Shown: positions 1 to 64,000, numbered from the stretch's first letter. The stretch is 64,000 nucleotides of DNA from Deltaproteobacteria bacterium (GCA_034670305.1 JAXMNT010000018.1:32001-96000), one strand, 5' to 3'. Notes: generated from the letters alone by a model not told the origin. A program made the numbers and translations.

Positions 1-281
1 CTTTGCTCCCGCCAAAGCGTGCGGTACCCGCCCTCGCCCCGACGTGCGACGCGAAGACGGCTTGAGCGCGAACGGAAAGGTCGGGCCTTCACCTCAGAAC
101 GGGCTCGGTCCGTCGCGGCGTTTACAAGAGCGCTGCGAGCCCGGGCAGCTCGTACGCACGGCGGCCAGAGGCGCGCCGTTCGTAACGATGCGTCGCTGAC
201 GAGTCGTCGGGCGTCGGAAGAACCTGGTACACCATCGCGGGCGCACGACGAAAGCCTTCCGGCAACGAACGTGGCGTCGTC

Positions 282-331
282 AGGAACCGAACGGGAACCC
301 GTAGGGAAACAAACGGGACCCACTGGGAACT
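282..331 (+). repeat. five helically phased direct repeats RGGA(A/C)(A/C)(C/T) upstream of the A2M operon
   Basis: aggaacc(282), gggaacc(293), gggaaac(304), gggaccc(315), gggaact(325); spacing 11,11,11,10. Confidence 0.6.
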
Positions 332-352
332 AAAAAGCAACCGGGGTGTCGG
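326..352 (+). promoter_or_regulatory. putative ECF sigma promoter
   Basis: GGAACT-N16-GTC immediately before ATGs at 355/361. Confidence 0.4.
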
Positions 353-354
353 GA

Positions 355-3300
355 ATGGCGATGCAGCGGCTACGCAACGCGAGGGTGGGTCGAGTGGGCA
401 GAGTGCAAGGGTGGATGTTCTGCGCGATCGTGGTCCTGGGGGCCGCGCCCGCGATGGCGCAGGTCGATGACGACGGCGAGCGGACAAGCGGCATCGAGGT
501 GGCCGTGCACGGTGGCAACACCGCGCTGCGTGGACGCCCGTTCGGGGTTCGAGGGCGCGCGTTTCGCGTGCAAGGGCTCTCGACCCTGGCGGCGTATTCG
601 GGTGCTTCGGTGCGGGGACGCGTGGTCGCGGTCGTGCGGGGCGACGAAGGCACGGAACGGCGGATCGAAGGCGCCTGGGGCCAGACGCGCGCGAACGCCA
701 ACGGCGACTTCGACGTCTCCTTCGAGCTGCCGACCGACGCGCCCGCCAGCGCCACCTTCGAGATCGAAGTCGGCGGCGAAGACGGACGCACGTTCGACTT
801 TCCGCTCTCCATCCAGTGGTCGGAGCACGTGGAGATCCGGACCGACCGACGCTTCTACCAATCTGGCGAGACCGTGCACGTCTGGGCCCTCGTGCGGGAT
901 GCCCGCAGCGGCGCGCCGATCGCCAACCGACCGGTCACGTTCGCCCGCGTCGAAGAGATCGCGGCGCGCACCAACGACGCGGGCGTCGCGAGCATCGACA
1001 TCGAGCTCGGCGCGTCTCCGGCGATCGGATCCCATTCGGTCTCGGTGACGGTCGGGGGCACGCTTGGACACGTTCGGGCGAACGCCAACTATCAGATCGG
1101 GGTCCGCACCACCGAGCGGTTGATGGCGACGCTCGAGTGGGACGAACGACAAGTTGCGCCGGGCGAACCGTTTGCGCCGCGCGTCACCGCCACCGATCCC
1201 AGCGGCGCACCTGTCCGCGACGCATCCGTCTCGCTCACCGTGCAGGGACGCGACGCGTTGCAGGCCCGGACCAACCGCGACGGCGTGGCGGTCTTCTCGG
1301 CCCGTGCGCCGGCGTTTCTGGTCAACGAGAGCGGCCTCGTGTCCGTCTCCGCCGTGGTCACCCACAGCGCACACGGTCAAGCGCGGGCGAGCCGGAACCT
1401 GCTCCTCGCGGTCCCTCTCGCGCTCCACGTCGAAGCTTCCGCACGCACCGGATCGGCGATGTTGGAGGTCCCCTCCGACGTCTACATCACCGTGCTCGAT
1501 GCCGCAGGCGATCCACCGCCGGTGGGCACCGAAGTCGTGGTCCGAGGGGCCGGCATCGCGCGTCCCACCACCTTGCGTACCGACAGCCACGGCATTGTCT
1601 CGGTGACGCTGCGGTTGCGGTCGGGCGAGGTCGCGGAGCTTCCAGCGTGCACCGGTACGGCGACGATGCTGGACGTCGAGGTGCTCGGCACCCGTGCGCG
1701 CCGTGGCCGGGTCTGTGTGCCTGTCGATCCCCATGCGCTGGTGATGCCGCTCGCCGATGCGCCGGTCGCATCGCCCGGAGACCGGGTCCGGGTGCGGGTG
1801 GAACGGCGCGCGGCGGCGCGGCGCGAAGTCGTGGCGCTCACCATGTGGGTCGGGCGTCAGCCCATGGCGACCGAGTACCTCGCACCGAACACGCGGGAGG
1901 CTTCCTTCGAGGTCCCTGCGACCGGCGGCTTGTTGCGTTTCGAAGCGATGCCGATCTTCGACGCCCGCACCGCCGAGGTGTTCGCTGGCAGTCCCCACAG
2001 CGACGCGCTCCTGGTGCGGCCGCGGGTGCCCTCGTTCGTGGAGATCACCCCAGAGCAAGACTTCTACCCGGTCGAGGGAGAAGCGATCCTCCGCGTGAAG
2101 ACCGAGCCAGGGCAGGGCGGCTGGTTGGCGCTCGACGTCCGCGACATCACCCAGCACGGCGGCGAGGTGCCGTTCGCGATGCACTTCCTGAGTTCGGCGT
2201 TCAGCCGCGCGATGCTGGACCCGGCGACCGAAGACGCGGAGACGTTCCTGCGTGCCGCGCTCGGTGCGCACATCGACGCGGCGGATCCCGTGGACCTGGT
2301 GGGCCCACTCCTGGGACCGTTCGGGCGGCGGAACGACCCCCCCGACGACCACCACGCCGGCTACCAACTGCGCGATCCCGTGCGCGAGGCCCGCATCCTC
2401 GAGCGCTGGGGGGTGGCCGACATCTACCGGTCGATCGAAGGCGCCTTGAAGGACGCCCAAGATCCGACGGAGATCACCCGTGGCAACGGGACCGGACGCC
2501 GGTTCACGGAGTCGCTTCCCTTCGAGTTGAACGAAGCGCGCAGCCTCGGTGAAGTCCCGATGACGGTCTCCATGCTGACCCGCGCCGACCCTTCGTTCAC
2601 GTTCGAGAACGTGGCCCGGCGGATCGCTCGAGTCCGGTTGCTCAAAGCGCTGATGGCGCTCGCCCAAGCGCTCGGCTCCGACGAAGAAGAACCGACGCCG
2701 CTCGCGGCGCAGCCGTCGAGTCGCTGGGTGTCGCAGCTCATCCGCTCCGGCGCGCTGTCGGCGGAACTCATCCGCGATCCGTGGGGCGGCTCCATCGGAC
2801 TGCGCACCCGGCCGAACGATGTGCCGCCGCTCGCACCCGGCGCACCGGACAAGACGCTTGCGTACCCGGGGCCCGACGGTCGGCTCGGGACCGCGGACGA
2901 CATCGTCGATCCATTCGCGCGTGTGGTGCCGACGGGCACCCCATACGCGGTGGCTTCGGGCGAAGACGACTGGATGCGCGCGGTGGCCCGATTGGCGCCA
3001 GGGGTGCAGGCGCTGCAGGCGATGTTGGCGGCCTACGAACGCATCACCGCAGACATGCAAGACGCGCTCATCGCCAGCGCGCTCTTGGCTGGCGCCACCG
3101 AAGGCTACGGCGATGGCGAAGGCACCATCGGGCTCGGCAACATCGGCACCATCGGCCACGGTGGCGGCGGTGGTTCGGGCAGCGGCTACGGACGCGGCTC
3201 GGGCGGACTTCGGGGCCGTTCGGCCCGCACGCCGAGCATCCGCACCGGCCACGCCAACGTCAGTGGGGCGCCGAGTCTGATGAGCGGTCTGATCCGCGAA

Positions 3301-5190
3301 GACATGCCCGCGACCCTCTTCTTCTTGCCCTCCCGCGCGGTGGACCCAAGCGGCACCACCCTGATCTCGGTGCCGCTCGCGCAAGCCGCGACCACCTACA
3401 TCGTCGAAGTCATTCATTGGCGACCGGACGGCTGGGTCTGGAGCGATCACACCCGGGTGCGCGTGGACCAGGAGCTGGTCGTCGATGGTCCCGTGCCGCG
3501 CTACGCGATGGTCGGCGACGAGCTGCACCTCTCGTTGCGGGCGAACAACCGCGGCACCCAGCCCCGCACGGTGCAGCTCTCGGTGCATCCGGAAGGGGAC
3601 CTCGGCATGTCGGTCGTCGCGGCCGAGCCGGTCGTGGTGCCGCCCGGTGATTCGGTCTCCCGTTCGGTCGTCCTCGAAGCCACTCAGGTCGGTGCCGGCA
3701 AGCTCGTCGTGCAGGGCACGTCGGGCGACCTCGAAGACGGGACACGCCGTTCGCTCGACGTGTTGCCCGCTGCGCGTCGCTCCACCGCGTCCACCGAAGC
3801 CATGGTGACCGGCACCGGCCGCACCACCCTCGCGGTTCCCGCCCATGCAGTGCCTCGCGGAGGCGGCCGGGTGGTCGTCACGAGCGGCCGCCGGCTCTTC
3901 CCCGCCCGAGGCGCCTACGACGGTTGGGTACAGCGGGTTCGCGGCGAGACACCCAGCGATGAACAACTGCGCGTCGCCCTCGAGACGATCGACAACGGCT
4001 ACAACCAGCCGGTTCAGCTGGCTGCGGCGATGACGGTGGCGGGCGACCGCATCAGCCCGGCCGCGCTTCGCCGTTCGGTGATCCGCCTGACCTCCGAGAT
4101 CGGTTCCGCGGAAGCATCCCAGCCGGTGGAGCAAGCGGCGACCTTGTTCATGTTCCTCTCGCCGTTGCGCGCATCGGCCGAGGAGAACTCGCCGCTCGCG
4201 CGTCTGCTCACCTCGCTCGAGCGGGTCTTCTTGGAGGGCGCCACCGCACGCTCCGACGACCCAAGCATCCAGGTGGCGGCCGCCGCGGCGTTTGTCTTCG
4301 CAGGAGACAACGAACGGGCGGAAGAACACGCGCGGCGGGCGCGACGTTCACTGATCCAGTTCGGGGACGAAGCGTGGGTGCAGGCGCGCTCGTTCACCAC
4401 GGGTTCCCAGAACATTCAGAGCTCGGCCCTGATGGCGCTGGTGGAGCTCAAACTCGGCCACCGCGAGGCTGGTTTCCGACTGCTGCAGACGCTCACCAAG
4501 CGCACTGCGCTCTCGCTGCGCACTGGCGCCCGCCCCGAAGGCCTCAACAGCCTCGCGAGCGCGTTCGCGCACGCAGCAGCCAGTCTGGTCAGCCGCGAAG
4601 CCACACAAGCCCGCGTTACGGTGGACGGTGAGGTCGTCGTGGTCTCGCTCGAGGGCGGCCGGGGAGAAGCCGCGATCGAATCGCTCGACCGCCCTGGAGA
4701 CCACGTGCTCGAGATCGCCGGCGACACGCCCGAGGTGCTGCATGTGTTCGCCGAGAGCGAGTTCGCCATTCCTTGGGACGTGCCCGGCGCCGAACGACCA
4801 CCGCTGCGGATCGAGTTCGCAGACCGCGAGCCGGGTGTACTTCACGTGGATGGCACCACCACCCACACCCTCGTCGTTCGCAACCTGCGGCCGCGCACCA
4901 TGTCGCGGGCATCGGTCGAAGTGCAGTTGCCCACCGGCGTGGAGCTCGACGAACAAGCCATGAACATCCTGACGCACCGCCTGCGCGCCCGTCCCGTGCG
5001 GGAGCGCAACACGTTGATGCTGAACCTGAGACCGCTGTTGCCAGGGCGCACCGTGCGGCTGGCGATCCGGGTGCGCTGGACCCTCGCCGGTCGCTTCTCC
5101 GGGTTCGGGATCGCCGCGCGATCGGACGATCGACCCGACCTCGAGACCGTGCTGGCCCCGGAACGTTTCTCGGTGGGAGCCGGACAATGA
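355..5190 (+). CDS. alpha-2-macroglobulin-like (MG2/A2M) secreted protein with GspG-like insert, no thioester motif
   Basis: signal peptide (..AAPAMA/Q); MG2 motif TDRRFYQSGETVHVWALVRD; A2M motif IREDMPATLFFLP and PRYAMVGD; DPWG...YPGPDGRLGTADDI; no CxEQ; start could be 346/355/361/415. Confidence 0.85.
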   Translation: MAMQRLRNARVGRVGRVQGWMFCAIVVLGAAPAMAQVDDDGERTSGIEVAVHGGNTALRGRPFGVRGRAFRVQGLSTLAAYSGASVRGRVVAVVRGDEGTERRIEGAWGQTRANANGDFDVSFELPTDAPASATFEIEVGGEDGRTFDFPLSIQWSEHVEIRTDRRFYQSGETVHVWALVRDARSGAPIANRPVTFARVEEIAARTNDAGVASIDIELGASPAIGSHSVSVTVGGTLGHVRANANYQIGVRTTERLMATLEWDERQVAPGEPFAPRVTATDPSGAPVRDASVSLTVQGRDALQARTNRDGVAVFSARAPAFLVNESGLVSVSAVVTHSAHGQARASRNLLLAVPLALHVEASARTGSAMLEVPSDVYITVLDAAGDPPPVGTEVVVRGAGIARPTTLRTDSHGIVSVTLRLRSGEVAELPACTGTATMLDVEVLGTRARRGRVCVPVDPHALVMPLADAPVASPGDRVRVRVERRAAARREVVALTMWVGRQPMATEYLAPNTREASFEVPATGGLLRFEAMPIFDARTAEVFAGSPHSDALLVRPRVPSFVEITPEQDFYPVEGEAILRVKTEPGQGGWLALDVRDITQHGGEVPFAMHFLSSAFSRAMLDPATEDAETFLRAALGAHIDAADPVDLVGPLLGPFGRRNDPPDDHHAGYQLRDPVREARILERWGVADIYRSIEGALKDAQDPTEITRGNGTGRRFTESLPFELNEARSLGEVPMTVSMLTRADPSFTFENVARRIARVRLLKALMALAQALGSDEEEPTPLAAQPSSRWVSQLIRSGALSAELIRDPWGGSIGLRTRPNDVPPLAPGAPDKTLAYPGPDGRLGTADDIVDPFARVVPTGTPYAVASGEDDWMRAVARLAPGVQALQAMLAAYERITADMQDALIASALLAGATEGYGDGEGTIGLGNIGTIGHGGGGGSGSGYGRGSGGLRGRSARTPSIRTGHANVSGAPSLMSGLIREDMPATLFFLPSRAVDPSGTTLISVPLAQAATTYIVEVIHWRPDGWVWSDHTRVRVDQELVVDGPVPRYAMVGDELHLSLRANNRGTQPRTVQLSVHPEGDLGMSVVAAEPVVVPPGDSVSRSVVLEATQVGAGKLVVQGTSGDLEDGTRRSLDVLPAARRSTASTEAMVTGTGRTTLAVPAHAVPRGGGRVVVTSGRRLFPARGAYDGWVQRVRGETPSDEQLRVALETIDNGYNQPVQLAAAMTVAGDRISPAALRRSVIRLTSEIGSAEASQPVEQAATLFMFLSPLRASAEENSPLARLLTSLERVFLEGATARSDDPSIQVAAAAAFVFAGDNERAEEHARRARRSLIQFGDEAWVQARSFTTGSQNIQSSALMALVELKLGHREAGFRLLQTLTKRTALSLRTGARPEGLNSLASAFAHAAASLVSREATQARVTVDGEVVVVSLEGGRGEAAIESLDRPGDHVLEIAGDTPEVLHVFAESEFAIPWDVPGAERPPLRIEFADREPGVLHVDGTTTHTLVVRNLRPRTMSRASVEVQLPTGVELDEQAMNILTHRLRARPVRERNTLMLNLRPLLPGRTVRLAIRVRWTLAGRFSGFGIAARSDDRPDLETVLAPERFSVGAGQ

Positions 5191-8100
5191 ACAACGAACG
5201 AACGCAGCGGCTCTTCCTCTTGCTCCTGTGCAGCGCCATGGTCTGCCTGCACGGCGAAGCCTCCGCGCAGGGCTTCACGCGGCGCGCGCTCCCGGGCGGT
5301 GCGATCACCGGTTTGGAACTGACCCTCGAGGGTCCGCAGGCCGTTGAAGCGGGCCAGCGCGCGCGCTGGTTCGTGGCGCTCCACGAGGTGGTGCGGGATC
5401 AGGCGTACCGCCCGGCGTCCGGTGCGAACATCCAGGTGCTCGCTTCCTACCAACACGGCGAGCCGGTGGCGGACATCACCACCGATGCCAACGGTCGCGC
5501 CGTGATCGAGTTCGTCGTGCCCGTCGACGTGCACAACCACTTTCAGCTGCACATCGACGCGCGATCTGCGGCGCGCGGCATGCGGCGCCGCTTCGAGCTG
5601 CCCGTCTCCATCCGTTCCTCGTACACGATGACGTTGAACTCGCCGGTCGCGCAGGTTCAGCCCTTCGAACGTTTCGTCGTGCACGGGCTGTTGCGCGGCC
5701 CGCGCGGGCGACTCATCGGCGACCAGGACGTCATCGTTCAGACCCAGGTCAACGGCCGCACCCACGCGCCCCCGCAGACAGTGCGCACCCACGAGGGGGC
5801 GTTCGTCGCGACCATTCGCGCACCACGCGCCGATGACATCCGCGTGACCGCGCAGGCGCGCATGACGGTGCCGCCCGCACGCGCAGGCGAACCCGCCGGA
5901 ACCGCGACCGTCTCCGCCTCCCTTGGGCTTCGAGTGCAGCGTGTCTCGCTCCCCCGCGTCGCGGTGCAGGTGCAACCCGCCCGTGCCGTCGTCCGGCCGG
6001 GTGAGATCGTGGATGTCGCGGTCGCTGTGTTCGACAACCTGGGCAACCCGCTCGATGGCGCCCGCGTCGGTGGGGTGCGGTTCCCGTCCGATGTGCCCGA
6101 GGACGAACGCTTCGCGTTGACGGACACCCGAGGCCGCGCCGTGCTGCGCTGGCAGATCCCGCGCGACGGCAGCAGCAGCCGTACCCTCCAGACCACCATC
6201 ACCGCCACCGCACCCGGCATCGGGAATGGCCAAGCAGCAGCGTCGGTGCGGGTGGCTGGATCGTCGGTCGTGATGCGTGCAGCCCCTGAAGGCGGTGCGC
6301 TCATCCCCGGCGTCGTCTCCCGTCTGTTCGTACGTCTGGTGTCTCCCGATGGCACGCCTTCGGTGGGCACCGACGTGGAAGTCGAAGCGCCACGGCTCGG
6401 CCGCTGGGCCGGAACCACGGACGCAGCGGGCGTGGCCATGCTCGAAGGCACCCTACGGGCTGAAGGGCGCGACGCACCCGACGCCTGTGGCGGGGCGACC
6501 GCGCTCGCGATCGAAGTCCGAGCGCTCGGGCAAACCCGCGAGCAGTGCGTGGCCGTCGACCCCGACTCACTCGTCCGGGTGCGGGCGGTCGCTGAGAGCG
6601 CGGCGGCCGAGTCGCGCGGCATCGACGTGGCCATCGCGGTGGCCCCAGAAGCGCGCGCGCTCCCGCTCCGCATGACGCTGCTCCGTGCTGAACAGCTCTC
6701 CTCGGCGACCCACTGGATACCGGTCGAGGACACCATCCTGCCCGCCGTCGGGCGCGGTGGAGAGGTTCGAACGCGGGTCGCGGATCCAAGCCCTCCGGGT
6801 TCACGCACCCCGCTGCTGGTACGCGTGCGTCCGCTCGTGGGCGAAGGACGCGCCGAAGTCCGCGGTGGCGTGGCCCGAGTCGTTCCCCCCGCGGTGACTG
6901 CTTCCTCGCGCCTCGAACTCGATGGCTCCCGCGCCCGGGTGGCCGGTGCGCTGCGTGGCTTCGTGGTGGCCGCCGATGAGTCGTCGGCGAGCGCGCTTCG
7001 AGAGCGCCTGCCCCGCCTGGAGCAGCCGAGCGAGCCGCTGCGTCTCGCTCGACTCGCGAACGAGACCCCGCGCGATCTCAGCGCCCCCTACATCTTGCGC
7101 GGCCGTGCGTTGAGCCCGGTCCCTTCGGTGGACGACCCCACCCAGTTCGGTTTGCTGCGCGATCCGTGGCGTCAGATGGCGCTTTACCAGAGCGGACGGC
7201 TGGCGCTGGTGCTCCGGGCGATCGAAGCCCACGTGATGCAACTGAGTGCGGAGGGCACCATCGAGACCGTCGCCGAACGCACCGGTCGCGGGTACCGGTT
7301 CCACCGCGCACTGATCGATCTCATCGGCTCCGAAGAGTTCGGCCCAGAGGGTGCCCGCGATCTCGGTGGTTTGCCGCTGACCGTCGCGCACCTCGAGGCA
7401 ATGGACCCTGCCTTCACGTTCGACCGGATGGCGCGGCGCATCACCCGGCAGCGGCTCTTGCAGGTGCTCGTGTCGCTGCGCGACTGGGTGCACACGAACA
7501 ACCACGACCTCGACTTCGCGCGGGTCGGAAGCCCGGGCGAGTGGCTCGGCATCATGCTCGAGGACGGGGAGCTCCAGGAGCAACAACTGCGGGACGGATG
7601 GGGTCGGCCCATGGTGTTGCGCGAGGTGCGTGGTCGGGCCCGCTTCGATCTGCTGCAACCGGTGCGGGGGTGGGAGCTGGTCTCCGCTGGGCCCGATGGT
7701 CGCATGGGCAACGCGGACGACGTCGTTGACCCGACCGCGCGAGTCCTGCCGAGCGGCAGCATGTACGGGCGCGCCATGGACGAGGATGGCTTGCTCGCGA
7801 GGCTCAACGGCGTCGCCTTGGGACGGGCGACGTTGGCAGCGCTCTCCGACGCGGTCGACATGGAGGACACCTTCGGTTCGGCGCCCGCCGAAGCGGTGCT
7901 GGCGTCGTTCGAAGACGTTCCGACGCCGTTGCCCGAGCCCACGCCGCTTCGGGCCCCGAACGTCTTGCGTGGCGACGGGTTCGCGCTCGAAGGCGGGCCG
8001 GGCACGTTCTCGCTCTCGCCGCGTCCGGGCACCTACCGGGTGTTCGGCGCGGGCTACGAACAGGGGCGGCTCGTCGTGCACGAGGCACCGCTTACGTGGG

Positions 8101-9878
8101 GCGGCCGAGTGGACGTACGGGTCACCTTCCCGCGCCGCTTGGCGCTGCACGAAACACTTCGAGTCCCGGTTCGCGTCACGCGCCCCTTCGCGCTCGATGG
8201 TTCTGCCGTGGACCCGGTCGAGATCGATCTGCGGGCGAGCTCGGCCAGCGTCGAGGTCGAAGGCGGCCATGTCTCGCTCTCTGCCAGCGAAGAGTCGAAG
8301 ACCACCTACCTGACCTTGCGCGCGACCGCGGCGGGGCGTCCGCAGATCGAGTTTCAAGCGGTCGATGCTGCTGGCGAGGTCCTGTTCGAAGTCACCCGTC
8401 ACGTGCGCGTCGCAGAAGCCGGCGCCCGCCGCACCCGATGGGCAAGCGCGCTCGTCGACTCCGAGTGGCCCATCGAGTTCGACCTGCCCGAAGGCGCCAC
8501 CCACCGGAACATCGAGCTCGTGCTCGTCGCGCCGAATCGGCTCGACGCGGACCCGCTGCTGCGCCCCCTGCGGCAGTCTCACCCGCATCTGCTCGCTTGG
8601 AACCGGGTGCTCGCGGGGGTTCCGCTCGACGAGGAGCTTCGGCAGGGCCTCTCCCAAGCGCCGGCCGATCCCATCATGGCCGCATCGGCGCTCGTGGCAG
8701 CCACCGCGCTCGCGGACGATCTGAGCGGTTGGGCGGGTGTCGCGCGGCGTTCGGAGAGGGCCATCGGCCGAATCGCACAGCTGTCGATGACGACGGAGGA
8801 CAACGCACGCATCCTCGCGGCGCTCTCCCCGATCGCCGCTGGCGTGCCCGTCGACACCGACGGCTCGAGCCGGGTCGAGATCTTCGTCGACCATCTTCGC
8901 GAACAGCTCTGGGATGCGTCCCGACTGCACGCGGAAGACGACCACGTGCTCGCGCAGGTGGCTGCTGCGCTGCTGATGGTCGACCCCGCCGATCAAAGCG
9001 GGCGGGCCTTCTTCCAGGTGGTGCGCCAGCGGCTCGAGACCCGAGGCGATGCGCTCGTCGTCGTTGCCGACACGGACCGAGCGCGGGTCACGGCGACGGC
9101 CGCGATGGCACTCGCGGCGATGCAGCTCGGTGACGAGCCCCTGCGCCAGCGGCTGGCCCGCGGCGCCGCACACCGCTCCTGGCAGGTTCTGCTCGACGCG
9201 TCCCAGGCGCCGACCCCACCCCCTCAGACGCGGAGACGAGGGCGTCGGGGCGAATCCACCGAGCCGCCGCCTTCGCTTCCGGAGCGCGCGTTCTGGCTCT
9301 TGGCGGCGTCCAGCCACGGTGCCCTCGGTCGCGCAGGCACCGTCCGCCTCGACGGTCAGAACGTCGCCATCGACGGTGCTGTGCGGCGCATCCTCGAAGA
9401 CCGCGACGAGGTCCGGGCCGAGGTCGATGCGGAGCATGCCGTCTGGAGCCGGGTGGAAGCGCGGTACGACTTGCCGGTCGCCGAGGTCCAGCCGGAAGGA
9501 GGCGCGGTGCTCTCGCTCGAAGGCGTCACAGGCGATCTCCGTGGACCCGCCGCCCTCGAAGTGAAGGTCGTCGCGGGTCCTGCCATGACGCACCCCATCC
9601 TCGCCATCCAACTGCCGGCCGGCGCCACCCTCCCCGAGGGCGCGCTGGAGGCCATTCGGCGAAACGACGCGGTCGCATCCGTGGGACGCATCGATCGCAA
9701 CGGTCAGGTCCGCATCCAGCTCAGCCCCTTGCCGGCCGGCAGTGAGATCCGGCTGCCGCTGCCGATTCTTTGGCTGGCGTCTGGTCGCCGGAGCGGCCTG
9801 AGCCTCTCGCTCTGGGACGACGTCACCCCATGGCAGGTGTCTTCCATCCCCGCCCGAACCATCGAGATTCCAGATTGA
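5187..9878 (+). CDS. second alpha-2-macroglobulin-like paralog with GspG-like insert
   Basis: ATG 5187 overlaps upstream TGA (ATGA); signal peptide ..GEASA/Q; shares DPAFTFDRMARRI and DGWG...SAGPDGRMGNADDVVDP blocks with gene 1; no CxEQ. Confidence 0.8.
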   Translation: MNNERTQRLFLLLLCSAMVCLHGEASAQGFTRRALPGGAITGLELTLEGPQAVEAGQRARWFVALHEVVRDQAYRPASGANIQVLASYQHGEPVADITTDANGRAVIEFVVPVDVHNHFQLHIDARSAARGMRRRFELPVSIRSSYTMTLNSPVAQVQPFERFVVHGLLRGPRGRLIGDQDVIVQTQVNGRTHAPPQTVRTHEGAFVATIRAPRADDIRVTAQARMTVPPARAGEPAGTATVSASLGLRVQRVSLPRVAVQVQPARAVVRPGEIVDVAVAVFDNLGNPLDGARVGGVRFPSDVPEDERFALTDTRGRAVLRWQIPRDGSSSRTLQTTITATAPGIGNGQAAASVRVAGSSVVMRAAPEGGALIPGVVSRLFVRLVSPDGTPSVGTDVEVEAPRLGRWAGTTDAAGVAMLEGTLRAEGRDAPDACGGATALAIEVRALGQTREQCVAVDPDSLVRVRAVAESAAAESRGIDVAIAVAPEARALPLRMTLLRAEQLSSATHWIPVEDTILPAVGRGGEVRTRVADPSPPGSRTPLLVRVRPLVGEGRAEVRGGVARVVPPAVTASSRLELDGSRARVAGALRGFVVAADESSASALRERLPRLEQPSEPLRLARLANETPRDLSAPYILRGRALSPVPSVDDPTQFGLLRDPWRQMALYQSGRLALVLRAIEAHVMQLSAEGTIETVAERTGRGYRFHRALIDLIGSEEFGPEGARDLGGLPLTVAHLEAMDPAFTFDRMARRITRQRLLQVLVSLRDWVHTNNHDLDFARVGSPGEWLGIMLEDGELQEQQLRDGWGRPMVLREVRGRARFDLLQPVRGWELVSAGPDGRMGNADDVVDPTARVLPSGSMYGRAMDEDGLLARLNGVALGRATLAALSDAVDMEDTFGSAPAEAVLASFEDVPTPLPEPTPLRAPNVLRGDGFALEGGPGTFSLSPRPGTYRVFGAGYEQGRLVVHEAPLTWGGRVDVRVTFPRRLALHETLRVPVRVTRPFALDGSAVDPVEIDLRASSASVEVEGGHVSLSASEESKTTYLTLRATAAGRPQIEFQAVDAAGEVLFEVTRHVRVAEAGARRTRWASALVDSEWPIEFDLPEGATHRNIELVLVAPNRLDADPLLRPLRQSHPHLLAWNRVLAGVPLDEELRQGLSQAPADPIMAASALVAATALADDLSGWAGVARRSERAIGRIAQLSMTTEDNARILAALSPIAAGVPVDTDGSSRVEIFVDHLREQLWDASRLHAEDDHVLAQVAAALLMVDPADQSGRAFFQVVRQRLETRGDALVVVADTDRARVTATAAMALAAMQLGDEPLRQRLARGAAHRSWQVLLDASQAPTPPPQTRRRGRRGESTEPPPSLPERAFWLLAASSHGALGRAGTVRLDGQNVAIDGAVRRILEDRDEVRAEVDAEHAVWSRVEARYDLPVAEVQPEGGAVLSLEGVTGDLRGPAALEVKVVAGPAMTHPILAIQLPAGATLPEGALEAIRRNDAVASVGRIDRNGQVRIQLSPLPAGSEIRLPLPILWLASGRRSGLSLSLWDDVTPWQVSSIPARTIEIPD

Positions 9879-9955
9879 CCCATCTGTAAGCGCTGGTTGT
9901 TGCAAGTCTTGGTGGTCGTTGCGAGTCTCCGCTCAGGGATTGTGAGGTGCTTGCG

Positions 9956-11653
9956 ATGCGTGTAGCGAAGAGATGGGTTTTGCTTTCGGTCTTGGTGGCG
10001 TCGGTCGGCTGTGGTGAGTCGACGACGGTGGAAGACGGTGGAACGGGCGAAGACGGCGGAGGCGGCGTCGATGTCGGAACGGGCGTCGACACCGGCCCCG
10101 GCGTCGACACCGGCCCTGGCGTCGACAGCGGCATTCCACCCGAAGACGCGCCCGTCATGGACTGCGGCGCGCTAGGCGAGGTCTGTTGTCCAGACGGCTC
10201 GTGCGATGAAGGCGACTGCCTGGATGGTTTCTGCACGGCGCCTCCGATCTGCGGTGAGCTGGGTGGCGAGTGCTGTCCCGACGGCACGTGCGAAGACGGC
10301 CTCTGTACCGACGGCCTCTGCACCGCGTGTGGCGGCGCCGGTGAGACTTGTTGTGCGGGCGCATCGTGCGACGCAGGCGCGGCCTGTGCGGGCGGCACCT
10401 GTGTGACGTGTGGCGATCCCGGCGAAGAATGCTGCGCGAGCAACTCGTGCAATGGCGGCGGTTGCTGCGTCGAAGGCACGTGCACGGGCGAAGGCTCGAC
10501 CTGTCCCGGACTCGGCATGGAGTGCGCGGCCGGAAGCTGCGGCGATTGTGGCGGCGCCGGCGATGTGTGTTGCGACGACGGTCCGGGCCCGGGCTTCTGC
10601 ACCGCGTCCGGCGTCGACTGTGTCGGCGACACGTGCGTGAGCTGCGGCGACGCGGGCGAAGCGTGTTGCGATGGCGCGTGTGGCGACGGGCTGGCCTGCA
10701 ACGGCGGAACCTGCGTGACCTGTGGCGGCCCCGGCGAAGCATGCTGCGGCGGCGACTCGTGCGACGCAGGCTTCGCATGTGGCGGCGACGTGTGCCGCGC
10801 ATGCGGCGACGTGGGCGAAGTGTGCTGTCCTGGTTCGACCTGCGGCGACGGTTGCTGCGACGCGGCGTCGAACGTCTGTGTCGGGGTCGGCTCGGACTGC
10901 GGCCTCGGCGTCTGTGGCGACGACGGCGACTGCAGCATCTGTGGTCTCCCGGATCGCGCGTGTTGTCCCGGCGACGAGTGCAGCGGCGGCGCGTGCTGCG
11001 ACGGCGATGCGTGCACGCCTTCGGGCACCGAAGCGGGCGGCACCGGCATGGTCTGCATCGACGGCATGACCGAAGCTTGCGGCGGTGACGGAGAAGCCTG
11101 TTGTGGTGGTTCGGCGTGCGACGATGGCGGATGTTGCGTGAGCGGCACCTGCGTAGCGGAGGACGACGCCTGCGGCGGCAGCACGACATGCACCGCAGGC
11201 AGTTGCGGCAACATGGACTTCCGATGTGGCGCGGAAGGTGAGTTCTGCTGCCGCACCGGCGGTGGAAGCCCTGGCTTCTGCACCTCGGCCGACCTCGCAT
11301 GCACCGGTGGGGGCGGCGGACGCTGTCAGCCTTGCGGCGGCGACGGCGAAGCCTGTTGTCCCGGTCAGGCATGTGGCGATAGTGGCTGCTGCGTCGACGA
11401 CACCTGCGTGGAGGATGGCGGCGACTGCGGCGGCGACCTCGGCATGTGCACCGGCGGCGGCTGCCTCGACGGCGCGTGCGGACTCATCGGTGGTCCGTGC
11501 TGTCCCGACGGCGTGGGCTGCAGCGAGTCCTTCTCGGTCTGCGGCGGCGGCGTCTGTCAGCCCTGCGGGGGCAGCGGCGAGACCTGTTGCGGGTTCGACT
11601 GCAACACCCCGTTCAGCTGCAACTTCAGCGCGGGTGGCCGCGTCTGCCGGTGA
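9956..11653 (+). CDS. Cys/Gly-rich repeat lipoprotein
   Basis: GAGG RBS; lipobox VASVG/C; GVDTGP linker repeats; many CGxxGExCC...CxxGxC repeats. Confidence 0.85.
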   Translation: MRVAKRWVLLSVLVASVGCGESTTVEDGGTGEDGGGGVDVGTGVDTGPGVDTGPGVDSGIPPEDAPVMDCGALGEVCCPDGSCDEGDCLDGFCTAPPICGELGGECCPDGTCEDGLCTDGLCTACGGAGETCCAGASCDAGAACAGGTCVTCGDPGEECCASNSCNGGGCCVEGTCTGEGSTCPGLGMECAAGSCGDCGGAGDVCCDDGPGPGFCTASGVDCVGDTCVSCGDAGEACCDGACGDGLACNGGTCVTCGGPGEACCGGDSCDAGFACGGDVCRACGDVGEVCCPGSTCGDGCCDAASNVCVGVGSDCGLGVCGDDGDCSICGLPDRACCPGDECSGGACCDGDACTPSGTEAGGTGMVCIDGMTEACGGDGEACCGGSACDDGGCCVSGTCVAEDDACGGSTTCTAGSCGNMDFRCGAEGEFCCRTGGGSPGFCTSADLACTGGGGGRCQPCGGDGEACCPGQACGDSGCCVDDTCVEDGGDCGGDLGMCTGGGCLDGACGLIGGPCCPDGVGCSESFSVCGGGVCQPCGGSGETCCGFDCNTPFSCNFSAGGRVCR

Positions 11654-11681
11654 ACGTGCACCCCTGATCCGGACCTTCTGT

Positions 11682-11714
11682 GGTCGGAGGGGATGGGCGC
11701 ATCCCCCTCCGACC
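11682..11714. repeat. intergenic hairpin (REP-like)
   Basis: ggtcggaggggatg-ggcg-catccccctccgacc inverted repeat. Confidence 0.6.
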
Positions 11715-11761
11715 TGCGGGGCAGCCCTCCGGCCTCCTCCCCAACTTGTTCCGGATCGCGC

Positions 11762-11801
11762 AGAAGGGCTCTCCTCGATTCCGGGGAGGGCCCCTTCTTT
11801 T
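11762..11801 (+). terminator. intrinsic terminator
   Basis: agaagggctctcctcg...cggggagggccccttct stem followed by T run. Confidence 0.7.
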
Positions 11802-11908
11802 GGGGAGGCGAAGCGTCCGCAGCGTGGAAGGCCTTGGAAAACAGCTGCCCCGACGACCCGTTCGGATCACCCGAGTGGGGGTTCCCCAGCATGTAGTATT
11901 TCAGTATC

Positions 11909-13213
11909 ATGCCGCGTGTGAGAAGAATGCGCGGTGCCCTCGGGTTGCTCTTGTTCGTTGCTGTGACGGCGACGCTGTCTCCTCCGCAGGCCCGCGCCGA
12001 CCGAGGGCCCTACACGCTCCGGGTGGAAGGCGCGCTGGCGCTGATGCTCACCGACCCCCAGACCGATCGATTCGACCTGGGTGGAGGCGGCGCGCTCGGG
12101 TTCGAGTACCGGCTTCACGACTACGTGGGCGCGGAGGTGCGCTTCGGGATCTACGCGTTCCCGTCGACGCCGCTCGCTCCGACCATCGATGGCTTCGGAA
12201 GCTACTACGCGCCCGGGCTGGCGGTGCGAGCCCATCCGATCCCCGATCTCGACTTCGGCGATCTGTGGGTGTCGTTGGGCGCCAACTTGGTCGTCACCGG
12301 GAGCGAGACCCTGTTCGGCATCGAAGCGGGCGTGGGTTTCGACATCGACATCCTCTGGTGGCTGCGCGCCGGCCCCTTCGTCCGCTACGCACACGTATTC
12401 GAATCGGACGCCGCCAACGCGGGGTTCCTCCAGTTCGGCGTCTCGCTCGCGTTCCTCGGTGAAGAGCCCGCCGAGCCGGAGCCCGAACCGGAGCCCGAGC
12501 CGGAGCCGCAACCGCTCGACACCGACGCGGACGGGTTGCTCGACCCCGAGGATGGTTGTCCGACCGAACCCGAAGACCGGGACGAGTTCGAAGACGAAGA
12601 CGGATGTCCCGATCCCGACAACGACGGCGACGGGGTCCTCGACGGAGTGGACGCGTGTCCGATGGATGCGGAAGACGCGGATGGTTTCGAAGACACCGAT
12701 GGGTGTCCGGATCCAGACAACGACCAAGATGGTTTCCCCGACGGCGCCGATCGCTGTCCCGACCAAGCGGAAGTCGTCAACCAGTTCGAGGACGAAGACG
12801 GATGCCCCGATGAGCGACCGGCCGTCGACGTCGAGCTCGAGCGGCTGGCACACCAGCTCTACTTCCCCAACGATCGAGTTCGCCTGACCCAGCCCTCGCG
12901 CCGGGTGCTCCAACAGATGGTCGAGTTGCTGCGGACCCACCCCGAACTTCGACTCGTCCGGATCGAGGCGCACGCCTCCGAGACCGGGACTCCAGAGTAC
13001 AACCTCGACCTGAGCCGCCGTCGCGCGGAGCGGGTCGTGCGCGAGATGGTCTCGGCCGGAATCGCCGAGGAGCGCCTGCAGATCCAGGCCCTCGGGGACA
13101 CGCAGCCGGCCGTCGCCGGCGATCAAGAGGATGCCCACACACGAAACCGCCGGGTGGAGTTCGTGGTTGTGGAGCGAACGGCGCCAGCGCCGACAGAACC
13201 TGAGGTGGAGTGA
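11909..13213 (+). CDS. OmpA-family protein (beta-barrel, thrombospondin type-3-like repeats, OmpA C-terminal domain)
   Basis: signal peptide; EP linker; DxDGDGxxDxxDxCP repeats; YNLDLSRRRAERV...NRRVEF. Confidence 0.92.
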   Translation: MPRVRRMRGALGLLLFVAVTATLSPPQARADRGPYTLRVEGALALMLTDPQTDRFDLGGGGALGFEYRLHDYVGAEVRFGIYAFPSTPLAPTIDGFGSYYAPGLAVRAHPIPDLDFGDLWVSLGANLVVTGSETLFGIEAGVGFDIDILWWLRAGPFVRYAHVFESDAANAGFLQFGVSLAFLGEEPAEPEPEPEPEPEPQPLDTDADGLLDPEDGCPTEPEDRDEFEDEDGCPDPDNDGDGVLDGVDACPMDAEDADGFEDTDGCPDPDNDQDGFPDGADRCPDQAEVVNQFEDEDGCPDERPAVDVELERLAHQLYFPNDRVRLTQPSRRVLQQMVELLRTHPELRLVRIEAHASETGTPEYNLDLSRRRAERVVREMVSAGIAEERLQIQALGDTQPAVAGDQEDAHTRNRRVEFVVVERTAPAPTEPEVE

Positions 13214-15840
13214 TGGGTGGGAAGCAGTTGATCTCGGTGATGCGCGCGGGCGTGTTGCTTTCTTCGTGGTTGGTGATCGCGAGCTGCGGCTCGAAGATCA
13301 CCGTCGACAGCGACGCTGGGACGGACGGCGGGTGCGCCGTCGACTGCGACGACGGCCTCGACTGCACCCGGGATGAATGCGTGGGGGGCGCCTGCGTGAA
13401 CACCGCCGAAGACTCGGCGTGTGGCGGCGACGACATCGCGTGCACCACGGCCCGCTGCGATTCGTCGCTCGGCTGCGTGGTCGACCTCGACGACTCCCGC
13501 TGCGACGACGGCATCTCGTGCACCGCCGATGCATGCACCGAGGTCGGCTGTTCCCACACCCCGACCGTGGGCGCCTGCGACGATGGCATCGACTGCACCG
13601 ACGACCTCTGTGGTGAAGAGGGCTGCTTCGCGGTCCCGAACAACGCACTCTGCGGGGCCGGACAGATCTGTCGCGCCGACGCTGGGGGATGCACCGACCT
13701 CGTCGAGTGCGTCGCAGGGGACGACGCGCGTTGCGACGACGGTCAGCCCTGCACCACCGACCGCTGCAACGGCGATCTTGGGCGCTGCGAGAACGTGCCG
13801 GACGACACCGTTTGCAACGACGGCCTCTTCTGCAACGGCAACGAGATCTGCGTGGCGTTCCGTGGCTGCGTGCTCGACCGGGCGACGGCGTGCGACGACG
13901 GCGTCTTCTGCACGCTCGACCGCTGCAACGAGGACAGCGACAGCTGCGAACATTCGCCGGCCAACGTGCTCTGCAGCGACGACCTGTTCTGCAACGGGGC
14001 GGAGACCTGCGATCCCACGGCTGGCTGCACCACCGCCGCCGACCCCTGCGACGACGGCGACGTCTGCACCACCAACTCGTGCGACGAAACCACCAACATG
14101 TGCGCGAGCGGCCCGTTCGACGAAGACGGCGACGGCGATCCGCCCCTGAGCTGCGGCGGCACCGACTGCGCCGACGACAACCCGGACCTGGCCGGCACGC
14201 TGCCGGAAATCTGCGACGGCGACGACGACGACTGCGATACGCTCATCGACGAAGGTGTGCTGAGCTCCTGCGGCGACTGCGACCCCGGGTGCGTACGCGA
14301 GACACGGAGCGGCGCCGACTTCACGGGACCCGGCGCCAACGGCACCGAGTACGACCCGGCCGAAGGCGGACTCATCATCTCCACCGACGTCACCAACGCG
14401 GACTACCTGTGGATCGTCAACACCAACGAGAGCACGCTCGCCCGTTGGGACGCGGGCACGCAGCTCGAGGTCGCGCGCTACCGCGTGGGCAACCCCGCCG
14501 GCGAATGCCCCGGCATCTGCTGTCACAGCGGCCCGTGCAACATGGCGAGCCGCACCGTGGTCGACGGCAACGGCGACGCCTACGTGGCGAGCCGTGGGTT
14601 CAACATGGTCGGCTCGGTCACGAAGATCGCCGGGCACATCTCGGACTGCGTCGACCGCAACGACAACGGCATGATCGACACCTCCACCAGCACCACGCCG
14701 ATGGCGTATGGAGAGGACGAATGCGTGCTCTGGACGGCCGACGTCGGTCCTTCGAACACGCTCCTGCGCGCGCTCGCGATCGATGGCGGCGACGCGATGC
14801 ATCCCGAGGGGTACGTCTGGGTCGGCGGGTACAGCACCTCCGAGTTCTGGAAACTCGATCCGGACGACGGCTCGGTCCTGCTCAATGTCCCGACGCCTGG
14901 GGTCAACCCCTACGGTGCGGTCGTGATCGGGGACGGGCGGCTCTTCGTGGGTGTGCTCGGCAACGCCCAGACCGCGTACTTCGACACGACCGCGGCGGAT
15001 CCGGCCGCGACCTACACCCCCTTGCCGTGGCCCGCCTTCCGGGGTTGCTCACAGGCGTACGGCATCACGGCCGACGCCGATGGCCGGGTGTGGTTCGCCG
15101 GCTGGGGCTGTCAGGACGCCTTGGCGTACGACACGACGAGCGGGGAATGGAGTCGCTTCATCGGATTCGGCTCGACGGCCGGCCGAGGCATCACGGTCGA
15201 CTCGACCGGCCGGGTGTGGATGGCGATCACCGCCAACCCGTCGCGACTCGCGTGGTGGAACACCTCGGACTTCGTCGCGGGCGGGACGGTGACCGTGCCC
15301 CCTGCGCAGATCATCAACAACATGGTCGGTGACAGCGAACCGTCCGCGATCGGCGCCGACCAGAGCGGCCACATCTGGATGGCGCACACGGACACGACGA
15401 GCAGCCTCTACCGGTTCGATCCGGCGGACCTGAGCGTGCGGGAGACCTTCCCAGGCACGACGAACCGCGTGTACAGCTACACCGACTTCACGGGTGGTGT
15501 GTTCCGATCGATCATCGGAACGGGTTCGTTCGAGGAGGAGTGGGACGCGACCTGCGCCGCTCCGGTGTATGACGACCTCGAGTACGACGTCTCGACCCCC
15601 GGTGGGACGTCGGTCGAGTTCGTTCTCCGCACGGCGGACACCGCGGCGGGTCTCGACGCCGCGACGCCGGTGATCGCGGCGACGGTTCCGGCCGACGTGT
15701 CTCCCTTCGACATCAACGACGCGCTCGTGGGGGCCGGCGAGACGCCGGGTCAGTTCCTTCGACTCACCGTCCGCCTCAACGGCGACAGCGGGGAGACGCC
15801 GGTGCTGCGCGACTACACGATCACGTGGCGCTGCCCCTAG
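13213..15840 (+). CDS. Cys-rich lipoprotein: CTDC-type repeats, MopE-related metal-binding motif, beta-propeller
   Basis: TGATG coupling to ompA; lipobox IAS/C; CDDGxxCTxDxC repeats; DEDGDG..DCADDNP..EICDGDDDDCD; YGITADADGRVW blades. Confidence 0.85.
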   Translation: MGGKQLISVMRAGVLLSSWLVIASCGSKITVDSDAGTDGGCAVDCDDGLDCTRDECVGGACVNTAEDSACGGDDIACTTARCDSSLGCVVDLDDSRCDDGISCTADACTEVGCSHTPTVGACDDGIDCTDDLCGEEGCFAVPNNALCGAGQICRADAGGCTDLVECVAGDDARCDDGQPCTTDRCNGDLGRCENVPDDTVCNDGLFCNGNEICVAFRGCVLDRATACDDGVFCTLDRCNEDSDSCEHSPANVLCSDDLFCNGAETCDPTAGCTTAADPCDDGDVCTTNSCDETTNMCASGPFDEDGDGDPPLSCGGTDCADDNPDLAGTLPEICDGDDDDCDTLIDEGVLSSCGDCDPGCVRETRSGADFTGPGANGTEYDPAEGGLIISTDVTNADYLWIVNTNESTLARWDAGTQLEVARYRVGNPAGECPGICCHSGPCNMASRTVVDGNGDAYVASRGFNMVGSVTKIAGHISDCVDRNDNGMIDTSTSTTPMAYGEDECVLWTADVGPSNTLLRALAIDGGDAMHPEGYVWVGGYSTSEFWKLDPDDGSVLLNVPTPGVNPYGAVVIGDGRLFVGVLGNAQTAYFDTTAADPAATYTPLPWPAFRGCSQAYGITADADGRVWFAGWGCQDALAYDTTSGEWSRFIGFGSTAGRGITVDSTGRVWMAITANPSRLAWWNTSDFVAGGTVTVPPAQIINNMVGDSEPSAIGADQSGHIWMAHTDTTSSLYRFDPADLSVRETFPGTTNRVYSYTDFTGGVFRSIIGTGSFEEEWDATCAAPVYDDLEYDVSTPGGTSVEFVLRTADTAAGLDAATPVIAATVPADVSPFDINDALVGAGETPGQFLRLTVRLNGDSGETPVLRDYTITWRCP

Positions 15841-15861
15841 GGTCTTCGCATCGGACTCCGT

Positions 15862-15905
15862 AGAGAAGGGCTCTCCTCGATTTCGAGGAGGGCCCTTTCT
15901 CTTTT
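15862..15905 (+). terminator. intrinsic terminator
   Basis: agagaagggctctcctcga-tt-tcgaggagggccctttctct followed by ttt. Confidence 0.8.
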
Positions 15906-15989
15906 GAATACGTCACGAATCACCCAGTGAAACACGGGGCAACGCAAGTTGGGCGTCCAGGTTCGGCGCTGGCATGGAACGCCGACAAC

Positions 15990-16016
15990 GAATCAATCGA
16001 AGCCGCGGGTCGTCTA
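15990..16016 (+). promoter_or_regulatory. putative ECF sigma promoter
   Basis: GAATC-N16-CGTCTA upstream of the RBS gagga and ATG 16044. Confidence 0.35.
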
Positions 16017-16043
16017 CTCGAATGTACCCACCGAGGAGTTCTC

Positions 16044-16910
16044 ATGACCCCCCGCAACCTCAACGACATCCCCACCGTTTCCGATCCGACCGCCGACTCG
16101 GGCGTGTTCGACCTGGCCGCGCTCCACGCACAGGCGCGTGCGTTTGCGGAATCGAAGGACCCGTCCAAGTCGCTCGTCGTGTACGGCGTGGCGTCGCTGC
16201 ACGACGTCAACCCCGGCGCCCGACGACAGGCGCGCAAGACGCGCCGGAGCCAGGTCATGCCGCGGCTTGGCGCGGTGCTCTCGGCGCTCGTCGTGTGCAC
16301 GTCGGTGGCGTTCGCGCTTCACACCCGCGCGTCGATGGCCCCGGCCGATGCCGACCCGGTGCTGGGCCTGTCTGTGGACAAACGGATCGAACGCGCGGCA
16401 GCACCGGTCGTGGACGTCGCGCCAGAACCGGTCGCGGAGCCTGAGGTGGCGACGGTGACCGAGCCGGATGCCGAGCCGCCGGTCCGCCGGACGCGTCCGA
16501 CACCCCGAGCGACCACTCGACCCGCCGTGCGTGCGCCGGCACCTGCGCCCACCCCGGAGCTCGCCGACCGCTCGATCGAAGAACTGATGCGGCTCGCGGC
16601 CGGGCTTCCGGAAGTGCCCACCGCATCCTCGAACTCGCTCGAGGAGACACCGATGCGCACCTTGCGCCCGAGTCGCGAGCGCGTGGCCACGGCCTTCCGG
16701 AGCAAGACCACCGAAGTGCGGCGTTGCGGCGATGGCGGCGTGGCCACCGCCCGCGTGTTTCTCACCGGAAGCACCGGTCGAACCCGTTCGGTGCGCGTGA
16801 CCGGCGTCGATGCCGCGGTCGCCGCGTGTGTTGCGTCCGCGCTCGAAGACGTGCGCGTCGATCCCTTCCTCCAAGAACGGCTCGAAGTCACCTTCCCGTA
16901 CCGCCTGTAG
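16044..16910 (+). CDS. bitopic membrane protein with Pro-rich linker and AgmX/PglI (TonB_C-like) C-terminal domain
   Basis: RBS gaggag; DSGVFDLAAL motif; TM helix; VRRC...ACVASAL...PF..VTFPYRL. Confidence 0.7.
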   Translation: MTPRNLNDIPTVSDPTADSGVFDLAALHAQARAFAESKDPSKSLVVYGVASLHDVNPGARRQARKTRRSQVMPRLGAVLSALVVCTSVAFALHTRASMAPADADPVLGLSVDKRIERAAAPVVDVAPEPVAEPEVATVTEPDAEPPVRRTRPTPRATTRPAVRAPAPAPTPELADRSIEELMRLAAGLPEVPTASSNSLEETPMRTLRPSRERVATAFRSKTTEVRRCGDGGVATARVFLTGSTGRTRSVRVTGVDAAVAACVASALEDVRVDPFLQERLEVTFPYRL

Positions 16911-16932
16911 CAGGTCGCGTGAGCGACCTGCA

Positions 16933-16965
16933 CCCGTGCCCGTGCCCGTGCCCGTGCCCTTGCCC
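16933..16965. repeat. hexamer tandem repeat (CCCGTG/CCCTTG)n
   Basis: cccgtg x4 then cccttg ccc, between convergent genes. Confidence 0.75.
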
Positions 16966-17068
16966 TCGTTGGCTCCGACCAGTCACACGAGAGACCAAGA
17001 GGGGGCAAGGGCAAGGACGGGGCAAGAGTTTGAGCTCCAGAAAGCCTCCGGCGCGTAGGGGAGCGCGG

Positions 17069-18478
17069 TCAGCCGACCTCGGCGGGCCGCGCTTCCACGC
17101 GTTCGGCGTCCGCCAGCACGTCCGCATCCGGTGCGTCCGCCAGCACGTCCACCAGTGCGTCCGGCAGTGGCTCGACGACCGGCTCGCGCTGGAAGAGTCG
17201 ACCCCGCTCGGTGACCAGCACCACCAACGTACCGAGGACCCCGAGCGCGACGAACCCCCGCAGGAGCGGCACGGTGCTTCCGTCGAACGAGCGACCGATG
17301 AGGCCGCCCACCACGCCGGAGAAGGTCGTCGTCACGAACCCGTAGGCGGCCGACGCGGTGCCTGCGATGTGACCCAGCGGTTCCATCGCGAGCGAGTTGA
17401 AGTTCGCGCCGATCATCCCGAAGAACATGAACGAGAGTGAGAAGAGCGGGAAGAAGAGCCAGAGGTGTTCGCCGACCGTCTCCGTCAACACCAGCAGCAG
17501 CGTGCCGACCACCGTGAAGGCGAGGAGCGCGAAGTGCCCCATGCGGCGCATGCCAATGCGCTCGACGAGCCGGCTGTTGAGAAAGCTCGCGATCGACAAC
17601 GTGAACGCGATGCCGGCGAAGTAGAGCGCGAACGCGTCCCCCGTGTGAAACACCTCGCGAAAGATCTGCTCGGACGAAGAGATGAACGCGAAGAGGGAGC
17701 CGAACGCGAGCCCGCTTGCGAGCGTGTAGCCGCGGGAGGTCGGGTGCTGCCAGACGGCGAGGTACGAGCGCAGCGTGCCGCGCAGGGTCAGGCGGGCAGG
17801 CCGCGACGATGGGACGCCGGTCTCTCCATCCGCGGAAGCCTCTGCGACGCCCACGGAAAGCACTGGTTGTCGCTCGAGGGTCTCGCCGAGCCGGAAGAAG
17901 GTCCAGCCGAACACCGCGACGCCGGCGAACGCAAGCACCGCGAAACACCATTGCCAAGGCGCGATGAACAGGATGGCCTGGCCGAGCGAGGGCGCGACGA
18001 TCGGCACCACCATGAACACGGTGAGGACGAGCGACATGATGCGCGCCATGCCGACGCCCCGATACACATCGCGCACGATCGCGATCGCCACCACCCGGCA
18101 GCCCGCGGCGAACATGCCTTGCAAGAAGCGGAACGCGAGCAACGTCTCGAACTGATCCACGAAGGCGCACGCTGCGCCCGCGAGCGTGTAGCCCGCGAGC
18201 GCCGTGAAGATGACCGGACGGCGGCCATAACGATCCGAGATCGGGCCGAAGACGAGCTGCGGCGCGCCGAACCCCAAGATGTACGCGATCACGATCAGCT
18301 GGCGGTCGTTCGCGTTCGCGACGCCGAGGTCGCCTGCGATGGTGCCGAGCGCTGGCAACATGATGTCGATGGCCAGCGCATTGAGCGCCATCAACGACGC
18401 GACCACGAACACCAGCTCCATGGAGCCGACGCCTGCACGCTCGCGGGCGAGGTCTGCAGCTGCGGGTCGGACGTCCAC
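17069..18478 (-). CDS. Bcr/CflA-family multidrug MFS transporter
   Basis: ALAIDIMLPAL, GPISDRYGRRPV, AIVRDVY, PIVAPSLG motifs; many TM helices; start GTG 18478 or ATG 18421. Confidence 0.92.
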   Translation of the reverse strand: MDVRPAAADLARERAGVGSMELVFVVASLMALNALAIDIMLPALGTIAGDLGVANANDRQLIVIAYILGFGAPQLVFGPISDRYGRRPVIFTALAGYTLAGAACAFVDQFETLLAFRFLQGMFAAGCRVVAIAIVRDVYRGVGMARIMSLVLTVFMVVPIVAPSLGQAILFIAPWQWCFAVLAFAGVAVFGWTFFRLGETLERQPVLSVGVAEASADGETGVPSSRPARLTLRGTLRSYLAVWQHPTSRGYTLASGLAFGSLFAFISSSEQIFREVFHTGDAFALYFAGIAFTLSIASFLNSRLVERIGMRRMGHFALLAFTVVGTLLLVLTETVGEHLWLFFPLFSLSFMFFGMIGANFNSLAMEPLGHIAGTASAAYGFVTTTFSGVVGGLIGRSFDGSTVPLLRGFVALGVLGTLVVLVTERGRLFQREPVVEPLPDALVDVLADAPDADVLADAERVEARPAEVG

Positions 18479-18548
18479 GGAACGAACACATGTGGTCGAA
18501 CCGGCCCGCGCGCCACCCCACAGGCCCTCTCGGGGTAGAATCCCGGTC

Positions 18549-19619
18549 ATGAAGTCGTTTGACTCCGAGATCCCCACCTTCCCGGCCAAAGACGTGGCGG
18601 CCCTTCGGGTTCGAGACGAAGCCGCGTTGCGTGCGGCTCTGGCCGAGGTCGCGCCTCCGTTGAGCGACGCGATGCAGGCGGAGTTGATCGCGCTGGGTTT
18701 CGTCCACAAGGACGCCAAGGTCCGGAAGAAGGCCATGGCGCTCGTGAAGAAGCACGTGCCCGACCACGCCGACTTCAAGACCCACTACAAATCGATGGCG
18801 GGCCGGTACCAACACGTGGTGGCCGAGCGGGTCCGCGCGTTTCCCCACCGACTGCAAGTGTCGATCTCTCGCGCGATCTTCTTTCACCGCCGGATGGCCG
18901 GTTCGCTGGCCTTCGAGCACGACGCCAAGTTTCGCCAAGCGGTGCTCGCCGAGATGGTCGCCAAAGCCAAACGCGAGAAGGAGTCCTGCATCGAGCTCGG
19001 GCAGGTCTACTGGTACTGGAAGCAGCAGCATGGTTGGTCCACGAACTTCGACCACCACGCGCTCTCGCCGAAGCTCTTCGCGGAGCTCGCCAAGTTGCGC
19101 AAGGTCCACCCCTTCGACGGGATCAGCGTGCATGGCGGCTCGCTCAAGGATCTACCGAAGGAGCTGAAGAAAACCAAAGCCTGGCTCGAAGAACTGGACC
19201 TCACCTACAACCCCTTCGAGAGCGTGCCGAGCGTCGTGTTCGAACTCTCGAACCTCAAACGGCTCTCCCTGTGCGGGACCGACCTGACCGACATCTCCGA
19301 CGACATCTCCAAGCTGAAGAAGCTCCGGTCGCTCGACATCGGCAATGGCCGCAAGATGAAGGCGATCCCGGACTCCGTGTGTGCCCTCGACAAGCTCGAG
19401 CACCTCCGCATCGGCAACGGATCCATCCGGAAGATCCCGGAAGCCATCCGCGGCATGAAGTCCCTCCAGGTGTTCGAGATGTCGAGCACCAACATCCAAA
19501 AGGTCCCGGCGGGTCTGGGCGAGCTGCCGAAGCTGAAGAAGGTCGTGATGCACTTCTGCCGGCTCGACACCGCGGCGGTGAAGGCGGTCGTCGGCGGCAA
19601 GGTGCAGGTGGTCGGGTAG
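18549..19619 (+). CDS. leucine-rich repeat protein
   Basis: LEELDLTYNPFESVPSVVFELSNLKRLSL-type repeats; TAGAAT 7 nt before ATG. Confidence 0.85.
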   Translation: MKSFDSEIPTFPAKDVAALRVRDEAALRAALAEVAPPLSDAMQAELIALGFVHKDAKVRKKAMALVKKHVPDHADFKTHYKSMAGRYQHVVAERVRAFPHRLQVSISRAIFFHRRMAGSLAFEHDAKFRQAVLAEMVAKAKREKESCIELGQVYWYWKQQHGWSTNFDHHALSPKLFAELAKLRKVHPFDGISVHGGSLKDLPKELKKTKAWLEELDLTYNPFESVPSVVFELSNLKRLSLCGTDLTDISDDISKLKKLRSLDIGNGRKMKAIPDSVCALDKLEHLRIGNGSIRKIPEAIRGMKSLQVFEMSSTNIQKVPAGLGELPKLKKVVMHFCRLDTAAVKAVVGGKVQVVG

Positions 19620-19701
19620 CCGAACAACGGTGCCGACCGTCGCGGTCAATCCACGGGTCCGCCGTGGTTCGGCCCGGTCCCGGAACTGCTACGATGGCGC
19701 C

Positions 19702-20445
19702 GTGCGTGGTTCGATCATCGCCCTGCTTCTCGGAGCCGCAGCAGCTGGCTGCGCACCAGCGGACGACTCGGCCGGGCCATCGGGTGAACGGGTGGCCGGG
19801 CTCGCGATGGAGCGCACGCTCGTGTTCTCGAGCCGGGTGTGGACTGCGCCCGTTGGTGGCGACGCGCCGGCCCGCTACGCGGTGCAATGGCGGTACGCGG
19901 ACGGCCGGCTCGAGGACGTCGGCATCGGTCGACCCGTGGTCGCTGCGGTCGAGTTCGACGGCTCGGTGTACTTCGTCGACGGCTCGGAGACCCTCTTCCG
20001 GTTTTCCGAAGGCGAAACACTCGTGCACCGCGACGTGCTCGAAGCGCCCGCCCTCTCCGAGCAAGGCGACCGCCTCGCGTACGTCGTCCGGGACGAGACC
20101 GGACCGGAGAGCGTGCGCGCCGAAGTGCACCTGGTCCTCGATGGCCGCGACGTCGTCGTCGACCGCAGCTTGCAGAGCTTCGGCGCCGCGCGCTTCACCC
20201 CGGACGGCGCGGCGCTCCTCGGCGTCGGTGCCGGCGAGGGCGGCGTCGCAGGCGTGCACCGCATCGCGCTGGCCGTGGACGGCGACGCCGTTGGCGCGCG
20301 CTGCCTGAGCAATTGTGAGCTGCGGGTCGGCCGGCCGTGGACGAACTTCGTCGCCAACCCAGGCAGCGCCCAGGCGCTCCAGTTCGACGGAGACCAGGTC
20401 TCCTGGGACGCGCACGGCGAGCGCGCAGTGCGGAGCTGGCGATGA
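19702..20445 (+). CDS. hypothetical lipoprotein (TolB/propeller-like)
   Basis: lipobox AAAG/C; APALSEQGDRLAYV, ARFTPDG; TACGAT 6 nt before GTG. Confidence 0.7.
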   Translation: MRGSIIALLLGAAAAGCAPADDSAGPSGERVAGLAMERTLVFSSRVWTAPVGGDAPARYAVQWRYADGRLEDVGIGRPVVAAVEFDGSVYFVDGSETLFRFSEGETLVHRDVLEAPALSEQGDRLAYVVRDETGPESVRAEVHLVLDGRDVVVDRSLQSFGAARFTPDGAALLGVGAGEGGVAGVHRIALAVDGDAVGARCLSNCELRVGRPWTNFVANPGSAQALQFDGDQVSWDAHGERAVRSWR

Positions 20446-21722
20446 AGCTGCGTGCGCTTCTCGTCGTCGCCTCGGCGCTGTTCTCGGTGCAGCCCGCCAC
20501 GGCGCAACTGAGCCGCCCCACCGCCTGCAGCGACTGCATCGCGGGCTGGTTCTACTTCGACAACAACGGCACGGCTGCCGGTGACGTCGACTACACCTGC
20601 GCATCGAGCAGCTACGACACCCACCGCGGCACCGACTTCAGCCTCTCGGGTGGCAACGGCGCGATCGCCGCCGGACACGATGTGCTGGCCGCGGCAGACG
20701 GAGTGGTGGAGCGGGTCGAGGACGGACACGCCGACCGCTGCACCGCGTGCGGCGGCACCGGCTGCGGCACCGCGTTCGGGTTCGGCTACGGCAACCACGT
20801 CGTCATCAACCACGGGTCCATCAAGACGACCTACGCCCACATGCGCACCGGAAGTGTGTCGGTGTCCACCGGCGACACCGTGACCTGCGGCCAGCGCGTC
20901 GGTCAGATCGCCAGCAGCGGTTGCAGCACCGGGGCCCACCTGCACTTCGAGACCCGCACCCTCGGTGGCGCGAGCAACACCGCCTACGATCCGTTCCAGG
21001 GGAGCTGCGGTGGCGCGTCGAGCCGCTGGAGCGAACAGGGCCCTTACCGCGGCCTGCCTGGTGCCACCTGCGGCCCGCCTCCGCCGACGTGTCCGGACGG
21101 AACGTTCCCGCTCTGGACCTGCGACGCTGGCGCAACCGCCCGGACCCGCTGCATCGACGGCGAGGTGATGACCGAGTCGTGCGAGTTCGGGTGCGTGGGC
21201 ATGCCAGTCGGTTCCGACGACGTGTGCGGCGCCGCCCCCATGTGTCCCGCGGGCGTGGGCGCGACGTGGCAATGCGACGGCGGCGACCGCGTCCGCTGTG
21301 TCGACGGCGAGGTCATGCGCCAGACCTGTCCATTCGGCTGCGACGGGAGCGCGGCGGAAGCCACCTGCATGAGCGGTCCAGACGACGCCGACGGCGACGG
21401 ACACAACACCAGCGTCGACTGCGACGACGCGGACGCGAGCCGCTACCCAGGCGCCCCCGAGACCTGCGGCGACGGCATCGATTCGAACTGCGACGGCATG
21501 GATCCCGCGTGCCCCGGCACCGACGGAGGTCCGGGTCTCGATGCGGGGCCGCGCAGTGACGGCGGTGCCTCCGAAGACGCCGGCGCAGACATCGACGCAC
21601 CGGCCGCGGACTTCCGAAGGGTGACCGGCGGCTGCGCCTGCCGCAGCTCGGGACCCGCGCCCCACGCTGCCTGGTTCCTCGCCCTCGCCGGCTGGGCCTT
21701 CCTCCGCCGCCGCCCGCGTTGA
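20442..21722 (+). CDS. M23 peptidase with MopE-related motif and MYXO-CTERM anchor
   Basis: HRGTD, YGNHVVI, YAHM, TGAHLHFE; C-terminal GGCACRSS...LRRRPR; ATGA overlap. Confidence 0.9.
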   Translation: MKLRALLVVASALFSVQPATAQLSRPTACSDCIAGWFYFDNNGTAAGDVDYTCASSSYDTHRGTDFSLSGGNGAIAAGHDVLAAADGVVERVEDGHADRCTACGGTGCGTAFGFGYGNHVVINHGSIKTTYAHMRTGSVSVSTGDTVTCGQRVGQIASSGCSTGAHLHFETRTLGGASNTAYDPFQGSCGGASSRWSEQGPYRGLPGATCGPPPPTCPDGTFPLWTCDAGATARTRCIDGEVMTESCEFGCVGMPVGSDDVCGAAPMCPAGVGATWQCDGGDRVRCVDGEVMRQTCPFGCDGSAAEATCMSGPDDADGDGHNTSVDCDDADASRYPGAPETCGDGIDSNCDGMDPACPGTDGGPGLDAGPRSDGGASEDAGADIDAPAADFRRVTGGCACRSSGPAPHAAWFLALAGWAFLRRRPR

Positions 21723-21779
21723 GTCTGTCGCTGTCGCGGCAGAACCTGCGCGGCTACTGCCGCCACAACGGAGCGAGCG

Positions 21780-22229
21780 CTACTTGTCCCAGCTGCCGGT
21801 CAGGTCGTCCCAGGTGTTGCCAGCCTTCTTGCTGGACACCGTCAGCACCCGGAGCCGAAGCACCACCCGCGTCACGGTCGAGGTGTTCACGTAGCCCTTG
21901 CGGTCCTTCACCTCGAACACCGCCTCGCATCCCGGCCGAGGGCACGGGAAGGTGACCTCGATCGAGTCTTCGTGCTGCACCTGGCCGCCGGCCAGTTTGG
22001 CCCCGAGCAACGAGTGCGTCGGGTCCGGGCTGTTGGTCTTCAGGTCGAGCACCTCGATGCAGCGCATCGTCCAGTCGACCGAGTAGATCCGGTTGCGGGT
22101 CCAGATCTCGAGTGCCCGCCACGGGGACGGCTTCATGCCCGCGTGGCCGGTCTCGTAGACCAGCTCCACTTCGACGAAGGGGGGCAACGTGGCCTGGGTG
22201 TGTTCGTCGTCGCCGGGAAAGTCGACCAT
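21780..22229 (-). CDS. hypothetical protein
   Basis: natural composition (EIWTRNRIY, TSTVTRVVLRL); TATAGT 7 nt before ATG. Confidence 0.75.
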   Translation of the reverse strand: MVDFPGDDEHTQATLPPFVEVELVYETGHAGMKPSPWRALEIWTRNRIYSVDWTMRCIEVLDLKTNSPDPTHSLLGAKLAGGQVQHEDSIEVTFPCPRPGCEAVFEVKDRKGYVNTSTVTRVVLRLRVLTVSSKKAGNTWDDLTGSWDK

Positions 22230-22311
22230 CGACGGGACTATACGCGAACTTCAACCGCCGCGGGTCGGCTCACTCCTGGAGTGTCTGTCGCTGGGGTGTC
22301 CGCCTCTGCCT

Positions 22312-22423
22312 CCGCTTCCGCTACCGCTTCCGCTTCCGCTTCCGCTTCCGCTTCCGCTTCCGCTTCCGCTCCCGCTTCCGCTTCCGCTTCCGCTCCCGCT
22401 TCCGCTTCCGCTCCCGCTTCCGC
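22312..22423. repeat. hexamer microsatellite (CCGCTT/CCGCTC)n
   Basis: about 18 tandem ccgctt-type units, intergenic. Confidence 0.95.
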
Positions 22424-22491
22424 CTGTCCTCTCCTTCGGATTCGGATTCGAAGGGGGGTGGGGTGGTGCCCGGCGGGTGATCAAGCGTGTC

Positions 22492-22571
22492 GTCTGGCGT
22501 GCCAGGCCTCAAGGGTGCCTTCGGCCCGGCGCCTGCGCGCCGCTTCGCCCTTGACCCCTGACCCGCCAGAC
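22492..22571. repeat. REP-like imperfect palindrome
   Basis: gtctggcg..cagg..tcaaggg / cccttga..cctg..cgccagac with cgcttcg in the loop region. Confidence 0.65.
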
Positions 22572-22595
22572 GGGCCGGCGTCCCCTGGGCGCCGG

Positions 22596-22710
22596 CTGCT
22601 TCTGCTTCTGCTTCTGCTTCTGCTTCTGCTTCTGCTTCTGCTTCTACAGGCTCAGTCGCTGACCGAGGGCGTCCTCTGGGCGCCGGCTGCTTCTGCTTCT
22701 GCTTCTGCTT
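22596..22710. repeat. (CTGCTT)n microsatellites within a local duplication
   Basis: ctgctt runs at about 22596-22645 and 22687-22710, each preceded by ggcgtccYctgggcgccgg. Confidence 0.85.
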
Positions 22711-23860
22711 CGCTGTTCGGCTGAGCCGCTGGGGGTGGGGTTGGGGGTGGGGCTGGGTCGGGGAGTGCGCCCTGGGGCTCCAGCACGTACATGCGTGCGT
22801 TGTTCCAGCTGGTCGCGAAGACGCGCAGACGGGCGGCGCCGTTCGGCCCGTCGCTGGTGAGCCGGATCGCCAGCCCGACGAGCTGGTCCGCGCCGGGCAC
22901 CTCGCTCGTGCGGTGGGTCATGAGCGACGCGTCCATCAGCGAGATGTCGCTGCTGTGGAAGTTCGCGGTCGCCGCCCAACGCCCATCGGAACTGAGCCCG
23001 AGCGACCTGGGGTTGCGCCCCGTGCGCGAGAGCGCGACCCGCCGCCCAAGCGCGACGTCGTACACCCCGATCGTGTTGAGCGTGCAGGTGACGAAGACGC
23101 GGTTCGGGTCCACGTCGAGCTGCAGATGCCGCGGGTAACGACAGGTCGAGAAGCGCGCGGTCTCGTCCCCATCGGCCGTGAGCACTTGCACGATGTCGCC
23201 CCGGAACGAGGCGACGAGCAGCGTGCCATCCGGCCGCATCGCCATGCCGCGCGGTTGCCGCTCGGTGCGCACGAGGCGCCGCACCTCTCGGCTTGCGAGA
23301 TCGACGATCGCGACGCGCTGCTGCGAGTAGAGCGCCACGTAGAGGCGCGTGCCGTCCGGCGAGACCACCATGAACTTCGGGTTCGCGCCGACTTCGATCT
23401 CGTGCCTCACCTGGAAGGTGGTCGTGTCCACGACCTCGATCACCCCGCGGCGGAAGTTCGAGATGTAGGCCGTCGCACCGTCCGGAGAGAAGGTCGTCTC
23501 GACCGCGTTGCCTTCGAACTCGACCGTGCCGATGTGATCGAGTGTCTCCGAGTCGTAGACGAAGACGTTGTCCTCGCCCGCGCGCCCGAAGTTGCACACC
23601 CAGACCCGCCGGCCGTCGGGGCTCACCTCGACGCTCTTCGGTTGCACGCTCGTCTGCACGGTCGCCACCACATGGAGCTCCGGTGCGCCGCGCGATGTGC
23701 GCACCACCCGTGGCCGCCGCGTCCGTCGCCGCTGCGCTTCGGCCCTCGGTGCGAAGACCGTGACCGAGAGCGCTCCGATCGCCAAGGTGGTCGCCGCGCC
23801 CGCGCCCATGGGTGTGCCAAAAGACAACACCGCGCAGACGAACCAGACCGCTGGCTTCAC
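22652..23860 (-). CDS. YVTN/YncE-family beta-propeller protein
   Basis: VSPDGRRVWVCN, VGANPKFMVVSPDGTRLYV; GTG start overlaps the CapA stop. Confidence 0.88.
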   Translation of the reverse strand: MKPAVWFVCAVLSFGTPMGAGAATTLAIGALSVTVFAPRAEAQRRRTRRPRVVRTSRGAPELHVVATVQTSVQPKSVEVSPDGRRVWVCNFGRAGEDNVFVYDSETLDHIGTVEFEGNAVETTFSPDGATAYISNFRRGVIEVVDTTTFQVRHEIEVGANPKFMVVSPDGTRLYVALYSQQRVAIVDLASREVRRLVRTERQPRGMAMRPDGTLLVASFRGDIVQVLTADGDETARFSTCRYPRHLQLDVDPNRVFVTCTLNTIGVYDVALGRRVALSRTGRNPRSLGLSSDGRWAATANFHSSDISLMDASLMTHRTSEVPGADQLVGLAIRLTSDGPNGAARLRVFATSWNNARMYVLEPQGALPDPAPPPTPPPAAQPNSEAEAEAEAAGAQRTPSVSD

Positions 23861-25050
23861 GGCTCGACGCTCACGTGTTCCCCCAGCGTCTCTCGGATCG
23901 CGGCGAGCCGTTCGGTGCGCACCTCTTCGGGCGACTCGGCGAGCCGCTGGATGTGGATGTCGTAGTCGCTCGCGCGCCGCCACACCCGATCCCAGAAGTT
24001 GTTGTGCACCCAGAAGGGCACCCCGCGCAGGTGAGGGAACCGGATGCGGCCCGCTTCCACCACGACTTCGGAGCGGAGCAGGATGGCGTCGCGGGTGCCC
24101 GGAATGCGCAGCGCCGGATGGATGGCTTCGTTCACCCGACGTCCGACGCGGTAGCGCATCCCTTGATTCGAAACGAGGTTGCCGAGCGAGTACGCCACCA
24201 CCGCTTCGCCCCGCTCGGACTCGAACCGCTCGACTTCCTGCAGCACATGCGCGCCCGTCCCGAGGATGAGATCGACCCCCGCGTCGATCCACGTCCGAGC
24301 CAGCCGCCGCTGGGCGATGCGCGGCGTCGCCACGAAATCGTGGCTCCAGTGGATCCCGAGCACCACCACATCCGCGTCCGCCCGCGCCGTGGCGATCGCT
24401 TCGAGCAGTTTGTCGTCGCCGCGGTGTCGCGTGTTCGCGACGTAGGTCATCGGCCGCCGCGCGCCGGGCCCGCGGTTGATGCGCTCCGAGTACGCCAGAA
24501 ACGCGATGCGCAGCCCGCCGCGCTCCACGATCTGATGCCGGTACGCTGCGGCTTCCTCTTCGTCCGCGCCGACCGCGAGCATGCCCGCCGCCCGCACCGA
24601 GGTGACCGTGCGCGAGAGTCCCACCGCGCCCTGATCGTACGCGTGGTTGTTCGCGCACTGCAGTACGTCGACGCCCGCGCGTGCGAGCGCCGGCGCCACC
24701 TCCGGCGGCGCGCCGAGGATCGGCGGCGAGCCGGTCCGCACCTCGATCACATCGGTCACAAGCGGCGTCTCGAGGTTGGCGAACGTCACGTCGCCGTCCT
24801 GCACACTCTCCCGCAGCCCGCGGAACACATGGTCCCAGTCGTGGTCGTTCGCGGCCTTGCCGACCTTGATGTGCAGCAGCAGGTCGCCGGTTCCGGCGAT
24901 CGTCGCCGTGCCGTTCGCCCGCCTCGCCGCGGGCACGGTCTCGACCGGCTCGGCCGGTTCCGTCGGCGCCCGCTGCGCAGACGTCCGAGCCGCGATCCAG
25001 AGGCCGCAAAGAAGCGACGAACCCACCACAAAAACAAGTACCCGCCGCAC
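23857..25050 (-). CDS. CapA / PGA_cap-family metallophosphatase
   Basis: GDLLLH, ANLETP, ANNHAYDQG, IHW, GAHVLQ, YSLGN motifs; TATGCT 7 nt before GTG 25050 (alternative ATG 25062). Confidence 0.9.
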   Translation of the reverse strand: MRRVLVFVVGSSLLCGLWIAARTSAQRAPTEPAEPVETVPAARRANGTATIAGTGDLLLHIKVGKAANDHDWDHVFRGLRESVQDGDVTFANLETPLVTDVIEVRTGSPPILGAPPEVAPALARAGVDVLQCANNHAYDQGAVGLSRTVTSVRAAGMLAVGADEEEAAAYRHQIVERGGLRIAFLAYSERINRGPGARRPMTYVANTRHRGDDKLLEAIATARADADVVVLGIHWSHDFVATPRIAQRRLARTWIDAGVDLILGTGAHVLQEVERFESERGEAVVAYSLGNLVSNQGMRYRVGRRVNEAIHPALRIPGTRDAILLRSEVVVEAGRIRFPHLRGVPFWVHNNFWDRVWRRASDYDIHIQRLAESPEEVRTERLAAIRETLGEHVSVEP

Positions 25051-25131
25051 GGCCGCCAGCATACCCGCGCCGAGCCCCCTGTCGAAGAGACTGGGATCGA
25101 GGTCGCGCGGCCGAGCCAACGCAAACAAAGA

Positions 25132-25285
25132 TCCCTTGCCCGTGCCCTTGCCCGTGCCCTTGCCCTTGCGGTCCGAAGCCGAAGCCGACGCCGAAGCCGA
25201 AGCCGACGCCGACGCCGAAGCCGACGCCGACGCCGAAGCCGAAGCCGACGCCGACGCCGACGCCGAAGCCGACGCCGACGCCGAC
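25132..25285. repeat. hexamer microsatellites (CCCTTG/CCCGTG)n then (GCCGAA/GCCGAC)n
   Basis: two adjacent tandem tracts in the intergenic gap. Confidence 0.9.
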
Positions 25286-25289
25286 CCCG

Positions 25290-25925
25290 TCAGAACGTGC
25301 CGCGGACCTCGAGGCTGCCGACGCCCGGGCCTACGCCCGGCAGCACCGCGAAGGTCGGGCCGGTGGTGCTGGCGCGGCCGGAGTTTCGGCCGCCGCCGAG
25401 CGCACCGATGATCAGGCCGCCGAGGCCGACGATCTGGAGGATGCCGTTCCAGACGAGGCCCGTGACGGCCGACGTCGGATCTGCGTAGACGAGGTCCACG
25501 TCGGGGATGGCGAGGAAGGGGCCGATCAGGGGGACGAACAGGATGTTCTGGGGATCGGGCCGCCCTTCGCGATCGCGCAGAATGGACCAGGCGCTGACCG
25601 TGGCCAGGTACATGCCACCAAAGAGCACGACCCCGCCCACGACGGTCTTGATGTTGGCGCGCCCACCACGGCGGCTGTTCGGCGGCGCGGCGTAGACCGG
25701 TCGCCGGTACACCGGTTGCGGTTGCGCGTACTGAGGCTGCGCGTACTGGGGTTGCGCTTGCCCGTAGCCCGGTTGGCCATACCCGGGCGGCGGTGGTTGT
25801 TGGGGCGCGTACCCGGGCGGGACCGGTTGTTGCGCCTCGCCCGGCGGTGGCTGTGCGGCCGCCACCGACACACCGCATCCGAAGACCAACACGAAAACAC
25901 TCAGTCGCCCCGTCGTTCTCCCCAT
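25290..25925 (-). CDS. hypothetical membrane protein with Pro/Gln/Tyr-rich N-terminus
   Basis: signal peptide, PPGY/QPQY repeats, TM segments with VPLIGPF, C-terminal RGTF. Confidence 0.75.
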   Translation of the reverse strand: MGRTTGRLSVFVLVFGCGVSVAAAQPPPGEAQQPVPPGYAPQQPPPPGYGQPGYGQAQPQYAQPQYAQPQPVYRRPVYAAPPNSRRGGRANIKTVVGGVVLFGGMYLATVSAWSILRDREGRPDPQNILFVPLIGPFLAIPDVDLVYADPTSAVTGLVWNGILQIVGLGGLIIGALGGGRNSGRASTTGPTFAVLPGVGPGVGSLEVRGTF

Positions 25926-26069
25926 CCAGGCTCCCCTCCATCCCATACTCGCCCGGATCCCGGGACCTGTCGATTGAGACGCACCGCTCCGCCGTTGCTT
26001 CATCCGACGTTCGGAGTCGCTGCGTCCATGAACGAGGACCGTCGCAACGCGTTCAATCAGCGACGCCGG

Positions 26070-26414
26070 TCAGCGTTGCCAGAGCCCGTGTTGTACGTCG
26101 CCGTGGATGACGATGGCGAAGGTGCCGTGGGTGCCGAGTGGGGTGGCCGGTAGGGCGATCGTGGCGCCGGCGCGTTCGGCCGCGGCCAGGGACTGTGCGA
26201 GGTCGTCGACCGCGACGTAGGTCCGCACGATCGGTTCTTCGTGATCGGCGAGTGGTTTGCGGATCCCCACGAACGTTCCGTTGTTGCGCGCCGCGACCCG
26301 CGCTTGGCCGAGGTCGGCGTCGGGCGCACCGAACGAGAGGCCACACATGGTTTCGTAAAGCGCTGCGACGCCGTCGACGTCGTGGGTGACGATCTCCAAG
26401 TAGTGAACGGTCAT
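26070..26414 (-). CDS. VOC/glyoxalase-family protein
   Basis: VHYLEIVT, YVAVDDL, GATIALP..HGTFAI..HGLWQ. Confidence 0.85.
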   Translation of the reverse strand: MTVHYLEIVTHDVDGVAALYETMCGLSFGAPDADLGQARVAARNNGTFVGIRKPLADHEEPIVRTYVAVDDLAQSLAAAERAGATIALPATPLGTHGTFAIVIHGDVQHGLWQR

Positions 26415-26545
26415 GGGACTCTCTTTCTGGGTTGGGACGGTGAGCGAAGGGAACCTGCGGCGCCCGTCGAACGCCCAAGGTCGTCATCGATGACGACCTC
26501 GCCGAATCGCGGCACGGTGCATTCAAACAGAAGGCCGCGGCCAGG

Positions 26546-29524
26546 TCAGTACCGATTCTGCCATTCGGGGTCGAAGCCGGAGCCGGTCTTCATGACAGCA
26601 CGCACCGCGGACACGGCGTCGTGGAAGAACATCGGTTGCACCTCGCCGAGTTTCAGTGGTGGTTCGGTGAACTCGGTCGCGAGGTAGTCGCCCTTCGGGA
26701 AGTCGCGTGGACGGTACGCGGTGCCGAGCCGATAGAAGGTCAGGCCGAGCAAGATCTCTTCGTCGTCGTCCGCGAACCGGAAGCGCAGCTCGACGCCTTG
26801 TTCGATGCGGGGGTCTTCGCGGTAGAAGCTCTCGTAGATCATCTCGCGATCGATCGCGCCGACCCGCCACCCGCGCCGCCGCAGCAAACTGCGCATGCGT
26901 TTGTGTCCCACGCGGTGGCCGAGGCATGCGTCCCAATGCTCGGCGGCCGGGTCTTCCGGTCGCTCGCCCGACGCCGGCACCACTTCGGCGGGATCGGGGC
27001 CGGCCATCTCGACGTGCGCGCGCAAGATCGTGCGGAGCCCTTCATTCCAGATCTTCGGCGCGAGCTGTTCGAGCTCCTTCTTCGCGCCGAGTGCGACGAG
27101 CGCGCGCAGCAGGTCTTCCGCCAACGCGATCCGTTCGAGGTAGTCGCGGTGCTGCACCTTTTCGTCGGCGTCGAGCACGTCCTCGGCGAGTGCGGGCGCC
27201 AACCGCGCGTCGGCGAAGGGCAGGACGAACGCCGGCACGTACGACTGCTTCGCCTTCTTCTGGGCGCCTTCGTAGAGCGCGTGGGCGAGCGCGGCTTGGT
27301 CCTTGGGATCGAGCAACGCGACCAGCGCGGAGGCGTGGTGCCGTTCTCCCACCCCTTTCGCGACGAGGTGCACGAGGTACCGAACCACGGCGTCGTCGAG
27401 CACGTCGCCCGACGCCCACTTCAGTTCGGGCAGCGCGCAGCCCTTCCGCAGAAGGGTCGCTCGTTTGCCGGTGTGCGCCGCCGCCCGTTTCTCGTACGCG
27501 GCGCGGGTGATGAACGCGGGGTCCAAGTAGGCGAGCGCTTCTCCGAGCTCGGCGCGGAGCGGCGGTCGGTCGCGGTAGGCCTTCGTCATCGCGTCGAGGC
27601 TCGTCTCGTCGCGCTTCCGCGCGCAGAGGAGCAAGGCGAGATCCGTTTCGGGTCGAGTCGCGCGCTTCGAGTCCAGGCGCCGGTGGGCCCACGTGAGCGC
27701 GTCTGGGTCGGTCGCGGCCCACGCCAGCACCCAGTCGCGCACGGCGCGGGGCGACTTCTGCGCGAGGATCCATTCTCGGTGCACGTCGGGTGCGATGGAG
27801 GCGAGCAGCGCGAGGCCGCGGAGGAAGAGCTCTGTTCCGTGACCATGCGGTTGCTTGGCGATCCGGGTCAGCGCCCGCTGGGCCCCGGTCGGACTCGCCT
27901 TCACCAGGGCGACCAGCGCGCGTCCGAGGCGCCGCTGGATCGGTGGGAGGCGGTACTCCTCCTCTTCGGGAACCTCCGACCAGTCCAGGTCGGCGTCCTC
28001 TTCGGGATCGATTCCGAAGAACCGCTCTTCGCGATCGAACTCGCCGAGCAAGAGTTCGATCATTCCGGGCGTGGAGATGTACCCCCAGAGCTGGCCCACC
28101 TCCCAGACCGGCAGACCGCGCCGTTCGAGTTCGACCCGGATCGCGTCGACGTTGAAGGTGCAGGAGAGCCGGGTCGCGCGGCGGAAGAAGTCGTTCGCGG
28201 GGAGCATGCGCCAACTCCGCACGTCGCCCGGGAACTGCGGGTCCTTGACGCGCAAGGAGTGGAGCAACCGTTCCGCGTCGTCCCGTCCTTCACCGCTCAA
28301 CCATTTCGCGATCCGTTCGGCGCGCGGGCTCACGTTCTCGAGCAACCACTGGGTGACGAGTTGCACGTAGCCGGCGACGAGGTGGGTTGGATCGAGGAGT
28401 TGAAGCAGTTCTTTGGCCTGCCAGTCTGGCATCCGGCACGCCGAGCCCGTGGCGGACGCGCCCTCGAGGTACCCGAGCGCGCGTTCGGTCCATTGTGGGT
28501 CGACCGACCGGAGCAGCGCCGCGTACTCGGTGCGCTGGTCCTCGAACGCTGCCCACGCGCGGTCGACAAAATCTTCGCGTGCACCGAACCCATCCAGGTA
28601 GCTCCAAGCCCCCTCGAACCAATGGTCCCCCGGCGACGAGGGCAAGACGCGACGCACCAGTTCCCAACCGCGGTAGCCGGCCGGCTCCACGAACTGCAGC
28701 GTCTGCCGGACCGCTTCGGGCAAGTTCGCGAGCGGGTGCATGTAGGCCTCGACGAAGTTGCCGAGTTCGCGGCCGTCGTTCTCTCCGAGCGCCGAGAGCA
28801 AGCGCCGCATCATCGGGTGGTCGTCTGGAATGAGCGCATCGAGGAGCGCCTCGCAGACCGGCATGTACGTCCACGCACCCTTCGGCCAACTCGGCGCGCG
28901 GCCGAGGATGTAGTCGCGCGTCTCTTTCTGGATCTGGCGATCGACGAGCCGCCGTTCGACCTCGGCTTCGTCGTCGAATGCGACCGCGTCCAGTGCGTCT
29001 TGGAACTCGGACGCGAACGCGTGCAGCGCTTCGTCCTCCGGATACCGGCGCCGATGTCGCGCGACCTTTTCCACCGCTTCGTCGGCCCGTCCGACCGAGA
29101 CCAGAAGCCGCGCGTACACTTCGAGGAACGTGTCGATGCGCGGGCTCAGCGATTGCGCCCACGCCATCCACCGCACCGCGTCTTCGTGGCGCTCCGGTTC
29201 ATGCGCCAACACGAAGCGCGCGGCCTCGTAGAATGGGGTGCCTGGCAGGGTCGACAGCGGGACCTTCATCCCATGCTGCCGAAAGCAGTCCCACACGTCG
29301 AACCAGCGTCCGGCGAGTTCGAACGCCGGCCGCGCCGCCTCCACGTCGCCAAGCTGTACGAAGCCGATGCCCACCGCGACGCAGTCGACGAGGCGCTCCT
29401 CGATCCGGAAGACGTCCAGCATGCCCGCGTGCAGTTGCTCCGGCGTCGGCGGGCCCTCGAAGCACGCCGGAATGGACTCTGCCCGCAGGGCGTCGAGCAA
29501 GGGGGTCAGTGTCGCCTGGTCCAT
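26546..29524 (-). CDS. large helical (TPR/HEAT-like) protein with DUF4132-family-like C-terminus
   Basis: 992 aa; LPELKWASGDVLDDAVVRYL and PLKLGEVQPMFFHDAV..GSGFDPEW resemble WGR/DUF4132 proteins; TAGGAT 6 nt before ATG. Confidence 0.7.
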   Translation of the reverse strand: MDQATLTPLLDALRAESIPACFEGPPTPEQLHAGMLDVFRIEERLVDCVAVGIGFVQLGDVEAARPAFELAGRWFDVWDCFRQHGMKVPLSTLPGTPFYEAARFVLAHEPERHEDAVRWMAWAQSLSPRIDTFLEVYARLLVSVGRADEAVEKVARHRRRYPEDEALHAFASEFQDALDAVAFDDEAEVERRLVDRQIQKETRDYILGRAPSWPKGAWTYMPVCEALLDALIPDDHPMMRRLLSALGENDGRELGNFVEAYMHPLANLPEAVRQTLQFVEPAGYRGWELVRRVLPSSPGDHWFEGAWSYLDGFGAREDFVDRAWAAFEDQRTEYAALLRSVDPQWTERALGYLEGASATGSACRMPDWQAKELLQLLDPTHLVAGYVQLVTQWLLENVSPRAERIAKWLSGEGRDDAERLLHSLRVKDPQFPGDVRSWRMLPANDFFRRATRLSCTFNVDAIRVELERRGLPVWEVGQLWGYISTPGMIELLLGEFDREERFFGIDPEEDADLDWSEVPEEEEYRLPPIQRRLGRALVALVKASPTGAQRALTRIAKQPHGHGTELFLRGLALLASIAPDVHREWILAQKSPRAVRDWVLAWAATDPDALTWAHRRLDSKRATRPETDLALLLCARKRDETSLDAMTKAYRDRPPLRAELGEALAYLDPAFITRAAYEKRAAAHTGKRATLLRKGCALPELKWASGDVLDDAVVRYLVHLVAKGVGERHHASALVALLDPKDQAALAHALYEGAQKKAKQSYVPAFVLPFADARLAPALAEDVLDADEKVQHRDYLERIALAEDLLRALVALGAKKELEQLAPKIWNEGLRTILRAHVEMAGPDPAEVVPASGERPEDPAAEHWDACLGHRVGHKRMRSLLRRRGWRVGAIDREMIYESFYREDPRIEQGVELRFRFADDDEEILLGLTFYRLGTAYRPRDFPKGDYLATEFTEPPLKLGEVQPMFFHDAVSAVRAVMKTGSGFDPEWQNRY

Positions 29525-29656
29525 GCCCGCATCCTACGTGGCACACGCGACGGCATCCCCGGTTTCCCCGAGGCGCCGCCGACGTGGCGCTTCCCTCCAC
29601 AACCGCCAACGCGTCTCCCTCCGCTTCGCCACCTCTCTGTGGTGCCGCGAATGCGC

Positions 29657-31888
29657 TCAGAACTCGAAGGTGTAGCGGAGCGCGACCCGGCCGGAGGCGA
29701 ACGGCGCGACCCGCACGCGTTGATTGAGCTCGCGCTGCACGCAGTAGCGGGCGTCTCGGCTCGGTCCCCGGCCGATGCGGGTACGCACGGTTCCATCGTT
29801 CGAGAACGTCGCGGTGACGAGCAGTCCGTCGTCGAACTCGGCGCCGACACAGCGGCGTACATGGGCGCGCTGCGACTCGAGGGCGCGTCGCATCTGGGCT
29901 TCCGACGGAGGCTGCGCGGTGGGCACGGTCTCTGGACGAGCGACCACCATCGACTCGGCGTGGTCGACGATGCGGATGTCCGGAGACCGCTCGGTCATCT
30001 CGGTCATGGCGGCCGCGAACGGGTCTCCGGCCTGCGTCACCGTGGCCGTTCCGGTCTGCTCTGGATCCGCGGTCATCGCGGTCTCCGCCATCGCGGTCTC
30101 CGCCATCGCGGTCTCCATGACGACGGTGTCGGTCATCGCGGTCTCGGTCACCGCGGTCTCGGTCATCGCAGTCTCGGTCATCGCAGGCTCGGCGGTGTCT
30201 GGCCGCCGCCGCCGCATCGAGGTCGGCCGCACGTCGGCGACCGTCTCCACCACGTTCTCCTCTTCGGTCTCCCCGAGCGTCAGGCGCGTGGCCTGGTCGA
30301 GCTCGAGCACCAGCGTCGCGGTGGCGAGGATGCGGTCGTCGCTGCGGGCCTCGAAGATGTGCTGGCCCGGCGTGAGTCGGATCGCGACCGCCTCACTGAG
30401 CACGCCACGGTCCAGCCCATCGACGTACAGGTTCGTGCCCGCGAGCGACGTAGCGATCTCCACCCGAACGAGTTCCGGCGCCAAGTCTTCGGTCGCCGCC
30501 ACGGGGGTGTCGAAGGGCGGGTCGGCCGGATCGTTCTCGTCGCCGAGGTTGCGGAACACGAGAAAGACGGCGAGCGCGCTGACGAGCGCCATGCCGAGGA
30601 GCGCGACCACCAACCCGAACCGCTTCTTCGGCAGATGGATCGAACTCTCGGCGGTTGGCTGTGCCTGTGCGACTGGCGCTTCATCGGAACCGGAGACCGC
30701 GGAAGGCGCGGGTGGGTAGGGCGCCGGCGGACCTCCCGCGATGCCCGAGACGGCGGCGGGCCCACTCGGACCACTCGGGCCATTCGGGCCATTCGGGCCA
30801 CTCGGCGCATCCAGTGCTCCGAGCGGCATGGTGCCGCCAGTGGGCGGTTCGACCGGCGAGCCGTGTGGCATCGTGCCGCCGCCGGAGGCGATCGAAGGCA
30901 TCGCGCCGGTGGGCGCGAACACATCGACCGACGCCGGACCCGCGGGCGCTGGTTCCGACGCCGCCTGCTGCGCTGCGGCTTCGGCGGCGAGGCCGCGCTT
31001 CATGCGTTCCGCGACCCGCGGCACGAACGTGGCTTCGGGGCCATCGGGTGCGAGCCGGGCTTCCTCGAATGCGAAGCGCAACGCGTCCGCGTCCTTCGGA
31101 CGGTTCGCCGGCACCCGCTGCAGGCACCACTCGATGAGCGCCTTCCACGCGCTCGGCACGTGGTCCGGCACCGCCTGGCGCCGGTTGCTCGCGAGCGCGG
31201 CCAGCACCTCTCCGGCGTTCTTGCCGCGGTACGGGAGCCCGCCCTCTGAGAACACCTGGAACACCATCACACCGATCGCCCACACATCGGCGGCCGGTCC
31301 GACGTGTTTGGCGTCGCCGGCCTGCTCCGGGCTCATGTACTGCGGTGTGCCAAGCGTGGTGCCGCTCTGAGTGATGCCGCACTCGGCCGCCTGTTTGGTC
31401 AGCCCGAAGTCGAGCACCCGGATCCCCTCGGCGGTGAGGAAGAGGTTCTCCGGTTTCAGATCCCGGTGCACGAACCCCTTCGCGTGCGCGGCGGCCAGCG
31501 GTGGCAAGACTTCTTCCAGACGCTGCAGCCGCTCGGCCCGCGTGGTGTCGGCGGAGCCGAAGTACGCCAAGAGCGACTGTCCGTAGAGCCGCTCCATCGC
31601 CACGAACGCGCGTCCTTCGTGGGTGCCCACATCGACGATGCCGACCACGGCCGGATGATCGATCGCTTCGAGCGCCCGCGCTTCGCGTCGGAACCGTTCG
31701 AGCGCGGACTCGTCCCCGACCAAACGCACGTGCGCGATCTTCAGCGCCACCGGCTGCCGGGTCGCGACATGTTCCGCGTCCCAGACCACCCCGAAGGCAC
31801 CTTGTCCAATCGTGCCGATGAGCCGGTACCGGCCATCGACGATGTACCCCTTCGCGGCCGGATCCTCCGACGCGAACTCGTCGCTCAC
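29657..31888 (-). CDS. membrane Ser/Thr protein kinase with PEGA-like, AMTET-repeat and AgmX/PglI-like extracellular regions
   Basis: GQGAFG, VALK, HRDLKPEN, DFG, YMSPEQ; TM helix; 15-nt AMTET repeats at about 30071-30185. Confidence 0.93.
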   Translation of the reverse strand: MSDEFASEDPAAKGYIVDGRYRLIGTIGQGAFGVVWDAEHVATRQPVALKIAHVRLVGDESALERFRREARALEAIDHPAVVGIVDVGTHEGRAFVAMERLYGQSLLAYFGSADTTRAERLQRLEEVLPPLAAAHAKGFVHRDLKPENLFLTAEGIRVLDFGLTKQAAECGITQSGTTLGTPQYMSPEQAGDAKHVGPAADVWAIGVMVFQVFSEGGLPYRGKNAGEVLAALASNRRQAVPDHVPSAWKALIEWCLQRVPANRPKDADALRFAFEEARLAPDGPEATFVPRVAERMKRGLAAEAAAQQAASEPAPAGPASVDVFAPTGAMPSIASGGGTMPHGSPVEPPTGGTMPLGALDAPSGPNGPNGPSGPSGPAAVSGIAGGPPAPYPPAPSAVSGSDEAPVAQAQPTAESSIHLPKKRFGLVVALLGMALVSALAVFLVFRNLGDENDPADPPFDTPVAATEDLAPELVRVEIATSLAGTNLYVDGLDRGVLSEAVAIRLTPGQHIFEARSDDRILATATLVLELDQATRLTLGETEEENVVETVADVRPTSMRRRRPDTAEPAMTETAMTETAVTETAMTDTVVMETAMAETAMAETAMTADPEQTGTATVTQAGDPFAAAMTEMTERSPDIRIVDHAESMVVARPETVPTAQPPSEAQMRRALESQRAHVRRCVGAEFDDGLLVTATFSNDGTVRTRIGRGPSRDARYCVQRELNQRVRVAPFASGRVALRYTFEF

Positions 31889-31892
31889 TTCT

Positions 31893-33263
31893 TCACTTCT
31901 TCTTGCTCGGGTGCACGCCGTGGCGCTTCGCGAGTTTGTGAAGGTACTTGCGATCCATATCCGCGGCACGCGCGGCCGCCGAGATGTTGCCCTCGTGCCG
32001 CTCGAGCAACCAGCTCACGTACCGGCGTTCGAAGAGCTCCTCGAACGCGGTCTTGGTCTGGCGGTAGCTCAGGCCGGGATCGAACGCGGGCACGATGTCC
32101 GAGCCACCGAGCGGGATGCCGACCGGCACATGCCCAAGGCGGATCTCGCTCTCGCCCACTGCGCGCGCGAGGTAGACCCCGCGGGCCAGCGCGTTGCGGA
32201 GCTCGCGCACGTTGCCGGGCCAGTCGTGTTCGGAGAGCGCGTCGAGCGCCGACTTGGCGATCGTCAGCGGCGGCAGCTTGGGTTCGTCTTTGCTCAAGTC
32301 GGCGAGCAGCCGCTCGACCAGGACCGGGAGGTCCTCGAGCCGTTCCCGGAGCGAAGGCAGCTCGATCGGCACGACCGCCAGCCGGAAGTAGAGGTCCTCC
32401 CGGAACTTCTTCCGCTCGACCTCCATGCGCAGGTTGCGTTTGGTCGCGGCGATGACCCGGATGTCGACCCGATGTTCGGTGTTGCCGCCCACCCGGCGGA
32501 AGGCACGCTGCTCGAGCACCCGGAGCAACTTGGGCTGCAGGTCGAGCGGCAGCTCGCCGATCTCGTCCAGAAAGAGGGTGCCGCCGTCGGCCAACTCGAA
32601 CGCGCCTTGGCGTGCGGCGGTGGCGCCCGTGAACGAACCCTTCTCGTGACCGAAGAGTTCACTCTCGATGAGCGTGCCCACGACTGCGCCACAGTCCACC
32701 ACGATGAACGGCCGCGCGCGCCGGCCGCTCTCCGAGTGAATCGAACGCGCGAGCACATCCTTGCCGGTGCCCGTCTCGCCGCCGATCAACACGGTGGCGT
32801 CGCTCGGGGCAATCTTCTCGAGCAGTCCGAAAATCTGCCGCATGCGCAGACTGCGCCCGACCACTTCGCCGAAGTTGCGGCGTTCGCTCGGCAGCACTTC
32901 GATGCGCTCGGCGAACGTGCGCACCTTCAGTTCGACCTTGCCGACGGTGAGGATGGCGCCCGGGCGAAGGAACGCCTCCCGGATCTCGGCTCCATCGAGC
33001 AGGGTGCCGTTGGTGCTGCCCAGGTCCCGCACGACGTGGCCGCGGGTCTCCCGAACGATCTCGCAGTGGTTCCGGGAAACGGTGCCGTCCCGCAGGACCA
33101 GGTGGTTGTCGCGGCTCTTGCCGATGCGACAGACCTCGCCCTGGACGGTGTGCTCGTCTCCGCGCCGGTCGCCGGAGAGCACGACCAGGGCAAGGCGCGG
33201 GATCTCGACGATCCGGCCCTTGCCTCCCAGTTCGGTCCCCAGACCTGTTTGCGGTTCGCTCAC
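31893..33263 (-). CDS. FHA-domain sigma54-dependent activator
   Basis: FHA ([16 protein letters not shown]), [28 protein letters not shown], Fis-type HTH. Confidence 0.95.
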
Positions 33264-33276
33264 CCCCGACCTCCGT

Positions 33277-33337
33277 CTCGACCCCGACGCCGCCCTCGAC
33301 CCATCCGCCCTCGACCCATCCGACTCATCCGCCCTCG
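33277..33337. repeat. short tandem repeat ccgccctcgacccat
   Basis: 3-4 imperfect copies between two co-oriented genes. Confidence 0.55.
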
Positions 33338-33708
33338 AGAACCTGCGATCCGCGCAGGTCCACCCACACGGTACCCTCCACCGGGACGTCGAGGGTGCGG
33401 GTTTCCACGCGGGTCGACCCGTCCTCTTGCCGGAGGGTCGCTTCGATGACGTAGCGCCCCGGGGAGAGCGAAACGCTGTGGTCGAACTCCGCTGCTGGGC
33501 CGGAAACCGTGACGCCGCTCACGTGTTCACCGGCGTGGGCATAGTCGATTCGGGCTTCGGTGACGGCCTGATCGAGGCGGTAGCGAAGCTCGATGTCCCT
33601 AGGAAAGGCCTCAAAGAGCTGCAAAGCGAGGACCATCACCCCTGCCACCGCCACGAACTTGGCGAGGCGCCTTCGGTTCTCCACGAACCAACCTTTGAGG
33701 CCGCTCAC
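33325..33708 (-). CDS. hypothetical membrane-anchored protein
   Basis: N-terminal TM followed by a beta-rich domain; TAGGTT 6 nt before GTG. Confidence 0.7.
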   Translation of the reverse strand: MSGLKGWFVENRRRLAKFVAVAGVMVLALQLFEAFPRDIELRYRLDQAVTEARIDYAHAGEHVSGVTVSGPAAEFDHSVSLSPGRYVIEATLRQEDGSTRVETRTLDVPVEGTVWVDLRGSQVLEGG

Positions 33709-34008
33709 GACTCCAACCTATCGGGATGCGAGCGAGGACACAAAGTGAACGTGTGCACTTCTCCACGGATGCGGGTCGATGGGCACGGGCGCCTTCGATC
33801 GGCCCCCGTGACGCCACGTTCTTGCTGCCCGGACACCGCGGGTGTAGCGTTTTGAGTTCCCCACGCTTGGTGATGTCTTTGTCTCGTCGCGTTTGGTTCC
33901 GGTCCGCGACTCTTCCCCCACCGAAGAGATGCGAAGATCCACCCGCGGCCCGACCCACCGAGCGGGCTGCCCCGACCACACGCGCGGCAACGCGGGCTCG
34001 GAAGGGAG

Positions 34009-36165
34009 ATGCCTGAGACCGTGTCGGTCCTCGCAGCGCTCGTCGAGAAGGTCCGGGGGTACCACCCTCAGTCGGACGTCGATCTGATCGATCGCGCGTA
34101 CCGCTTCTCCGAGAAGATGCACGACGGGCAGATGCGGAAGTCGGGCGACCCCTACTTCATTCACCCGGCGTCGGTCGCCGGCATCATCGCCGACATGAAG
34201 CTCGACACCGCGAGCGTGTGTGCGGCGCTCCTGCACGACGTGGTGGAAGACACCGACGTCACGGAGAAGGACATCGAGCAGCAGTTCGGATCCGAGGTGG
34301 CGTTCCTCGTCGATGGGGTGACGAAACTCGGCAAGGTGAACTTCGCCTCGAAGGAGGACCGCCAAGCCGAGAGCTTCCGGAAGATGCTCGTCGCGATGGC
34401 GCGGGACATCCGCGTGCTCTTGGTCAAACTCGCCGACCGTCTCGACAACATGCGCACCCTCGAGCACATGAAGATCGACTCCCGCGAACGCATCGCGCGC
34501 GAGACGATGGAGATCTACGCACCGCTCGCTGGCCGTTTGGGCATCCAGTGGCTCAAAGCGGAGCTCGAAGATCTCAGCTTCCGCCACATCCATCCGGAAG
34601 CGGCCGCCGAACTCACCGAGAAGGTCGATCGCGCAGCGCGCGACACGGACCGCTACGTCAAGGACGTCTGCAAGAAGCTCAAGACGATGCTCATCTCCCG
34701 AGGCTTCGCGCTCGAAGTGAGTGGGCGCGTCAAAGACCTCTACTCGATCCACCGCAAGATGAAGCGGCAGGGCATCGAGTTCGAACAGGTCCACGACTAC
34801 GTGGCCTTCCGCGTGCACATGGAGACGGTCGCCGACTGCTACGCGGCGCTCGGCGTGATCCACAGCGAGTGGACCCCGGTGCCGGGCCGGTTCAAGGACT
34901 TCATCGCGCTCCCGAAGCCCAACATGTACCAGTCGCTGCACACGACGGTGATCGGGCCGGGCAGCCGCCGCATCGAGGTGCAGATCCGCACCCACGAGAT
35001 GCACTCCACCGCGGAGTACGGCATCGCGGCGCACTGGCAGTACAAAGAGAAGACCGGCGGACTCGACGCCCGGGACGCCGCGCGTTTCGCGTGGCTCCGG
35101 CAGCTCATGGAGTTCCAGAAGGAAGTCACCGACCCGGCCGAGTTCCTCGAGTCCGTGAAGGTCGACCTCTTCATGGACGAGGTCTACGTGTTCACGCCCA
35201 AGGGGGAGGTGAAGACCTTCCCGCGCGGCGCGACACCGATCGACTTCGCCTTCGAGATCCACAGCGAGGTCGGCCACCACTGCTCAGGCGCGCGCGTCAA
35301 CGGCGTGATGGTCCCGCTCCGCCACCAGCTCCGAAACGGCGACGTCGTCGAGATCCTGACGAACCGGAACCAAGAACCGAACAAGGACTGGCTCGAGTTC
35401 GTCAAGACCGGTCGGGCCCGCTCCCGGATCCGTCAGCACGTGCGCGGCAAAGAGCGCAAACGCAGCGCCAAACTCGGCCGGGACCTGCTCGAGCGCGCGA
35501 TGCACAAACGCGGCCTCTCGCTGACCCGCTTGCTCAAGGGCAAGGACATGCAGAGCATCGTGCAGCACTTCGGGCTGAACCAAGACGAAGAGCTCTTCGC
35601 CCAGATCGGCTACGGCAAGATCTCCGCCGATCGGGTCGCCGAGATCGCCGAGCCGGACGATGGCAAGAAGCGCAAGAGCCTCGAGCCGAGTCTGCTCGAG
35701 CGCACGGTGCGCGCGGTCACGCGCAAGAACGACGACACCATCCGCATCGACGGGATGGACGACATCCTCGTTCGGTTCGCGAAGTGCTGCAACCCGGTGT
35801 CCGGCGACCCCGTCGTCGGCTGGATCACCCGAGGCCGGGGCGTGACCATTCACCGCCGAAGCTGTCCGCGATCGCTGGAGCTCGACCCGCAGCGCAAGAT
35901 CGACGTGGAGTGGTCCGGCGACACCCGAATGGAGCTGCCCGTCTCCCTCAAAGTGGTGACGATGAACAACCCCGGCATCCTCACGAAGGTGAGCTCGGTG
36001 TTCACCGAGAACGGGGTCAACATCAGCGAAGCGATCTGTCGAAGCGACAAGGACGGCAAGGCGGTGAACCTCTTCCAGTTCACCGTCGACGACCTGCGCC
36101 GCTTGCGCGAGGTGATGCGCGGCATCGCCCGCATCCAGGGTGTGAAGGACGTCGAACGGGTATGA
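34009..36165 (+). CDS. relA: bifunctional (p)ppGpp synthetase/hydrolase, RelA/SpoT homolog
   Basis: HD domain LHDVVED, KLADRLDNMRTL, RFKD, YQSLHT, TGS (VFTPKG), CC motif, ACT domain. Confidence 0.97.
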   Translation: MPETVSVLAALVEKVRGYHPQSDVDLIDRAYRFSEKMHDGQMRKSGDPYFIHPASVAGIIADMKLDTASVCAALLHDVVEDTDVTEKDIEQQFGSEVAFLVDGVTKLGKVNFASKEDRQAESFRKMLVAMARDIRVLLVKLADRLDNMRTLEHMKIDSRERIARETMEIYAPLAGRLGIQWLKAELEDLSFRHIHPEAAAELTEKVDRAARDTDRYVKDVCKKLKTMLISRGFALEVSGRVKDLYSIHRKMKRQGIEFEQVHDYVAFRVHMETVADCYAALGVIHSEWTPVPGRFKDFIALPKPNMYQSLHTTVIGPGSRRIEVQIRTHEMHSTAEYGIAAHWQYKEKTGGLDARDAARFAWLRQLMEFQKEVTDPAEFLESVKVDLFMDEVYVFTPKGEVKTFPRGATPIDFAFEIHSEVGHHCSGARVNGVMVPLRHQLRNGDVVEILTNRNQEPNKDWLEFVKTGRARSRIRQHVRGKERKRSAKLGRDLLERAMHKRGLSLTRLLKGKDMQSIVQHFGLNQDEELFAQIGYGKISADRVAEIAEPDDGKKRKSLEPSLLERTVRAVTRKNDDTIRIDGMDDILVRFAKCCNPVSGDPVVGWITRGRGVTIHRRSCPRSLELDPQRKIDVEWSGDTRMELPVSLKVVTMNNPGILTKVSSVFTENGVNISEAICRSDKDGKAVNLFQFTVDDLRRLREVMRGIARIQGVKDVERV

Positions 36166-36234
36166 GGTGCGGGGCGGCCGAGCCTCTCGCCACGTTGCGG
36201 GTTTCGCGCGTCTTGAACCTGGTAGGCTGAGGTC

Positions 36235-37308
36235 GTGGGTGAGCCGTTCGATCCGTCCATCGAGATCGACGAAGGATCGGACGAGGAGATCTCGTTCTCC
36301 GACTCGACAGCGGTGGTCGAACCCTTCAGCGCGGGGTCCTTCTTCGGCGATCGGTTTCGGATCGACTCGCCGCTGGGCACCGGTGGCATGGGCGCCGTCT
36401 TCAAAGCGACGGATCTGAAGGCCCAGCGTCAGGTCGCACTCAAGGTCCTGCTCAAGGCGAGGCGCGACGGGGAGAGCCGTCAGCGTTTCGCCCGCGAAGC
36501 GGAGATCCTGAGCAAGCTCAGCCATCCGGGCATCGTGGGCATCCACGGGTTCGGCCATGCCCAGGGCGGCGTGCCCTGGCTCGCGATGGAGCTGGTGGAA
36601 GGCGAGAGTCTCGGAGACCGCGTGCGTCGCAAAGGGCCGCTGCCCGCCGACGAGGTCGCGCCGATCCTGCGCGCGGTGTGCGATGCGCTCCAGACCGCGC
36701 ACGCCGCTGGAGTGATCCACCGGGACCTCAAACCCGACAACATCATCCTGCGCAAGAACGCGAGCCCAGCCCAGTCCGTGAAACTCATCGACTTCGGTCT
36801 CTCCCGCGTGGACGACGCCAAACGGCTGACCGCCACCGGCACGATGATCGGCACGCCCCGCTACATGTCGCCGGAGCAGATCTCCTCGATCAAGAACTCT
36901 GGCCCCCGGTCGGACATCTACGCGCTCGGGGTGATGGTGTTCGAATCACTGACCGGCGAATCGCCGTTCCAAGCAAGCGACCATGGCCAGCTGCTCGGGG
37001 CGATCCTTCAGGGCCGGATCCAGAAGCTCGGCGAGATGCGTCCGGACCTCCCACCGGACACCGAAGCGGTGGTCGCGCGCGCCATGGACAAGGATCCCGA
37101 CGTGCGCTTCCAGACGCCCCTCGAGTTCGCCCAAGCCTTCTCCGACGTCACCGGCGCCCGCACCTCACATCTGAAGTTCACCGTGGACGAGAAGATCATC
37201 CTGCCGGCCACCAAGACGTACGGCTGGAAGTTCTACGGCGCGCTCGTCGGACTCGGTGTGCTCGCGGCGGTCGGCACCGGCCTCATCACGTACCTGCTGT
37301 TGCGCTGA
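36235..37308 (+). CDS. Ser/Thr protein kinase, C-terminally membrane anchored
   Basis: GTGGMG, HRDLKPDN, DFG, YMSPEQ; terminal TM; TAGGCT 6 nt before GTG. Confidence 0.93.
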   Translation: MGEPFDPSIEIDEGSDEEISFSDSTAVVEPFSAGSFFGDRFRIDSPLGTGGMGAVFKATDLKAQRQVALKVLLKARRDGESRQRFAREAEILSKLSHPGIVGIHGFGHAQGGVPWLAMELVEGESLGDRVRRKGPLPADEVAPILRAVCDALQTAHAAGVIHRDLKPDNIILRKNASPAQSVKLIDFGLSRVDDAKRLTATGTMIGTPRYMSPEQISSIKNSGPRSDIYALGVMVFESLTGESPFQASDHGQLLGAILQGRIQKLGEMRPDLPPDTEAVVARAMDKDPDVRFQTPLEFAQAFSDVTGARTSHLKFTVDEKIILPATKTYGWKFYGALVGLGVLAAVGTGLITYLLLR

Positions 37309-37331
37309 CCTGAATCGTCTGCTTCGGGCGT

Positions 37332-38861
37332 TCAGCCGGCTCGGCGACGACGCCACGCGAAGAGTCCGAGCGCCCCGAGGACCAAGAGGCCGTGGCGCGG
37401 CGAGGTCCCAGTGCTCATCGACACAGTGCCCGGCGCGCGGCATCCGCACCCGTCGTCGCTGGGTGCCACGGTGCCGGCGTCGGAACCCGTTCCTCCGCCA
37501 TCGGCCCGCGAGCCACTGTCGCTGCCCGGGCCACCGTCTACGCCGGGGCCAGCGTCCACACCCGGACCAGCGTCCACTCCGCCCGGGCCCGCGTCTTCGC
37601 CCGGCATGGGCACCGAACCGCCGGGATGGACCACGCTCGTATCGCAGGGCGCATCGGTGTCGTACTCGACCGCTCCCAGATCCGGCGCACCGTCTTCGCG
37701 CACCCGGCCGCAGTAGTCGTCGGTCACGTCGCCGCTGGCGACGCCCATGTCGACGAAGGTCGAGCCGTCGGCGCGCGTGAAGTCGAGGTTGTCCGGATCG
37801 ACGAACCAGGTGTTCCACGCGGTGACCATCTCGAGGTTGTTCGACGCCGTCGCCGTGCCCCCGTCGCGTTCACGGATCCGTCCGCTGAGGATGTTCCCGT
37901 CGACGACCACCGTGGAGACGCCGAAGCGCACGTCGATGCCCGTGGTGTCGTAGACCGTGTTGTGCAGCAACGCGCAGTCGACGCATTCGTTCACGTAGAT
38001 GCCGACGTCGCTCGGGCAGTGCGCGATGAGGTTGTTCCGCATGATGCCGCCCTGGTGTTCGATGCTGCAGTCCGCGTCTTCGCAGATCCGGTCCGGGTTC
38101 GAGCCGCCGCCCCCGAACGAGAGACCAAGCCGCACCTGCCCGGTGTGCAGTCGTTCGCAGACGATGAGGTTGCGTTCGATGATCCCGTCGCGGCTGTTGC
38201 CCTTCAGGAACGCCGCGTAGCTGACGTTGTTGCCCATGCCTTTGGCGAAGTCGTGGATGTAGTTGGCGCGGATGATCCAGCGGCGCCCACCGACCACGTC
38301 GATGGGTGTGACCGGCCGGTCGGTCATGCGAACCGTCTCGCTGTAGAACTCGTTTCCTTCGATGAGGACGTCGTCGGGGAACCGCGGGTCGCCGGCGTCG
38401 CCGTTGCCGTTGCCTTTGATCTGCGCGTTGAAGTTCCGCGCGACGTTGTTGCGGATGATGGTGAAGTCGGCGTCGACGACGACGTGCCAGGCGTGCTCGC
38501 AGTCGTGCTGGGAACCGCAGTCTCCGACGAGGACCAGATCCTCGAACGTCCAGTACGGATGCGCGACCACGAAGCCTTCGACGATGCCGGTCGCGTCGCG
38601 GAACAAGACGTTCGCCCGTCCCGGGTTCTCGGCGCGGACGGTGATGCGCGCGCCCTCGGTGCCGGCCGCCGATGTGTTGAGCCGGTGCCGCATCCCGTAG
38701 TCGCCGTTGGCCAGCACGATGTCGTCGCCCGGCATCGCATCGGCCATTGCAGCGGTGAGCCCGTCCGCATCCGAGACGTTCACGGTGCGCTGCGCCGTGG
38801 CAAGCGTGGGGAGCAAGACCGCCAAGGCGGCGGTGACGAGGAGGGTGCGCAGGGTCGACAT
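37332..38861 (-). CDS. right-handed beta-helix (chondroitinase-B-like) protein with MYXO-CTERM
   Basis: AMPGDDIVLANGDY, ITVRAENPG, IIRNN repeats, APDLGAVEY, GCGCR...WRRRR. Confidence 0.88.
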   Translation of the reverse strand: MSTLRTLLVTAALAVLLPTLATAQRTVNVSDADGLTAAMADAMPGDDIVLANGDYGMRHRLNTSAAGTEGARITVRAENPGRANVLFRDATGIVEGFVVAHPYWTFEDLVLVGDCGSQHDCEHAWHVVVDADFTIIRNNVARNFNAQIKGNGNGDAGDPRFPDDVLIEGNEFYSETVRMTDRPVTPIDVVGGRRWIIRANYIHDFAKGMGNNVSYAAFLKGNSRDGIIERNLIVCERLHTGQVRLGLSFGGGGSNPDRICEDADCSIEHQGGIMRNNLIAHCPSDVGIYVNECVDCALLHNTVYDTTGIDVRFGVSTVVVDGNILSGRIRERDGGTATASNNLEMVTAWNTWFVDPDNLDFTRADGSTFVDMGVASGDVTDDYCGRVREDGAPDLGAVEYDTDAPCDTSVVHPGGSVPMPGEDAGPGGVDAGPGVDAGPGVDGGPGSDSGSRADGGGTGSDAGTVAPSDDGCGCRAPGTVSMSTGTSPRHGLLVLGALGLFAWRRRRAG

Positions 38862-38900
38862 GGCCCGACGCTATCAAGAACCGCTCGGCCGCGGAACGGG

Positions 38901-39599
38901 CTACGCGCGTCCGTAGACCGGTACGACTTCACCCCAGGTGAGGGTGTTCTCGGCCGACGCCAGAAAACGAATCGTCGCCGCGACCTCGTCGACCTTGGGC
39001 CACTTGGCGTACTCGGCACCCGGCATCGACTCACGGTTCGCGGGGGTGTCCATGAGGGAGGGCGCGATGGCATTGACCAGGATGTTCTTCGGCGCGAGCT
39101 CCACGCCGAGGCAGCGGGTGAGGGTTGCGACGGCGCCTTTGGTCATCGCGTAGGTCGCGACCTCCGCCGTGGCTTCGAGCACCGGGCGCGCGGCGACGTT
39201 GACGATGCGTCCGCCCGTCTCTTCGCCCGACATCTTTCGTACGGCGGCTCGGCAACAGAGCCAGGTCGACCGGATGTTCATCGAGACCATCTTCTCGAAG
39301 TCCGAGAACGCCGCGTCTTCGAACGCTCCGAACGTGAAGCCGCCCACCAGGTGAATCGATGCCCAGAGCGAGGGGACCGAATCGTAGAACGACTTCACGG
39401 AGCCTTCGTCGGCGAGGTTCACCTCGGTGGCGACATGGAGGTTGTCGCAGTGGAGCGGTTCGAGCTGTGCTGGATCGCTGGTGCCGTACGCGGGCACGTG
39501 CACCCGGGCCCCTTCGTCGAGCAGCCTGCGGGTCACCGCGACCCCGAGCGCTCCGCCACCGCCTGTCACCACCACCGTTCGTCCGTCGAAGTGTCCCAT
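38901..39599 (-). CDS. short-chain dehydrogenase/reductase
   Basis: TGGGGALG, YAMTK, VNAIAP. Confidence 0.95.
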   Translation of the reverse strand: MGHFDGRTVVVTGGGGALGVAVTRRLLDEGARVHVPAYGTSDPAQLEPLHCDNLHVATEVNLADEGSVKSFYDSVPSLWASIHLVGGFTFGAFEDAAFSDFEKMVSMNIRSTWLCCRAAVRKMSGEETGGRIVNVAARPVLEATAEVATYAMTKGAVATLTRCLGVELAPKNILVNAIAPSLMDTPANRESMPGAEYAKWPKVDEVAATIRFLASAENTLTWGEVVPVYGRA

Positions 39600-39653
39600 G
39601 CGCGCATCCTGTCACAGCAGGGCCGGAAACAGAGAAGGTCGTCTCCCGCTTCT

Positions 39654-39731
39654 TCGGGCCGGACGCTTGCGGCTTCCGGGCCCGAGAAAACGGCTCGGGA
39701 CTTGCGCGTCGCTTCGCTCGGTGGTCCCGAG
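39654..39731. repeat. REP-like double hairpin
   Basis: tcgggccgga..tccgggcccga and ctcgggac..cgcttcgctc..gtcccgag. Confidence 0.55.
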
Positions 39732-39735
39732 AGAC

Positions 39736-40347
39736 TCAACCGCCGTAGCGGGGTGCGGCGCCTCGGCTGGGGTCGGCCGGCCGGGTGCGCAGCTCATGCG
39801 AGGCGGTGAGTTCCGCGACCATGTCTTCGACCCGGATGAGCCCCACGGGGCTCCCGCCGGCGTCGACCACCGGCACCTGCCGGAAGCCGCGTACGACGAC
39901 CCAGCGCAGCACGTCGGCCAGCGTGTCGCCGAGGTGCACGACTTCCGCGGCGCTCATGATGGATTCGAGCTGGGTGTCCCAGGGGAGCCCGCGCACGATG
40001 GCCTGGGCGATGTCTTCGAGCGTCACGATGCCCTGCAAGAGCCCGTCGTCGTCGACGACCAGCAGCACCCGCAGGCGGCCGTGGTTGTCCGTGCCATGCG
40101 CGGATGTTGGGTCGGCCTCTCCGACCGCGCCCATCGTCGTCGTGGGGAACGCGGCGGCGATGGCGTCGCCCAGCGTCGCGTCCATCGGCTCGATCTGAGC
40201 CGCGACGGTCGGGAGCTTGTCCACCCTGCGGGCGAGCACCTCACTCAAGTCCTTGTCGGAGGCCTCCACGCGTTCCGCTTGGATGCGCAACTCGTCGGCG
40301 ATGGCGTCGTCGAATGGAGAGAGGGAGAGCTTTTCGTAGTCGATCAT
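39736..40347 (-). CDS. CBS-domain protein
   Basis: LLVVDDDGLLQGIVTLEDI and VPVVDAGGSPVGLIRVEDM. Confidence 0.85.
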   Translation of the reverse strand: MIDYEKLSLSPFDDAIADELRIQAERVEASDKDLSEVLARRVDKLPTVAAQIEPMDATLGDAIAAAFPTTTMGAVGEADPTSAHGTDNHGRLRVLLVVDDDGLLQGIVTLEDIAQAIVRGLPWDTQLESIMSAAEVVHLGDTLADVLRWVVVRGFRQVPVVDAGGSPVGLIRVEDMVAELTASHELRTRPADPSRGAAPRYGG

Positions 40348-40359
40348 GCCCCTTCACGG

Positions 40360-40376
40360 TGCAATCGGCGCGCCAG
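40360..40376 (-). promoter_or_regulatory. sigma54 -24/-12 promoter (CBS gene)
   Basis: CTGGCGCGCCGATTGCA; -12 C is 14 nt from ATG. Confidence 0.8.
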
Positions 40377-40462
40377 CTGGATCCCCCGGGTTTCCGAGCC
40401 GCGCCGCGTAGCGATTCGCTACATCCGAGACGGGATGGTCGTTTGTTGTTTGATCGTGCGGC

Positions 40463-41827
40463 TCAGCCGTCGTCCTGGGCACCCCAGCGATCGAGCTTTC
40501 GGTAGAGCGTCCGTCGGTCGACGCCCAGCACCTTGGCCGCCTGGGTCTTGTTGCCTGCGACCGCGCGCAGCACTCGGCGCACGTAGCGCTTCTCGAGCGT
40601 CTCGAGGGTGGGCATCTCCGAGGGGTCTTGGGTGTCGATGACCACCCGCGAACTCTCGAAGGACCGCACCTTCTCTGGCAGGTCGTCGATCGTCAGCTGG
40701 TCGAACCGGGCGAGCGTGACCGCGCGTTCGATGCAGTTCTGAAGCTCGCGCACATTGCCCGGCCAGTCGTACGCGAGGATGCGCTCGGCTGCGGGTTCCG
40801 AGAGTCCTTGGACCGCCCGGCCCGCGGACTCGGCGAACTGGGTGACGAAGTGCTGCGCGAGCCGCAGCACGTCGTGGCCGCGCGCGCGGAGCGGCGGGAG
40901 GTGGATGTTCACGACGTTGACTCGGTAGTAGAGATCTTCGCGGAACTGGCCCTTGGCGATCTCGGCTTCGAGATCTCGGTTGGTCGCGGTGACGATGCGT
41001 GTGTCGAATGGCTTCTCCTCCGAACCGCCGACCGGTCGAACCGTCCGCTCTTGGAGCGCACGCAAGAGCTTCGGCTGAAGCTCGATGTCGAGCTCGCCGA
41101 TCTCGTCCAGAAAGAGTGTGCCGCCGTTGGCATCCAAGAAGAGCCCCTGGCGCGCGCCCTTCGCGTCCGTGAACGCACCCTTCACGTGTCCGAAGAGTTC
41201 GCTCTCGAGCAGGTTCGCCGGCATGGCCGCGCAGTTGATCGCGACGAAGCGCCCGGTGCGCCCGCTGCGTTTGTGCAGCGCGCGCGCGGCGAGCTCCTTG
41301 CCGGTGCCGCTCTCACCACTGACGAGCACGGTGGTGTTGCTGTCACCGATGCGGTCGATCAGGTCGAACACCTCGCGCATCGGCTGGCTGCGACCGAGCA
41401 TGTCGAAGTCGAGGGCCGGGCCTTCCACCTCGCGGCGCAGTCGCCGCACTTCGGCGGTGAGCTCGCGATGGGAGGTGGCGCGTTTCACAGAGGCGCGGAG
41501 TGCGTCCGCGTTGAACGGTTTGCCGAGGTAGTCGTACGCGCCGGCGCGCAAGGCGCCGATCGCGGTGTCGATGGTCGAGTAGCCCGTCATCACCACGACC
41601 GGGATGTCCGGGCGTCCCGAGATGACGGACTCGCAGAGCTTCAGGCCGCTGCCTTCTCCGATGCGGAGGTCGGTGAGCACCAAGTCGAGATCGTCGATCG
41701 CTTTGGCGAGCCGGGTTCCATCCTCTTCGGTGGCTGCGGTGGTGACCGTGTAGCCCTCGCGTTCGAGGAGGTGCTGGGCCAGTTCGAGGATCTCTCGTTC
41801 GTCGTCGACGATCAGTACGTGGGTCAT
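40463..41827 (-). CDS. NtrC/AtoC-family sigma54-dependent response regulator
   Basis: REC (VLIVDDE, LTD, KPF), [36 protein letters not shown]. Confidence 0.96.
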
Positions 41828-41840
41828 GTGGGTCCGTCTT

Positions 41841-41857
41841 TGCGATGTTCGTGCCAC
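41841..41857 (-). promoter_or_regulatory. sigma54 promoter (response regulator, possibly autoregulated)
   Basis: GTGGCACGAACATCGCA; -12 C is 15 nt from ATG. Confidence 0.7.
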
Positions 41858-41922
41858 ACATTTTCATGCGGTTTGTGCCTGAGAATGACACAACTGCGAC
41901 ACCGAGAGGCAAAACGCCACGC

Positions 41923-41997
41923 CACTGCGGTTCCCAAGGTCAGCACTGCGGTTCCGGAGGCCAGCACTGCGGTTCCTGGGGCCCGCACCGCGGGGCC
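41923..41997. repeat. 21-nt-period direct repeats CACTGCGGTTCC
   Basis: exact copies at 41923, 41944, 41965; degenerate copy at 41986. Confidence 0.85.
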
Positions 41998-42303
41998 CTA
42001 TCGCGGCCCGACGAACCGCCAGTCGAACCCACGGTCCACTGCGGATTGGGTAGGCCCTGGGTACACGATCCATCGGCGGGCCTCGAGCTGCGCCACGATC
42101 TGTTCGGCCTCGAGCAACGAACAACCGATGATCTCGCTGACCGAGTCGCGGATGGCGGTCCGGCCGGCCAGGTAGCCCGGTGGAGGAGCGGGACGGAGCG
42201 CGACCTCGCGGAGGAGCTCCGCGAGGTCGAGTCTGCCTTCGGCGAACGCGTCGCCACGGTCGTCCGTGTCGAACGGACCTTCGCTGGAGTCCACCACCTT
42301 CAC
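41998..42303 (-). CDS. small hypothetical protein (winged-helix-like)
   Basis: GTG overlaps dps stop; GYLAGRTAIRDSV..GCSLLEAEQIV..LE..WI. Confidence 0.65.
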   Translation of the reverse strand: MKVVDSSEGPFDTDDRGDAFAEGRLDLAELLREVALRPAPPPGYLAGRTAIRDSVSEIIGCSLLEAEQIVAQLEARRWIVYPGPTQSAVDRGFDWRFVGPR

Positions 42304-42860
42304 GAGGGGGTGCTTCCGAGTCGAGGGGCCGCGACCGGTTGTTTGCCGGCCAGCCGATGACGTTCGGGGTGCGAGAGGCGCTGGAGGGTCGACGCCCTCA
42401 GCATCCATGCGTGTTTCTCCAGACCGGTGAGCACACCGATCAGCAGGTCGTGGCTCCCGACGTCCATGGGTTCGAGGATCGAGAGGCGATCTCGAATCGC
42501 GGCGGCCGTCATGAGCAGCCGCTCCACCATGAGGTGGGCGGCATCTTCGTCTTGAACGAAGAAGGTGGGCGGTGCGGGCAGGGTCGTCGACGCGCTGATC
42601 TGCTGGGCGGTGCCGATGGGGGCGACGCCCAAGGCGGAGCAGCGCTCCGCGACGTCGTCGCTCCACGCGCGCACATCCGCAACGATCTCATCGAGGTGCA
42701 TGTGCAAGGGGCGGAAGGACGGACCGACGACGGTCCAGTGAAGTTGTTTGCTCTGGAGGGCGACGTCGATGAGCTGCACGAGCGTGGCTTGCAGTTCGGC
42801 CGCGACGGCGTCGCGGTGGGCGTCGGAGAGGGTGGTTTCGAATCGATGGTCGATGATCAT
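42300..42860 (-). CDS. dps: Dps-family ferritin-like protein
   Basis: KQLHWTVVGPSFRPLHMHLDE..DDVAER, LEKHAWML. Confidence 0.9.
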   Translation of the reverse strand: MIIDHRFETTLSDAHRDAVAAELQATLVQLIDVALQSKQLHWTVVGPSFRPLHMHLDEIVADVRAWSDDVAERCSALGVAPIGTAQQISASTTLPAPPTFFVQDEDAAHLMVERLLMTAAAIRDRLSILEPMDVGSHDLLIGVLTGLEKHAWMLRASTLQRLSHPERHRLAGKQPVAAPRLGSTPS

Positions 42861-42872
42861 GCATCGAGGTAG

Positions 42873-42889
42873 TGCAAGCCCTGGTCCAC
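42873..42889 (-). promoter_or_regulatory. sigma54 promoter (dps)
   Basis: GTGGACCAGGGCTTGCA; -12 C is 14 nt from ATG. Confidence 0.7.
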
Positions 42890-43029
42890 CCACCCAGACC
42901 CGGCGTTTTCGTCGGCCTCCGTGGCGGCTTGCCCCGGGTGGGGCACTCGGTCCGCCGCAGTTGCGGGGAATGCACCCCCTCCGATCACTCGGCGCTTGCT
43001 CCCGCCCCGAAAGCCAGCGAAAGAAGAGG

Positions 43030-44517
43030 ATGATTCCGGTCCTGGAGCTGCCCCTGGCCAACGCGGGAGACGTCTCGTTCGCGCGCGGTCGAGCGTTCCG
43101 ACTGGCGAGCAAACTCGACCTCTCCCCACCGGACAAGACCCGTGTGGCGGTGGTCGCGGGCGAGCTTGCGCAGCGTGGGTTCGAGACCAAGCCAGCGACA
43201 CTCACGCTCGGCATCGACCGAGACGATCTCTGGCTTCAGCTGCGCGTCCCCGGCGGCATCGACTTCGACGAAGAGCTTCTGGGTGCGAGCCAGCTCCTCG
43301 ACGATGCGGCGCACGAGCAGGACACCCTGGTGTTGAAAACGAAGTTGCCGAACCCGCCCGTCTTGACGGATGCGTACGTCGCGGCCCTTCGGATCGAGTT
43401 GCTCGCGAGCGACCCAGGCGACGCGCCGGCGTCGGTCAAACGTCAGAACCGCGAGCTCGTGCTCGCACTCGCGGAGCAGGAGGCGTCTGCCGCCGCACTT
43501 CGGGCCAGCGAAGAACGGCTCAAACTGGCGGTGCGCGCGGCTGGTCTCGGTAGCTGGGAACTCGACGAGGACGAACTCATTCTGTCTCAGCGTGCCGCCA
43601 AACTGCTGGATGTTCAGGGCGACGTCACGCTCGACATGCTGGCGGCGAAGCTCGGTCCGCGAGGGGCAGAGTTGCTCGAAGCGCTCGAGCTGCTGCAGGC
43701 ATCGGGCGAGCCGCTGCACGTGGAGTTCAAGATGCCAAGCGGACGCTGGCTCGCGTTTCACGGGGCGCGGCTGACGAACAAACGAAAGAAACGTCGTCGC
43801 ATCACCGGCGCGGTGCTCGATGTCACCGAACACCGGGAGCGCGAAGAAGAGATGCGCAAGCGGCTCGATTTCGAACGCCAGCTCGTCGGCATCGTCAGCC
43901 ACGACTTGAAGTCCCCCCTCACCGCGATCTCGATGGGCGCGAGCATGCTCGAGGGCGCTGACGACTTCGTCGTCGACCGCATCAAGCACTCGGTGAAGCG
44001 CGCGCAACAGCTCATCTACGACCTGCTCGACTTCACGCACGCCCGGCTCGGCAGCGGCATTCCGATCTCCCCGCAGCGCACCGACATCGCGCAGGTCGTC
44101 GCGACGACCGTGGAACAGATGCAGTTCGCGCACCCAGACCATACGTTCGAACTCTTGCCGTACGGGGCCGTCTTCGCGATGGCCGACGAACCGCGGCTCG
44201 AACAGGTCGTGACGAACCTGCTGGCCAACGCGGTGGAGTACGGTGACTCGAAGCGGCCGATCGTCGTGCGCTGCTTCGAAGAAGACGGGCTGGCCATCGT
44301 CTCGGTGCGCAACGAAGGCGAGCCCATCGACCAGGATCGCGTGCACACCATCTTCGAGCCGCTCGAACGCGACGAGCCCGCCGAGAGCGGTTCGCTCGGG
44401 CTCGGACTCTTCATCGTCGATCAACTCGTGCGTGCGCACGAGGGCGAAGTGGAGGTGCATTCGGGCGAGGACGGAACCGAGTTCCAGGTGCGCCTCCCGC
44501 TGGCAGCGGGCGCCTAG
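43030..44517 (+). CDS. cytoplasmic sensor histidine kinase: degenerate RsbT-like N-terminus, PAS, HisKA, HATPase
   Basis: DVSFARGRA..DKTRVAVVAGELA; SEERLKLAVRAAGLGSWE; SHDLKSPL; NLLANA; GLGLFIV. Confidence 0.92.
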   Translation: MIPVLELPLANAGDVSFARGRAFRLASKLDLSPPDKTRVAVVAGELAQRGFETKPATLTLGIDRDDLWLQLRVPGGIDFDEELLGASQLLDDAAHEQDTLVLKTKLPNPPVLTDAYVAALRIELLASDPGDAPASVKRQNRELVLALAEQEASAAALRASEERLKLAVRAAGLGSWELDEDELILSQRAAKLLDVQGDVTLDMLAAKLGPRGAELLEALELLQASGEPLHVEFKMPSGRWLAFHGARLTNKRKKRRRITGAVLDVTEHREREEEMRKRLDFERQLVGIVSHDLKSPLTAISMGASMLEGADDFVVDRIKHSVKRAQQLIYDLLDFTHARLGSGIPISPQRTDIAQVVATTVEQMQFAHPDHTFELLPYGAVFAMADEPRLEQVVTNLLANAVEYGDSKRPIVVRCFEEDGLAIVSVRNEGEPIDQDRVHTIFEPLERDEPAESGSLGLGLFIVDQLVRAHEGEVEVHSGEDGTEFQVRLPLAAGA

Positions 44518-44530
44518 AGCGCGGAGAGTT

Positions 44531-45064
44531 TCACCCCTCCGAATCGGCGGTGGCGGCGTGTCGGTACGCGCGCTGCAACAACTCGCGCCCCGCGTGGGTG
44601 GTCTCGAGCGTCGCCAGCCGCGCGGTGTTCAGCGCGAGTTCCAACCAGCGGTCCAGCGCGCTCCGGGTGCTCTCGTGAAGGGAGACGGGCGTCGAGCGGA
44701 GCAAGCGCAGACTGTGGAGTCGACCCTCGAGCTGGGCGTAGGCGCGGGCGAGTTTCCGCACCATGCGGCGGTCGCGGCCGAGGTCGTGGAGGAGTCGAAC
44801 CACGCTGGCGTCGAGACCTCGTTTGTGGGCATGCAAGGGCGCCAGAAACGCGTCCAGCGTGTCCGCACGCGAATCGGGGTCGGATGTGAGCGCAGCTTGC
44901 AAGCGCACGCGGAGCAGGTCCGCCTGCGCCTTCAGGTCGTCCTCCAGCCCCGTGAGATTCAGCATCCCCGCGTCGCGTGTTTCCGCGCACGGGTGCACGC
45001 CGCTGGGCGAATCCTCGGTCCCGTCTTCCTGGGTAGATGATTGCAGTTTGGGTGCTTGTTCCAT
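44531..45064 (-). CDS. hypothetical helical protein
   Basis: RBS gaagga; own sigma54 motif; coherent helical sequence. Confidence 0.65.
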   Translation of the reverse strand: MEQAPKLQSSTQEDGTEDSPSGVHPCAETRDAGMLNLTGLEDDLKAQADLLRVRLQAALTSDPDSRADTLDAFLAPLHAHKRGLDASVVRLLHDLGRDRRMVRKLARAYAQLEGRLHSLRLLRSTPVSLHESTRSALDRWLELALNTARLATLETTHAGRELLQRAYRHAATADSEG

Positions 45065-45100
45065 GGTCGTTCCTTCACGTGACGCATCGCGGGAAAGAGG

Positions 45101-45117
45101 TGCAACTCCCGGTCCAG
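45101..45117 (-). promoter_or_regulatory. sigma54 promoter
   Basis: CTGGACCGGGAGTTGCA; leadered (38 nt to ATG, SD present). Confidence 0.65.
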
Positions 45118-45235
45118 CCGGAACACGCCCGACCGCACATGTCACCGGGGCACATCGCCCCGAGCGTGTCGCATCGCCCCCGCGTTCCGACCACGGCCGC
45201 ACGGTTCTGCCTCCTGATCCACCGCGGTCGGCGGG

Positions 45236-45252
45236 TCGGCACGGACTTCGCA
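45236..45252 (+). promoter_or_regulatory. sigma54 promoter
   Basis: TCGGCACGGACTTCGCA; -12 C is 15 nt from ATG 45266. Confidence 0.6.
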
Positions 45253-45265
45253 ATGCACCCTGGTC

Positions 45266-45742
45266 ATGACCAAGACACACAAGACCCTTCTGGTGGCGGC
45301 GTCGCTCTTCTTCGGCGTCGCATGTAGCGAATCGACGGAAGACGCACTCGAGATGACCGCCGCGTCTGCGCGCAACGACCTGGTCGCAACCGGGGTGGCC
45401 GCGCACGAGGTGGTCGAGGAGACCCACGAGGCCGTGGACGACGAAGCCGCCGCCGCGCTCCTCGCGTTGCGGACCGCCGACCAAGCGCTGACGGAACGCG
45501 CCCGCGAGGCCGCCGACCGCCTCCAGGAGACCGACGAAGAAGCCGCCGACGCGCTCCGAGCGGCCGCCGCCGAAGCGGAGGCCGCCAATGTCCGCACGGG
45601 TCAAGCCATCGTGCGCGAGACCCGCGGCGCGGCGGCTGAGATTCGAGCCGAGGCCCGCGCACTCGGCCGCGGTGCCGCCGCCACAGTGCGCGAAGCGGAC
45701 CAAGCCGGCGAACGCGCCGAAGAGGCCGCCGAGCGCGAATGA
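45266..45742 (+). CDS. Ala/Glu-rich helical lipoprotein (LEA/stress-like)
   Basis: lipobox FGVA/C; low-complexity A/E/R helix. Confidence 0.75.
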   Translation: MTKTHKTLLVAASLFFGVACSESTEDALEMTAASARNDLVATGVAAHEVVEETHEAVDDEAAAALLALRTADQALTERAREAADRLQETDEEAADALRAAAAEAEAANVRTGQAIVRETRGAAAEIRAEARALGRGAAATVREADQAGERAEEAAERE

Positions 45743-45814
45743 CTCGGGCACGCTCCTCCATACATACACTTTTCATTCACTGACTCCCACAGCCCCGTTC
45801 TCGAAAGGAACCCC

Positions 45815-45982
45815 ATGCTTCGCTGGTCCATTACATTTTTCATCCTCGCGTTCGTTGCAGCCGTCTTCGGATTTGGAGGCATCGCAGCCGGCGCGGTCTC
45901 GATCGGCAAGATCCTCTTCGTCGGATTCCTGATCATCGCCATCGCCACCCTCATCATGGGGCGACTGCCCCGCGAAACGTGA
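45815..45982 (+). CDS. DUF1328 / UPF0391 small membrane protein (absent from the ORF track)
   Basis: MLRWSITFFILAFVAAVFGFGGIAAGAVSIGKILFVGFLII..; RBS aagga. Confidence 0.93.
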   Translation: MLRWSITFFILAFVAAVFGFGGIAAGAVSIGKILFVGFLIIAIATLIMGRLPRET

Positions 45983-46007
45983 ACTGAACGCGCTCGCCCC
46001 CAAGCCA

Positions 46008-46052
46008 GGCGACGGCCGCCTCACCTCCGGGTGGGGCGGCCGTCGCCGTTCT
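46008..46052 (+). terminator. hairpin terminator after DUF1328
   Basis: ggcgacggccgcctcacc-tccg-ggtggggcggccgtcgcc then gttct. Confidence 0.65.
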
Positions 46053-46103
46053 CGTACGCGGTGCTGGTGCGCCCCACCGGCCCTCACTGCCTACCACGCG
46101 AGA

Positions 46104-46120
46104 TTGGCACAGGGTGTGCG
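46104..46120 (+). promoter_or_regulatory. sigma54 promoter
   Basis: TTGGCACAGGGTGTGCG; -12 C is 14 nt from ATG 46133. Confidence 0.7.
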
Positions 46121-46132
46121 TTCAGTGGCGAT

Positions 46133-46888
46133 ATGCCTCCCACGACCCACGGCCATTCATTCGCCACACTTAGGCGCCTTCTTGCGGTGCTGGCGCTCTT
46201 CTCCATCGCGATCCCGGCCGAAGCACAGCGCGACCCCCGCGGCGACGCACCGTCCAACGCCTCCTCGCCCAACGAGGTCGCGCAGCCAGGCGAGCCGATC
46301 GGGGACGACGACATGAACCTCGAGACCGCGACGCCCGATCCCTCTCCGCCGGTTCCGCGGATCCTCCAGCGCGACATGTCCGAGGCTCGCTTGGACGTCA
46401 TCGAACAAGCGGGCGTCGGTGGCCCGACCGCGTATGCCTCTGCTGGCGTGCTCGAAGTCGGCGGCACCGGATCGTTGTTCGCGACCGACGAGTACGTCGG
46501 AGCGCGGCTCGCCCCGTTCGTCGGCTGGTTTCTCTTCGACGGCATCGAGCTCAGCTACATCCACGAGATCTACGGCGGTGCGTTCCAAGGCGAACGGTTC
46601 TTCGGCACCGTGCTCTACATCGAACTCAGCGCGCACCTGCGTTTCGGAGATCGTTTGCTCGGCTTCCTCGGCCTCGCGCCGGGACTTCTCTACAACGGCG
46701 AGGACACCGGCTTCGCGATCAAACCGCGCATGGGCTTCGACGTGCTCGTCGGCCGCTCGGGCATCTTCCGGCCGGACATCTACTTCGTATGGGCCACCGA
46801 TCCACTCATCGTGCCGGTGAACCACCCGGCCGCGCCGAGCGCGCGTTGGGGCTACGGACTCGAGATCAGCTACGCCGCGATGTTCTGA
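46133..46888 (+). CDS. putative outer-membrane beta-barrel protein
   Basis: signal peptide ..PAEA/Q; amphipathic strands; C-terminal YAAMF. Confidence 0.75.
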   Translation: MPPTTHGHSFATLRRLLAVLALFSIAIPAEAQRDPRGDAPSNASSPNEVAQPGEPIGDDDMNLETATPDPSPPVPRILQRDMSEARLDVIEQAGVGGPTAYASAGVLEVGGTGSLFATDEYVGARLAPFVGWFLFDGIELSYIHEIYGGAFQGERFFGTVLYIELSAHLRFGDRLLGFLGLAPGLLYNGEDTGFAIKPRMGFDVLVGRSGIFRPDIYFVWATDPLIVPVNHPAAPSARWGYGLEISYAAMF

Positions 46889-46963
46889 GCGGCTGTGGCG
46901 TGGCGCTTCGCCCCGCCGTCGCAGGGCCGCCCCAACCCCTGAGTTCAACCATGCACGAAGCCA

Positions 46964-46980
46964 CCGGCACGGCACCTGCA
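46964..46980 (+). promoter_or_regulatory. sigma54 promoter
   Basis: CCGGCACGGCACCTGCA; -12 C is 14 nt from ATG 46993. Confidence 0.7.
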
Positions 46981-46992
46981 CTACCCAACGAC

Positions 46993-47574
46993 ATGAACCT
47001 GATGAACACCCCACTCGCCTGGTTGCTCGTCCTTCCCGCCGCCTGTGCCCATGGTTCGGGCGTCGAGGCCGAGACGACCTCCGCCACCACCCCGTCCGAG
47101 TACGCTGCCGAGGCGGCGTACCCAGAGCCGATCGCCGTCGTCACGACCGGCGTTCGAGACCAGGACGGCGACCCGTCGATGGTTGAAGTCGACGTCTCGC
47201 TCGCTGCCCCCGCGCTCCCTCCGGAACCGGTCGTGAGCCAGGACGTGTGCCCTGAGCCGCTGGTCTACTTTGCGCTCGACTCGGCCGTGCTCGATGCCGA
47301 TGCGCAGCATCGACTCGCGGAGTTCGCCGAGTGCGCCCGTTCGGTGGAAGCAGAGCGCATCCGCGTCTCCGGCCACGCCGACCCGCAGGGCACCGACGCC
47401 TACAACCGCCGCCTCGCCCTCGAGCGCGCACAGCAGGTGGAGCAGCACCTTCGCGACGAGCTCGGTCTGACCGTCCCCATCGAGGTCGCAGCCCACGGCG
47501 AAGACCGCGCCCGCAACCGAGTGCTCTGGCCCAACGACCGTCGCGTCGAGGTCGAGCTCATCGAAGGCAGCTGA
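46993..47574 (+). CDS. OmpA-like peptidoglycan-binding lipoprotein
   Basis: lipobox PAA/C; VYFALDS, GHADPQG..YNRRLALERA, NDRRVEV. Confidence 0.9.
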   Translation: MNLMNTPLAWLLVLPAACAHGSGVEAETTSATTPSEYAAEAAYPEPIAVVTTGVRDQDGDPSMVEVDVSLAAPALPPEPVVSQDVCPEPLVYFALDSAVLDADAQHRLAEFAECARSVEAERIRVSGHADPQGTDAYNRRLALERAQQVEQHLRDELGLTVPIEVAAHGEDRARNRVLWPNDRRVEVELIEGS

Positions 47575-47630
47575 CACCCGCTGCAGTCCCTCCAACCCTT
47601 TCACTCCGAAACCCACCCCCAAGGAACCCC

Positions 47631-47870
47631 ATGAATCAGAAACAAGAACTCAAAGCCCGTGTCACCGCGAAAAAGAAGGAACTCGAAGCCCGGCTGGCCA
47701 CGCTCCGCGCCGACGCAGGAGCGGCTGCCCGCGATGAACGCGCCAAGATCGAGTCGAAGTTGAGCGAGCTCAAGACATCGATGACCGACGGTTGGAACGA
47801 CCTGACCGAAGACGTCTCGGCCAAGCTCAACGGCTGGCTGAAGGACGACAATCCCGACATCAACGCGTGA
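47631..47870 (+). CDS. small coiled-coil protein (stress-associated type)
   Basis: RBS aagga; MNQKQELKARV...GWNDLTEDVSAKLNGWLK. Confidence 0.75.
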   Translation: MNQKQELKARVTAKKKELEARLATLRADAGAAARDERAKIESKLSELKTSMTDGWNDLTEDVSAKLNGWLKDDNPDINA

Positions 47871-48050
47871 CCCGGTGGGTTCTCACCGAACCCATCCCCG
47901 AACAAACAAGACGGCGGCCCAGCAGACATCTGTTGGGCCGCCGTCGTTTGGTGGCCAGCGTGCGCTCCGGGCGGCGACTGAGGCGTGGAGGCGATCGTGC
48001 CACACGCGTGGCGTGGCGCCCCACCCGGGTCCGTTTCTCGGTGTTTGAGG

Positions 48051-48067
48051 CCGGTACGGTTGCTGCA
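48051..48067 (+). promoter_or_regulatory. sigma54 promoter
   Basis: CCGGTACGGTTGCTGCA; -12 C is 14 nt from ATG 48080. Confidence 0.65.
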
Positions 48068-48079
48068 AATACCCTCCGC

Positions 48080-48703
48080 ATGAAAATGAACATCACACAC
48101 AAGCCGACTTCGTTCGCTGTGGTGTGCGCTCTGTCCGCCTGTGGGCATTCGACCGCGCCACCAGCGAGCACGACCCCCGAACCCGCACCGCCGCTGAGCG
48201 CCGTGATGGAGACCGAGCCTCTGCAAGAGATCGAAGTCGCCGCGCACACACCGTCGACCGAACGAGACGCCTTGGTGCCGATCGACGAGTCGCGCTGGAC
48301 CGGACGCGAGGCGCTGACGCTCGAAGGCAACGATCTGATCGTCGACCGACTCGCCGTTCGCAGCCTCCCCGACGGAGTCCGCGCGTACCGCGTCTCGACC
48401 CAGCCGGAGACCTTCGAGCTCCGCAACGAAGAGGGGCGCCTCGCGGTCATCGAACGCCAGACCTGGAGCTCGGTCGCACAACCCGGCGCCCACCCCATCG
48501 GTCCGGTGCGGGTGCGCGAACGCGCCGTTCAGCTCGACGACTGGGACGGGGAACGCGCCAACGTGATCCTGCAGCACTGGTCGGACGACATGTACGTCTA
48601 CACGGTGGAGCATCTGCCAGACGCCGCGTGGGTCGGCCTGCAGCTCGACCTCGACCCGACCCTCCGCGCGACCGCGTCTGCCAACAATGAGGTGGCACAG
48701 TGA
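48080..48703 (+). CDS. hypothetical lipoprotein
   Basis: lipobox LSA/C; stop overlaps the mscS GTG. Confidence 0.7.
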   Translation: MKMNITHKPTSFAVVCALSACGHSTAPPASTTPEPAPPLSAVMETEPLQEIEVAAHTPSTERDALVPIDESRWTGREALTLEGNDLIVDRLAVRSLPDGVRAYRVSTQPETFELRNEEGRLAVIERQTWSSVAQPGAHPIGPVRVRERAVQLDDWDGERANVILQHWSDDMYVYTVEHLPDAAWVGLQLDLDPTLRATASANNEVAQ

Positions 48704-49626
48704 AATCGTTCTCAGAACTCTACAACCGCCTCCTCGAAACCCTCAACAGCTGGCTGACCGACGGGGTCGCCTGGGCGCCCCGCCTACTCGTCGCCCTCGT
48801 TGTCCTCGGCATCTTCTGGATGCTCGGCAAGGGCGTGCGCCGCGGCGTGACGAAGGCCCTCGCCCGCACGAAGATGTCGGCCAGCGCCTCCGATCTCTTG
48901 GCACGCGCGGCACACTTCATCGTCATCCTGGCTGGGCTGATGGCCACCCTGAGCGTGCTTCAGCTCGATGAAGCGGTGACCGGCGTGCTCGCGGGTGCCG
49001 GTGTCGTCGGCCTCGCGCTTGGATTCGCCTTTCAAGACCTTGCGTCCAACCTCATCAGCGGCGTCGGGCTCTCGGTTCGCCATCCGTTCCGACAGGGCGA
49101 CATCATCGAATCCAACGGCGTGCTCGGTGTGGCCGAGAGCATCGAACTGCGGGTGACCGTCATCCGCACCCTCGACGGCAAACGCGTCATGGTGCCCAAC
49201 AAGAAGATCTTCCAGGACGTGCTCATCAACCACAGCACCTCCGGCACGAGGCGCGTGGAAGTCGCGTGCGGCGTCTCCTACGACACCGATCTCGACATGG
49301 CGAAGGCGACCGCGCTCGAAGCGCTCGGTCAGCTCGAGTGCCTGATCGACGGACGCGAACCCGAAGTCTTCTTCGGAGAGTTCGGCGACAGCTCGATCAA
49401 CTTCGACGCCCGGGTCTGGATCGCATACGAGAGCCAGCTCGACTACCTCCGCGCGAAGGACGAACTCGTGCGGGCCCTCAAGAAGGCATTCGACGCCAAG
49501 GGCATCGACATCCCGTTCCCGATTCGAACCCTCGAACTCGGCGAGTCCGCCTCCGCCACCATCACCCAGCTCCGCAAACTCGAGAGCCTTGGTGGAGACG
49601 ACGACACGAGCCAAGAAGCCGCCTGA
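48700..49626 (+). CDS. mscS: small-conductance mechanosensitive channel
   Basis: GLALGFAFQDLASNLISG, PFRQGDII, VPN, GVSYDTD, IDIPFP. Confidence 0.95.
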   Translation: MKSFSELYNRLLETLNSWLTDGVAWAPRLLVALVVLGIFWMLGKGVRRGVTKALARTKMSASASDLLARAAHFIVILAGLMATLSVLQLDEAVTGVLAGAGVVGLALGFAFQDLASNLISGVGLSVRHPFRQGDIIESNGVLGVAESIELRVTVIRTLDGKRVMVPNKKIFQDVLINHSTSGTRRVEVACGVSYDTDLDMAKATALEALGQLECLIDGREPEVFFGEFGDSSINFDARVWIAYESQLDYLRAKDELVRALKKAFDAKGIDIPFPIRTLELGESASATITQLRKLESLGGDDDTSQEAA

Positions 49627-49663
49627 CCCAGGCGCCAACGCACCCCGAAGTGCAACACCCCAG

Positions 49664-49698
49664 GCGGCCGTTCCCGAAAGGGAGCGGCCGTTTTCTTT
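49664..49698 (+). terminator. intrinsic terminator
   Basis: gcggccgttccc-gaaa-gggagcggccgt followed by tttcttt. Confidence 0.85.
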
Positions 49699-49835
49699 CG
49701 TACATGTGGACTCCCGACGGGTGCGGCCATGTGTTCGCCTGTGTGCCGGCACGACAGGCGCACACATGTGGCGAGGCAAGCCGCCTCATTGCGGCAGCTT
49801 GCGTCACCCACCCATCGCGCTCGGGCCGCATTTCG

Positions 49836-49852
49836 TTGGCCCGGTCCGTGCT
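49836..49852 (+). promoter_or_regulatory. sigma54 promoter
   Basis: TTGGCCCGGTCCGTGCT; -12 C is 14 nt from ATG 49865. Confidence 0.65.
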
Positions 49853-49864
49853 TTGTAGGGAGGC

Positions 49865-50518
49865 ATGAAACGACGAACCCTCACTTCACTTCTGTCCGCG
49901 GTCGCCCTGCTCGGCACGTGGGCATTCGCCACCACCGCCCACGCCCAGCGCGACAACGGCCGCATGACGATCCGCGCCGACGTCGGGGTGCTCGGCTACT
50001 CGGAACTCATCGACGAGGACAACCCCGACAACCGGGTCTACGAAGACCTCGACGAGACATTCGGCATGTCCCTCGCTGTCGAGCGCCCCTTCCACCGCTT
50101 CGGCTGGGTGGGCTTTCAGATCGGCGCCCACGGGTGGCGCCCCGAGACCAGCGACGGCTACGAGCTGCGCCGCAACGTGTACGTCGACGCCGACTTCCTC
50201 CCCACCCTGCGCGTCCCCTTTCAGCGTGACCCGCACGGCAGCGCGTTCTACGCCGGCGGCGTCCTCGGCTTCACCGGCGCCTTCCTCCGAGACGAGTACT
50301 CGAACGCCTTCGCCCGCGCCGACCACGGCTTCGGATTGCACGCAGGCCTCCGCGCCGGCGTCGAGATCCTCGTGCACCGTGGCGGCATCGTCGCGGAGTT
50401 CGGCTACGACGTCCGCGTCACCCGCCACCGCGTCGACCGCCCCGTCTTCAACGACGACGCCGTCGCCCTCGTCTTCCGCCAACCCCGCTTCAGCCTAGGC
50501 TTCGTGACCCGCTACTGA
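49865..50518 (+). CDS. putative outer-membrane beta-barrel protein
   Basis: signal peptide ..AHA/Q; amphipathic strands; terminal aromatic residue. Confidence 0.75.
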   Translation: MKRRTLTSLLSAVALLGTWAFATTAHAQRDNGRMTIRADVGVLGYSELIDEDNPDNRVYEDLDETFGMSLAVERPFHRFGWVGFQIGAHGWRPETSDGYELRRNVYVDADFLPTLRVPFQRDPHGSAFYAGGVLGFTGAFLRDEYSNAFARADHGFGLHAGLRAGVEILVHRGGIVAEFGYDVRVTRHRVDRPVFNDDAVALVFRQPRFSLGFVTRY

Positions 50519-50543
50519 CCTTCTCCGCGGAATCGATCGAACG

Positions 50544-50574
50544 ATGCGACGCCCCTCCTGTAGAGGCGTCGCAT
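50544..50574. terminator. hairpin between convergent genes
   Basis: atgcgacgcc-cctcctgtaga-ggcgtcgcat. Confidence 0.6.
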
Positions 50575-50587
50575 GCTTCGTTCTCGG

Positions 50588-51898
50588 TCAGTCCGCCGGT
50601 GGTGTCGCGGGCTCTGCCGGTGGCGGGCAGGCGAGGTCGACGATCGAGAGGGTCTCGGTCGCCGGGCCGTCGGTGCCCTGCTGCCGCGTCACCCGGATCC
50701 GGCCCGAGCCAGCGGAGGCCAAGCTCCAGCTCGCGACTTCTTCGATCGCGTTCAGATCTTCGCAGCAGTCCCAGTAGTCGGAGTACACGACGTCGTCGTC
50801 GCAGTCGCAGTCGACCCACTCGCCGTCGTAGTAGAACGTCAGCACCTCGACCGCGCCGTAGAGCACGGGGCGGCCGTCTTGCCAGCCGACGAAGCCGCGG
50901 ACGGTGCTGCCCATCTCGTTGGCGATGCCTTCTTCGCGTCCGTGCCACGCTTCCCGCACCTCGAAGTCGAGCTCGGGGCGGCCCCCCGCGATCCACTGCC
51001 GCGCGTGGACTTCGTCGTACTGATAGTCCGCGCCCTCGTCGGACATCACGAAACACGCATACCAAGCGTCGTCGTCCGGCACCGCGAGGAAGATGCCCTC
51101 CTCCATACCGAGCTCGCCCGACACGCCGCCCCGAAACAAGAACGGAGACGTCCCTTCGACGCCCTGGTTGGTCTCGGCGGTGTCCCGGCCGTAGTGCTGC
51201 GCGACGAGCGTCGCGAGGACCGTGTCGTCTGGACCACGGGCCGGACCGACGCAAGCGCGGGGGGCACAGGTCGAGCTCGGCGGCGGCGCATCAAGCGCGT
51301 CGAGCCGTCCCTGCACGACGCGGTTGCCCGGCCGCACCTCGAGCGACTCGCGGTAGTACGCCGCGGCCGCGGTGGGGTCGCTCTCTTCGGCCACCCGGCC
51401 GAGGTTGTAGAGGCACGCGCCGAGCGTGTTCGATTCGTTCTCCCGAACCTCGGCCCGCCGCCGCAACATCGCCGCGCCCCGCCGGAGCTCCGGACCGGCC
51501 AGCGCGAGGTTGCCGGCCTGGTAGTGTGCCCAGCCGAGTTCACAGCGCGCCGACGCGCTGTCGTTTTTCGCGATCGACGCCTGGAACTGCGTCACCGCCT
51601 CCGCCCAGTCGCCCGCCCGCCCCGCCACTCGGCCGGCACGAAGCGCGGTCCGGGCTTCCCGTGTCTGGTCGAGTTCCGCCGGCGTCGGCGCGGCGGGTTT
51701 CGCCGGCGGCGTCGGCGCTTCGGCCGTGGTGGGCGCCGCGGTGTCCACCGTTTCCTCGGGTGGCGCTTCGTCCGGCGCGGTCTCCGTCGAAGGCGTCTCC
51801 GACGCTGCGACCGGCGCGGCCGGATCCGCATCGCCACAGCCATCGCACCCAACAGTCAGAACAAGGAACGTGAGGACCAGCCCAAGGGAAGTACGCAT
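50588..51898 (-). CDS. TPR-containing lipoprotein
   Basis: lipobox TVG/C; Pro/Ala linker; GACLYNLGRVAE..AAAYYRESL; TAGCGT 7 nt before ATG. Confidence 0.8.
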   Translation of the reverse strand: MRTSLGLVLTFLVLTVGCDGCGDADPAAPVAASETPSTETAPDEAPPEETVDTAAPTTAEAPTPPAKPAAPTPAELDQTREARTALRAGRVAGRAGDWAEAVTQFQASIAKNDSASARCELGWAHYQAGNLALAGPELRRGAAMLRRRAEVRENESNTLGACLYNLGRVAEESDPTAAAAYYRESLEVRPGNRVVQGRLDALDAPPPSSTCAPRACVGPARGPDDTVLATLVAQHYGRDTAETNQGVEGTSPFLFRGGVSGELGMEEGIFLAVPDDDAWYACFVMSDEGADYQYDEVHARQWIAGGRPELDFEVREAWHGREEGIANEMGSTVRGFVGWQDGRPVLYGAVEVLTFYYDGEWVDCDCDDDVVYSDYWDCCEDLNAIEEVASWSLASAGSGRIRVTRQQGTDGPATETLSIVDLACPPPAEPATPPAD

Positions 51899-51984
51899 GC
51901 GCAAGACGCTACACCAGAGTTCGAGAATCGGGATTGCATAAGGCACCGCCTCGGTGACCGTGCCCACGTATTCTCTTGCGCAGG

Positions 51985-52929
51985 ATGACCTTGAAGATCC
52001 CATGGTCCGTTGGACCCATCGAGCTGGTCGATGCGTCGGCAGACCGGCTACTCGTTCGGACCGCGGAGGGTCTGTGCGCCGCAGGTGCGGCTGGGTGGGA
52101 GAACCGTTCGGTAGTGGTACCTGCGGGGGACCTGGCGCACCGCCTCGACGACGGCCGTGTGGTCGTCCAAGTCGGAGAGCAGAGCGTTGCGTGGGACGGC
52201 GCTGGGTGCTCGGACCTTCCCGACCGGACCCGCGTCCTGGCAACACGTGGCGAGGAGTCGGTGCTGGTCCATTTCGCCGAACACAGCGGCATCACGCATC
52301 AGATCGGTGCGCGTCGTGTCGCTTTGGACGTGCCCGACTTCGTGGAGCCACTGCTGATCACGAACGGCGGTCGGCTCGGCATGATCGAGGACACCCGGAT
52401 CGTATTGGCGCTGCACTCGGAACTGGTCGTCGTCGACAAAGCAACATGCCGCGTCGCACGTCGGGCCGAGATGGCCGGACTCGTCTCTGGCCTGCAACCG
52501 TGCAGAGATCGTCTGCTCGTATGGGTCGATGCATTGAACGGTGAAGACTTCGTCTTGGAACTGAGACCAGAAGACCTAGTCGCTCAGCGACGGGTGACGT
52601 GGCCGCCAAGTCTGGGCTCGGCGCTGTTCGCGTTGGTCCTTCCGGACGGGAGTCTCGTCTGCAGGGACGGCGACGGATGGAAGCTCGGCTTGGTGTCGAA
52701 CATCTGGCACCCCCGCGTCGAGAACCGGTGGGTCGCACTCGACTGGGACCGTCGACCGCCGGAGGCCCTGGTCGATGTTCATCCTCCGTGCCCGCATTTC
52801 CCCGAGGCCATGGCGCTCCCGTATCAGAACGGTGTCGTCGTGCCCTCGCGCTGCGGAGGATGGCTGTGGGTCGAAGTCGAACGCGGTCACGTCCAAGACG
52901 AGTTGTTGCTGATCGAGCGCACGGCGTAG
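51985..52929 (+). CDS. hypothetical protein (beta-rich)
   Basis: fills the gap between neighbours; less GC-biased codons. Confidence 0.55.
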   Translation: MTLKIPWSVGPIELVDASADRLLVRTAEGLCAAGAAGWENRSVVVPAGDLAHRLDDGRVVVQVGEQSVAWDGAGCSDLPDRTRVLATRGEESVLVHFAEHSGITHQIGARRVALDVPDFVEPLLITNGGRLGMIEDTRIVLALHSELVVVDKATCRVARRAEMAGLVSGLQPCRDRLLVWVDALNGEDFVLELRPEDLVAQRRVTWPPSLGSALFALVLPDGSLVCRDGDGWKLGLVSNIWHPRVENRWVALDWDRRPPEALVDVHPPCPHFPEAMALPYQNGVVVPSRCGGWLWVEVERGHVQDELLLIERTA

Positions 52930-52933
52930 TTGG

Positions 52934-53701
52934 CTAGCTCGGGATGCCGAGGCCGGGCCAGAGCACTCGGTCTTCTTCGATCTCGCGCATGAACCACTCG
53001 TGGTGGCCGCGGGCGAGGACCCACTCGATGCGGTCGCCGCGCCAGAAGATCTTCTTGCGTTCGACGTCGAGCGCCGAGGGATCGGAGAGGTACTCCTTGG
53101 TGCGGCTGAGATCGCCGGCGAAGAGTGCGTCGGCGCGGCAGCGTTTGTACCAGCCGAGCAACTTTGGAAACCGCGCGCCGTCGATGGGCACGCCGAGCAG
53201 CTTTGTCGCGGACAGGTGCGGGAAGAGCGCCATGTCCGCGACCGAGACCTCTCCGCAGACGAAGTCGCCTTCGAGCGCGGCTTCGAGCGCTTCGTAGATC
53301 GTGTCCATGTCCGCGCGTGCGGCATCGAGCAGGCCCTGGGGACGCTGGTCGTTTCGAATCGCCCAGGTCCAATACGAGATGTCGATCAAGATGGGATCGA
53401 TGGTCGAGTCCGCGCACCGCTCCCACGCGCGCGCCTTCACCCAACCGGCATGGTCCGCCGGAAACACCGGCCGCTCGGGAAACACCCGCTCGAGGTACGC
53501 GACGATGTCGGCCGAGTTCACCACGACCACTCCGTCGTGCACGATCGTCGGCACTTCGACCCGCCCGTTGACCCCCAGCAGCTGGTCTCGGTTGCCGAGG
53601 CTCAACCCATCGATCGCTTCGTACTCGATGCCTTTGTGCTCGAGCACCATGCGCACCTTGCGGGCAAACGGACTGAACGCGTTCTCGTAGAATGTCAGCA
53701 T
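52934..53701 (-). CDS. glutathione S-transferase family protein
   Basis: SPFARKVRMVLEHKG, EVPTI, NSADIVAYLE, SVADMALFP. Confidence 0.92.
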   Translation of the reverse strand: MLTFYENAFSPFARKVRMVLEHKGIEYEAIDGLSLGNRDQLLGVNGRVEVPTIVHDGVVVVNSADIVAYLERVFPERPVFPADHAGWVKARAWERCADSTIDPILIDISYWTWAIRNDQRPQGLLDAARADMDTIYEALEAALEGDFVCGEVSVADMALFPHLSATKLLGVPIDGARFPKLLGWYKRCRADALFAGDLSRTKEYLSDPSALDVERKKIFWRGDRIEWVLARGHHEWFMREIEEDRVLWPGLGIPS

Positions 53702-53788
53702 GGCCGACAGACTACGCGCTCGCGCGCGGGGATGCAGTCGATGGTAAGATCTCCATACGACGGCCATCCCCGCCCTCTGGTGTAGGCG

Positions 53789-55135
53789 ATGGCTTCGTTC
53801 GTAGGCGGTCCTTGGATGCAGACGATCCCAGAGGAAGAAGAGGTCGAAGAGGTCGATCCGCTGCTCGGGGCCGTGCTCGCGGACACCTATCGGCTCGACG
53901 CGCTGCTGGCCGAGGGCGGCATGAGTCGCCTCTACCGCGGCTACCACTTGCGGCTCGAGCAGCCCGTCGCGGTCAAGGTGAGCACCGCGTCACGCTCCGG
54001 CCGGTCGTCCTCCGCCGAACGGGCCGCCCGCGAAGCGCGGATCCTGGCCGGCATCCGCAGCGACCACGTCGTGCGGGTGCTGGATCTCTGCGAGACGCCA
54101 GATCGTCGACCGGTGATGGTGACGGAGCTTCTCGAGGGCATGGACCTCGCGCAACGGATCGCGGAATCGAAGCGTCTGTCGCTCGACGCCGCGATCCACA
54201 TCGGCATCGGCATCTGCAGCGGCGTGGCTTTGGCGCACGCGCGTGGTCTGGTGCACCGCGACCTGAAGCCGTCGAACATCTTCCTTGCCCGGGACGGCGA
54301 GGACGAAGTCGTGAAGGTGATCGACTTCGGGGTCGCCAAGCAGGAAGGCGCCGCGACGTTGACGCAGGACGGCGCGTTCCTCGGCACGCCCAGTTTCATG
54401 GCGCCCGAACAGGCCTCGCGTCCTTCGGACGTGGACGCGCGCGCGGACATCTACGCCGTCGGCGCGATCCTCTACAACATGGTCGCCGGGGTCATGCCGT
54501 ACGGAACGCACGAACCCCACAAGACCTTGATGCTCTTGATGACCGAACCGCCCCCCGCCCTCGACTCGGTTGCGAAGGACATCCCGCCCGCGTTCGTGGA
54601 AGTCGTGGAGGCCGCCATGGCGCGTGCGCCCGAAGACCGCGTCGCCACCGCCGCGGAGCTCGGCCGCCGACTCGAACAACTGCGCGGCGCGATTGGGACC
54701 GCACCGGGCGTGCGATGGGCCCGGCTGCGCGCGCTCATCACCGCACTCGTCGCGGCCGTCGCGGCTGGCACCTGGGCTGCGGCGCTCGCGTGGGTGGTCA
54801 CCGCAGGGTGGTCCGACGTGACCGAATGGAGCGGCACCGGCCAGCTCGCATTCCGCGCCATCGGACCGGCCGTCGCCCTCTTCGCGTCCGGCCTCTTCTT
54901 CCGCTCCGTCGCGCGCGCCTGGTCCAGCCGGAGCCGACTGCTCCAGACCACCACCCGCCTCACCCGATCCCTCGCGGTCGGCCTCTCCGTCTACGCCATC
55001 GCCTCGGTCGCCGGCATCGCCGCGCACGGATGGATCCTCGACGCCGCCGAACTCTTCCCCTTCGAACACCTGAGCAGCCTCCTGCTCGGCGCCACCGCCA
55101 CCCTCATCTACACCCTCCGCCGCAGGCGCACGTAA
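53789..55135 (+). CDS. Ser/Thr kinase with multi-TM C-terminus
   Basis: EGGMS, VAVK, HRDLKPSN, DFG, FMAPEQ; about 4 TM helices. Confidence 0.92.
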   Translation: MASFVGGPWMQTIPEEEEVEEVDPLLGAVLADTYRLDALLAEGGMSRLYRGYHLRLEQPVAVKVSTASRSGRSSSAERAAREARILAGIRSDHVVRVLDLCETPDRRPVMVTELLEGMDLAQRIAESKRLSLDAAIHIGIGICSGVALAHARGLVHRDLKPSNIFLARDGEDEVVKVIDFGVAKQEGAATLTQDGAFLGTPSFMAPEQASRPSDVDARADIYAVGAILYNMVAGVMPYGTHEPHKTLMLLMTEPPPALDSVAKDIPPAFVEVVEAAMARAPEDRVATAAELGRRLEQLRGAIGTAPGVRWARLRALITALVAAVAAGTWAAALAWVVTAGWSDVTEWSGTGQLAFRAIGPAVALFASGLFFRSVARAWSSRSRLLQTTTRLTRSLAVGLSVYAIASVAGIAAHGWILDAAELFPFEHLSSLLLGATATLIYTLRRRRT

Positions 55136-55177
55136 GCTCGGCGCCGAAGCCAGAAGCCCGCGCGGTATGCTGCGGCG

Positions 55178-55999
55178 ATGATCATCGACGCTTGGATTCA
55201 GCATCCGTCGCCACAGATGTTGGCCGACCCCATGTTCGATGCGATCAAACGCTGGGTCGGCGGGACCATGCCGGAGTCGATTCCGTTTTCGTTCACGCTC
55301 TCCCAGATGGACGCAGCGGGCGTCGACCAAGCGCTCGCGTGCGCGTGGCACGGACCGCAGGGCGCATTGATACGCAACGACGAGGTCGCCGCGCTGGTGG
55401 CGCACGCGCCGACGCGTTTTGTCGGGGTCGCGAGCGTCGACATCCGCAAACCCATGGAAGCGGTCCGTGAGTTGCGCCGCTGCGTGAAGGAGCTCGGGTT
55501 CAAAGCGCTTCGGCTCTTGCCCTGGCTCTGGGAGGCGCCGCCCGACGACCGCCGCTACTACCCGCTCTACGCCGAGTGCGTGCAGCTCGGCATTCCGTTC
55601 TGTCTCCAGGTCGGTCACGCTGGCCCGCTCTACCCCAGCGATCCCGGCCGGCCGATCCCGTATCTGGACCGCGTCGCGCTCGACTTTCCGGAGCTCGTGA
55701 TCGTCGGCGGCCACATCGGCTACCCGTGGACCGAAGAGATGATCGCGCTCGCGACCAAGTACGAGAACGTCTACATCGACACGAGCGCGTACAAGCCGAG
55801 CCGCTACCCCGAAACGCTGGTGAAGTTCATGCAGAAACGCGGGCGGACCAAGGTGCTCTTCGGAAGCAACTTCCCGATGCTCTTCCCCAAAGCGTGCCTG
55901 GACCAACTCGACCGCCTGGACCTCGACGACGAAGCCCGCGACCTGTTCCTCGGCGGCAACGCAGCGCGGGTCTTCGGTCTGCGCAGTCCACCGCGGTGA
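55178..55999 (+). CDS. amidohydrolase_2-family protein
   Basis: MIIDAW, YPLYAEC, GGHIGYPW, NVYIDTS, VLFGSNFP, GGNAARV. Confidence 0.92.
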   Translation: MIIDAWIQHPSPQMLADPMFDAIKRWVGGTMPESIPFSFTLSQMDAAGVDQALACAWHGPQGALIRNDEVAALVAHAPTRFVGVASVDIRKPMEAVRELRRCVKELGFKALRLLPWLWEAPPDDRRYYPLYAECVQLGIPFCLQVGHAGPLYPSDPGRPIPYLDRVALDFPELVIVGGHIGYPWTEEMIALATKYENVYIDTSAYKPSRYPETLVKFMQKRGRTKVLFGSNFPMLFPKACLDQLDRLDLDDEARDLFLGGNAARVFGLRSPPR

Positions 56000-56142
56000 C
56001 GCGCGCCCACGCGCCCGAAGGTCACGCCCTGGGCGCTGGCGCGACCAACCCATGCGGGGCCTTTTGTGCCGCCTGGAACTCCGCGACGGCTTGGACCGTT
56101 CGCTCTGAAACCGCCGCATCGCGGCCAACCACGGAACACGAC

Positions 56143-56610
56143 ATGAAGATCGACATCGGCATCGAACAAGAGAAACGCGCAGAGATCGCCAAAGGGCTCT
56201 CCCGCGTGCTCGCGGACTCCTACACCCTCTACCTCAAGACCCACAACTTCCACTGGAACGTCACCGGTCCCATGTTCCAGACCCTGCACTTGATGTTCGA
56301 GACCCAGTACACCGAGCTCGCGCTCGCCGTGGATCTGGTCGCCGAGCGCATCCGCGCCCTCGGCTTCCCGGCGCCGGGCACCTACCGCGAGTTCGCGGAG
56401 CTCTCCGCCATCGACGAAGAAGTCGGCGTGCCCGCCGCGCAAGACATGATCCACAAACTCGTCGCCGCCCACGAGACCGTGGCGCGGACCAGCCGCGAGG
56501 TCTTCAAGATCAGCGAAGCCGTCAGCGACCAGCCCACCTGCGATCTGCTCACCCAGCGCATGCAGGTCCACGAGAAGACCGCGTGGATGCTGCGCAGCCT
56601 GCTCGAGTGA
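56143..56610 (+). CDS. dps: Dps DNA-protection protein
   Basis: LYLKTHNFHWNVTGPMFQTLHLMFE..DLVAERIR, HEKTAWML. Confidence 0.97.
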   Translation: MKIDIGIEQEKRAEIAKGLSRVLADSYTLYLKTHNFHWNVTGPMFQTLHLMFETQYTELALAVDLVAERIRALGFPAPGTYREFAELSAIDEEVGVPAAQDMIHKLVAAHETVARTSREVFKISEAVSDQPTCDLLTQRMQVHEKTAWMLRSLLE

Positions 56611-56769
56611 GGGGTCCCGCACGGCGGGGAGTCAAGGGCGGCAGCCTTAGATGTCGAACCAGAGTCGTGAACAGCGTGAGCGTTGCGCGAGCCCGACGTC
56701 TTCCATCTCGCATCCATGCAGCACGGGAACGCGCCGGCCAGCCCGCGCAGGGTGGAAGAACGTACGAGC

Positions 56770-56864
56770 ACGTCCATCGTGCGCGCGCCCATCCAAGCCC
56801 GTCACTACTCGACGGTCGATCCCAGTGGGCCTCCGAGAAGCTCGCAGAGCTGCTCGAAGGGTGA
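56770..56864 (+). pseudogene. tyrosine integrase C-terminal relic
   Basis: QARHYSTVDP (catalytic-Tyr-like box), then frameshifted ASEKLAELLEG*, pointing at the att site. Confidence 0.45.
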
Positions 56865-56874
56865 GTGCAAAACC

Positions 56875-56898
56875 GTCGGGGGACTGGTCGGGGGACTG
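56875..56898. repeat. perfect 12-nt tandem GTCGGGGGACTG (arm-type site candidate)
   Basis: two adjacent exact copies; 10 nt recur inverted at 57154-57163. Confidence 0.7.
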
Positions 56899-57020
56899 GC
56901 CTCAGTCCGCCGCGCGAAGTTCGGCCCCTGTCAGATACGAGTGAGGCCGGTCTCCTGTTGGAGCCGGCCTCTGGAAACGCTTGAAATCTAGTGCTTATCG
57001 AGCAGCTGGACTTCGGGTTG

Positions 57021-57067
<47 letters not shown>

Positions 57068-57278
57068 AGTCGCAGGTCGTCCAACAAACACAACAAAACA
57101 GGCCCGAAACGGCCTTCGCACGATCACGGACGACCACAGACGGACACCAAGGACAGTCCCCCGCTCCACCCAACAGCGCTCCACACTTAGGACTCACGGT
57201 CCATCTCCATGGCGGATTGCGGAACACGGTTGGTAGCTCGCGTTCTGGAGCAACGACGTATCCAGAACTTCGTGGCGA

Positions 57279-59414
57279 TCAGTAGCCGATGCGCGCTGCC
57301 GCTTTCGAGAGCCGTGCCGCTACGTGGTCCCAAGGATCGTCTTCCGCCCGCTTGAAGGCAACTGCCATCGCTTCCGCTGCCGCCGCGAGTTCGGGCATCT
57401 CACCCTTGTACGTTGAAGCGAGGCGCTGAAGCTTGCCCACCGGCGCCTTCCCAATGACGTCGTGTGCCGCCTTCCGATGCTCGCGGAGCAAGCTGCTGAT
57501 GACCTGCGCGTGTGCTGCCGCGTCGATGAGTGTGAGGAGCGGTTGTTCCTTCCTCTTGTGCTCGCGGAGCTGGCGCAGGTGGACCAGGGTCGTTTCGGCC
57601 TTCTTCCGTTCTCCTCGCGCAGCTTGGATTCGAGCCAGATGCCGACGCAGGCCATGCGCGGGATACGGCTTGTCGTCATCGGTCACCCAATCGAGCGCGT
57701 CGAGCTTCGCTCGGTCCACTGCAGCGCCCAGCTCTTCGAGATCGCCCGACGGGTTCTCCAGCATGTGAGCCACCAGTCGGGCCCAGTGCAGCGCACCGAA
57801 GCCCTGAGGGATGCCCGTGAGCCGGTTGACCTCATCGGCGATGGCAGTGTGGCTCGGGTCAACACCGAGTGCGGTCGCCAGGTGCGCCAGTGCGCAATCG
57901 AAGTCGCCGGCGTACGTCTCGAGCTGGGCGCGGTATTGATGCTGCTGGGCGACGTCGTGGGGTGCGTCGAACTCCGCGAGTGCTGCTTCACTCAGCGCTC
58001 TCGCTTTGGCGAAGGCCTCCGGCTCACGGAGCCCCCGGTACATCTCGGCTTGCATCGCGGTTCCCAGCGCTCGCGCACGTTGGTCGGAGCCGACCTCCTC
58101 AGGGAAGACTTCCGGTAGGAGGGTGTTGAAGAGGCTGCCAAGCTCGCCGTAGTAGTCCGCGACCAAGCGGGCCCGCCGCGACGCCACCTCGTGCTCGAAG
58201 CAATCGGTGAGGTGGACTGCTTGGTGGGTGAGCGCGTCGAGGATCGGCTCGGCGTGCTCCCAGCGTCCCCCGAGTTCGTGGACAGCGTCGTCGATCGCTT
58301 TGCACGCTTCGCGCGCGGTCTTTGGCTCGCCTGCATGGTTGGCGGCAGTCAGGTCGTATCTGTGTACGACCAATCGATGCGCCGCGAGTGCCGGGTCGCG
58401 TTCAGGCACCCACTTCTGCAATGGCTTCATCACGTCCTTCTGAATCCACTGGATCAGCTGTTTCGCGAGGACCGAATCGCGGCGCTCCTCGGCGACCGAG
58501 TGGAGCCAATCCTCGAGAGCACGAAGCTGAATGCGTCGAGACGCCGCCGGCAACATGCCGAGCTGTTCGAGGAGTTTCGCCCGCAAGCTGCTGAGTCGCC
58601 GGCGGGGTTCGTCCATGAGTCGATCCGCGACGAGCTCTTCCCCGACTGCACGTAGTGCAAGTCCTACGGCGCCTTCTTCCGCTGCGGCGCGGGCACGTCG
58701 TTCCACGTCGACCGAAGCCACGCTGACGTCGTACTCACCAAACGCACTACGAACGGTGCGCTTGGCGGACTCGCCCAGTCTATAGTACCCATCATGGCTC
58801 GCGTTGCTCAGAACGTCGCAGATCTGGAGCCGCCGATCAGTGCGACCAGATCCCAGCTCCACACCCTCAACTTGCCAGAGTGCCGATGTCGCCGCGTGGC
58901 CGCGGCGGGCACTGACGTCGCCGAGTCGGCTACGAACGGCTGAGAGGTATCGGTTGCGCTCGATCTGAACTCCGCCCTTCACCATGTAGCGCGCGGCGAA
59001 GAGTCTGAGTGTGACCTGCTCTCCGCTTACCGATGGCGCGAGCCGTTCGAAGATCCGCGCACAGAGTTCCGCGACCAGCGTGACGTAGGTGTTGGAGATC
59101 GAGTCTTCGGCCAGGCGCTCGCGGTTCTCGAAACGGACGGGCTGCCAACCCAGCTCCACGACACCGTTGGCGACCTCAGTGGCGAGCGTGTCGTAGCGTT
59201 CACCACGGCCGAGTTCCGTCGCGTGTAGCAGCTTCTCGAGAGTGCTGCCGTTCGCGCCTGTTGCAGCACGGAGGAGTGCTTCCGCCCGCTTCTCGGTCAC
59301 GTGACCGGCCGGGCCGAAGAAGCCGACCAACTGACTCGCGAACGGGACGTCTCCGTCTCTCTCTCCCTCTTCGAACTTCCCGCTCTCGTCCAAGCACAAC
59401 TGATAGGTCTTCAT
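57279..59414 (-). CDS. DUF3800-like (RNase H fold) domain fused to a long TPR-like helical region
   Basis: N-terminal YQLCLDESG...RLQICDVLSN; about 470 aa helical C-terminus (RARALGTAMQAEMY, HQYRAQLETYAG); alternative start 59441. Confidence 0.75.
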   Translation of the reverse strand: MKTYQLCLDESGKFEEGERDGDVPFASQLVGFFGPAGHVTEKRAEALLRAATGANGSTLEKLLHATELGRGERYDTLATEVANGVVELGWQPVRFENRERLAEDSISNTYVTLVAELCARIFERLAPSVSGEQVTLRLFAARYMVKGGVQIERNRYLSAVRSRLGDVSARRGHAATSALWQVEGVELGSGRTDRRLQICDVLSNASHDGYYRLGESAKRTVRSAFGEYDVSVASVDVERRARAAAEEGAVGLALRAVGEELVADRLMDEPRRRLSSLRAKLLEQLGMLPAASRRIQLRALEDWLHSVAEERRDSVLAKQLIQWIQKDVMKPLQKWVPERDPALAAHRLVVHRYDLTAANHAGEPKTAREACKAIDDAVHELGGRWEHAEPILDALTHQAVHLTDCFEHEVASRRARLVADYYGELGSLFNTLLPEVFPEEVGSDQRARALGTAMQAEMYRGLREPEAFAKARALSEAALAEFDAPHDVAQQHQYRAQLETYAGDFDCALAHLATALGVDPSHTAIADEVNRLTGIPQGFGALHWARLVAHMLENPSGDLEELGAAVDRAKLDALDWVTDDDKPYPAHGLRRHLARIQAARGERKKAETTLVHLRQLREHKRKEQPLLTLIDAAAHAQVISSLLREHRKAAHDVIGKAPVGKLQRLASTYKGEMPELAAAAEAMAVAFKRAEDDPWDHVAARLSKAAARIGY

Positions 59415-59545
59415 GTCGTCCCCCGCTTCGTTCCATTGCATGGCGCGTAGGCCTCGGCCTTGTGCCGGCCAGCCCCTCGCGCGACTACCCCAACGCGTAG
59501 GCTAGTACGCGGGCTCCTTGAACTGGAGGCGTCCGACTCGTGAGG

Positions 59546-59574
59546 TGTCAGGTCTTGATTCGCAGAACGTCTAC
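59546..59574 (+). promoter_or_regulatory. ECF41-like promoter, near-leaderless
   Basis: TGTCAG-N16-CGTCTAC-N5-ATG. Confidence 0.55.
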
Positions 59575-59579
59575 TCGGC

Positions 59580-61124
59580 ATGGACATGACCCCACTCGCC
59601 CAGCTCTTCTCTCACCTCGTCGTGGGGCCCGCGCTCGGTTCGGGCGGGGCTTCGCCGATCCGGTTCTTTCCGCTCGTCTCGGCCGGTGCATCGGCGCGCA
59701 CGCCGGTCGCGCTCACGTTCTCGGAAGCGGTCGCACGAGGGGCCACGGCGCGCGAACTCGCGGACAATCCGAAGGTTGGGTTCATCGCGCTTCACAATCC
59801 GCTGCCGGTGCCGGTCGTCCTCTTCCAGGGCGACCTGGTGGTGGGGTGCAAGCAGGATCGCATTGCGGTCCACACCGTGGTGGTGCCTCCGAACGGCACC
59901 CTGGAGGTCGAGGTGTGCTGCGTGGAAGCCGGGCGCTGGCAGGACGAGCGTCGCGACGAACGCTTCGACGTGAGCGACTTCTCCGCGCCGGGTTCGATGC
60001 TCCGCACGATGAAGACCCATGTACGTGCGAAGGAGCCGGGCGCTCGACAGCAGCGCGTCTGGAAAGACGTCGCGGAGATCGTCTCGGAGACCCGGACCCG
60101 TACGTCGACCGGGACCCTCACCTCGTCGTTCGAGCTGCTCGGCGTCCCGATCGAAACGCTTCTCGAAGGCGTGGAGCCAGTGGTCGACCAGGTCGGGGTG
60201 GTCGTCGCGATCGGCGACCGCATCGAACACATCGTCGTCGTCGATGCCCCAGCGACCTACGCGCACTTGCACCGACGGCTCGCACGCGGTCACGCGCTCG
60301 ACGTGCTTCGTCGTCCCCAACGTCCATGCAGTGTCACCGCGCCCGAGGTCACCGAAGTCCTCGCCTGTGCCGGCGCCTCGCCGATGTCGGTCGATCAGGA
60401 CCAGTCCCGTCTGCGCACCGACGACCCGCTGCCATCTCACGGCAAAGACTCTCGGCGGATCCGCTTCGAAGGCGACGCGACCACGCACGCGGGCACGTTC
60501 GTACACGTCAGTCTGCACACGCCCACCCGCGAGAGCCTCTCCGAGCGTGGCTTCCGAGTGCGCACGTCGATGACCGATCCAATCGGCGTCGGCTGGATCG
60601 ACCTCGCTGGGCTCATCGGTTCGCAGTCCGAACGCAAAGGCCGCCTCGGCCTCACCTTTGCGCCGGGCAAACGCGCGTCGAGCCTGTCTGGAACCAGTTG
60701 GGTCCGTGACCTCGAGCTCGACCTTCTCCGACTGCGCCACGCCCACCACGTCGAACACCTGGTGTGCCTCGTGACCGACCGAGAGCTGCGCGCGCTGCAC
60801 ATGGGCGGCTACATCGAAGCCGTCCGCCGCCACGGCGTGACACTGCACCGGCTCCCGATCGTCGATGGCCGCGTTCCGTGCAACCTCGATGCGTTGCGTG
60901 CCGTGCTCACAGAGCTCGCCGACATACTCCGCGCGGGTGGGACCGTGGTCGCGCACTGTCGGGGAGGCCTCGGTCGTGCTGGCACCTTCGGCGCGTGCCT
61001 CGCGATGCAACTCGGCGCGAGTGGACCCGAAGCGCTCGACCTTGTGCGTGCGGCCCGCGGCCACAACTGCCCCGAGAACGAAACGCAGCGCCGGTTCGTA
61101 CTCGACTTCGCCACCGCGGCGTGA
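59580..61124 (+). CDS. ARPP-1 (DUF6569) domain fused to CDKN3-like/dual-specificity CX5R phosphatase
   Basis: GDLVVGCKQDRI..VCCVEAGRW..QQRVW; GRLGLTFAPGK, RDLELDL, LPIVDG, HCRGGLGRAGT, ENETQ. Confidence 0.88.
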   Translation: MDMTPLAQLFSHLVVGPALGSGGASPIRFFPLVSAGASARTPVALTFSEAVARGATARELADNPKVGFIALHNPLPVPVVLFQGDLVVGCKQDRIAVHTVVVPPNGTLEVEVCCVEAGRWQDERRDERFDVSDFSAPGSMLRTMKTHVRAKEPGARQQRVWKDVAEIVSETRTRTSTGTLTSSFELLGVPIETLLEGVEPVVDQVGVVVAIGDRIEHIVVVDAPATYAHLHRRLARGHALDVLRRPQRPCSVTAPEVTEVLACAGASPMSVDQDQSRLRTDDPLPSHGKDSRRIRFEGDATTHAGTFVHVSLHTPTRESLSERGFRVRTSMTDPIGVGWIDLAGLIGSQSERKGRLGLTFAPGKRASSLSGTSWVRDLELDLLRLRHAHHVEHLVCLVTDRELRALHMGGYIEAVRRHGVTLHRLPIVDGRVPCNLDALRAVLTELADILRAGGTVVAHCRGGLGRAGTFGACLAMQLGASGPEALDLVRAARGHNCPENETQRRFVLDFATAA

Positions 61125-61156
61125 CCGGGACGCTCGGCCACTTTCGCAGCGCGAGT

Positions 61157-61186
61157 TGTCAGAAAGAAGTGGCCGCAGACGTCTAC
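61157..61186 (+). promoter_or_regulatory. ECF41-like promoter, near-leaderless
   Basis: TGTCAG-N17-CGTCTAC-N5-ATG. Confidence 0.5.
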
Positions 61187-61191
61187 CCAAC

Positions 61192-61353
61192 ATGGACGCC
61201 GCACCCCTTCCGCCTGCCGACGAACCTCCCGTCTGCGTACAACCCCACACCGACCGCGACGACGAGGACCGCCGCAGACCCGGTCGTTGCCGAGACTGCG
61301 ACGCCCCCGCGATTCCGGGCGACTGGCGCTGCTACTCCTGCGCCGGCGACTGA
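61192..61353 (+). CDS. 53-aa putative zinc-ribbon protein
   Basis: CRDC-x10-CYSC; same promoter architecture as the ARPP-1 gene. Confidence 0.5.
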   Translation: MDAAPLPPADEPPVCVQPHTDRDDEDRRRPGRCRDCDAPAIPGDWRCYSCAGD

Positions 61354-61366
61354 GACGGCTGAGTTG

Positions 61367-62209
61367 TCACCGGCCACCCAGTCGAAGCCGCATCAGTTGT
61401 CCACGATCGAAGCAGAGCAGTGAGCCGTCCTTGTCGAATAGGATCGGGGAACCGTCCCCATTCGTCTCCCAGGTGCCCAGAACTGAACCATCGAGAGCGG
61501 ATCGAAACTGAATCTGTCGTTCACACTCGAGCGCGAAGACTTCGCCGGTCTGGTTCACCGCGAATGCGCGGACCGGAGTTTCGGCAATGTGATGGCGACG
61601 GATGCGGCGACCGCCGACCCACACGTTCAGCCACCCGTTTCGTTCGAGCGTGAAGGTCTCGTCGGAATTCGGGGGCGCGACGACTGTATCCACCGTGCTC
61701 GAGTGACCTGAAGCGAAAGGCGCGACCGCTCCGGTCGCCAGGTCTACGCCAAACACGGTCTCGTGCGTCCCCCCGACCAGCACCCTTCCTCCATCCTGCG
61801 CAAGCGCGCCCGACCACTGAGTGTCCATGGTGGTTCCACACAACTGGGTGAGCTCGAAGCTGGGAAGTTCGATACGGAAGATGCCGTGATATCGCGTGAC
61901 GACGAGGACGGCGCCTGGAATAGCGACCAGACTCTCTGGACCCGCCCCCTCGTGGACTGGGACACCCTGGTCACGCGGACCCGGCACGTCGATGACTCCA
62001 CGGTACTCTCCCATCTCGTCCCAAATCTCCACCTTGCCGTCCCATTTTCCAATAGCGACGAAGCCACTCGTAGAGACGACCAGGGCCGTCGGGCCCTCGG
62101 GACACGACAGCCGGCACTCGGCCCACGTCGCCGAGTCTCCATCGACGGGCCATCGAATGACCGAATCGTCGAATCCAGCCGATACGAACTCGCTCCTGCC
62201 CTCCGACAA
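61367..62209 (-). CDS. WD40-like repeat protein
   Basis: VSAGFDDSVIRW, GKWDGKVEIWD, GHSSTVDTV; start uncertain, may be truncated. Confidence 0.7.
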   Translation of the reverse strand: MSEGRSEFVSAGFDDSVIRWPVDGDSATWAECRLSCPEGPTALVVSTSGFVAIGKWDGKVEIWDEMGEYRGVIDVPGPRDQGVPVHEGAGPESLVAIPGAVLVVTRYHGIFRIELPSFELTQLCGTTMDTQWSGALAQDGGRVLVGGTHETVFGVDLATGAVAPFASGHSSTVDTVVAPPNSDETFTLERNGWLNVWVGGRRIRRHHIAETPVRAFAVNQTGEVFALECERQIQFRSALDGSVLGTWETNGDGSPILFDKDGSLLCFDRGQLMRLRLGGR

Positions 62210-62402
62210 TGCGAGCGCGACCGGTCGAGCGTGTGCAACGTCTTTGTCTGAGCGCGCGAGTACGTCGGAGACCGACCATCTCTCAACCTGCCCACCGAGG
62301 CCCCCCAGTGGGAGCTACGAGCCGACCGCTGTTGCAGTAGTCGGGGAAGATAGCCGCGGTCAGCCCCTCGGCTGTCCAGTATACGGATCCACCCCAACCC
62401 CA

Positions 62403-64000
62403 GTGCGGGTCGAGGTTCCGACGTTCGGGTTCCGTGCCAGCGTCGAGGTGTCACCCGGTCACATCAGTGACGTCCTGCTCCCAGTGCTTACTGCACACCC
62501 TCCGACCGGCGAAGTCGCTGACCACTCGATTCGCATCACGGCGCCCGTTTCGGTCTGTGTGTACGGAATGGTGCACGCCCCAGAGGTTACCGATGCCTTC
62601 CTGGCGCTTCCCACTGCTGGCCTAGGCACCGAGTACGTGGTGCCGAGCTATGGGGGACACATCGCCTTCGGTCGTTCAGACGCGAACCTGACGGTCACGG
62701 CAGCAGAGGATGGAACGACCGTCACCATCGTTCCGTCGGCCGACGTGGATGGCGGGCCGGACACGCCCAACACGATTGAGCGCGCCGGCGACCCCCTCAC
62801 GTTCTCGTTGGACCGAGGAGAGATGATTCACCTGCGGGCGCGCCTGACCGGCGCCACCGGTTCTCTCGCAGAGCACGATCTCACTGGCAGCCTCATCACC
62901 AGCAACAAGCCTGTGGCTGTCTTGAGCGGACACGACTGTGCCGAGGTTCCGAACAACACGCAGGCGTGCGACTACCTTGTGGAGCAGATCCCCTCGACCG
63001 ACGCGCTGGGAGACGACTTCTTGGTGGCGCCCCTCGCCACGCGTGAGGGGTACGAACTGCGCGTTGTGGCCGCACACGATTCGACGGACGTCTCAATCGA
63101 TGGCGCCGTGGTCGCCACACTCGACACCGGAGAGTTCCATTCCATTCTGGTCGAAGTGGAGGGAACCGCGCTTCATGTAGAGACCAGCGAACCCGCACTC
63201 CTCGTCCAGTACTCCCTCGGGCGCCAACACGACAATCGCGACGGCGACCCCTTCATGATGTTGGTGGTCCCGACGAGCCAGTTCGACGACAACGTCCTGG
63301 CGGCGACGGTCCCTTCCGAGGTGATCGTGTTCGACAACTACCTCACCGTGGTCATCGAGGCGACCGAGGCGGGTGGCATGCGGGTTGATGGGTCACCGAT
63401 CGCCGAGCCATTCACCCCCATCGGTTCGACGGGCTACGCCTACGCGCACGTCGCGGTCGCGGACGGCAGCCATCGTCTCGAGCACCTCGGGTACGGCGTC
63501 ACCTTCGGCGCGTACGCGTACGGGTTCGGGAACTTCGACAGCTACGGCTACCCCGCGACGATGCGGCTTTCAGCCCTCGCTGAACCCTGTGTTCCCAGCA
63601 CGACTGTCCCTGGTGACGGAATCGACAACGACTGCGACGGCCTCTACGACGAGGAAGACGACAACGGCGTGGACGATGACGGGGACGGGGCGGACGATGA
63701 AGACCTTTCGTTCGAAGCCTCTGCCACCAACTCCACCCCGCATGCTTACGACGGTTCCCTGTCGACCCGGGAAGACACCGCCATCTCGTTCGTGCTCACG
63801 GGCTTTGACCCTGATGGGGACCCGTTGAGCTACGCGATCGCAAGCTCACCGTCGAACGGCACCCTCACGGGGACACCGTCCACGCTGGCCTACACACCCG
63901 CTCTTGACTACACGGGGACCGACTCCTTCACGTTCACCGTGAGCGACGGATCTCAAGTCTCCGCCGCGGCCACCTTCACCATCGTCGTGGTCCACGAGAA
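62403..64000 (+). CDS. IgGFc-binding-domain surface protein with MopE-like motif and Ig-like (Big_9) repeat; 3' end outside window
   Basis: frame read by hand: DAFLALPTAGLGTEYVVPSY, SNKPVAVLSGHDC, GDPFMMLVVP, SYGYP, GDGIDNDCDG, TREDTAISFVLTGFDPDGDPLSY; start uncertain. Confidence 0.8.
   Translation, partial: MRVEVPTFGFRASVEVSPGHISDVLLPVLTAHPPTGEVADHSIRITAPVSVCVYGMVHAPEVTDAFLALPTAGLGTEYVVPSYGGHIAFGRSDANLTVTAAEDGTTVTIVPSADVDGGPDTPNTIERAGDPLTFSLDRGEMIHLRARLTGATGSLAEHDLTGSLITSNKPVAVLSGHDCAEVPNNTQACDYLVEQIPSTDALGDDFLVAPLATREGYELRVVAAHDSTDVSIDGAVVATLDTGEFHSILVEVEGTALHVETSEPALLVQYSLGRQHDNRDGDPFMMLVVPTSQFDDNVLAATVPSEVIVFDNYLTVVIEATEAGGMRVDGSPIAEPFTPIGSTGYAYAHVAVADGSHRLEHLGYGVTFGAYAYGFGNFDSYGYPATMRLSALAEPCVPSTTVPGDGIDNDCDGLYDEEDDNGVDDDGDGADDEDLSFEASATNSTPHAYDGSLSTREDTAISFVLTGFDPDGDPLSYAIASSPSNGTLTGTPSTLAYTPALDYTGTDSFTFTVSDGSQVSAAATFTIVVVHE

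Follow-up and report, generated by a model that had tools for sequence, protein, structure and literature searches.

Genes and features of the island

Positions 39,736 to 50,518 of the window, a 64,000-nt stretch of DNA from a Deltaproteobacteria bacterium, hold an island in which genes for probable envelope and stress-protection proteins surround an NtrC-type activator and a histidine kinase. The features are listed below; palindromes have no strand, and their distances are counted from the palindrome center to the -24 GG.

39736..40347, minus: CBS-domain protein, predicted leaderless start (PF00571 twice; sigma-54 site 13 nt upstream)
40361..40374, minus: sigma-54 -24/-12 site of the CBS gene (11.7 bits)
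40407..40423: predicted activator palindrome, 41 nt before GG (12.1 bits, relatives-trained matrix)
40463..41827, minus: NtrC-type enhancer-binding response regulator, predicted leaderless start (PF00072, PF00158, PF02954)
41842..41855, minus: sigma-54 site of the activator gene (12.6 bits, ATG at 14 nt)
41905..41921: predicted activator palindrome, 58 nt before GG, suggesting autoregulation (14.3 bits)
41998..42303, minus: small ORF coupled to the dps stop codon (gene calls; no Pfam family)
42300..42860, minus: Dps-like ferritin, predicted leaderless start (PF00210)
42874..42887, minus: sigma-54 site of dps (10.1 bits; conserved in L002, L003, L005)
42920..42936: predicted activator palindrome, 41 nt before GG (16.6 bits)
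43030..44517, plus: soluble histidine kinase, SD-like start, no sigma-54 site (HisKA, HATPase, RsbT-like/PAS-like parts)
44531..45064, minus: helical protein, SD-like start 37 nt after sigma-54 site (no match in Pfam, NCBIfam or Atlas)
44959..45087, minus: possible 42-codon leaderless upstream ORF (ATG 14 nt after -12 C)
45102..45115, minus: sigma-54 site, divergent pair, leftward (11.7 bits)
45146..45162: predicted activator palindrome common to the divergent pair, 39 nt and 84 nt (15.2 bits)
45165-45181: weaker second palindrome of the divergent pair, 58 and 65 nt (8.1 bits)
45238..45251, plus: sigma-54 site, divergent pair, rightward (13.6 bits, ATG at 14 nt)
45266..45742, plus: Ala/Glu-rich probable lipoprotein, predicted leaderless start (signal peptide with Cys; no Pfam or NCBIfam family match)
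45815..45982, plus: DUF1328 (UPF0391) membrane protein, second gene, SD-like start (PF07043; NF010226 over cut-off)
46106..46119, plus: sigma-54 site of barrel-1 (14.2 bits)
46124-46140: palindrome-like site over the barrel-1 start codon (10.3 bits)
46133..46888, plus: probable outer-membrane beta-barrel 1, predicted leaderless start (Atlas look-alikes 0.95-0.98, some with PF13505)
46899..46915: predicted activator palindrome, 59 nt before GG (15.6 bits)
46966..46979, plus: sigma-54 site of the OmpA-family gene (14.7 bits, ATG at 13 nt)
46993..47574, plus: OmpA-family probable lipoprotein, predicted leaderless start (PF00691)
47631..47870, plus: 79-aa coiled-coil protein, SD-like start (70%-identical orthologue in L002)
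48007..48023: predicted activator palindrome, 38 nt before GG (14.2 bits)
48053..48066, plus: sigma-54 site of the 48080 lipoprotein gene (15.2 bits, ATG at 13 nt)
48080..48703, plus: probable lipoprotein, predicted leaderless start (no Pfam or NCBIfam family match)
48700..49626, plus: MscS-family mechanosensitive channel, coupled to the 48080 gene (PF00924, PF21082)
49662-49693: terminator-like hairpin after the MscS gene
49772..49806: two predicted activator palindromes, 58 and 40 nt before GG (16.9 and 11.5 bits)
49838..49851, plus: sigma-54 site of barrel-2 (13.3 bits, ATG at 13 nt)
49865..50518, plus: probable outer-membrane beta-barrel 2, predicted leaderless start (PF13505, E 0.003, below cut-off)

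The initial annotation had named most of this cargo, and Pfam recovers the CBS, ferritin/Dps-like, DUF1328, OmpA and MscS proteins, the receiver-AAA-HTH activator and the HisKA-HATPase kinase; its “LEA-like” label has no family match. Of its two beta-barrels, barrel-2 has a weak OMP_b-brl match, and for barrel-1 the likeness to outer-membrane barrel clusters is one of features alone. For Dps, PF00210 matches with E 1.5e-16 and the best NCBIfam model is the Dps model NF006975 (87 bits against a cut-off of 114); by eye, the protein also has a His/Asp/Glu pattern resembling that of the Dps ferroxidase site. Small ORFs judged by eye to be similar to 41998..42303 follow dps in L002 and L003. Dps, MscS, DUF1328, CsbD, BON, USP and HPF proteins are typical cargo of general stress responses. 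The cargo is of the general-stress type, as had been proposed for the island.

Sigma-54 promoters placed at start codons

Nine GG-N10-GC motifs had been reported in the island, and all are present within 1-2 nt of the positions given, with the first G of the GG at 40374, 41855, 42887 and 45115 on the minus strand and at 45238, 46106, 46966, 48053 and 49838 on the plus strand. The bare pattern has 198 copies in the region and is therefore uninformative alone. With a matrix built from the rest of the genome, however, the nine sites score 10.1-15.2 bits, and their GG and GC boxes, 10 nt apart, lie in the TGGCACG-N4-TTGCW context of the sigma-54 consensus as printed in PMC12754779. The genome carries one rpoN gene and about 40 enhancer-binding activators. 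Judged by sequence, all nine are genuine sigma-54-type promoters. Five genes of the island lack a site of their own at the start.

The report that the ATG follows the -12 C by 14 or 15 nt at eight of the nine sites is also correct, which corresponds to 13 intervening bases for the CBS, Dps, barrel-1, OmpA, 48080 lipoprotein and barrel-2 genes and 14 for the activator and 45266 lipoprotein genes. At the ninth site (45115), the main ATG is 37 nt away and is preceded by an SD-like GAAGGA. An out-of-frame ATG at 14 nt opens the 42-codon ORF, which overlaps the start of the helical-protein gene in another frame and may itself be due to chance. Of the 14 island starts, 8 have a site scoring 10 bits or more 12-14 nt upstream, whereas 5000 shuffles gave 0.003 such starts on average and never more than 1; the bare motif averages 0.22 (maximum 3). 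The arrangement is therefore beyond chance.

This spacing had been presented as a property of the stress island, which it is not: of the 164 strong intergenic sigma-54 sites in the genome, 93 have this start-codon-proximal spacing, and it recurs across the class Polyangia and the Myxococcales. The genome-wide distance distribution that the initial annotation had called for does contain a real peak at 12-14 nt, albeit one that is not island-specific. With a fixed pattern requiring no training (154 sites), ATGs number 11, 23 and 6 at 12, 13 and 14 nt and 0-5 at every other spacing from 5 to 29 nt, and the peak holds under two-fold cross-validation. The start-proximal layout is thus the usual sigma-54 promoter design of this lineage, as read from its genomes, without stress specificity.

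Under either rule for placing the transcription start, the spacing gives a leader of 0-4 nt. The annotated starts are themselves credible, in that Dps homology begins within the first residues, the receiver domain begins at residue 4 of the activator, and signal peptides begin at Met1. We infer that the mRNAs behind the start-proximal island promoters are leaderless, and the same distances support the earlier view that there is no room for a transcribed Shine-Dalgarno sequence. The accompanying placement of the ATG at +3/+4 assumes textbook spacing; base composition suggests that the A of the ATG is often +1 itself. Leaderless sigma-70-type mRNAs of S. meliloti (PMC3616915) and B. japonicum (PMC4842269) likewise have the start codon at the 5′ end and no Shine-Dalgarno sequence, and in B. 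japonicum the leaderless motif is an extended -10 box, not a sigma-54 element. Here, in contrast, the layout follows sigma-54 promoters. Leaderless starts of the sigma-70 type (TANNNT-N6-ATG) also occur in this genome, at 41 of 520 confident starts.

A competing account, to which we give somewhat less than an even chance, follows the initial annotation in keeping a real leader of 1-4 nt, with +1 at the textbook distance of 11-12 nt from the -12 C. It would alter a detail of initiation and leave the regulon unchanged. In its favor, the B. japonicum dRNA-seq supplement (PMC4842269) has a canonical sigma-54 motif at 7 of the 22 distinct starts shown, with C-to-start distances of 10, 11, 11, 11, 12, 12 and 12 nt; a start codon at 11 nt occurs in just 1 of 124 genes of the present genome; and starts of the sigma-70 class likewise form a shoulder at +2/+3. 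Two base-composition tests, both picked after the table was seen, argue for initiation on the A instead. Across 51 leadered sigma-54 promoters from the same genome, C predominates at positions 12-13 downstream of the -12 C (57% and 51%) and purines rise at 14-15, with pyrimidine-purine steps at 53/153 versus 82/357 (p 0.008). Similarly, a pyrimidine precedes the ATG at 72 of 78 sites with 12-14 nt spacing versus 11 of 20 with 15-17 nt (p 0.0003).

We consider it very improbable that the motifs are inactive or repressive sigma-54 sites, with the genes transcribed on normal leaders from promoters further upstream. Barrel-2 does carry GGAGG directly before its ATG, and SD-like words occur in 11 of the 124 genes with a start-proximal site. 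However, a strict scan of the region found no sigma-70 consensus promoter, and if the sites were inactive it would be difficult to account for the fixed 12-16 nt spacing, the phased palindromes described below and the conservation seen in rearranged islands. Orthologous islands keep their sigma-54 sites at 13-16 nt while gene order and cargo differ; dps orthologues retain the site at 13, 14 and 13 nt, and the L002 orthologue of the 79-aa coiled-coil protein has a sigma-54 site of its own at 14 nt.

A shared palindrome and its candidate activator

The island promoters have in common a 17-bp palindrome, YG(T/A/G)GGCR-N3-YGCC(A/T/C)CR, an element new to the present analysis. In a held-out test, where the matrix was trained on relatives only and then applied to this genome, the palindrome lies upstream of 8 of 9 island promoters versus 4 of 116 others (p 4e-9); the simpler word GGCG-N3-TGCC occurs at 21 of 43 island promoters versus 2 of 116 others. 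Palindrome centers are 38-41 or 58-59 nt, and once 84 nt, before the -24 GG. Phasing is evident, as 33 of 48 sites fall within 38-43 or 58-64 nt, and 42 distances from other genomes have a 10.5-bp period matched by none of 20,000 random sets. We predict that these palindromes are the upstream activator sites of the eight promoters. Upstream of the barrel-1 promoter none was found, the best candidate there scoring 1.5 bits.

The island activator combines a receiver, a sigma-54 AAA domain (PF00158, E 1e-66) and a Fis-type HTH. It belongs to a clade with support of 100, of which it is the sole member in this genome; a query with the activator matched 111 of 151 genomes of the order, paralogues included. 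The clade reads GAFTDA in place of GAFTGA in 28 of 29 rows, including the island protein, with GAFTGA in one. Of 18 genes of this clade, 11 have a palindrome and promoter no more than 1.5 kb away; for the other activator loci in this genome the figure is 3 of 38. This distribution is consistent with the palindrome traveling with this one clade. The shared, phased palindrome is sequence evidence for the earlier proposal that the local activator controls the island.

It is quite unlikely, in our estimation, that another regulator reads the palindrome or that the island genes answer to several activators, the local activator and kinase being mere neighbors. The genome's many activators, the barrel-1 promoter and the 7 of 18 clade loci that have no palindrome-promoter pair within 1.5 kb would fit that arrangement. 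It is countered by the tracking of the palindrome with this clade rather than with other activators, by its helical phase to the sigma-54 site, and by its presence upstream of the activator gene itself, both here and in several relatives.

The description of the regulon as self-contained was too strong. At least three distant genes carry the palindrome 58-59 nt before a sigma-54 site, and because two of these, the clearest distant members, encode universal stress proteins and bear the same switch, the regulon extends beyond the island. Among the motif-selected genes in 16 other genomes are those for HPF, CBS, DUF1328 (twice), BON, topoisomerase IB, transglycosylase-associated, bacterial OB-fold and dodecin proteins. 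Known general-stress markers account for only 9 of the 26 that have a Pfam family, and regulatory genes for 10; 16 of the 42 lack a family. Related islands also encode CsbD and a baeRF3 protein resembling a ribosome hibernation factor family.

Signal input and relation to known stress circuits

The kinase had been called a PAS kinase. Its HisKA-HATPase core is confirmed, and Pfam finds no PAS domain, although a structural model contains a PAS-like alpha/beta domain at residues 174-264 and matches LOV/PAS kinases. The predicted layout is a degenerate RsbT-like domain, a coiled coil, the PAS-like domain, HisKA and HATPase, for which putative RsbT-like/PAS-like kinase of the stressosome-output type is a better description. 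The RsbT similarity has an hhalign probability of 75.7 (E 2.4e-5) from alignments of 5 and 2 rows, and plain BLASTP gives E 0.17. Kinase orthologues with 39-46% identity end rsbR-rsbS-rsbT operons in two relatives; the three rsb genes are found in L082 and L083, and the operon lies inside the related island L082/L003. No such module was detected in the present 96%-complete genome, where the RsbR N-terminal domain (RsbRD_N) has no match and STAS has two unlinked matches in long frames. Signal entry through this neighboring kinase, which would act here without a detected stressosome, is the least certain step of the scheme, and we give it slightly better than even chances.

We judge it probable that the island is the core of a general-stress/stationary-phase regulon run by sigma-54 and its own NtrC-type activator. 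The phosphorylated activator would bind the palindromes on one helix face and open the promoters, including its own, which would provide positive feedback. With transcription starting on the ATG or no more than about 4 nt from it, the first gene of each unit would be read from a leaderless mRNA, and the genes behind it (DUF1328, coiled-coil, MscS) would rely on SD-like sites or coupling. Among observations that run against this reading are the barrel-1 promoter without an upstream palindrome, the kinase gene without a sigma-54 site, the GAFTDA loop, the limited share of general-stress markers among the motif-selected genes and the occurrence of the kinase type in just 5 of 151 genomes of the order.

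No precedent had been known to the initial annotation, yet sigma-54 stress circuits are already described in Myxococcus (PexR, NmpR, Nla28), and the island is best read as an activator-driven general-stress regulon on leaderless mRNAs that varies the NmpR/PexR type of circuit. M. xanthus NmpRSTU (PMC11841059, PMC6211767) also combines an NtrC-type activator, sigma-54 promoters and a palindromic enhancer. Its low-oxygen regulon includes autoregulation, a CBS gene beside the regulator, and CBS and universal stress proteins among the targets (PMC11841059). Leaderless transcripts, which are predicted for the island, are not mentioned in the passages on NmpR considered here.

The same wiring could serve a narrower, NmpR-like purpose in low oxygen or energy limitation, which we regard as unlikely. 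The NmpR regulon, too, has a CBS gene in the regulator's operon, a universal stress protein and autoregulation (PMC11841059), and the two clearest distant members here are universal stress proteins. The island box is GGCR-N3-YGCC, however, not GCGCA-N5-TGCGC; tandem NmpR boxes are absent upstream of the promoters, and the one copy in the island, with one mismatch, lies inside the CBS gene. The kinase is putatively RsbT-like, and a search of it found no globin family, in contrast to the NmpU/S/T protoglobin phosphorelay. The cargo is of the osmotic and stationary-phase type (MscS, DUF1328 and Dps here; CsbD, BON and HPF in relatives), with no respiratory genes seen among them.

PexR (PMC12754779) and Nla28 (PMC9765219) are likewise M. 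xanthus sigma-54 activators that run stress genes, for peroxide (ahpC, katB) and starvation, respectively. PexR, a one-component sensor of the GAF type, has the box CACCG-N6-CGGTG, and Nla28 half-sites are CT(C/G)CG(C/G)AG; neither matches the island palindrome. PMC12754779 also raises possible leaderless mRNAs in myxobacteria, defined by a leader of up to 5 nt; its own leaderless case is a sigma-A promoter.

General stress responses are usually under RpoS, SigB (with the stressosome RsbRST) or EcfG. The island resembles these in its kind of cargo, and SigB also in the rsbR-rsbS-rsbT operon of the related island, but the output side here seems to consist of a histidine kinase plus a sigma-54 activator rather than an alternative sigma factor. 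In this uncultured myxobacterium, typical stress-protection genes appear to be switched on by an ATP-driven activator and not by a dedicated stress sigma factor. Tentatively, Polyangia may have a fourth general stress response, in which a sigma-54 activator clade that reads the palindrome replaces RpoS, SigB or EcfG, can take up stressosome signals by way of an RsbT-like kinase, and gives mostly truly leaderless output because the lineage's sigma-54 polymerase would start on the A of the start codon at most promoters. The island promoters are of the sigma-54 type, and a search for RpoS and SigB/F/G found none over the family cut-off in the 96%-complete genome. Group 2/3 sigma factors are present below the RpoS cut-off, and stress genes could also be served by them.

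Promoter-to-ATG spacing in the island and its lineage

The initial annotation described nine GG-N10-GC motifs among the stress-type genes of the island (window 39736–50518), eight of them with the ATG 14 or 15 nt past the −12 C. The sequence contains all nine, no more than 1 to 2 nt from where they had been placed, and 13 or 14 nt separate the −12 C from the ATG in eight genes; the ninth site has its SD-like start 37 nt downstream and, at 14 nt, an ATG in another reading frame. The island genes referred to by name are:

40463–41827 (−), NtrC-type activator
43030–44517 (+), RsbT-like histidine kinase
44531–45064 (−), helical protein of no known family and with no Atlas match
46133–46888 (+), barrel-1

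With a sigma-54 matrix trained on the genome outside the window region, the nine sites score 10.1 to 15.2 bits. Shuffled sequence does not account for the spacing, since a site lies at 12 to 14 nt for 8 of the 14 island starts versus a shuffle mean of 0.003. The bare GG-N10-GC pattern was dropped as evidence because it has 162,874 copies in the genome and no peak above codon periodicity. The genome (7.9 Mb, 68% G+C, 96% complete) encodes one rpoN and about 40 activators, and the island is singular in density, wherein eight near-leaderless genes fall within 11 kb versus at most three elsewhere.

The same spacing is found genome-wide. With a fixed untrained pattern, the ATG is 12 to 14 nt from 40 of 154 sites, and every other spacing from 5 to 29 nt is represented by 0 to 5 sites. 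In our own gene calls (6350 genes), a site precedes the start by 11 to 17 nt in 124 genes, with 57 of them at 13 nt and a single one at 11 nt, and the peak holds under cross-validation by contig. The 164 intergenic sites scoring 12 bits or more comprise 93 near-leaderless, 51 leadered, and 20 without assignment, a near-leaderless share that is perhaps inflated by training the matrix on that class.

Promoter-to-ATG spacing is a lineage trait. Among 28 other genomes of the class, drawn from a 151-genome phylum sample and non-independent through kinship, 497 pattern matches occur at 12 to 14 nt versus 121 at 20 to 22 nt, with the former count exceeding the latter in 25 genomes. Beyond the class the excess is patchy, ranging from 38 versus 2 (G057) and 24 versus 4 (G075) to many genomes with none. 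A set of 41 genomes from the order around an Anaeromyxobacter record yields 271 matches and, as its sole control, 77 for the reversed pattern; the true pattern is ahead in 34 of these genomes. Five non-myxobacterial genomes yield 23 matches at 12 to 14 nt and 11 at 20 to 22 nt, which are too few to speak for other phyla. A Gemmatimonadota record (G327, the source of L013) carries six canonical-looking sigma-54 sites with the ATG at 13 to 14 nt, and thus the layout may exist outside the myxobacteria.

Whether the transcripts lack a leader depends on where transcription begins. The dRNA-seq rows from B. japonicum show 22 distinct starts, 7 of which have a canonical sigma-54 motif; its C is separated from the start by 10 to 12 nt if the printed sequences end at −1. 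Under this rule, the leaders in our genome would be 1 to 4 nt long. The 51 leadered promoters are C-rich at positions 12 to 13 after the C, with purines rising at 14 to 15, and a pyrimidine directly precedes the ATG at 72 of the 78 sites spaced 12 to 14 nt versus 11 of the 20 spaced 15 to 17 nt. These post hoc composition tests hint at a later start, on a pyrimidine–purine step wherein +1 would be the A of the ATG. Under both rules, the predicted leader is below the 5-nt leaderless limit quoted in PMC12754779, and we lean modestly toward transcripts that are truly leaderless. A look-up of sequencing runs for window 40001–49900 listed none of RNA, which speaks neither for nor against these starts.

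Leaderless starts of a sigma-70 type are also evident in the whole genome: of 520 confident starts, 41 have TANNNT six bases before the ATG, and a second peak, of 18, lies at nine bases. A crude signal-peptide test gave hydrophobic N-terminus values of 0.60, 0.49, and 0.38 across promoter classes, a poor separation.

A phased palindrome and the activator clade

Five close loci (L002–L005 and L008) hold rearranged islands around an orthologous activator. Each includes some of Dps, MscS, DUF1328, CsbD, a baeRF3 protein, and lipoproteins; many of their sites lie 13 to 16 nt before the ATG, and the dps promoter can be aligned across four genomes. The word GGCG-N3-TGCC is present in 21 of 43 promoters from eight related loci, a set from which seven further sites were removed by eye as unlikely promoters. 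Among the remaining promoters of this genome, 2 of 116 contain it. The p-value of 2e-12 is uncorrected for the 130,275 words, and divergent promoters have sequence in common. A 17-bp palindromic matrix, YG(T/A/G)GGCR-N3-YGCC(A/T/C)CR, trained solely on 34 promoters of the relatives, reaches 12 bits or more in the upstream sequence of eight of the nine window promoters and of 4 of the 116 others. At the remaining promoter, that of barrel-1, a 10.3-bit copy spans the start codon and could act in repression.

Distances from the palindrome center to the −24 GG concentrate at 38 to 43 and 58 to 64 nt (33 of 48 sites). The order has 386 composite palindrome-promoter matches, 150 of which were listed, and from these we fetched 60 stretches in 16 genomes (every listed match from eight genomes, 9 of 11 from a ninth, and single picks from seven, three of the latter chosen by eye among several). 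Both matrices are passed by 39 of the 60, and the 42 distances obtained from these, within the range allowed by the pattern, follow a 10.5-bp period. The loose composite pattern alone proved too noisy for presence or absence calls, as 115 of 151 order genomes match and control hits are many. Tandem 21-bp repeats at 41923–41993 (core GAACCGCAGTGC, at most five copies per array) were ruled out as activator sites because the family is spread over many contigs, with about 30 further places on other contigs.

Among named sequences, those closest to the activator (63–72% identity) are Polyangiales and Myxococcota records. In a quick tree, its clade comprises 29 of 75 rows with support of 100, has one member in this genome, and shares, with few exceptions, the C-terminal helix DRR/KTLYRKL. 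A second sigma-54 activator at window 31893–33263 falls outside this clade. Of 18 clade genes (L089–L106, with L087 and L088 excluded as own and duplicate loci), 11 have a palindrome-promoter pair within 1.5 kb, versus 3 of the 38 other activator loci in this genome; such a pair also precedes the activator's own gene. From this association we infer that the activator is the reader of the palindrome.

Predicted regulon content and a putative stressosome-type kinase

The regulon was initially regarded as self-contained. It is centered on the island, but it is not confined there, as distant genes carry the palindrome at a phase of 58 to 59 nt: two universal stress proteins and one membrane protein. 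Weaker distant candidates are a response regulator, a Ser/Thr kinase, and a sigma factor. In other genomes, 26 of 42 genes behind motif-selected promoters have a Pfam family, of which nine are stress-type, ten are regulatory, and the remainder are mixed. The nine, which we take to be general-stress or stationary-phase markers, are HPF, CBS, DUF1328 (twice), BON, topoisomerase IB, transglycosylase-associated, bacterial OB-fold, and dodecin. Proteins of the baeRF3 family lie behind the palindrome and near-leaderless sigma-54 promoters at L003 5263–6429 and L008 6377–7552; the copy in L003 is similar to the AOC03_06830 ribosome hibernation factor family, with a score below the cut-off.

No RpoS or SigB/F/G was found at the family cut-off in this genome, and several group 2/3 sigma factors are present. 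Sigma-70-family sigma factor genes lie behind sigma-54 sites at L121 1863–2675, L185 196–1002, L186 192–998, and L086 2362–2877, with a palindrome in range for three of the four, and may form a second tier of the regulon. A more typical second Dps-like gene at window 56143–56610 has no sigma-54 site. Within window 57279–61124, a 720-aa ORF without a Pfam family adjoins an ARPP-1 and DSP-type phosphatase gene.

The N-terminal 130 residues of the kinase are RsbT-like (hhalign probability 75.7, E = 2.4e-5, from small alignments; E = 0.17 by BLASTP alone), and a structure model places a PAS-like domain, missed by Pfam, at residues 174 to 264. In one relative, the kinase orthologue ends an rsbR-rsbS-rsbT-phosphatase operon within a larger island, and in another relative the same operon lies on a different contig. 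No RsbR N-terminal domain was found in our 96%-complete genome. In tallies that take in one unpublished genome (G247), the kinase type occurs in 5 of 151 order genomes and the Dps orthologue in 3, and the activator query matches 111 with paralogues counted. Several activator-clade members adjoin another, HAMP-type kinase. Given this rarity and these neighbors, the kinase-activator pairing proposed initially is plausible for this sub-clade only. If true, kinase to activator to sigma-54 would be a new type of stressosome output. In a related stressosome operon, a short second frame in the rsbT region (L082 12558–13048) repeats the C-terminal end of RsbT, possibly through duplication or an assembly slip.

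Relation to known systems

In Pseudomonas, AlgB-KinB may offer a precedent by controlling DUF1328, BON, and CsbD genes. We found no paper supporting this control, nor was it shown in passages of PMC6932827. Sigma-54 stress circuits are known in M. xanthus (NmpR, PexR [PMC12754779], and Nla28), and one D. vulgaris activator has been placed under "general stress response". NmpR involves CBS, USP, autoregulation, and the box GCGCA-N5-TGCGC; the palindrome described here is unlike the NmpR, PexR, and Nla28 boxes. In the full-text literature searched outside subscription papers, nothing was found that describes leaderless mRNAs as a sigma-54 class, the 17-bp palindrome, or a route from stressosome to sigma-54. 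This coverage includes passages of PMC3616915, PMC4842269, PMC5243855, PMC12316311, PMC8538405, PMC3844500, PMC8844925, and PMC6932827; supplements of PMC8844925 and of the NmpR, PexR, and Nla28 papers may carry relevant start sites.

Taken as a whole, the initial observation stands and its interpretation stands in part. The parts are of known kinds, and what appears to be new, as judged from sequence, is the wiring, in which an activator clade and its phased palindrome are combined with general-stress cargo, with output that is leaderless, and with a kinase of stressosome type. If true, a general-stress regulator and its operator would be named for a large myxobacterial group in which we found none described. 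Sigma-54 genes of the lineage would likewise be translated mainly without a leader, with consequences for start-codon annotation and the transfer of myxobacterial promoters to other hosts. Both claims are cheaply testable, as sequence and phase of the 17-bp site are defined and public Cappable-seq data (E-MTAB-11042, PMC8844925) already map start sites across the M. xanthus genome.

Repeated transposase-like genes, recognized by eye, have near-leaderless sigma-54 promoters in G000 (C3:198147–199457, C3:211069–212379, C6:109043–110458, and C6:10324–11274), and an IS91-like transposase lies downstream of a composite palindrome-promoter site in L165.
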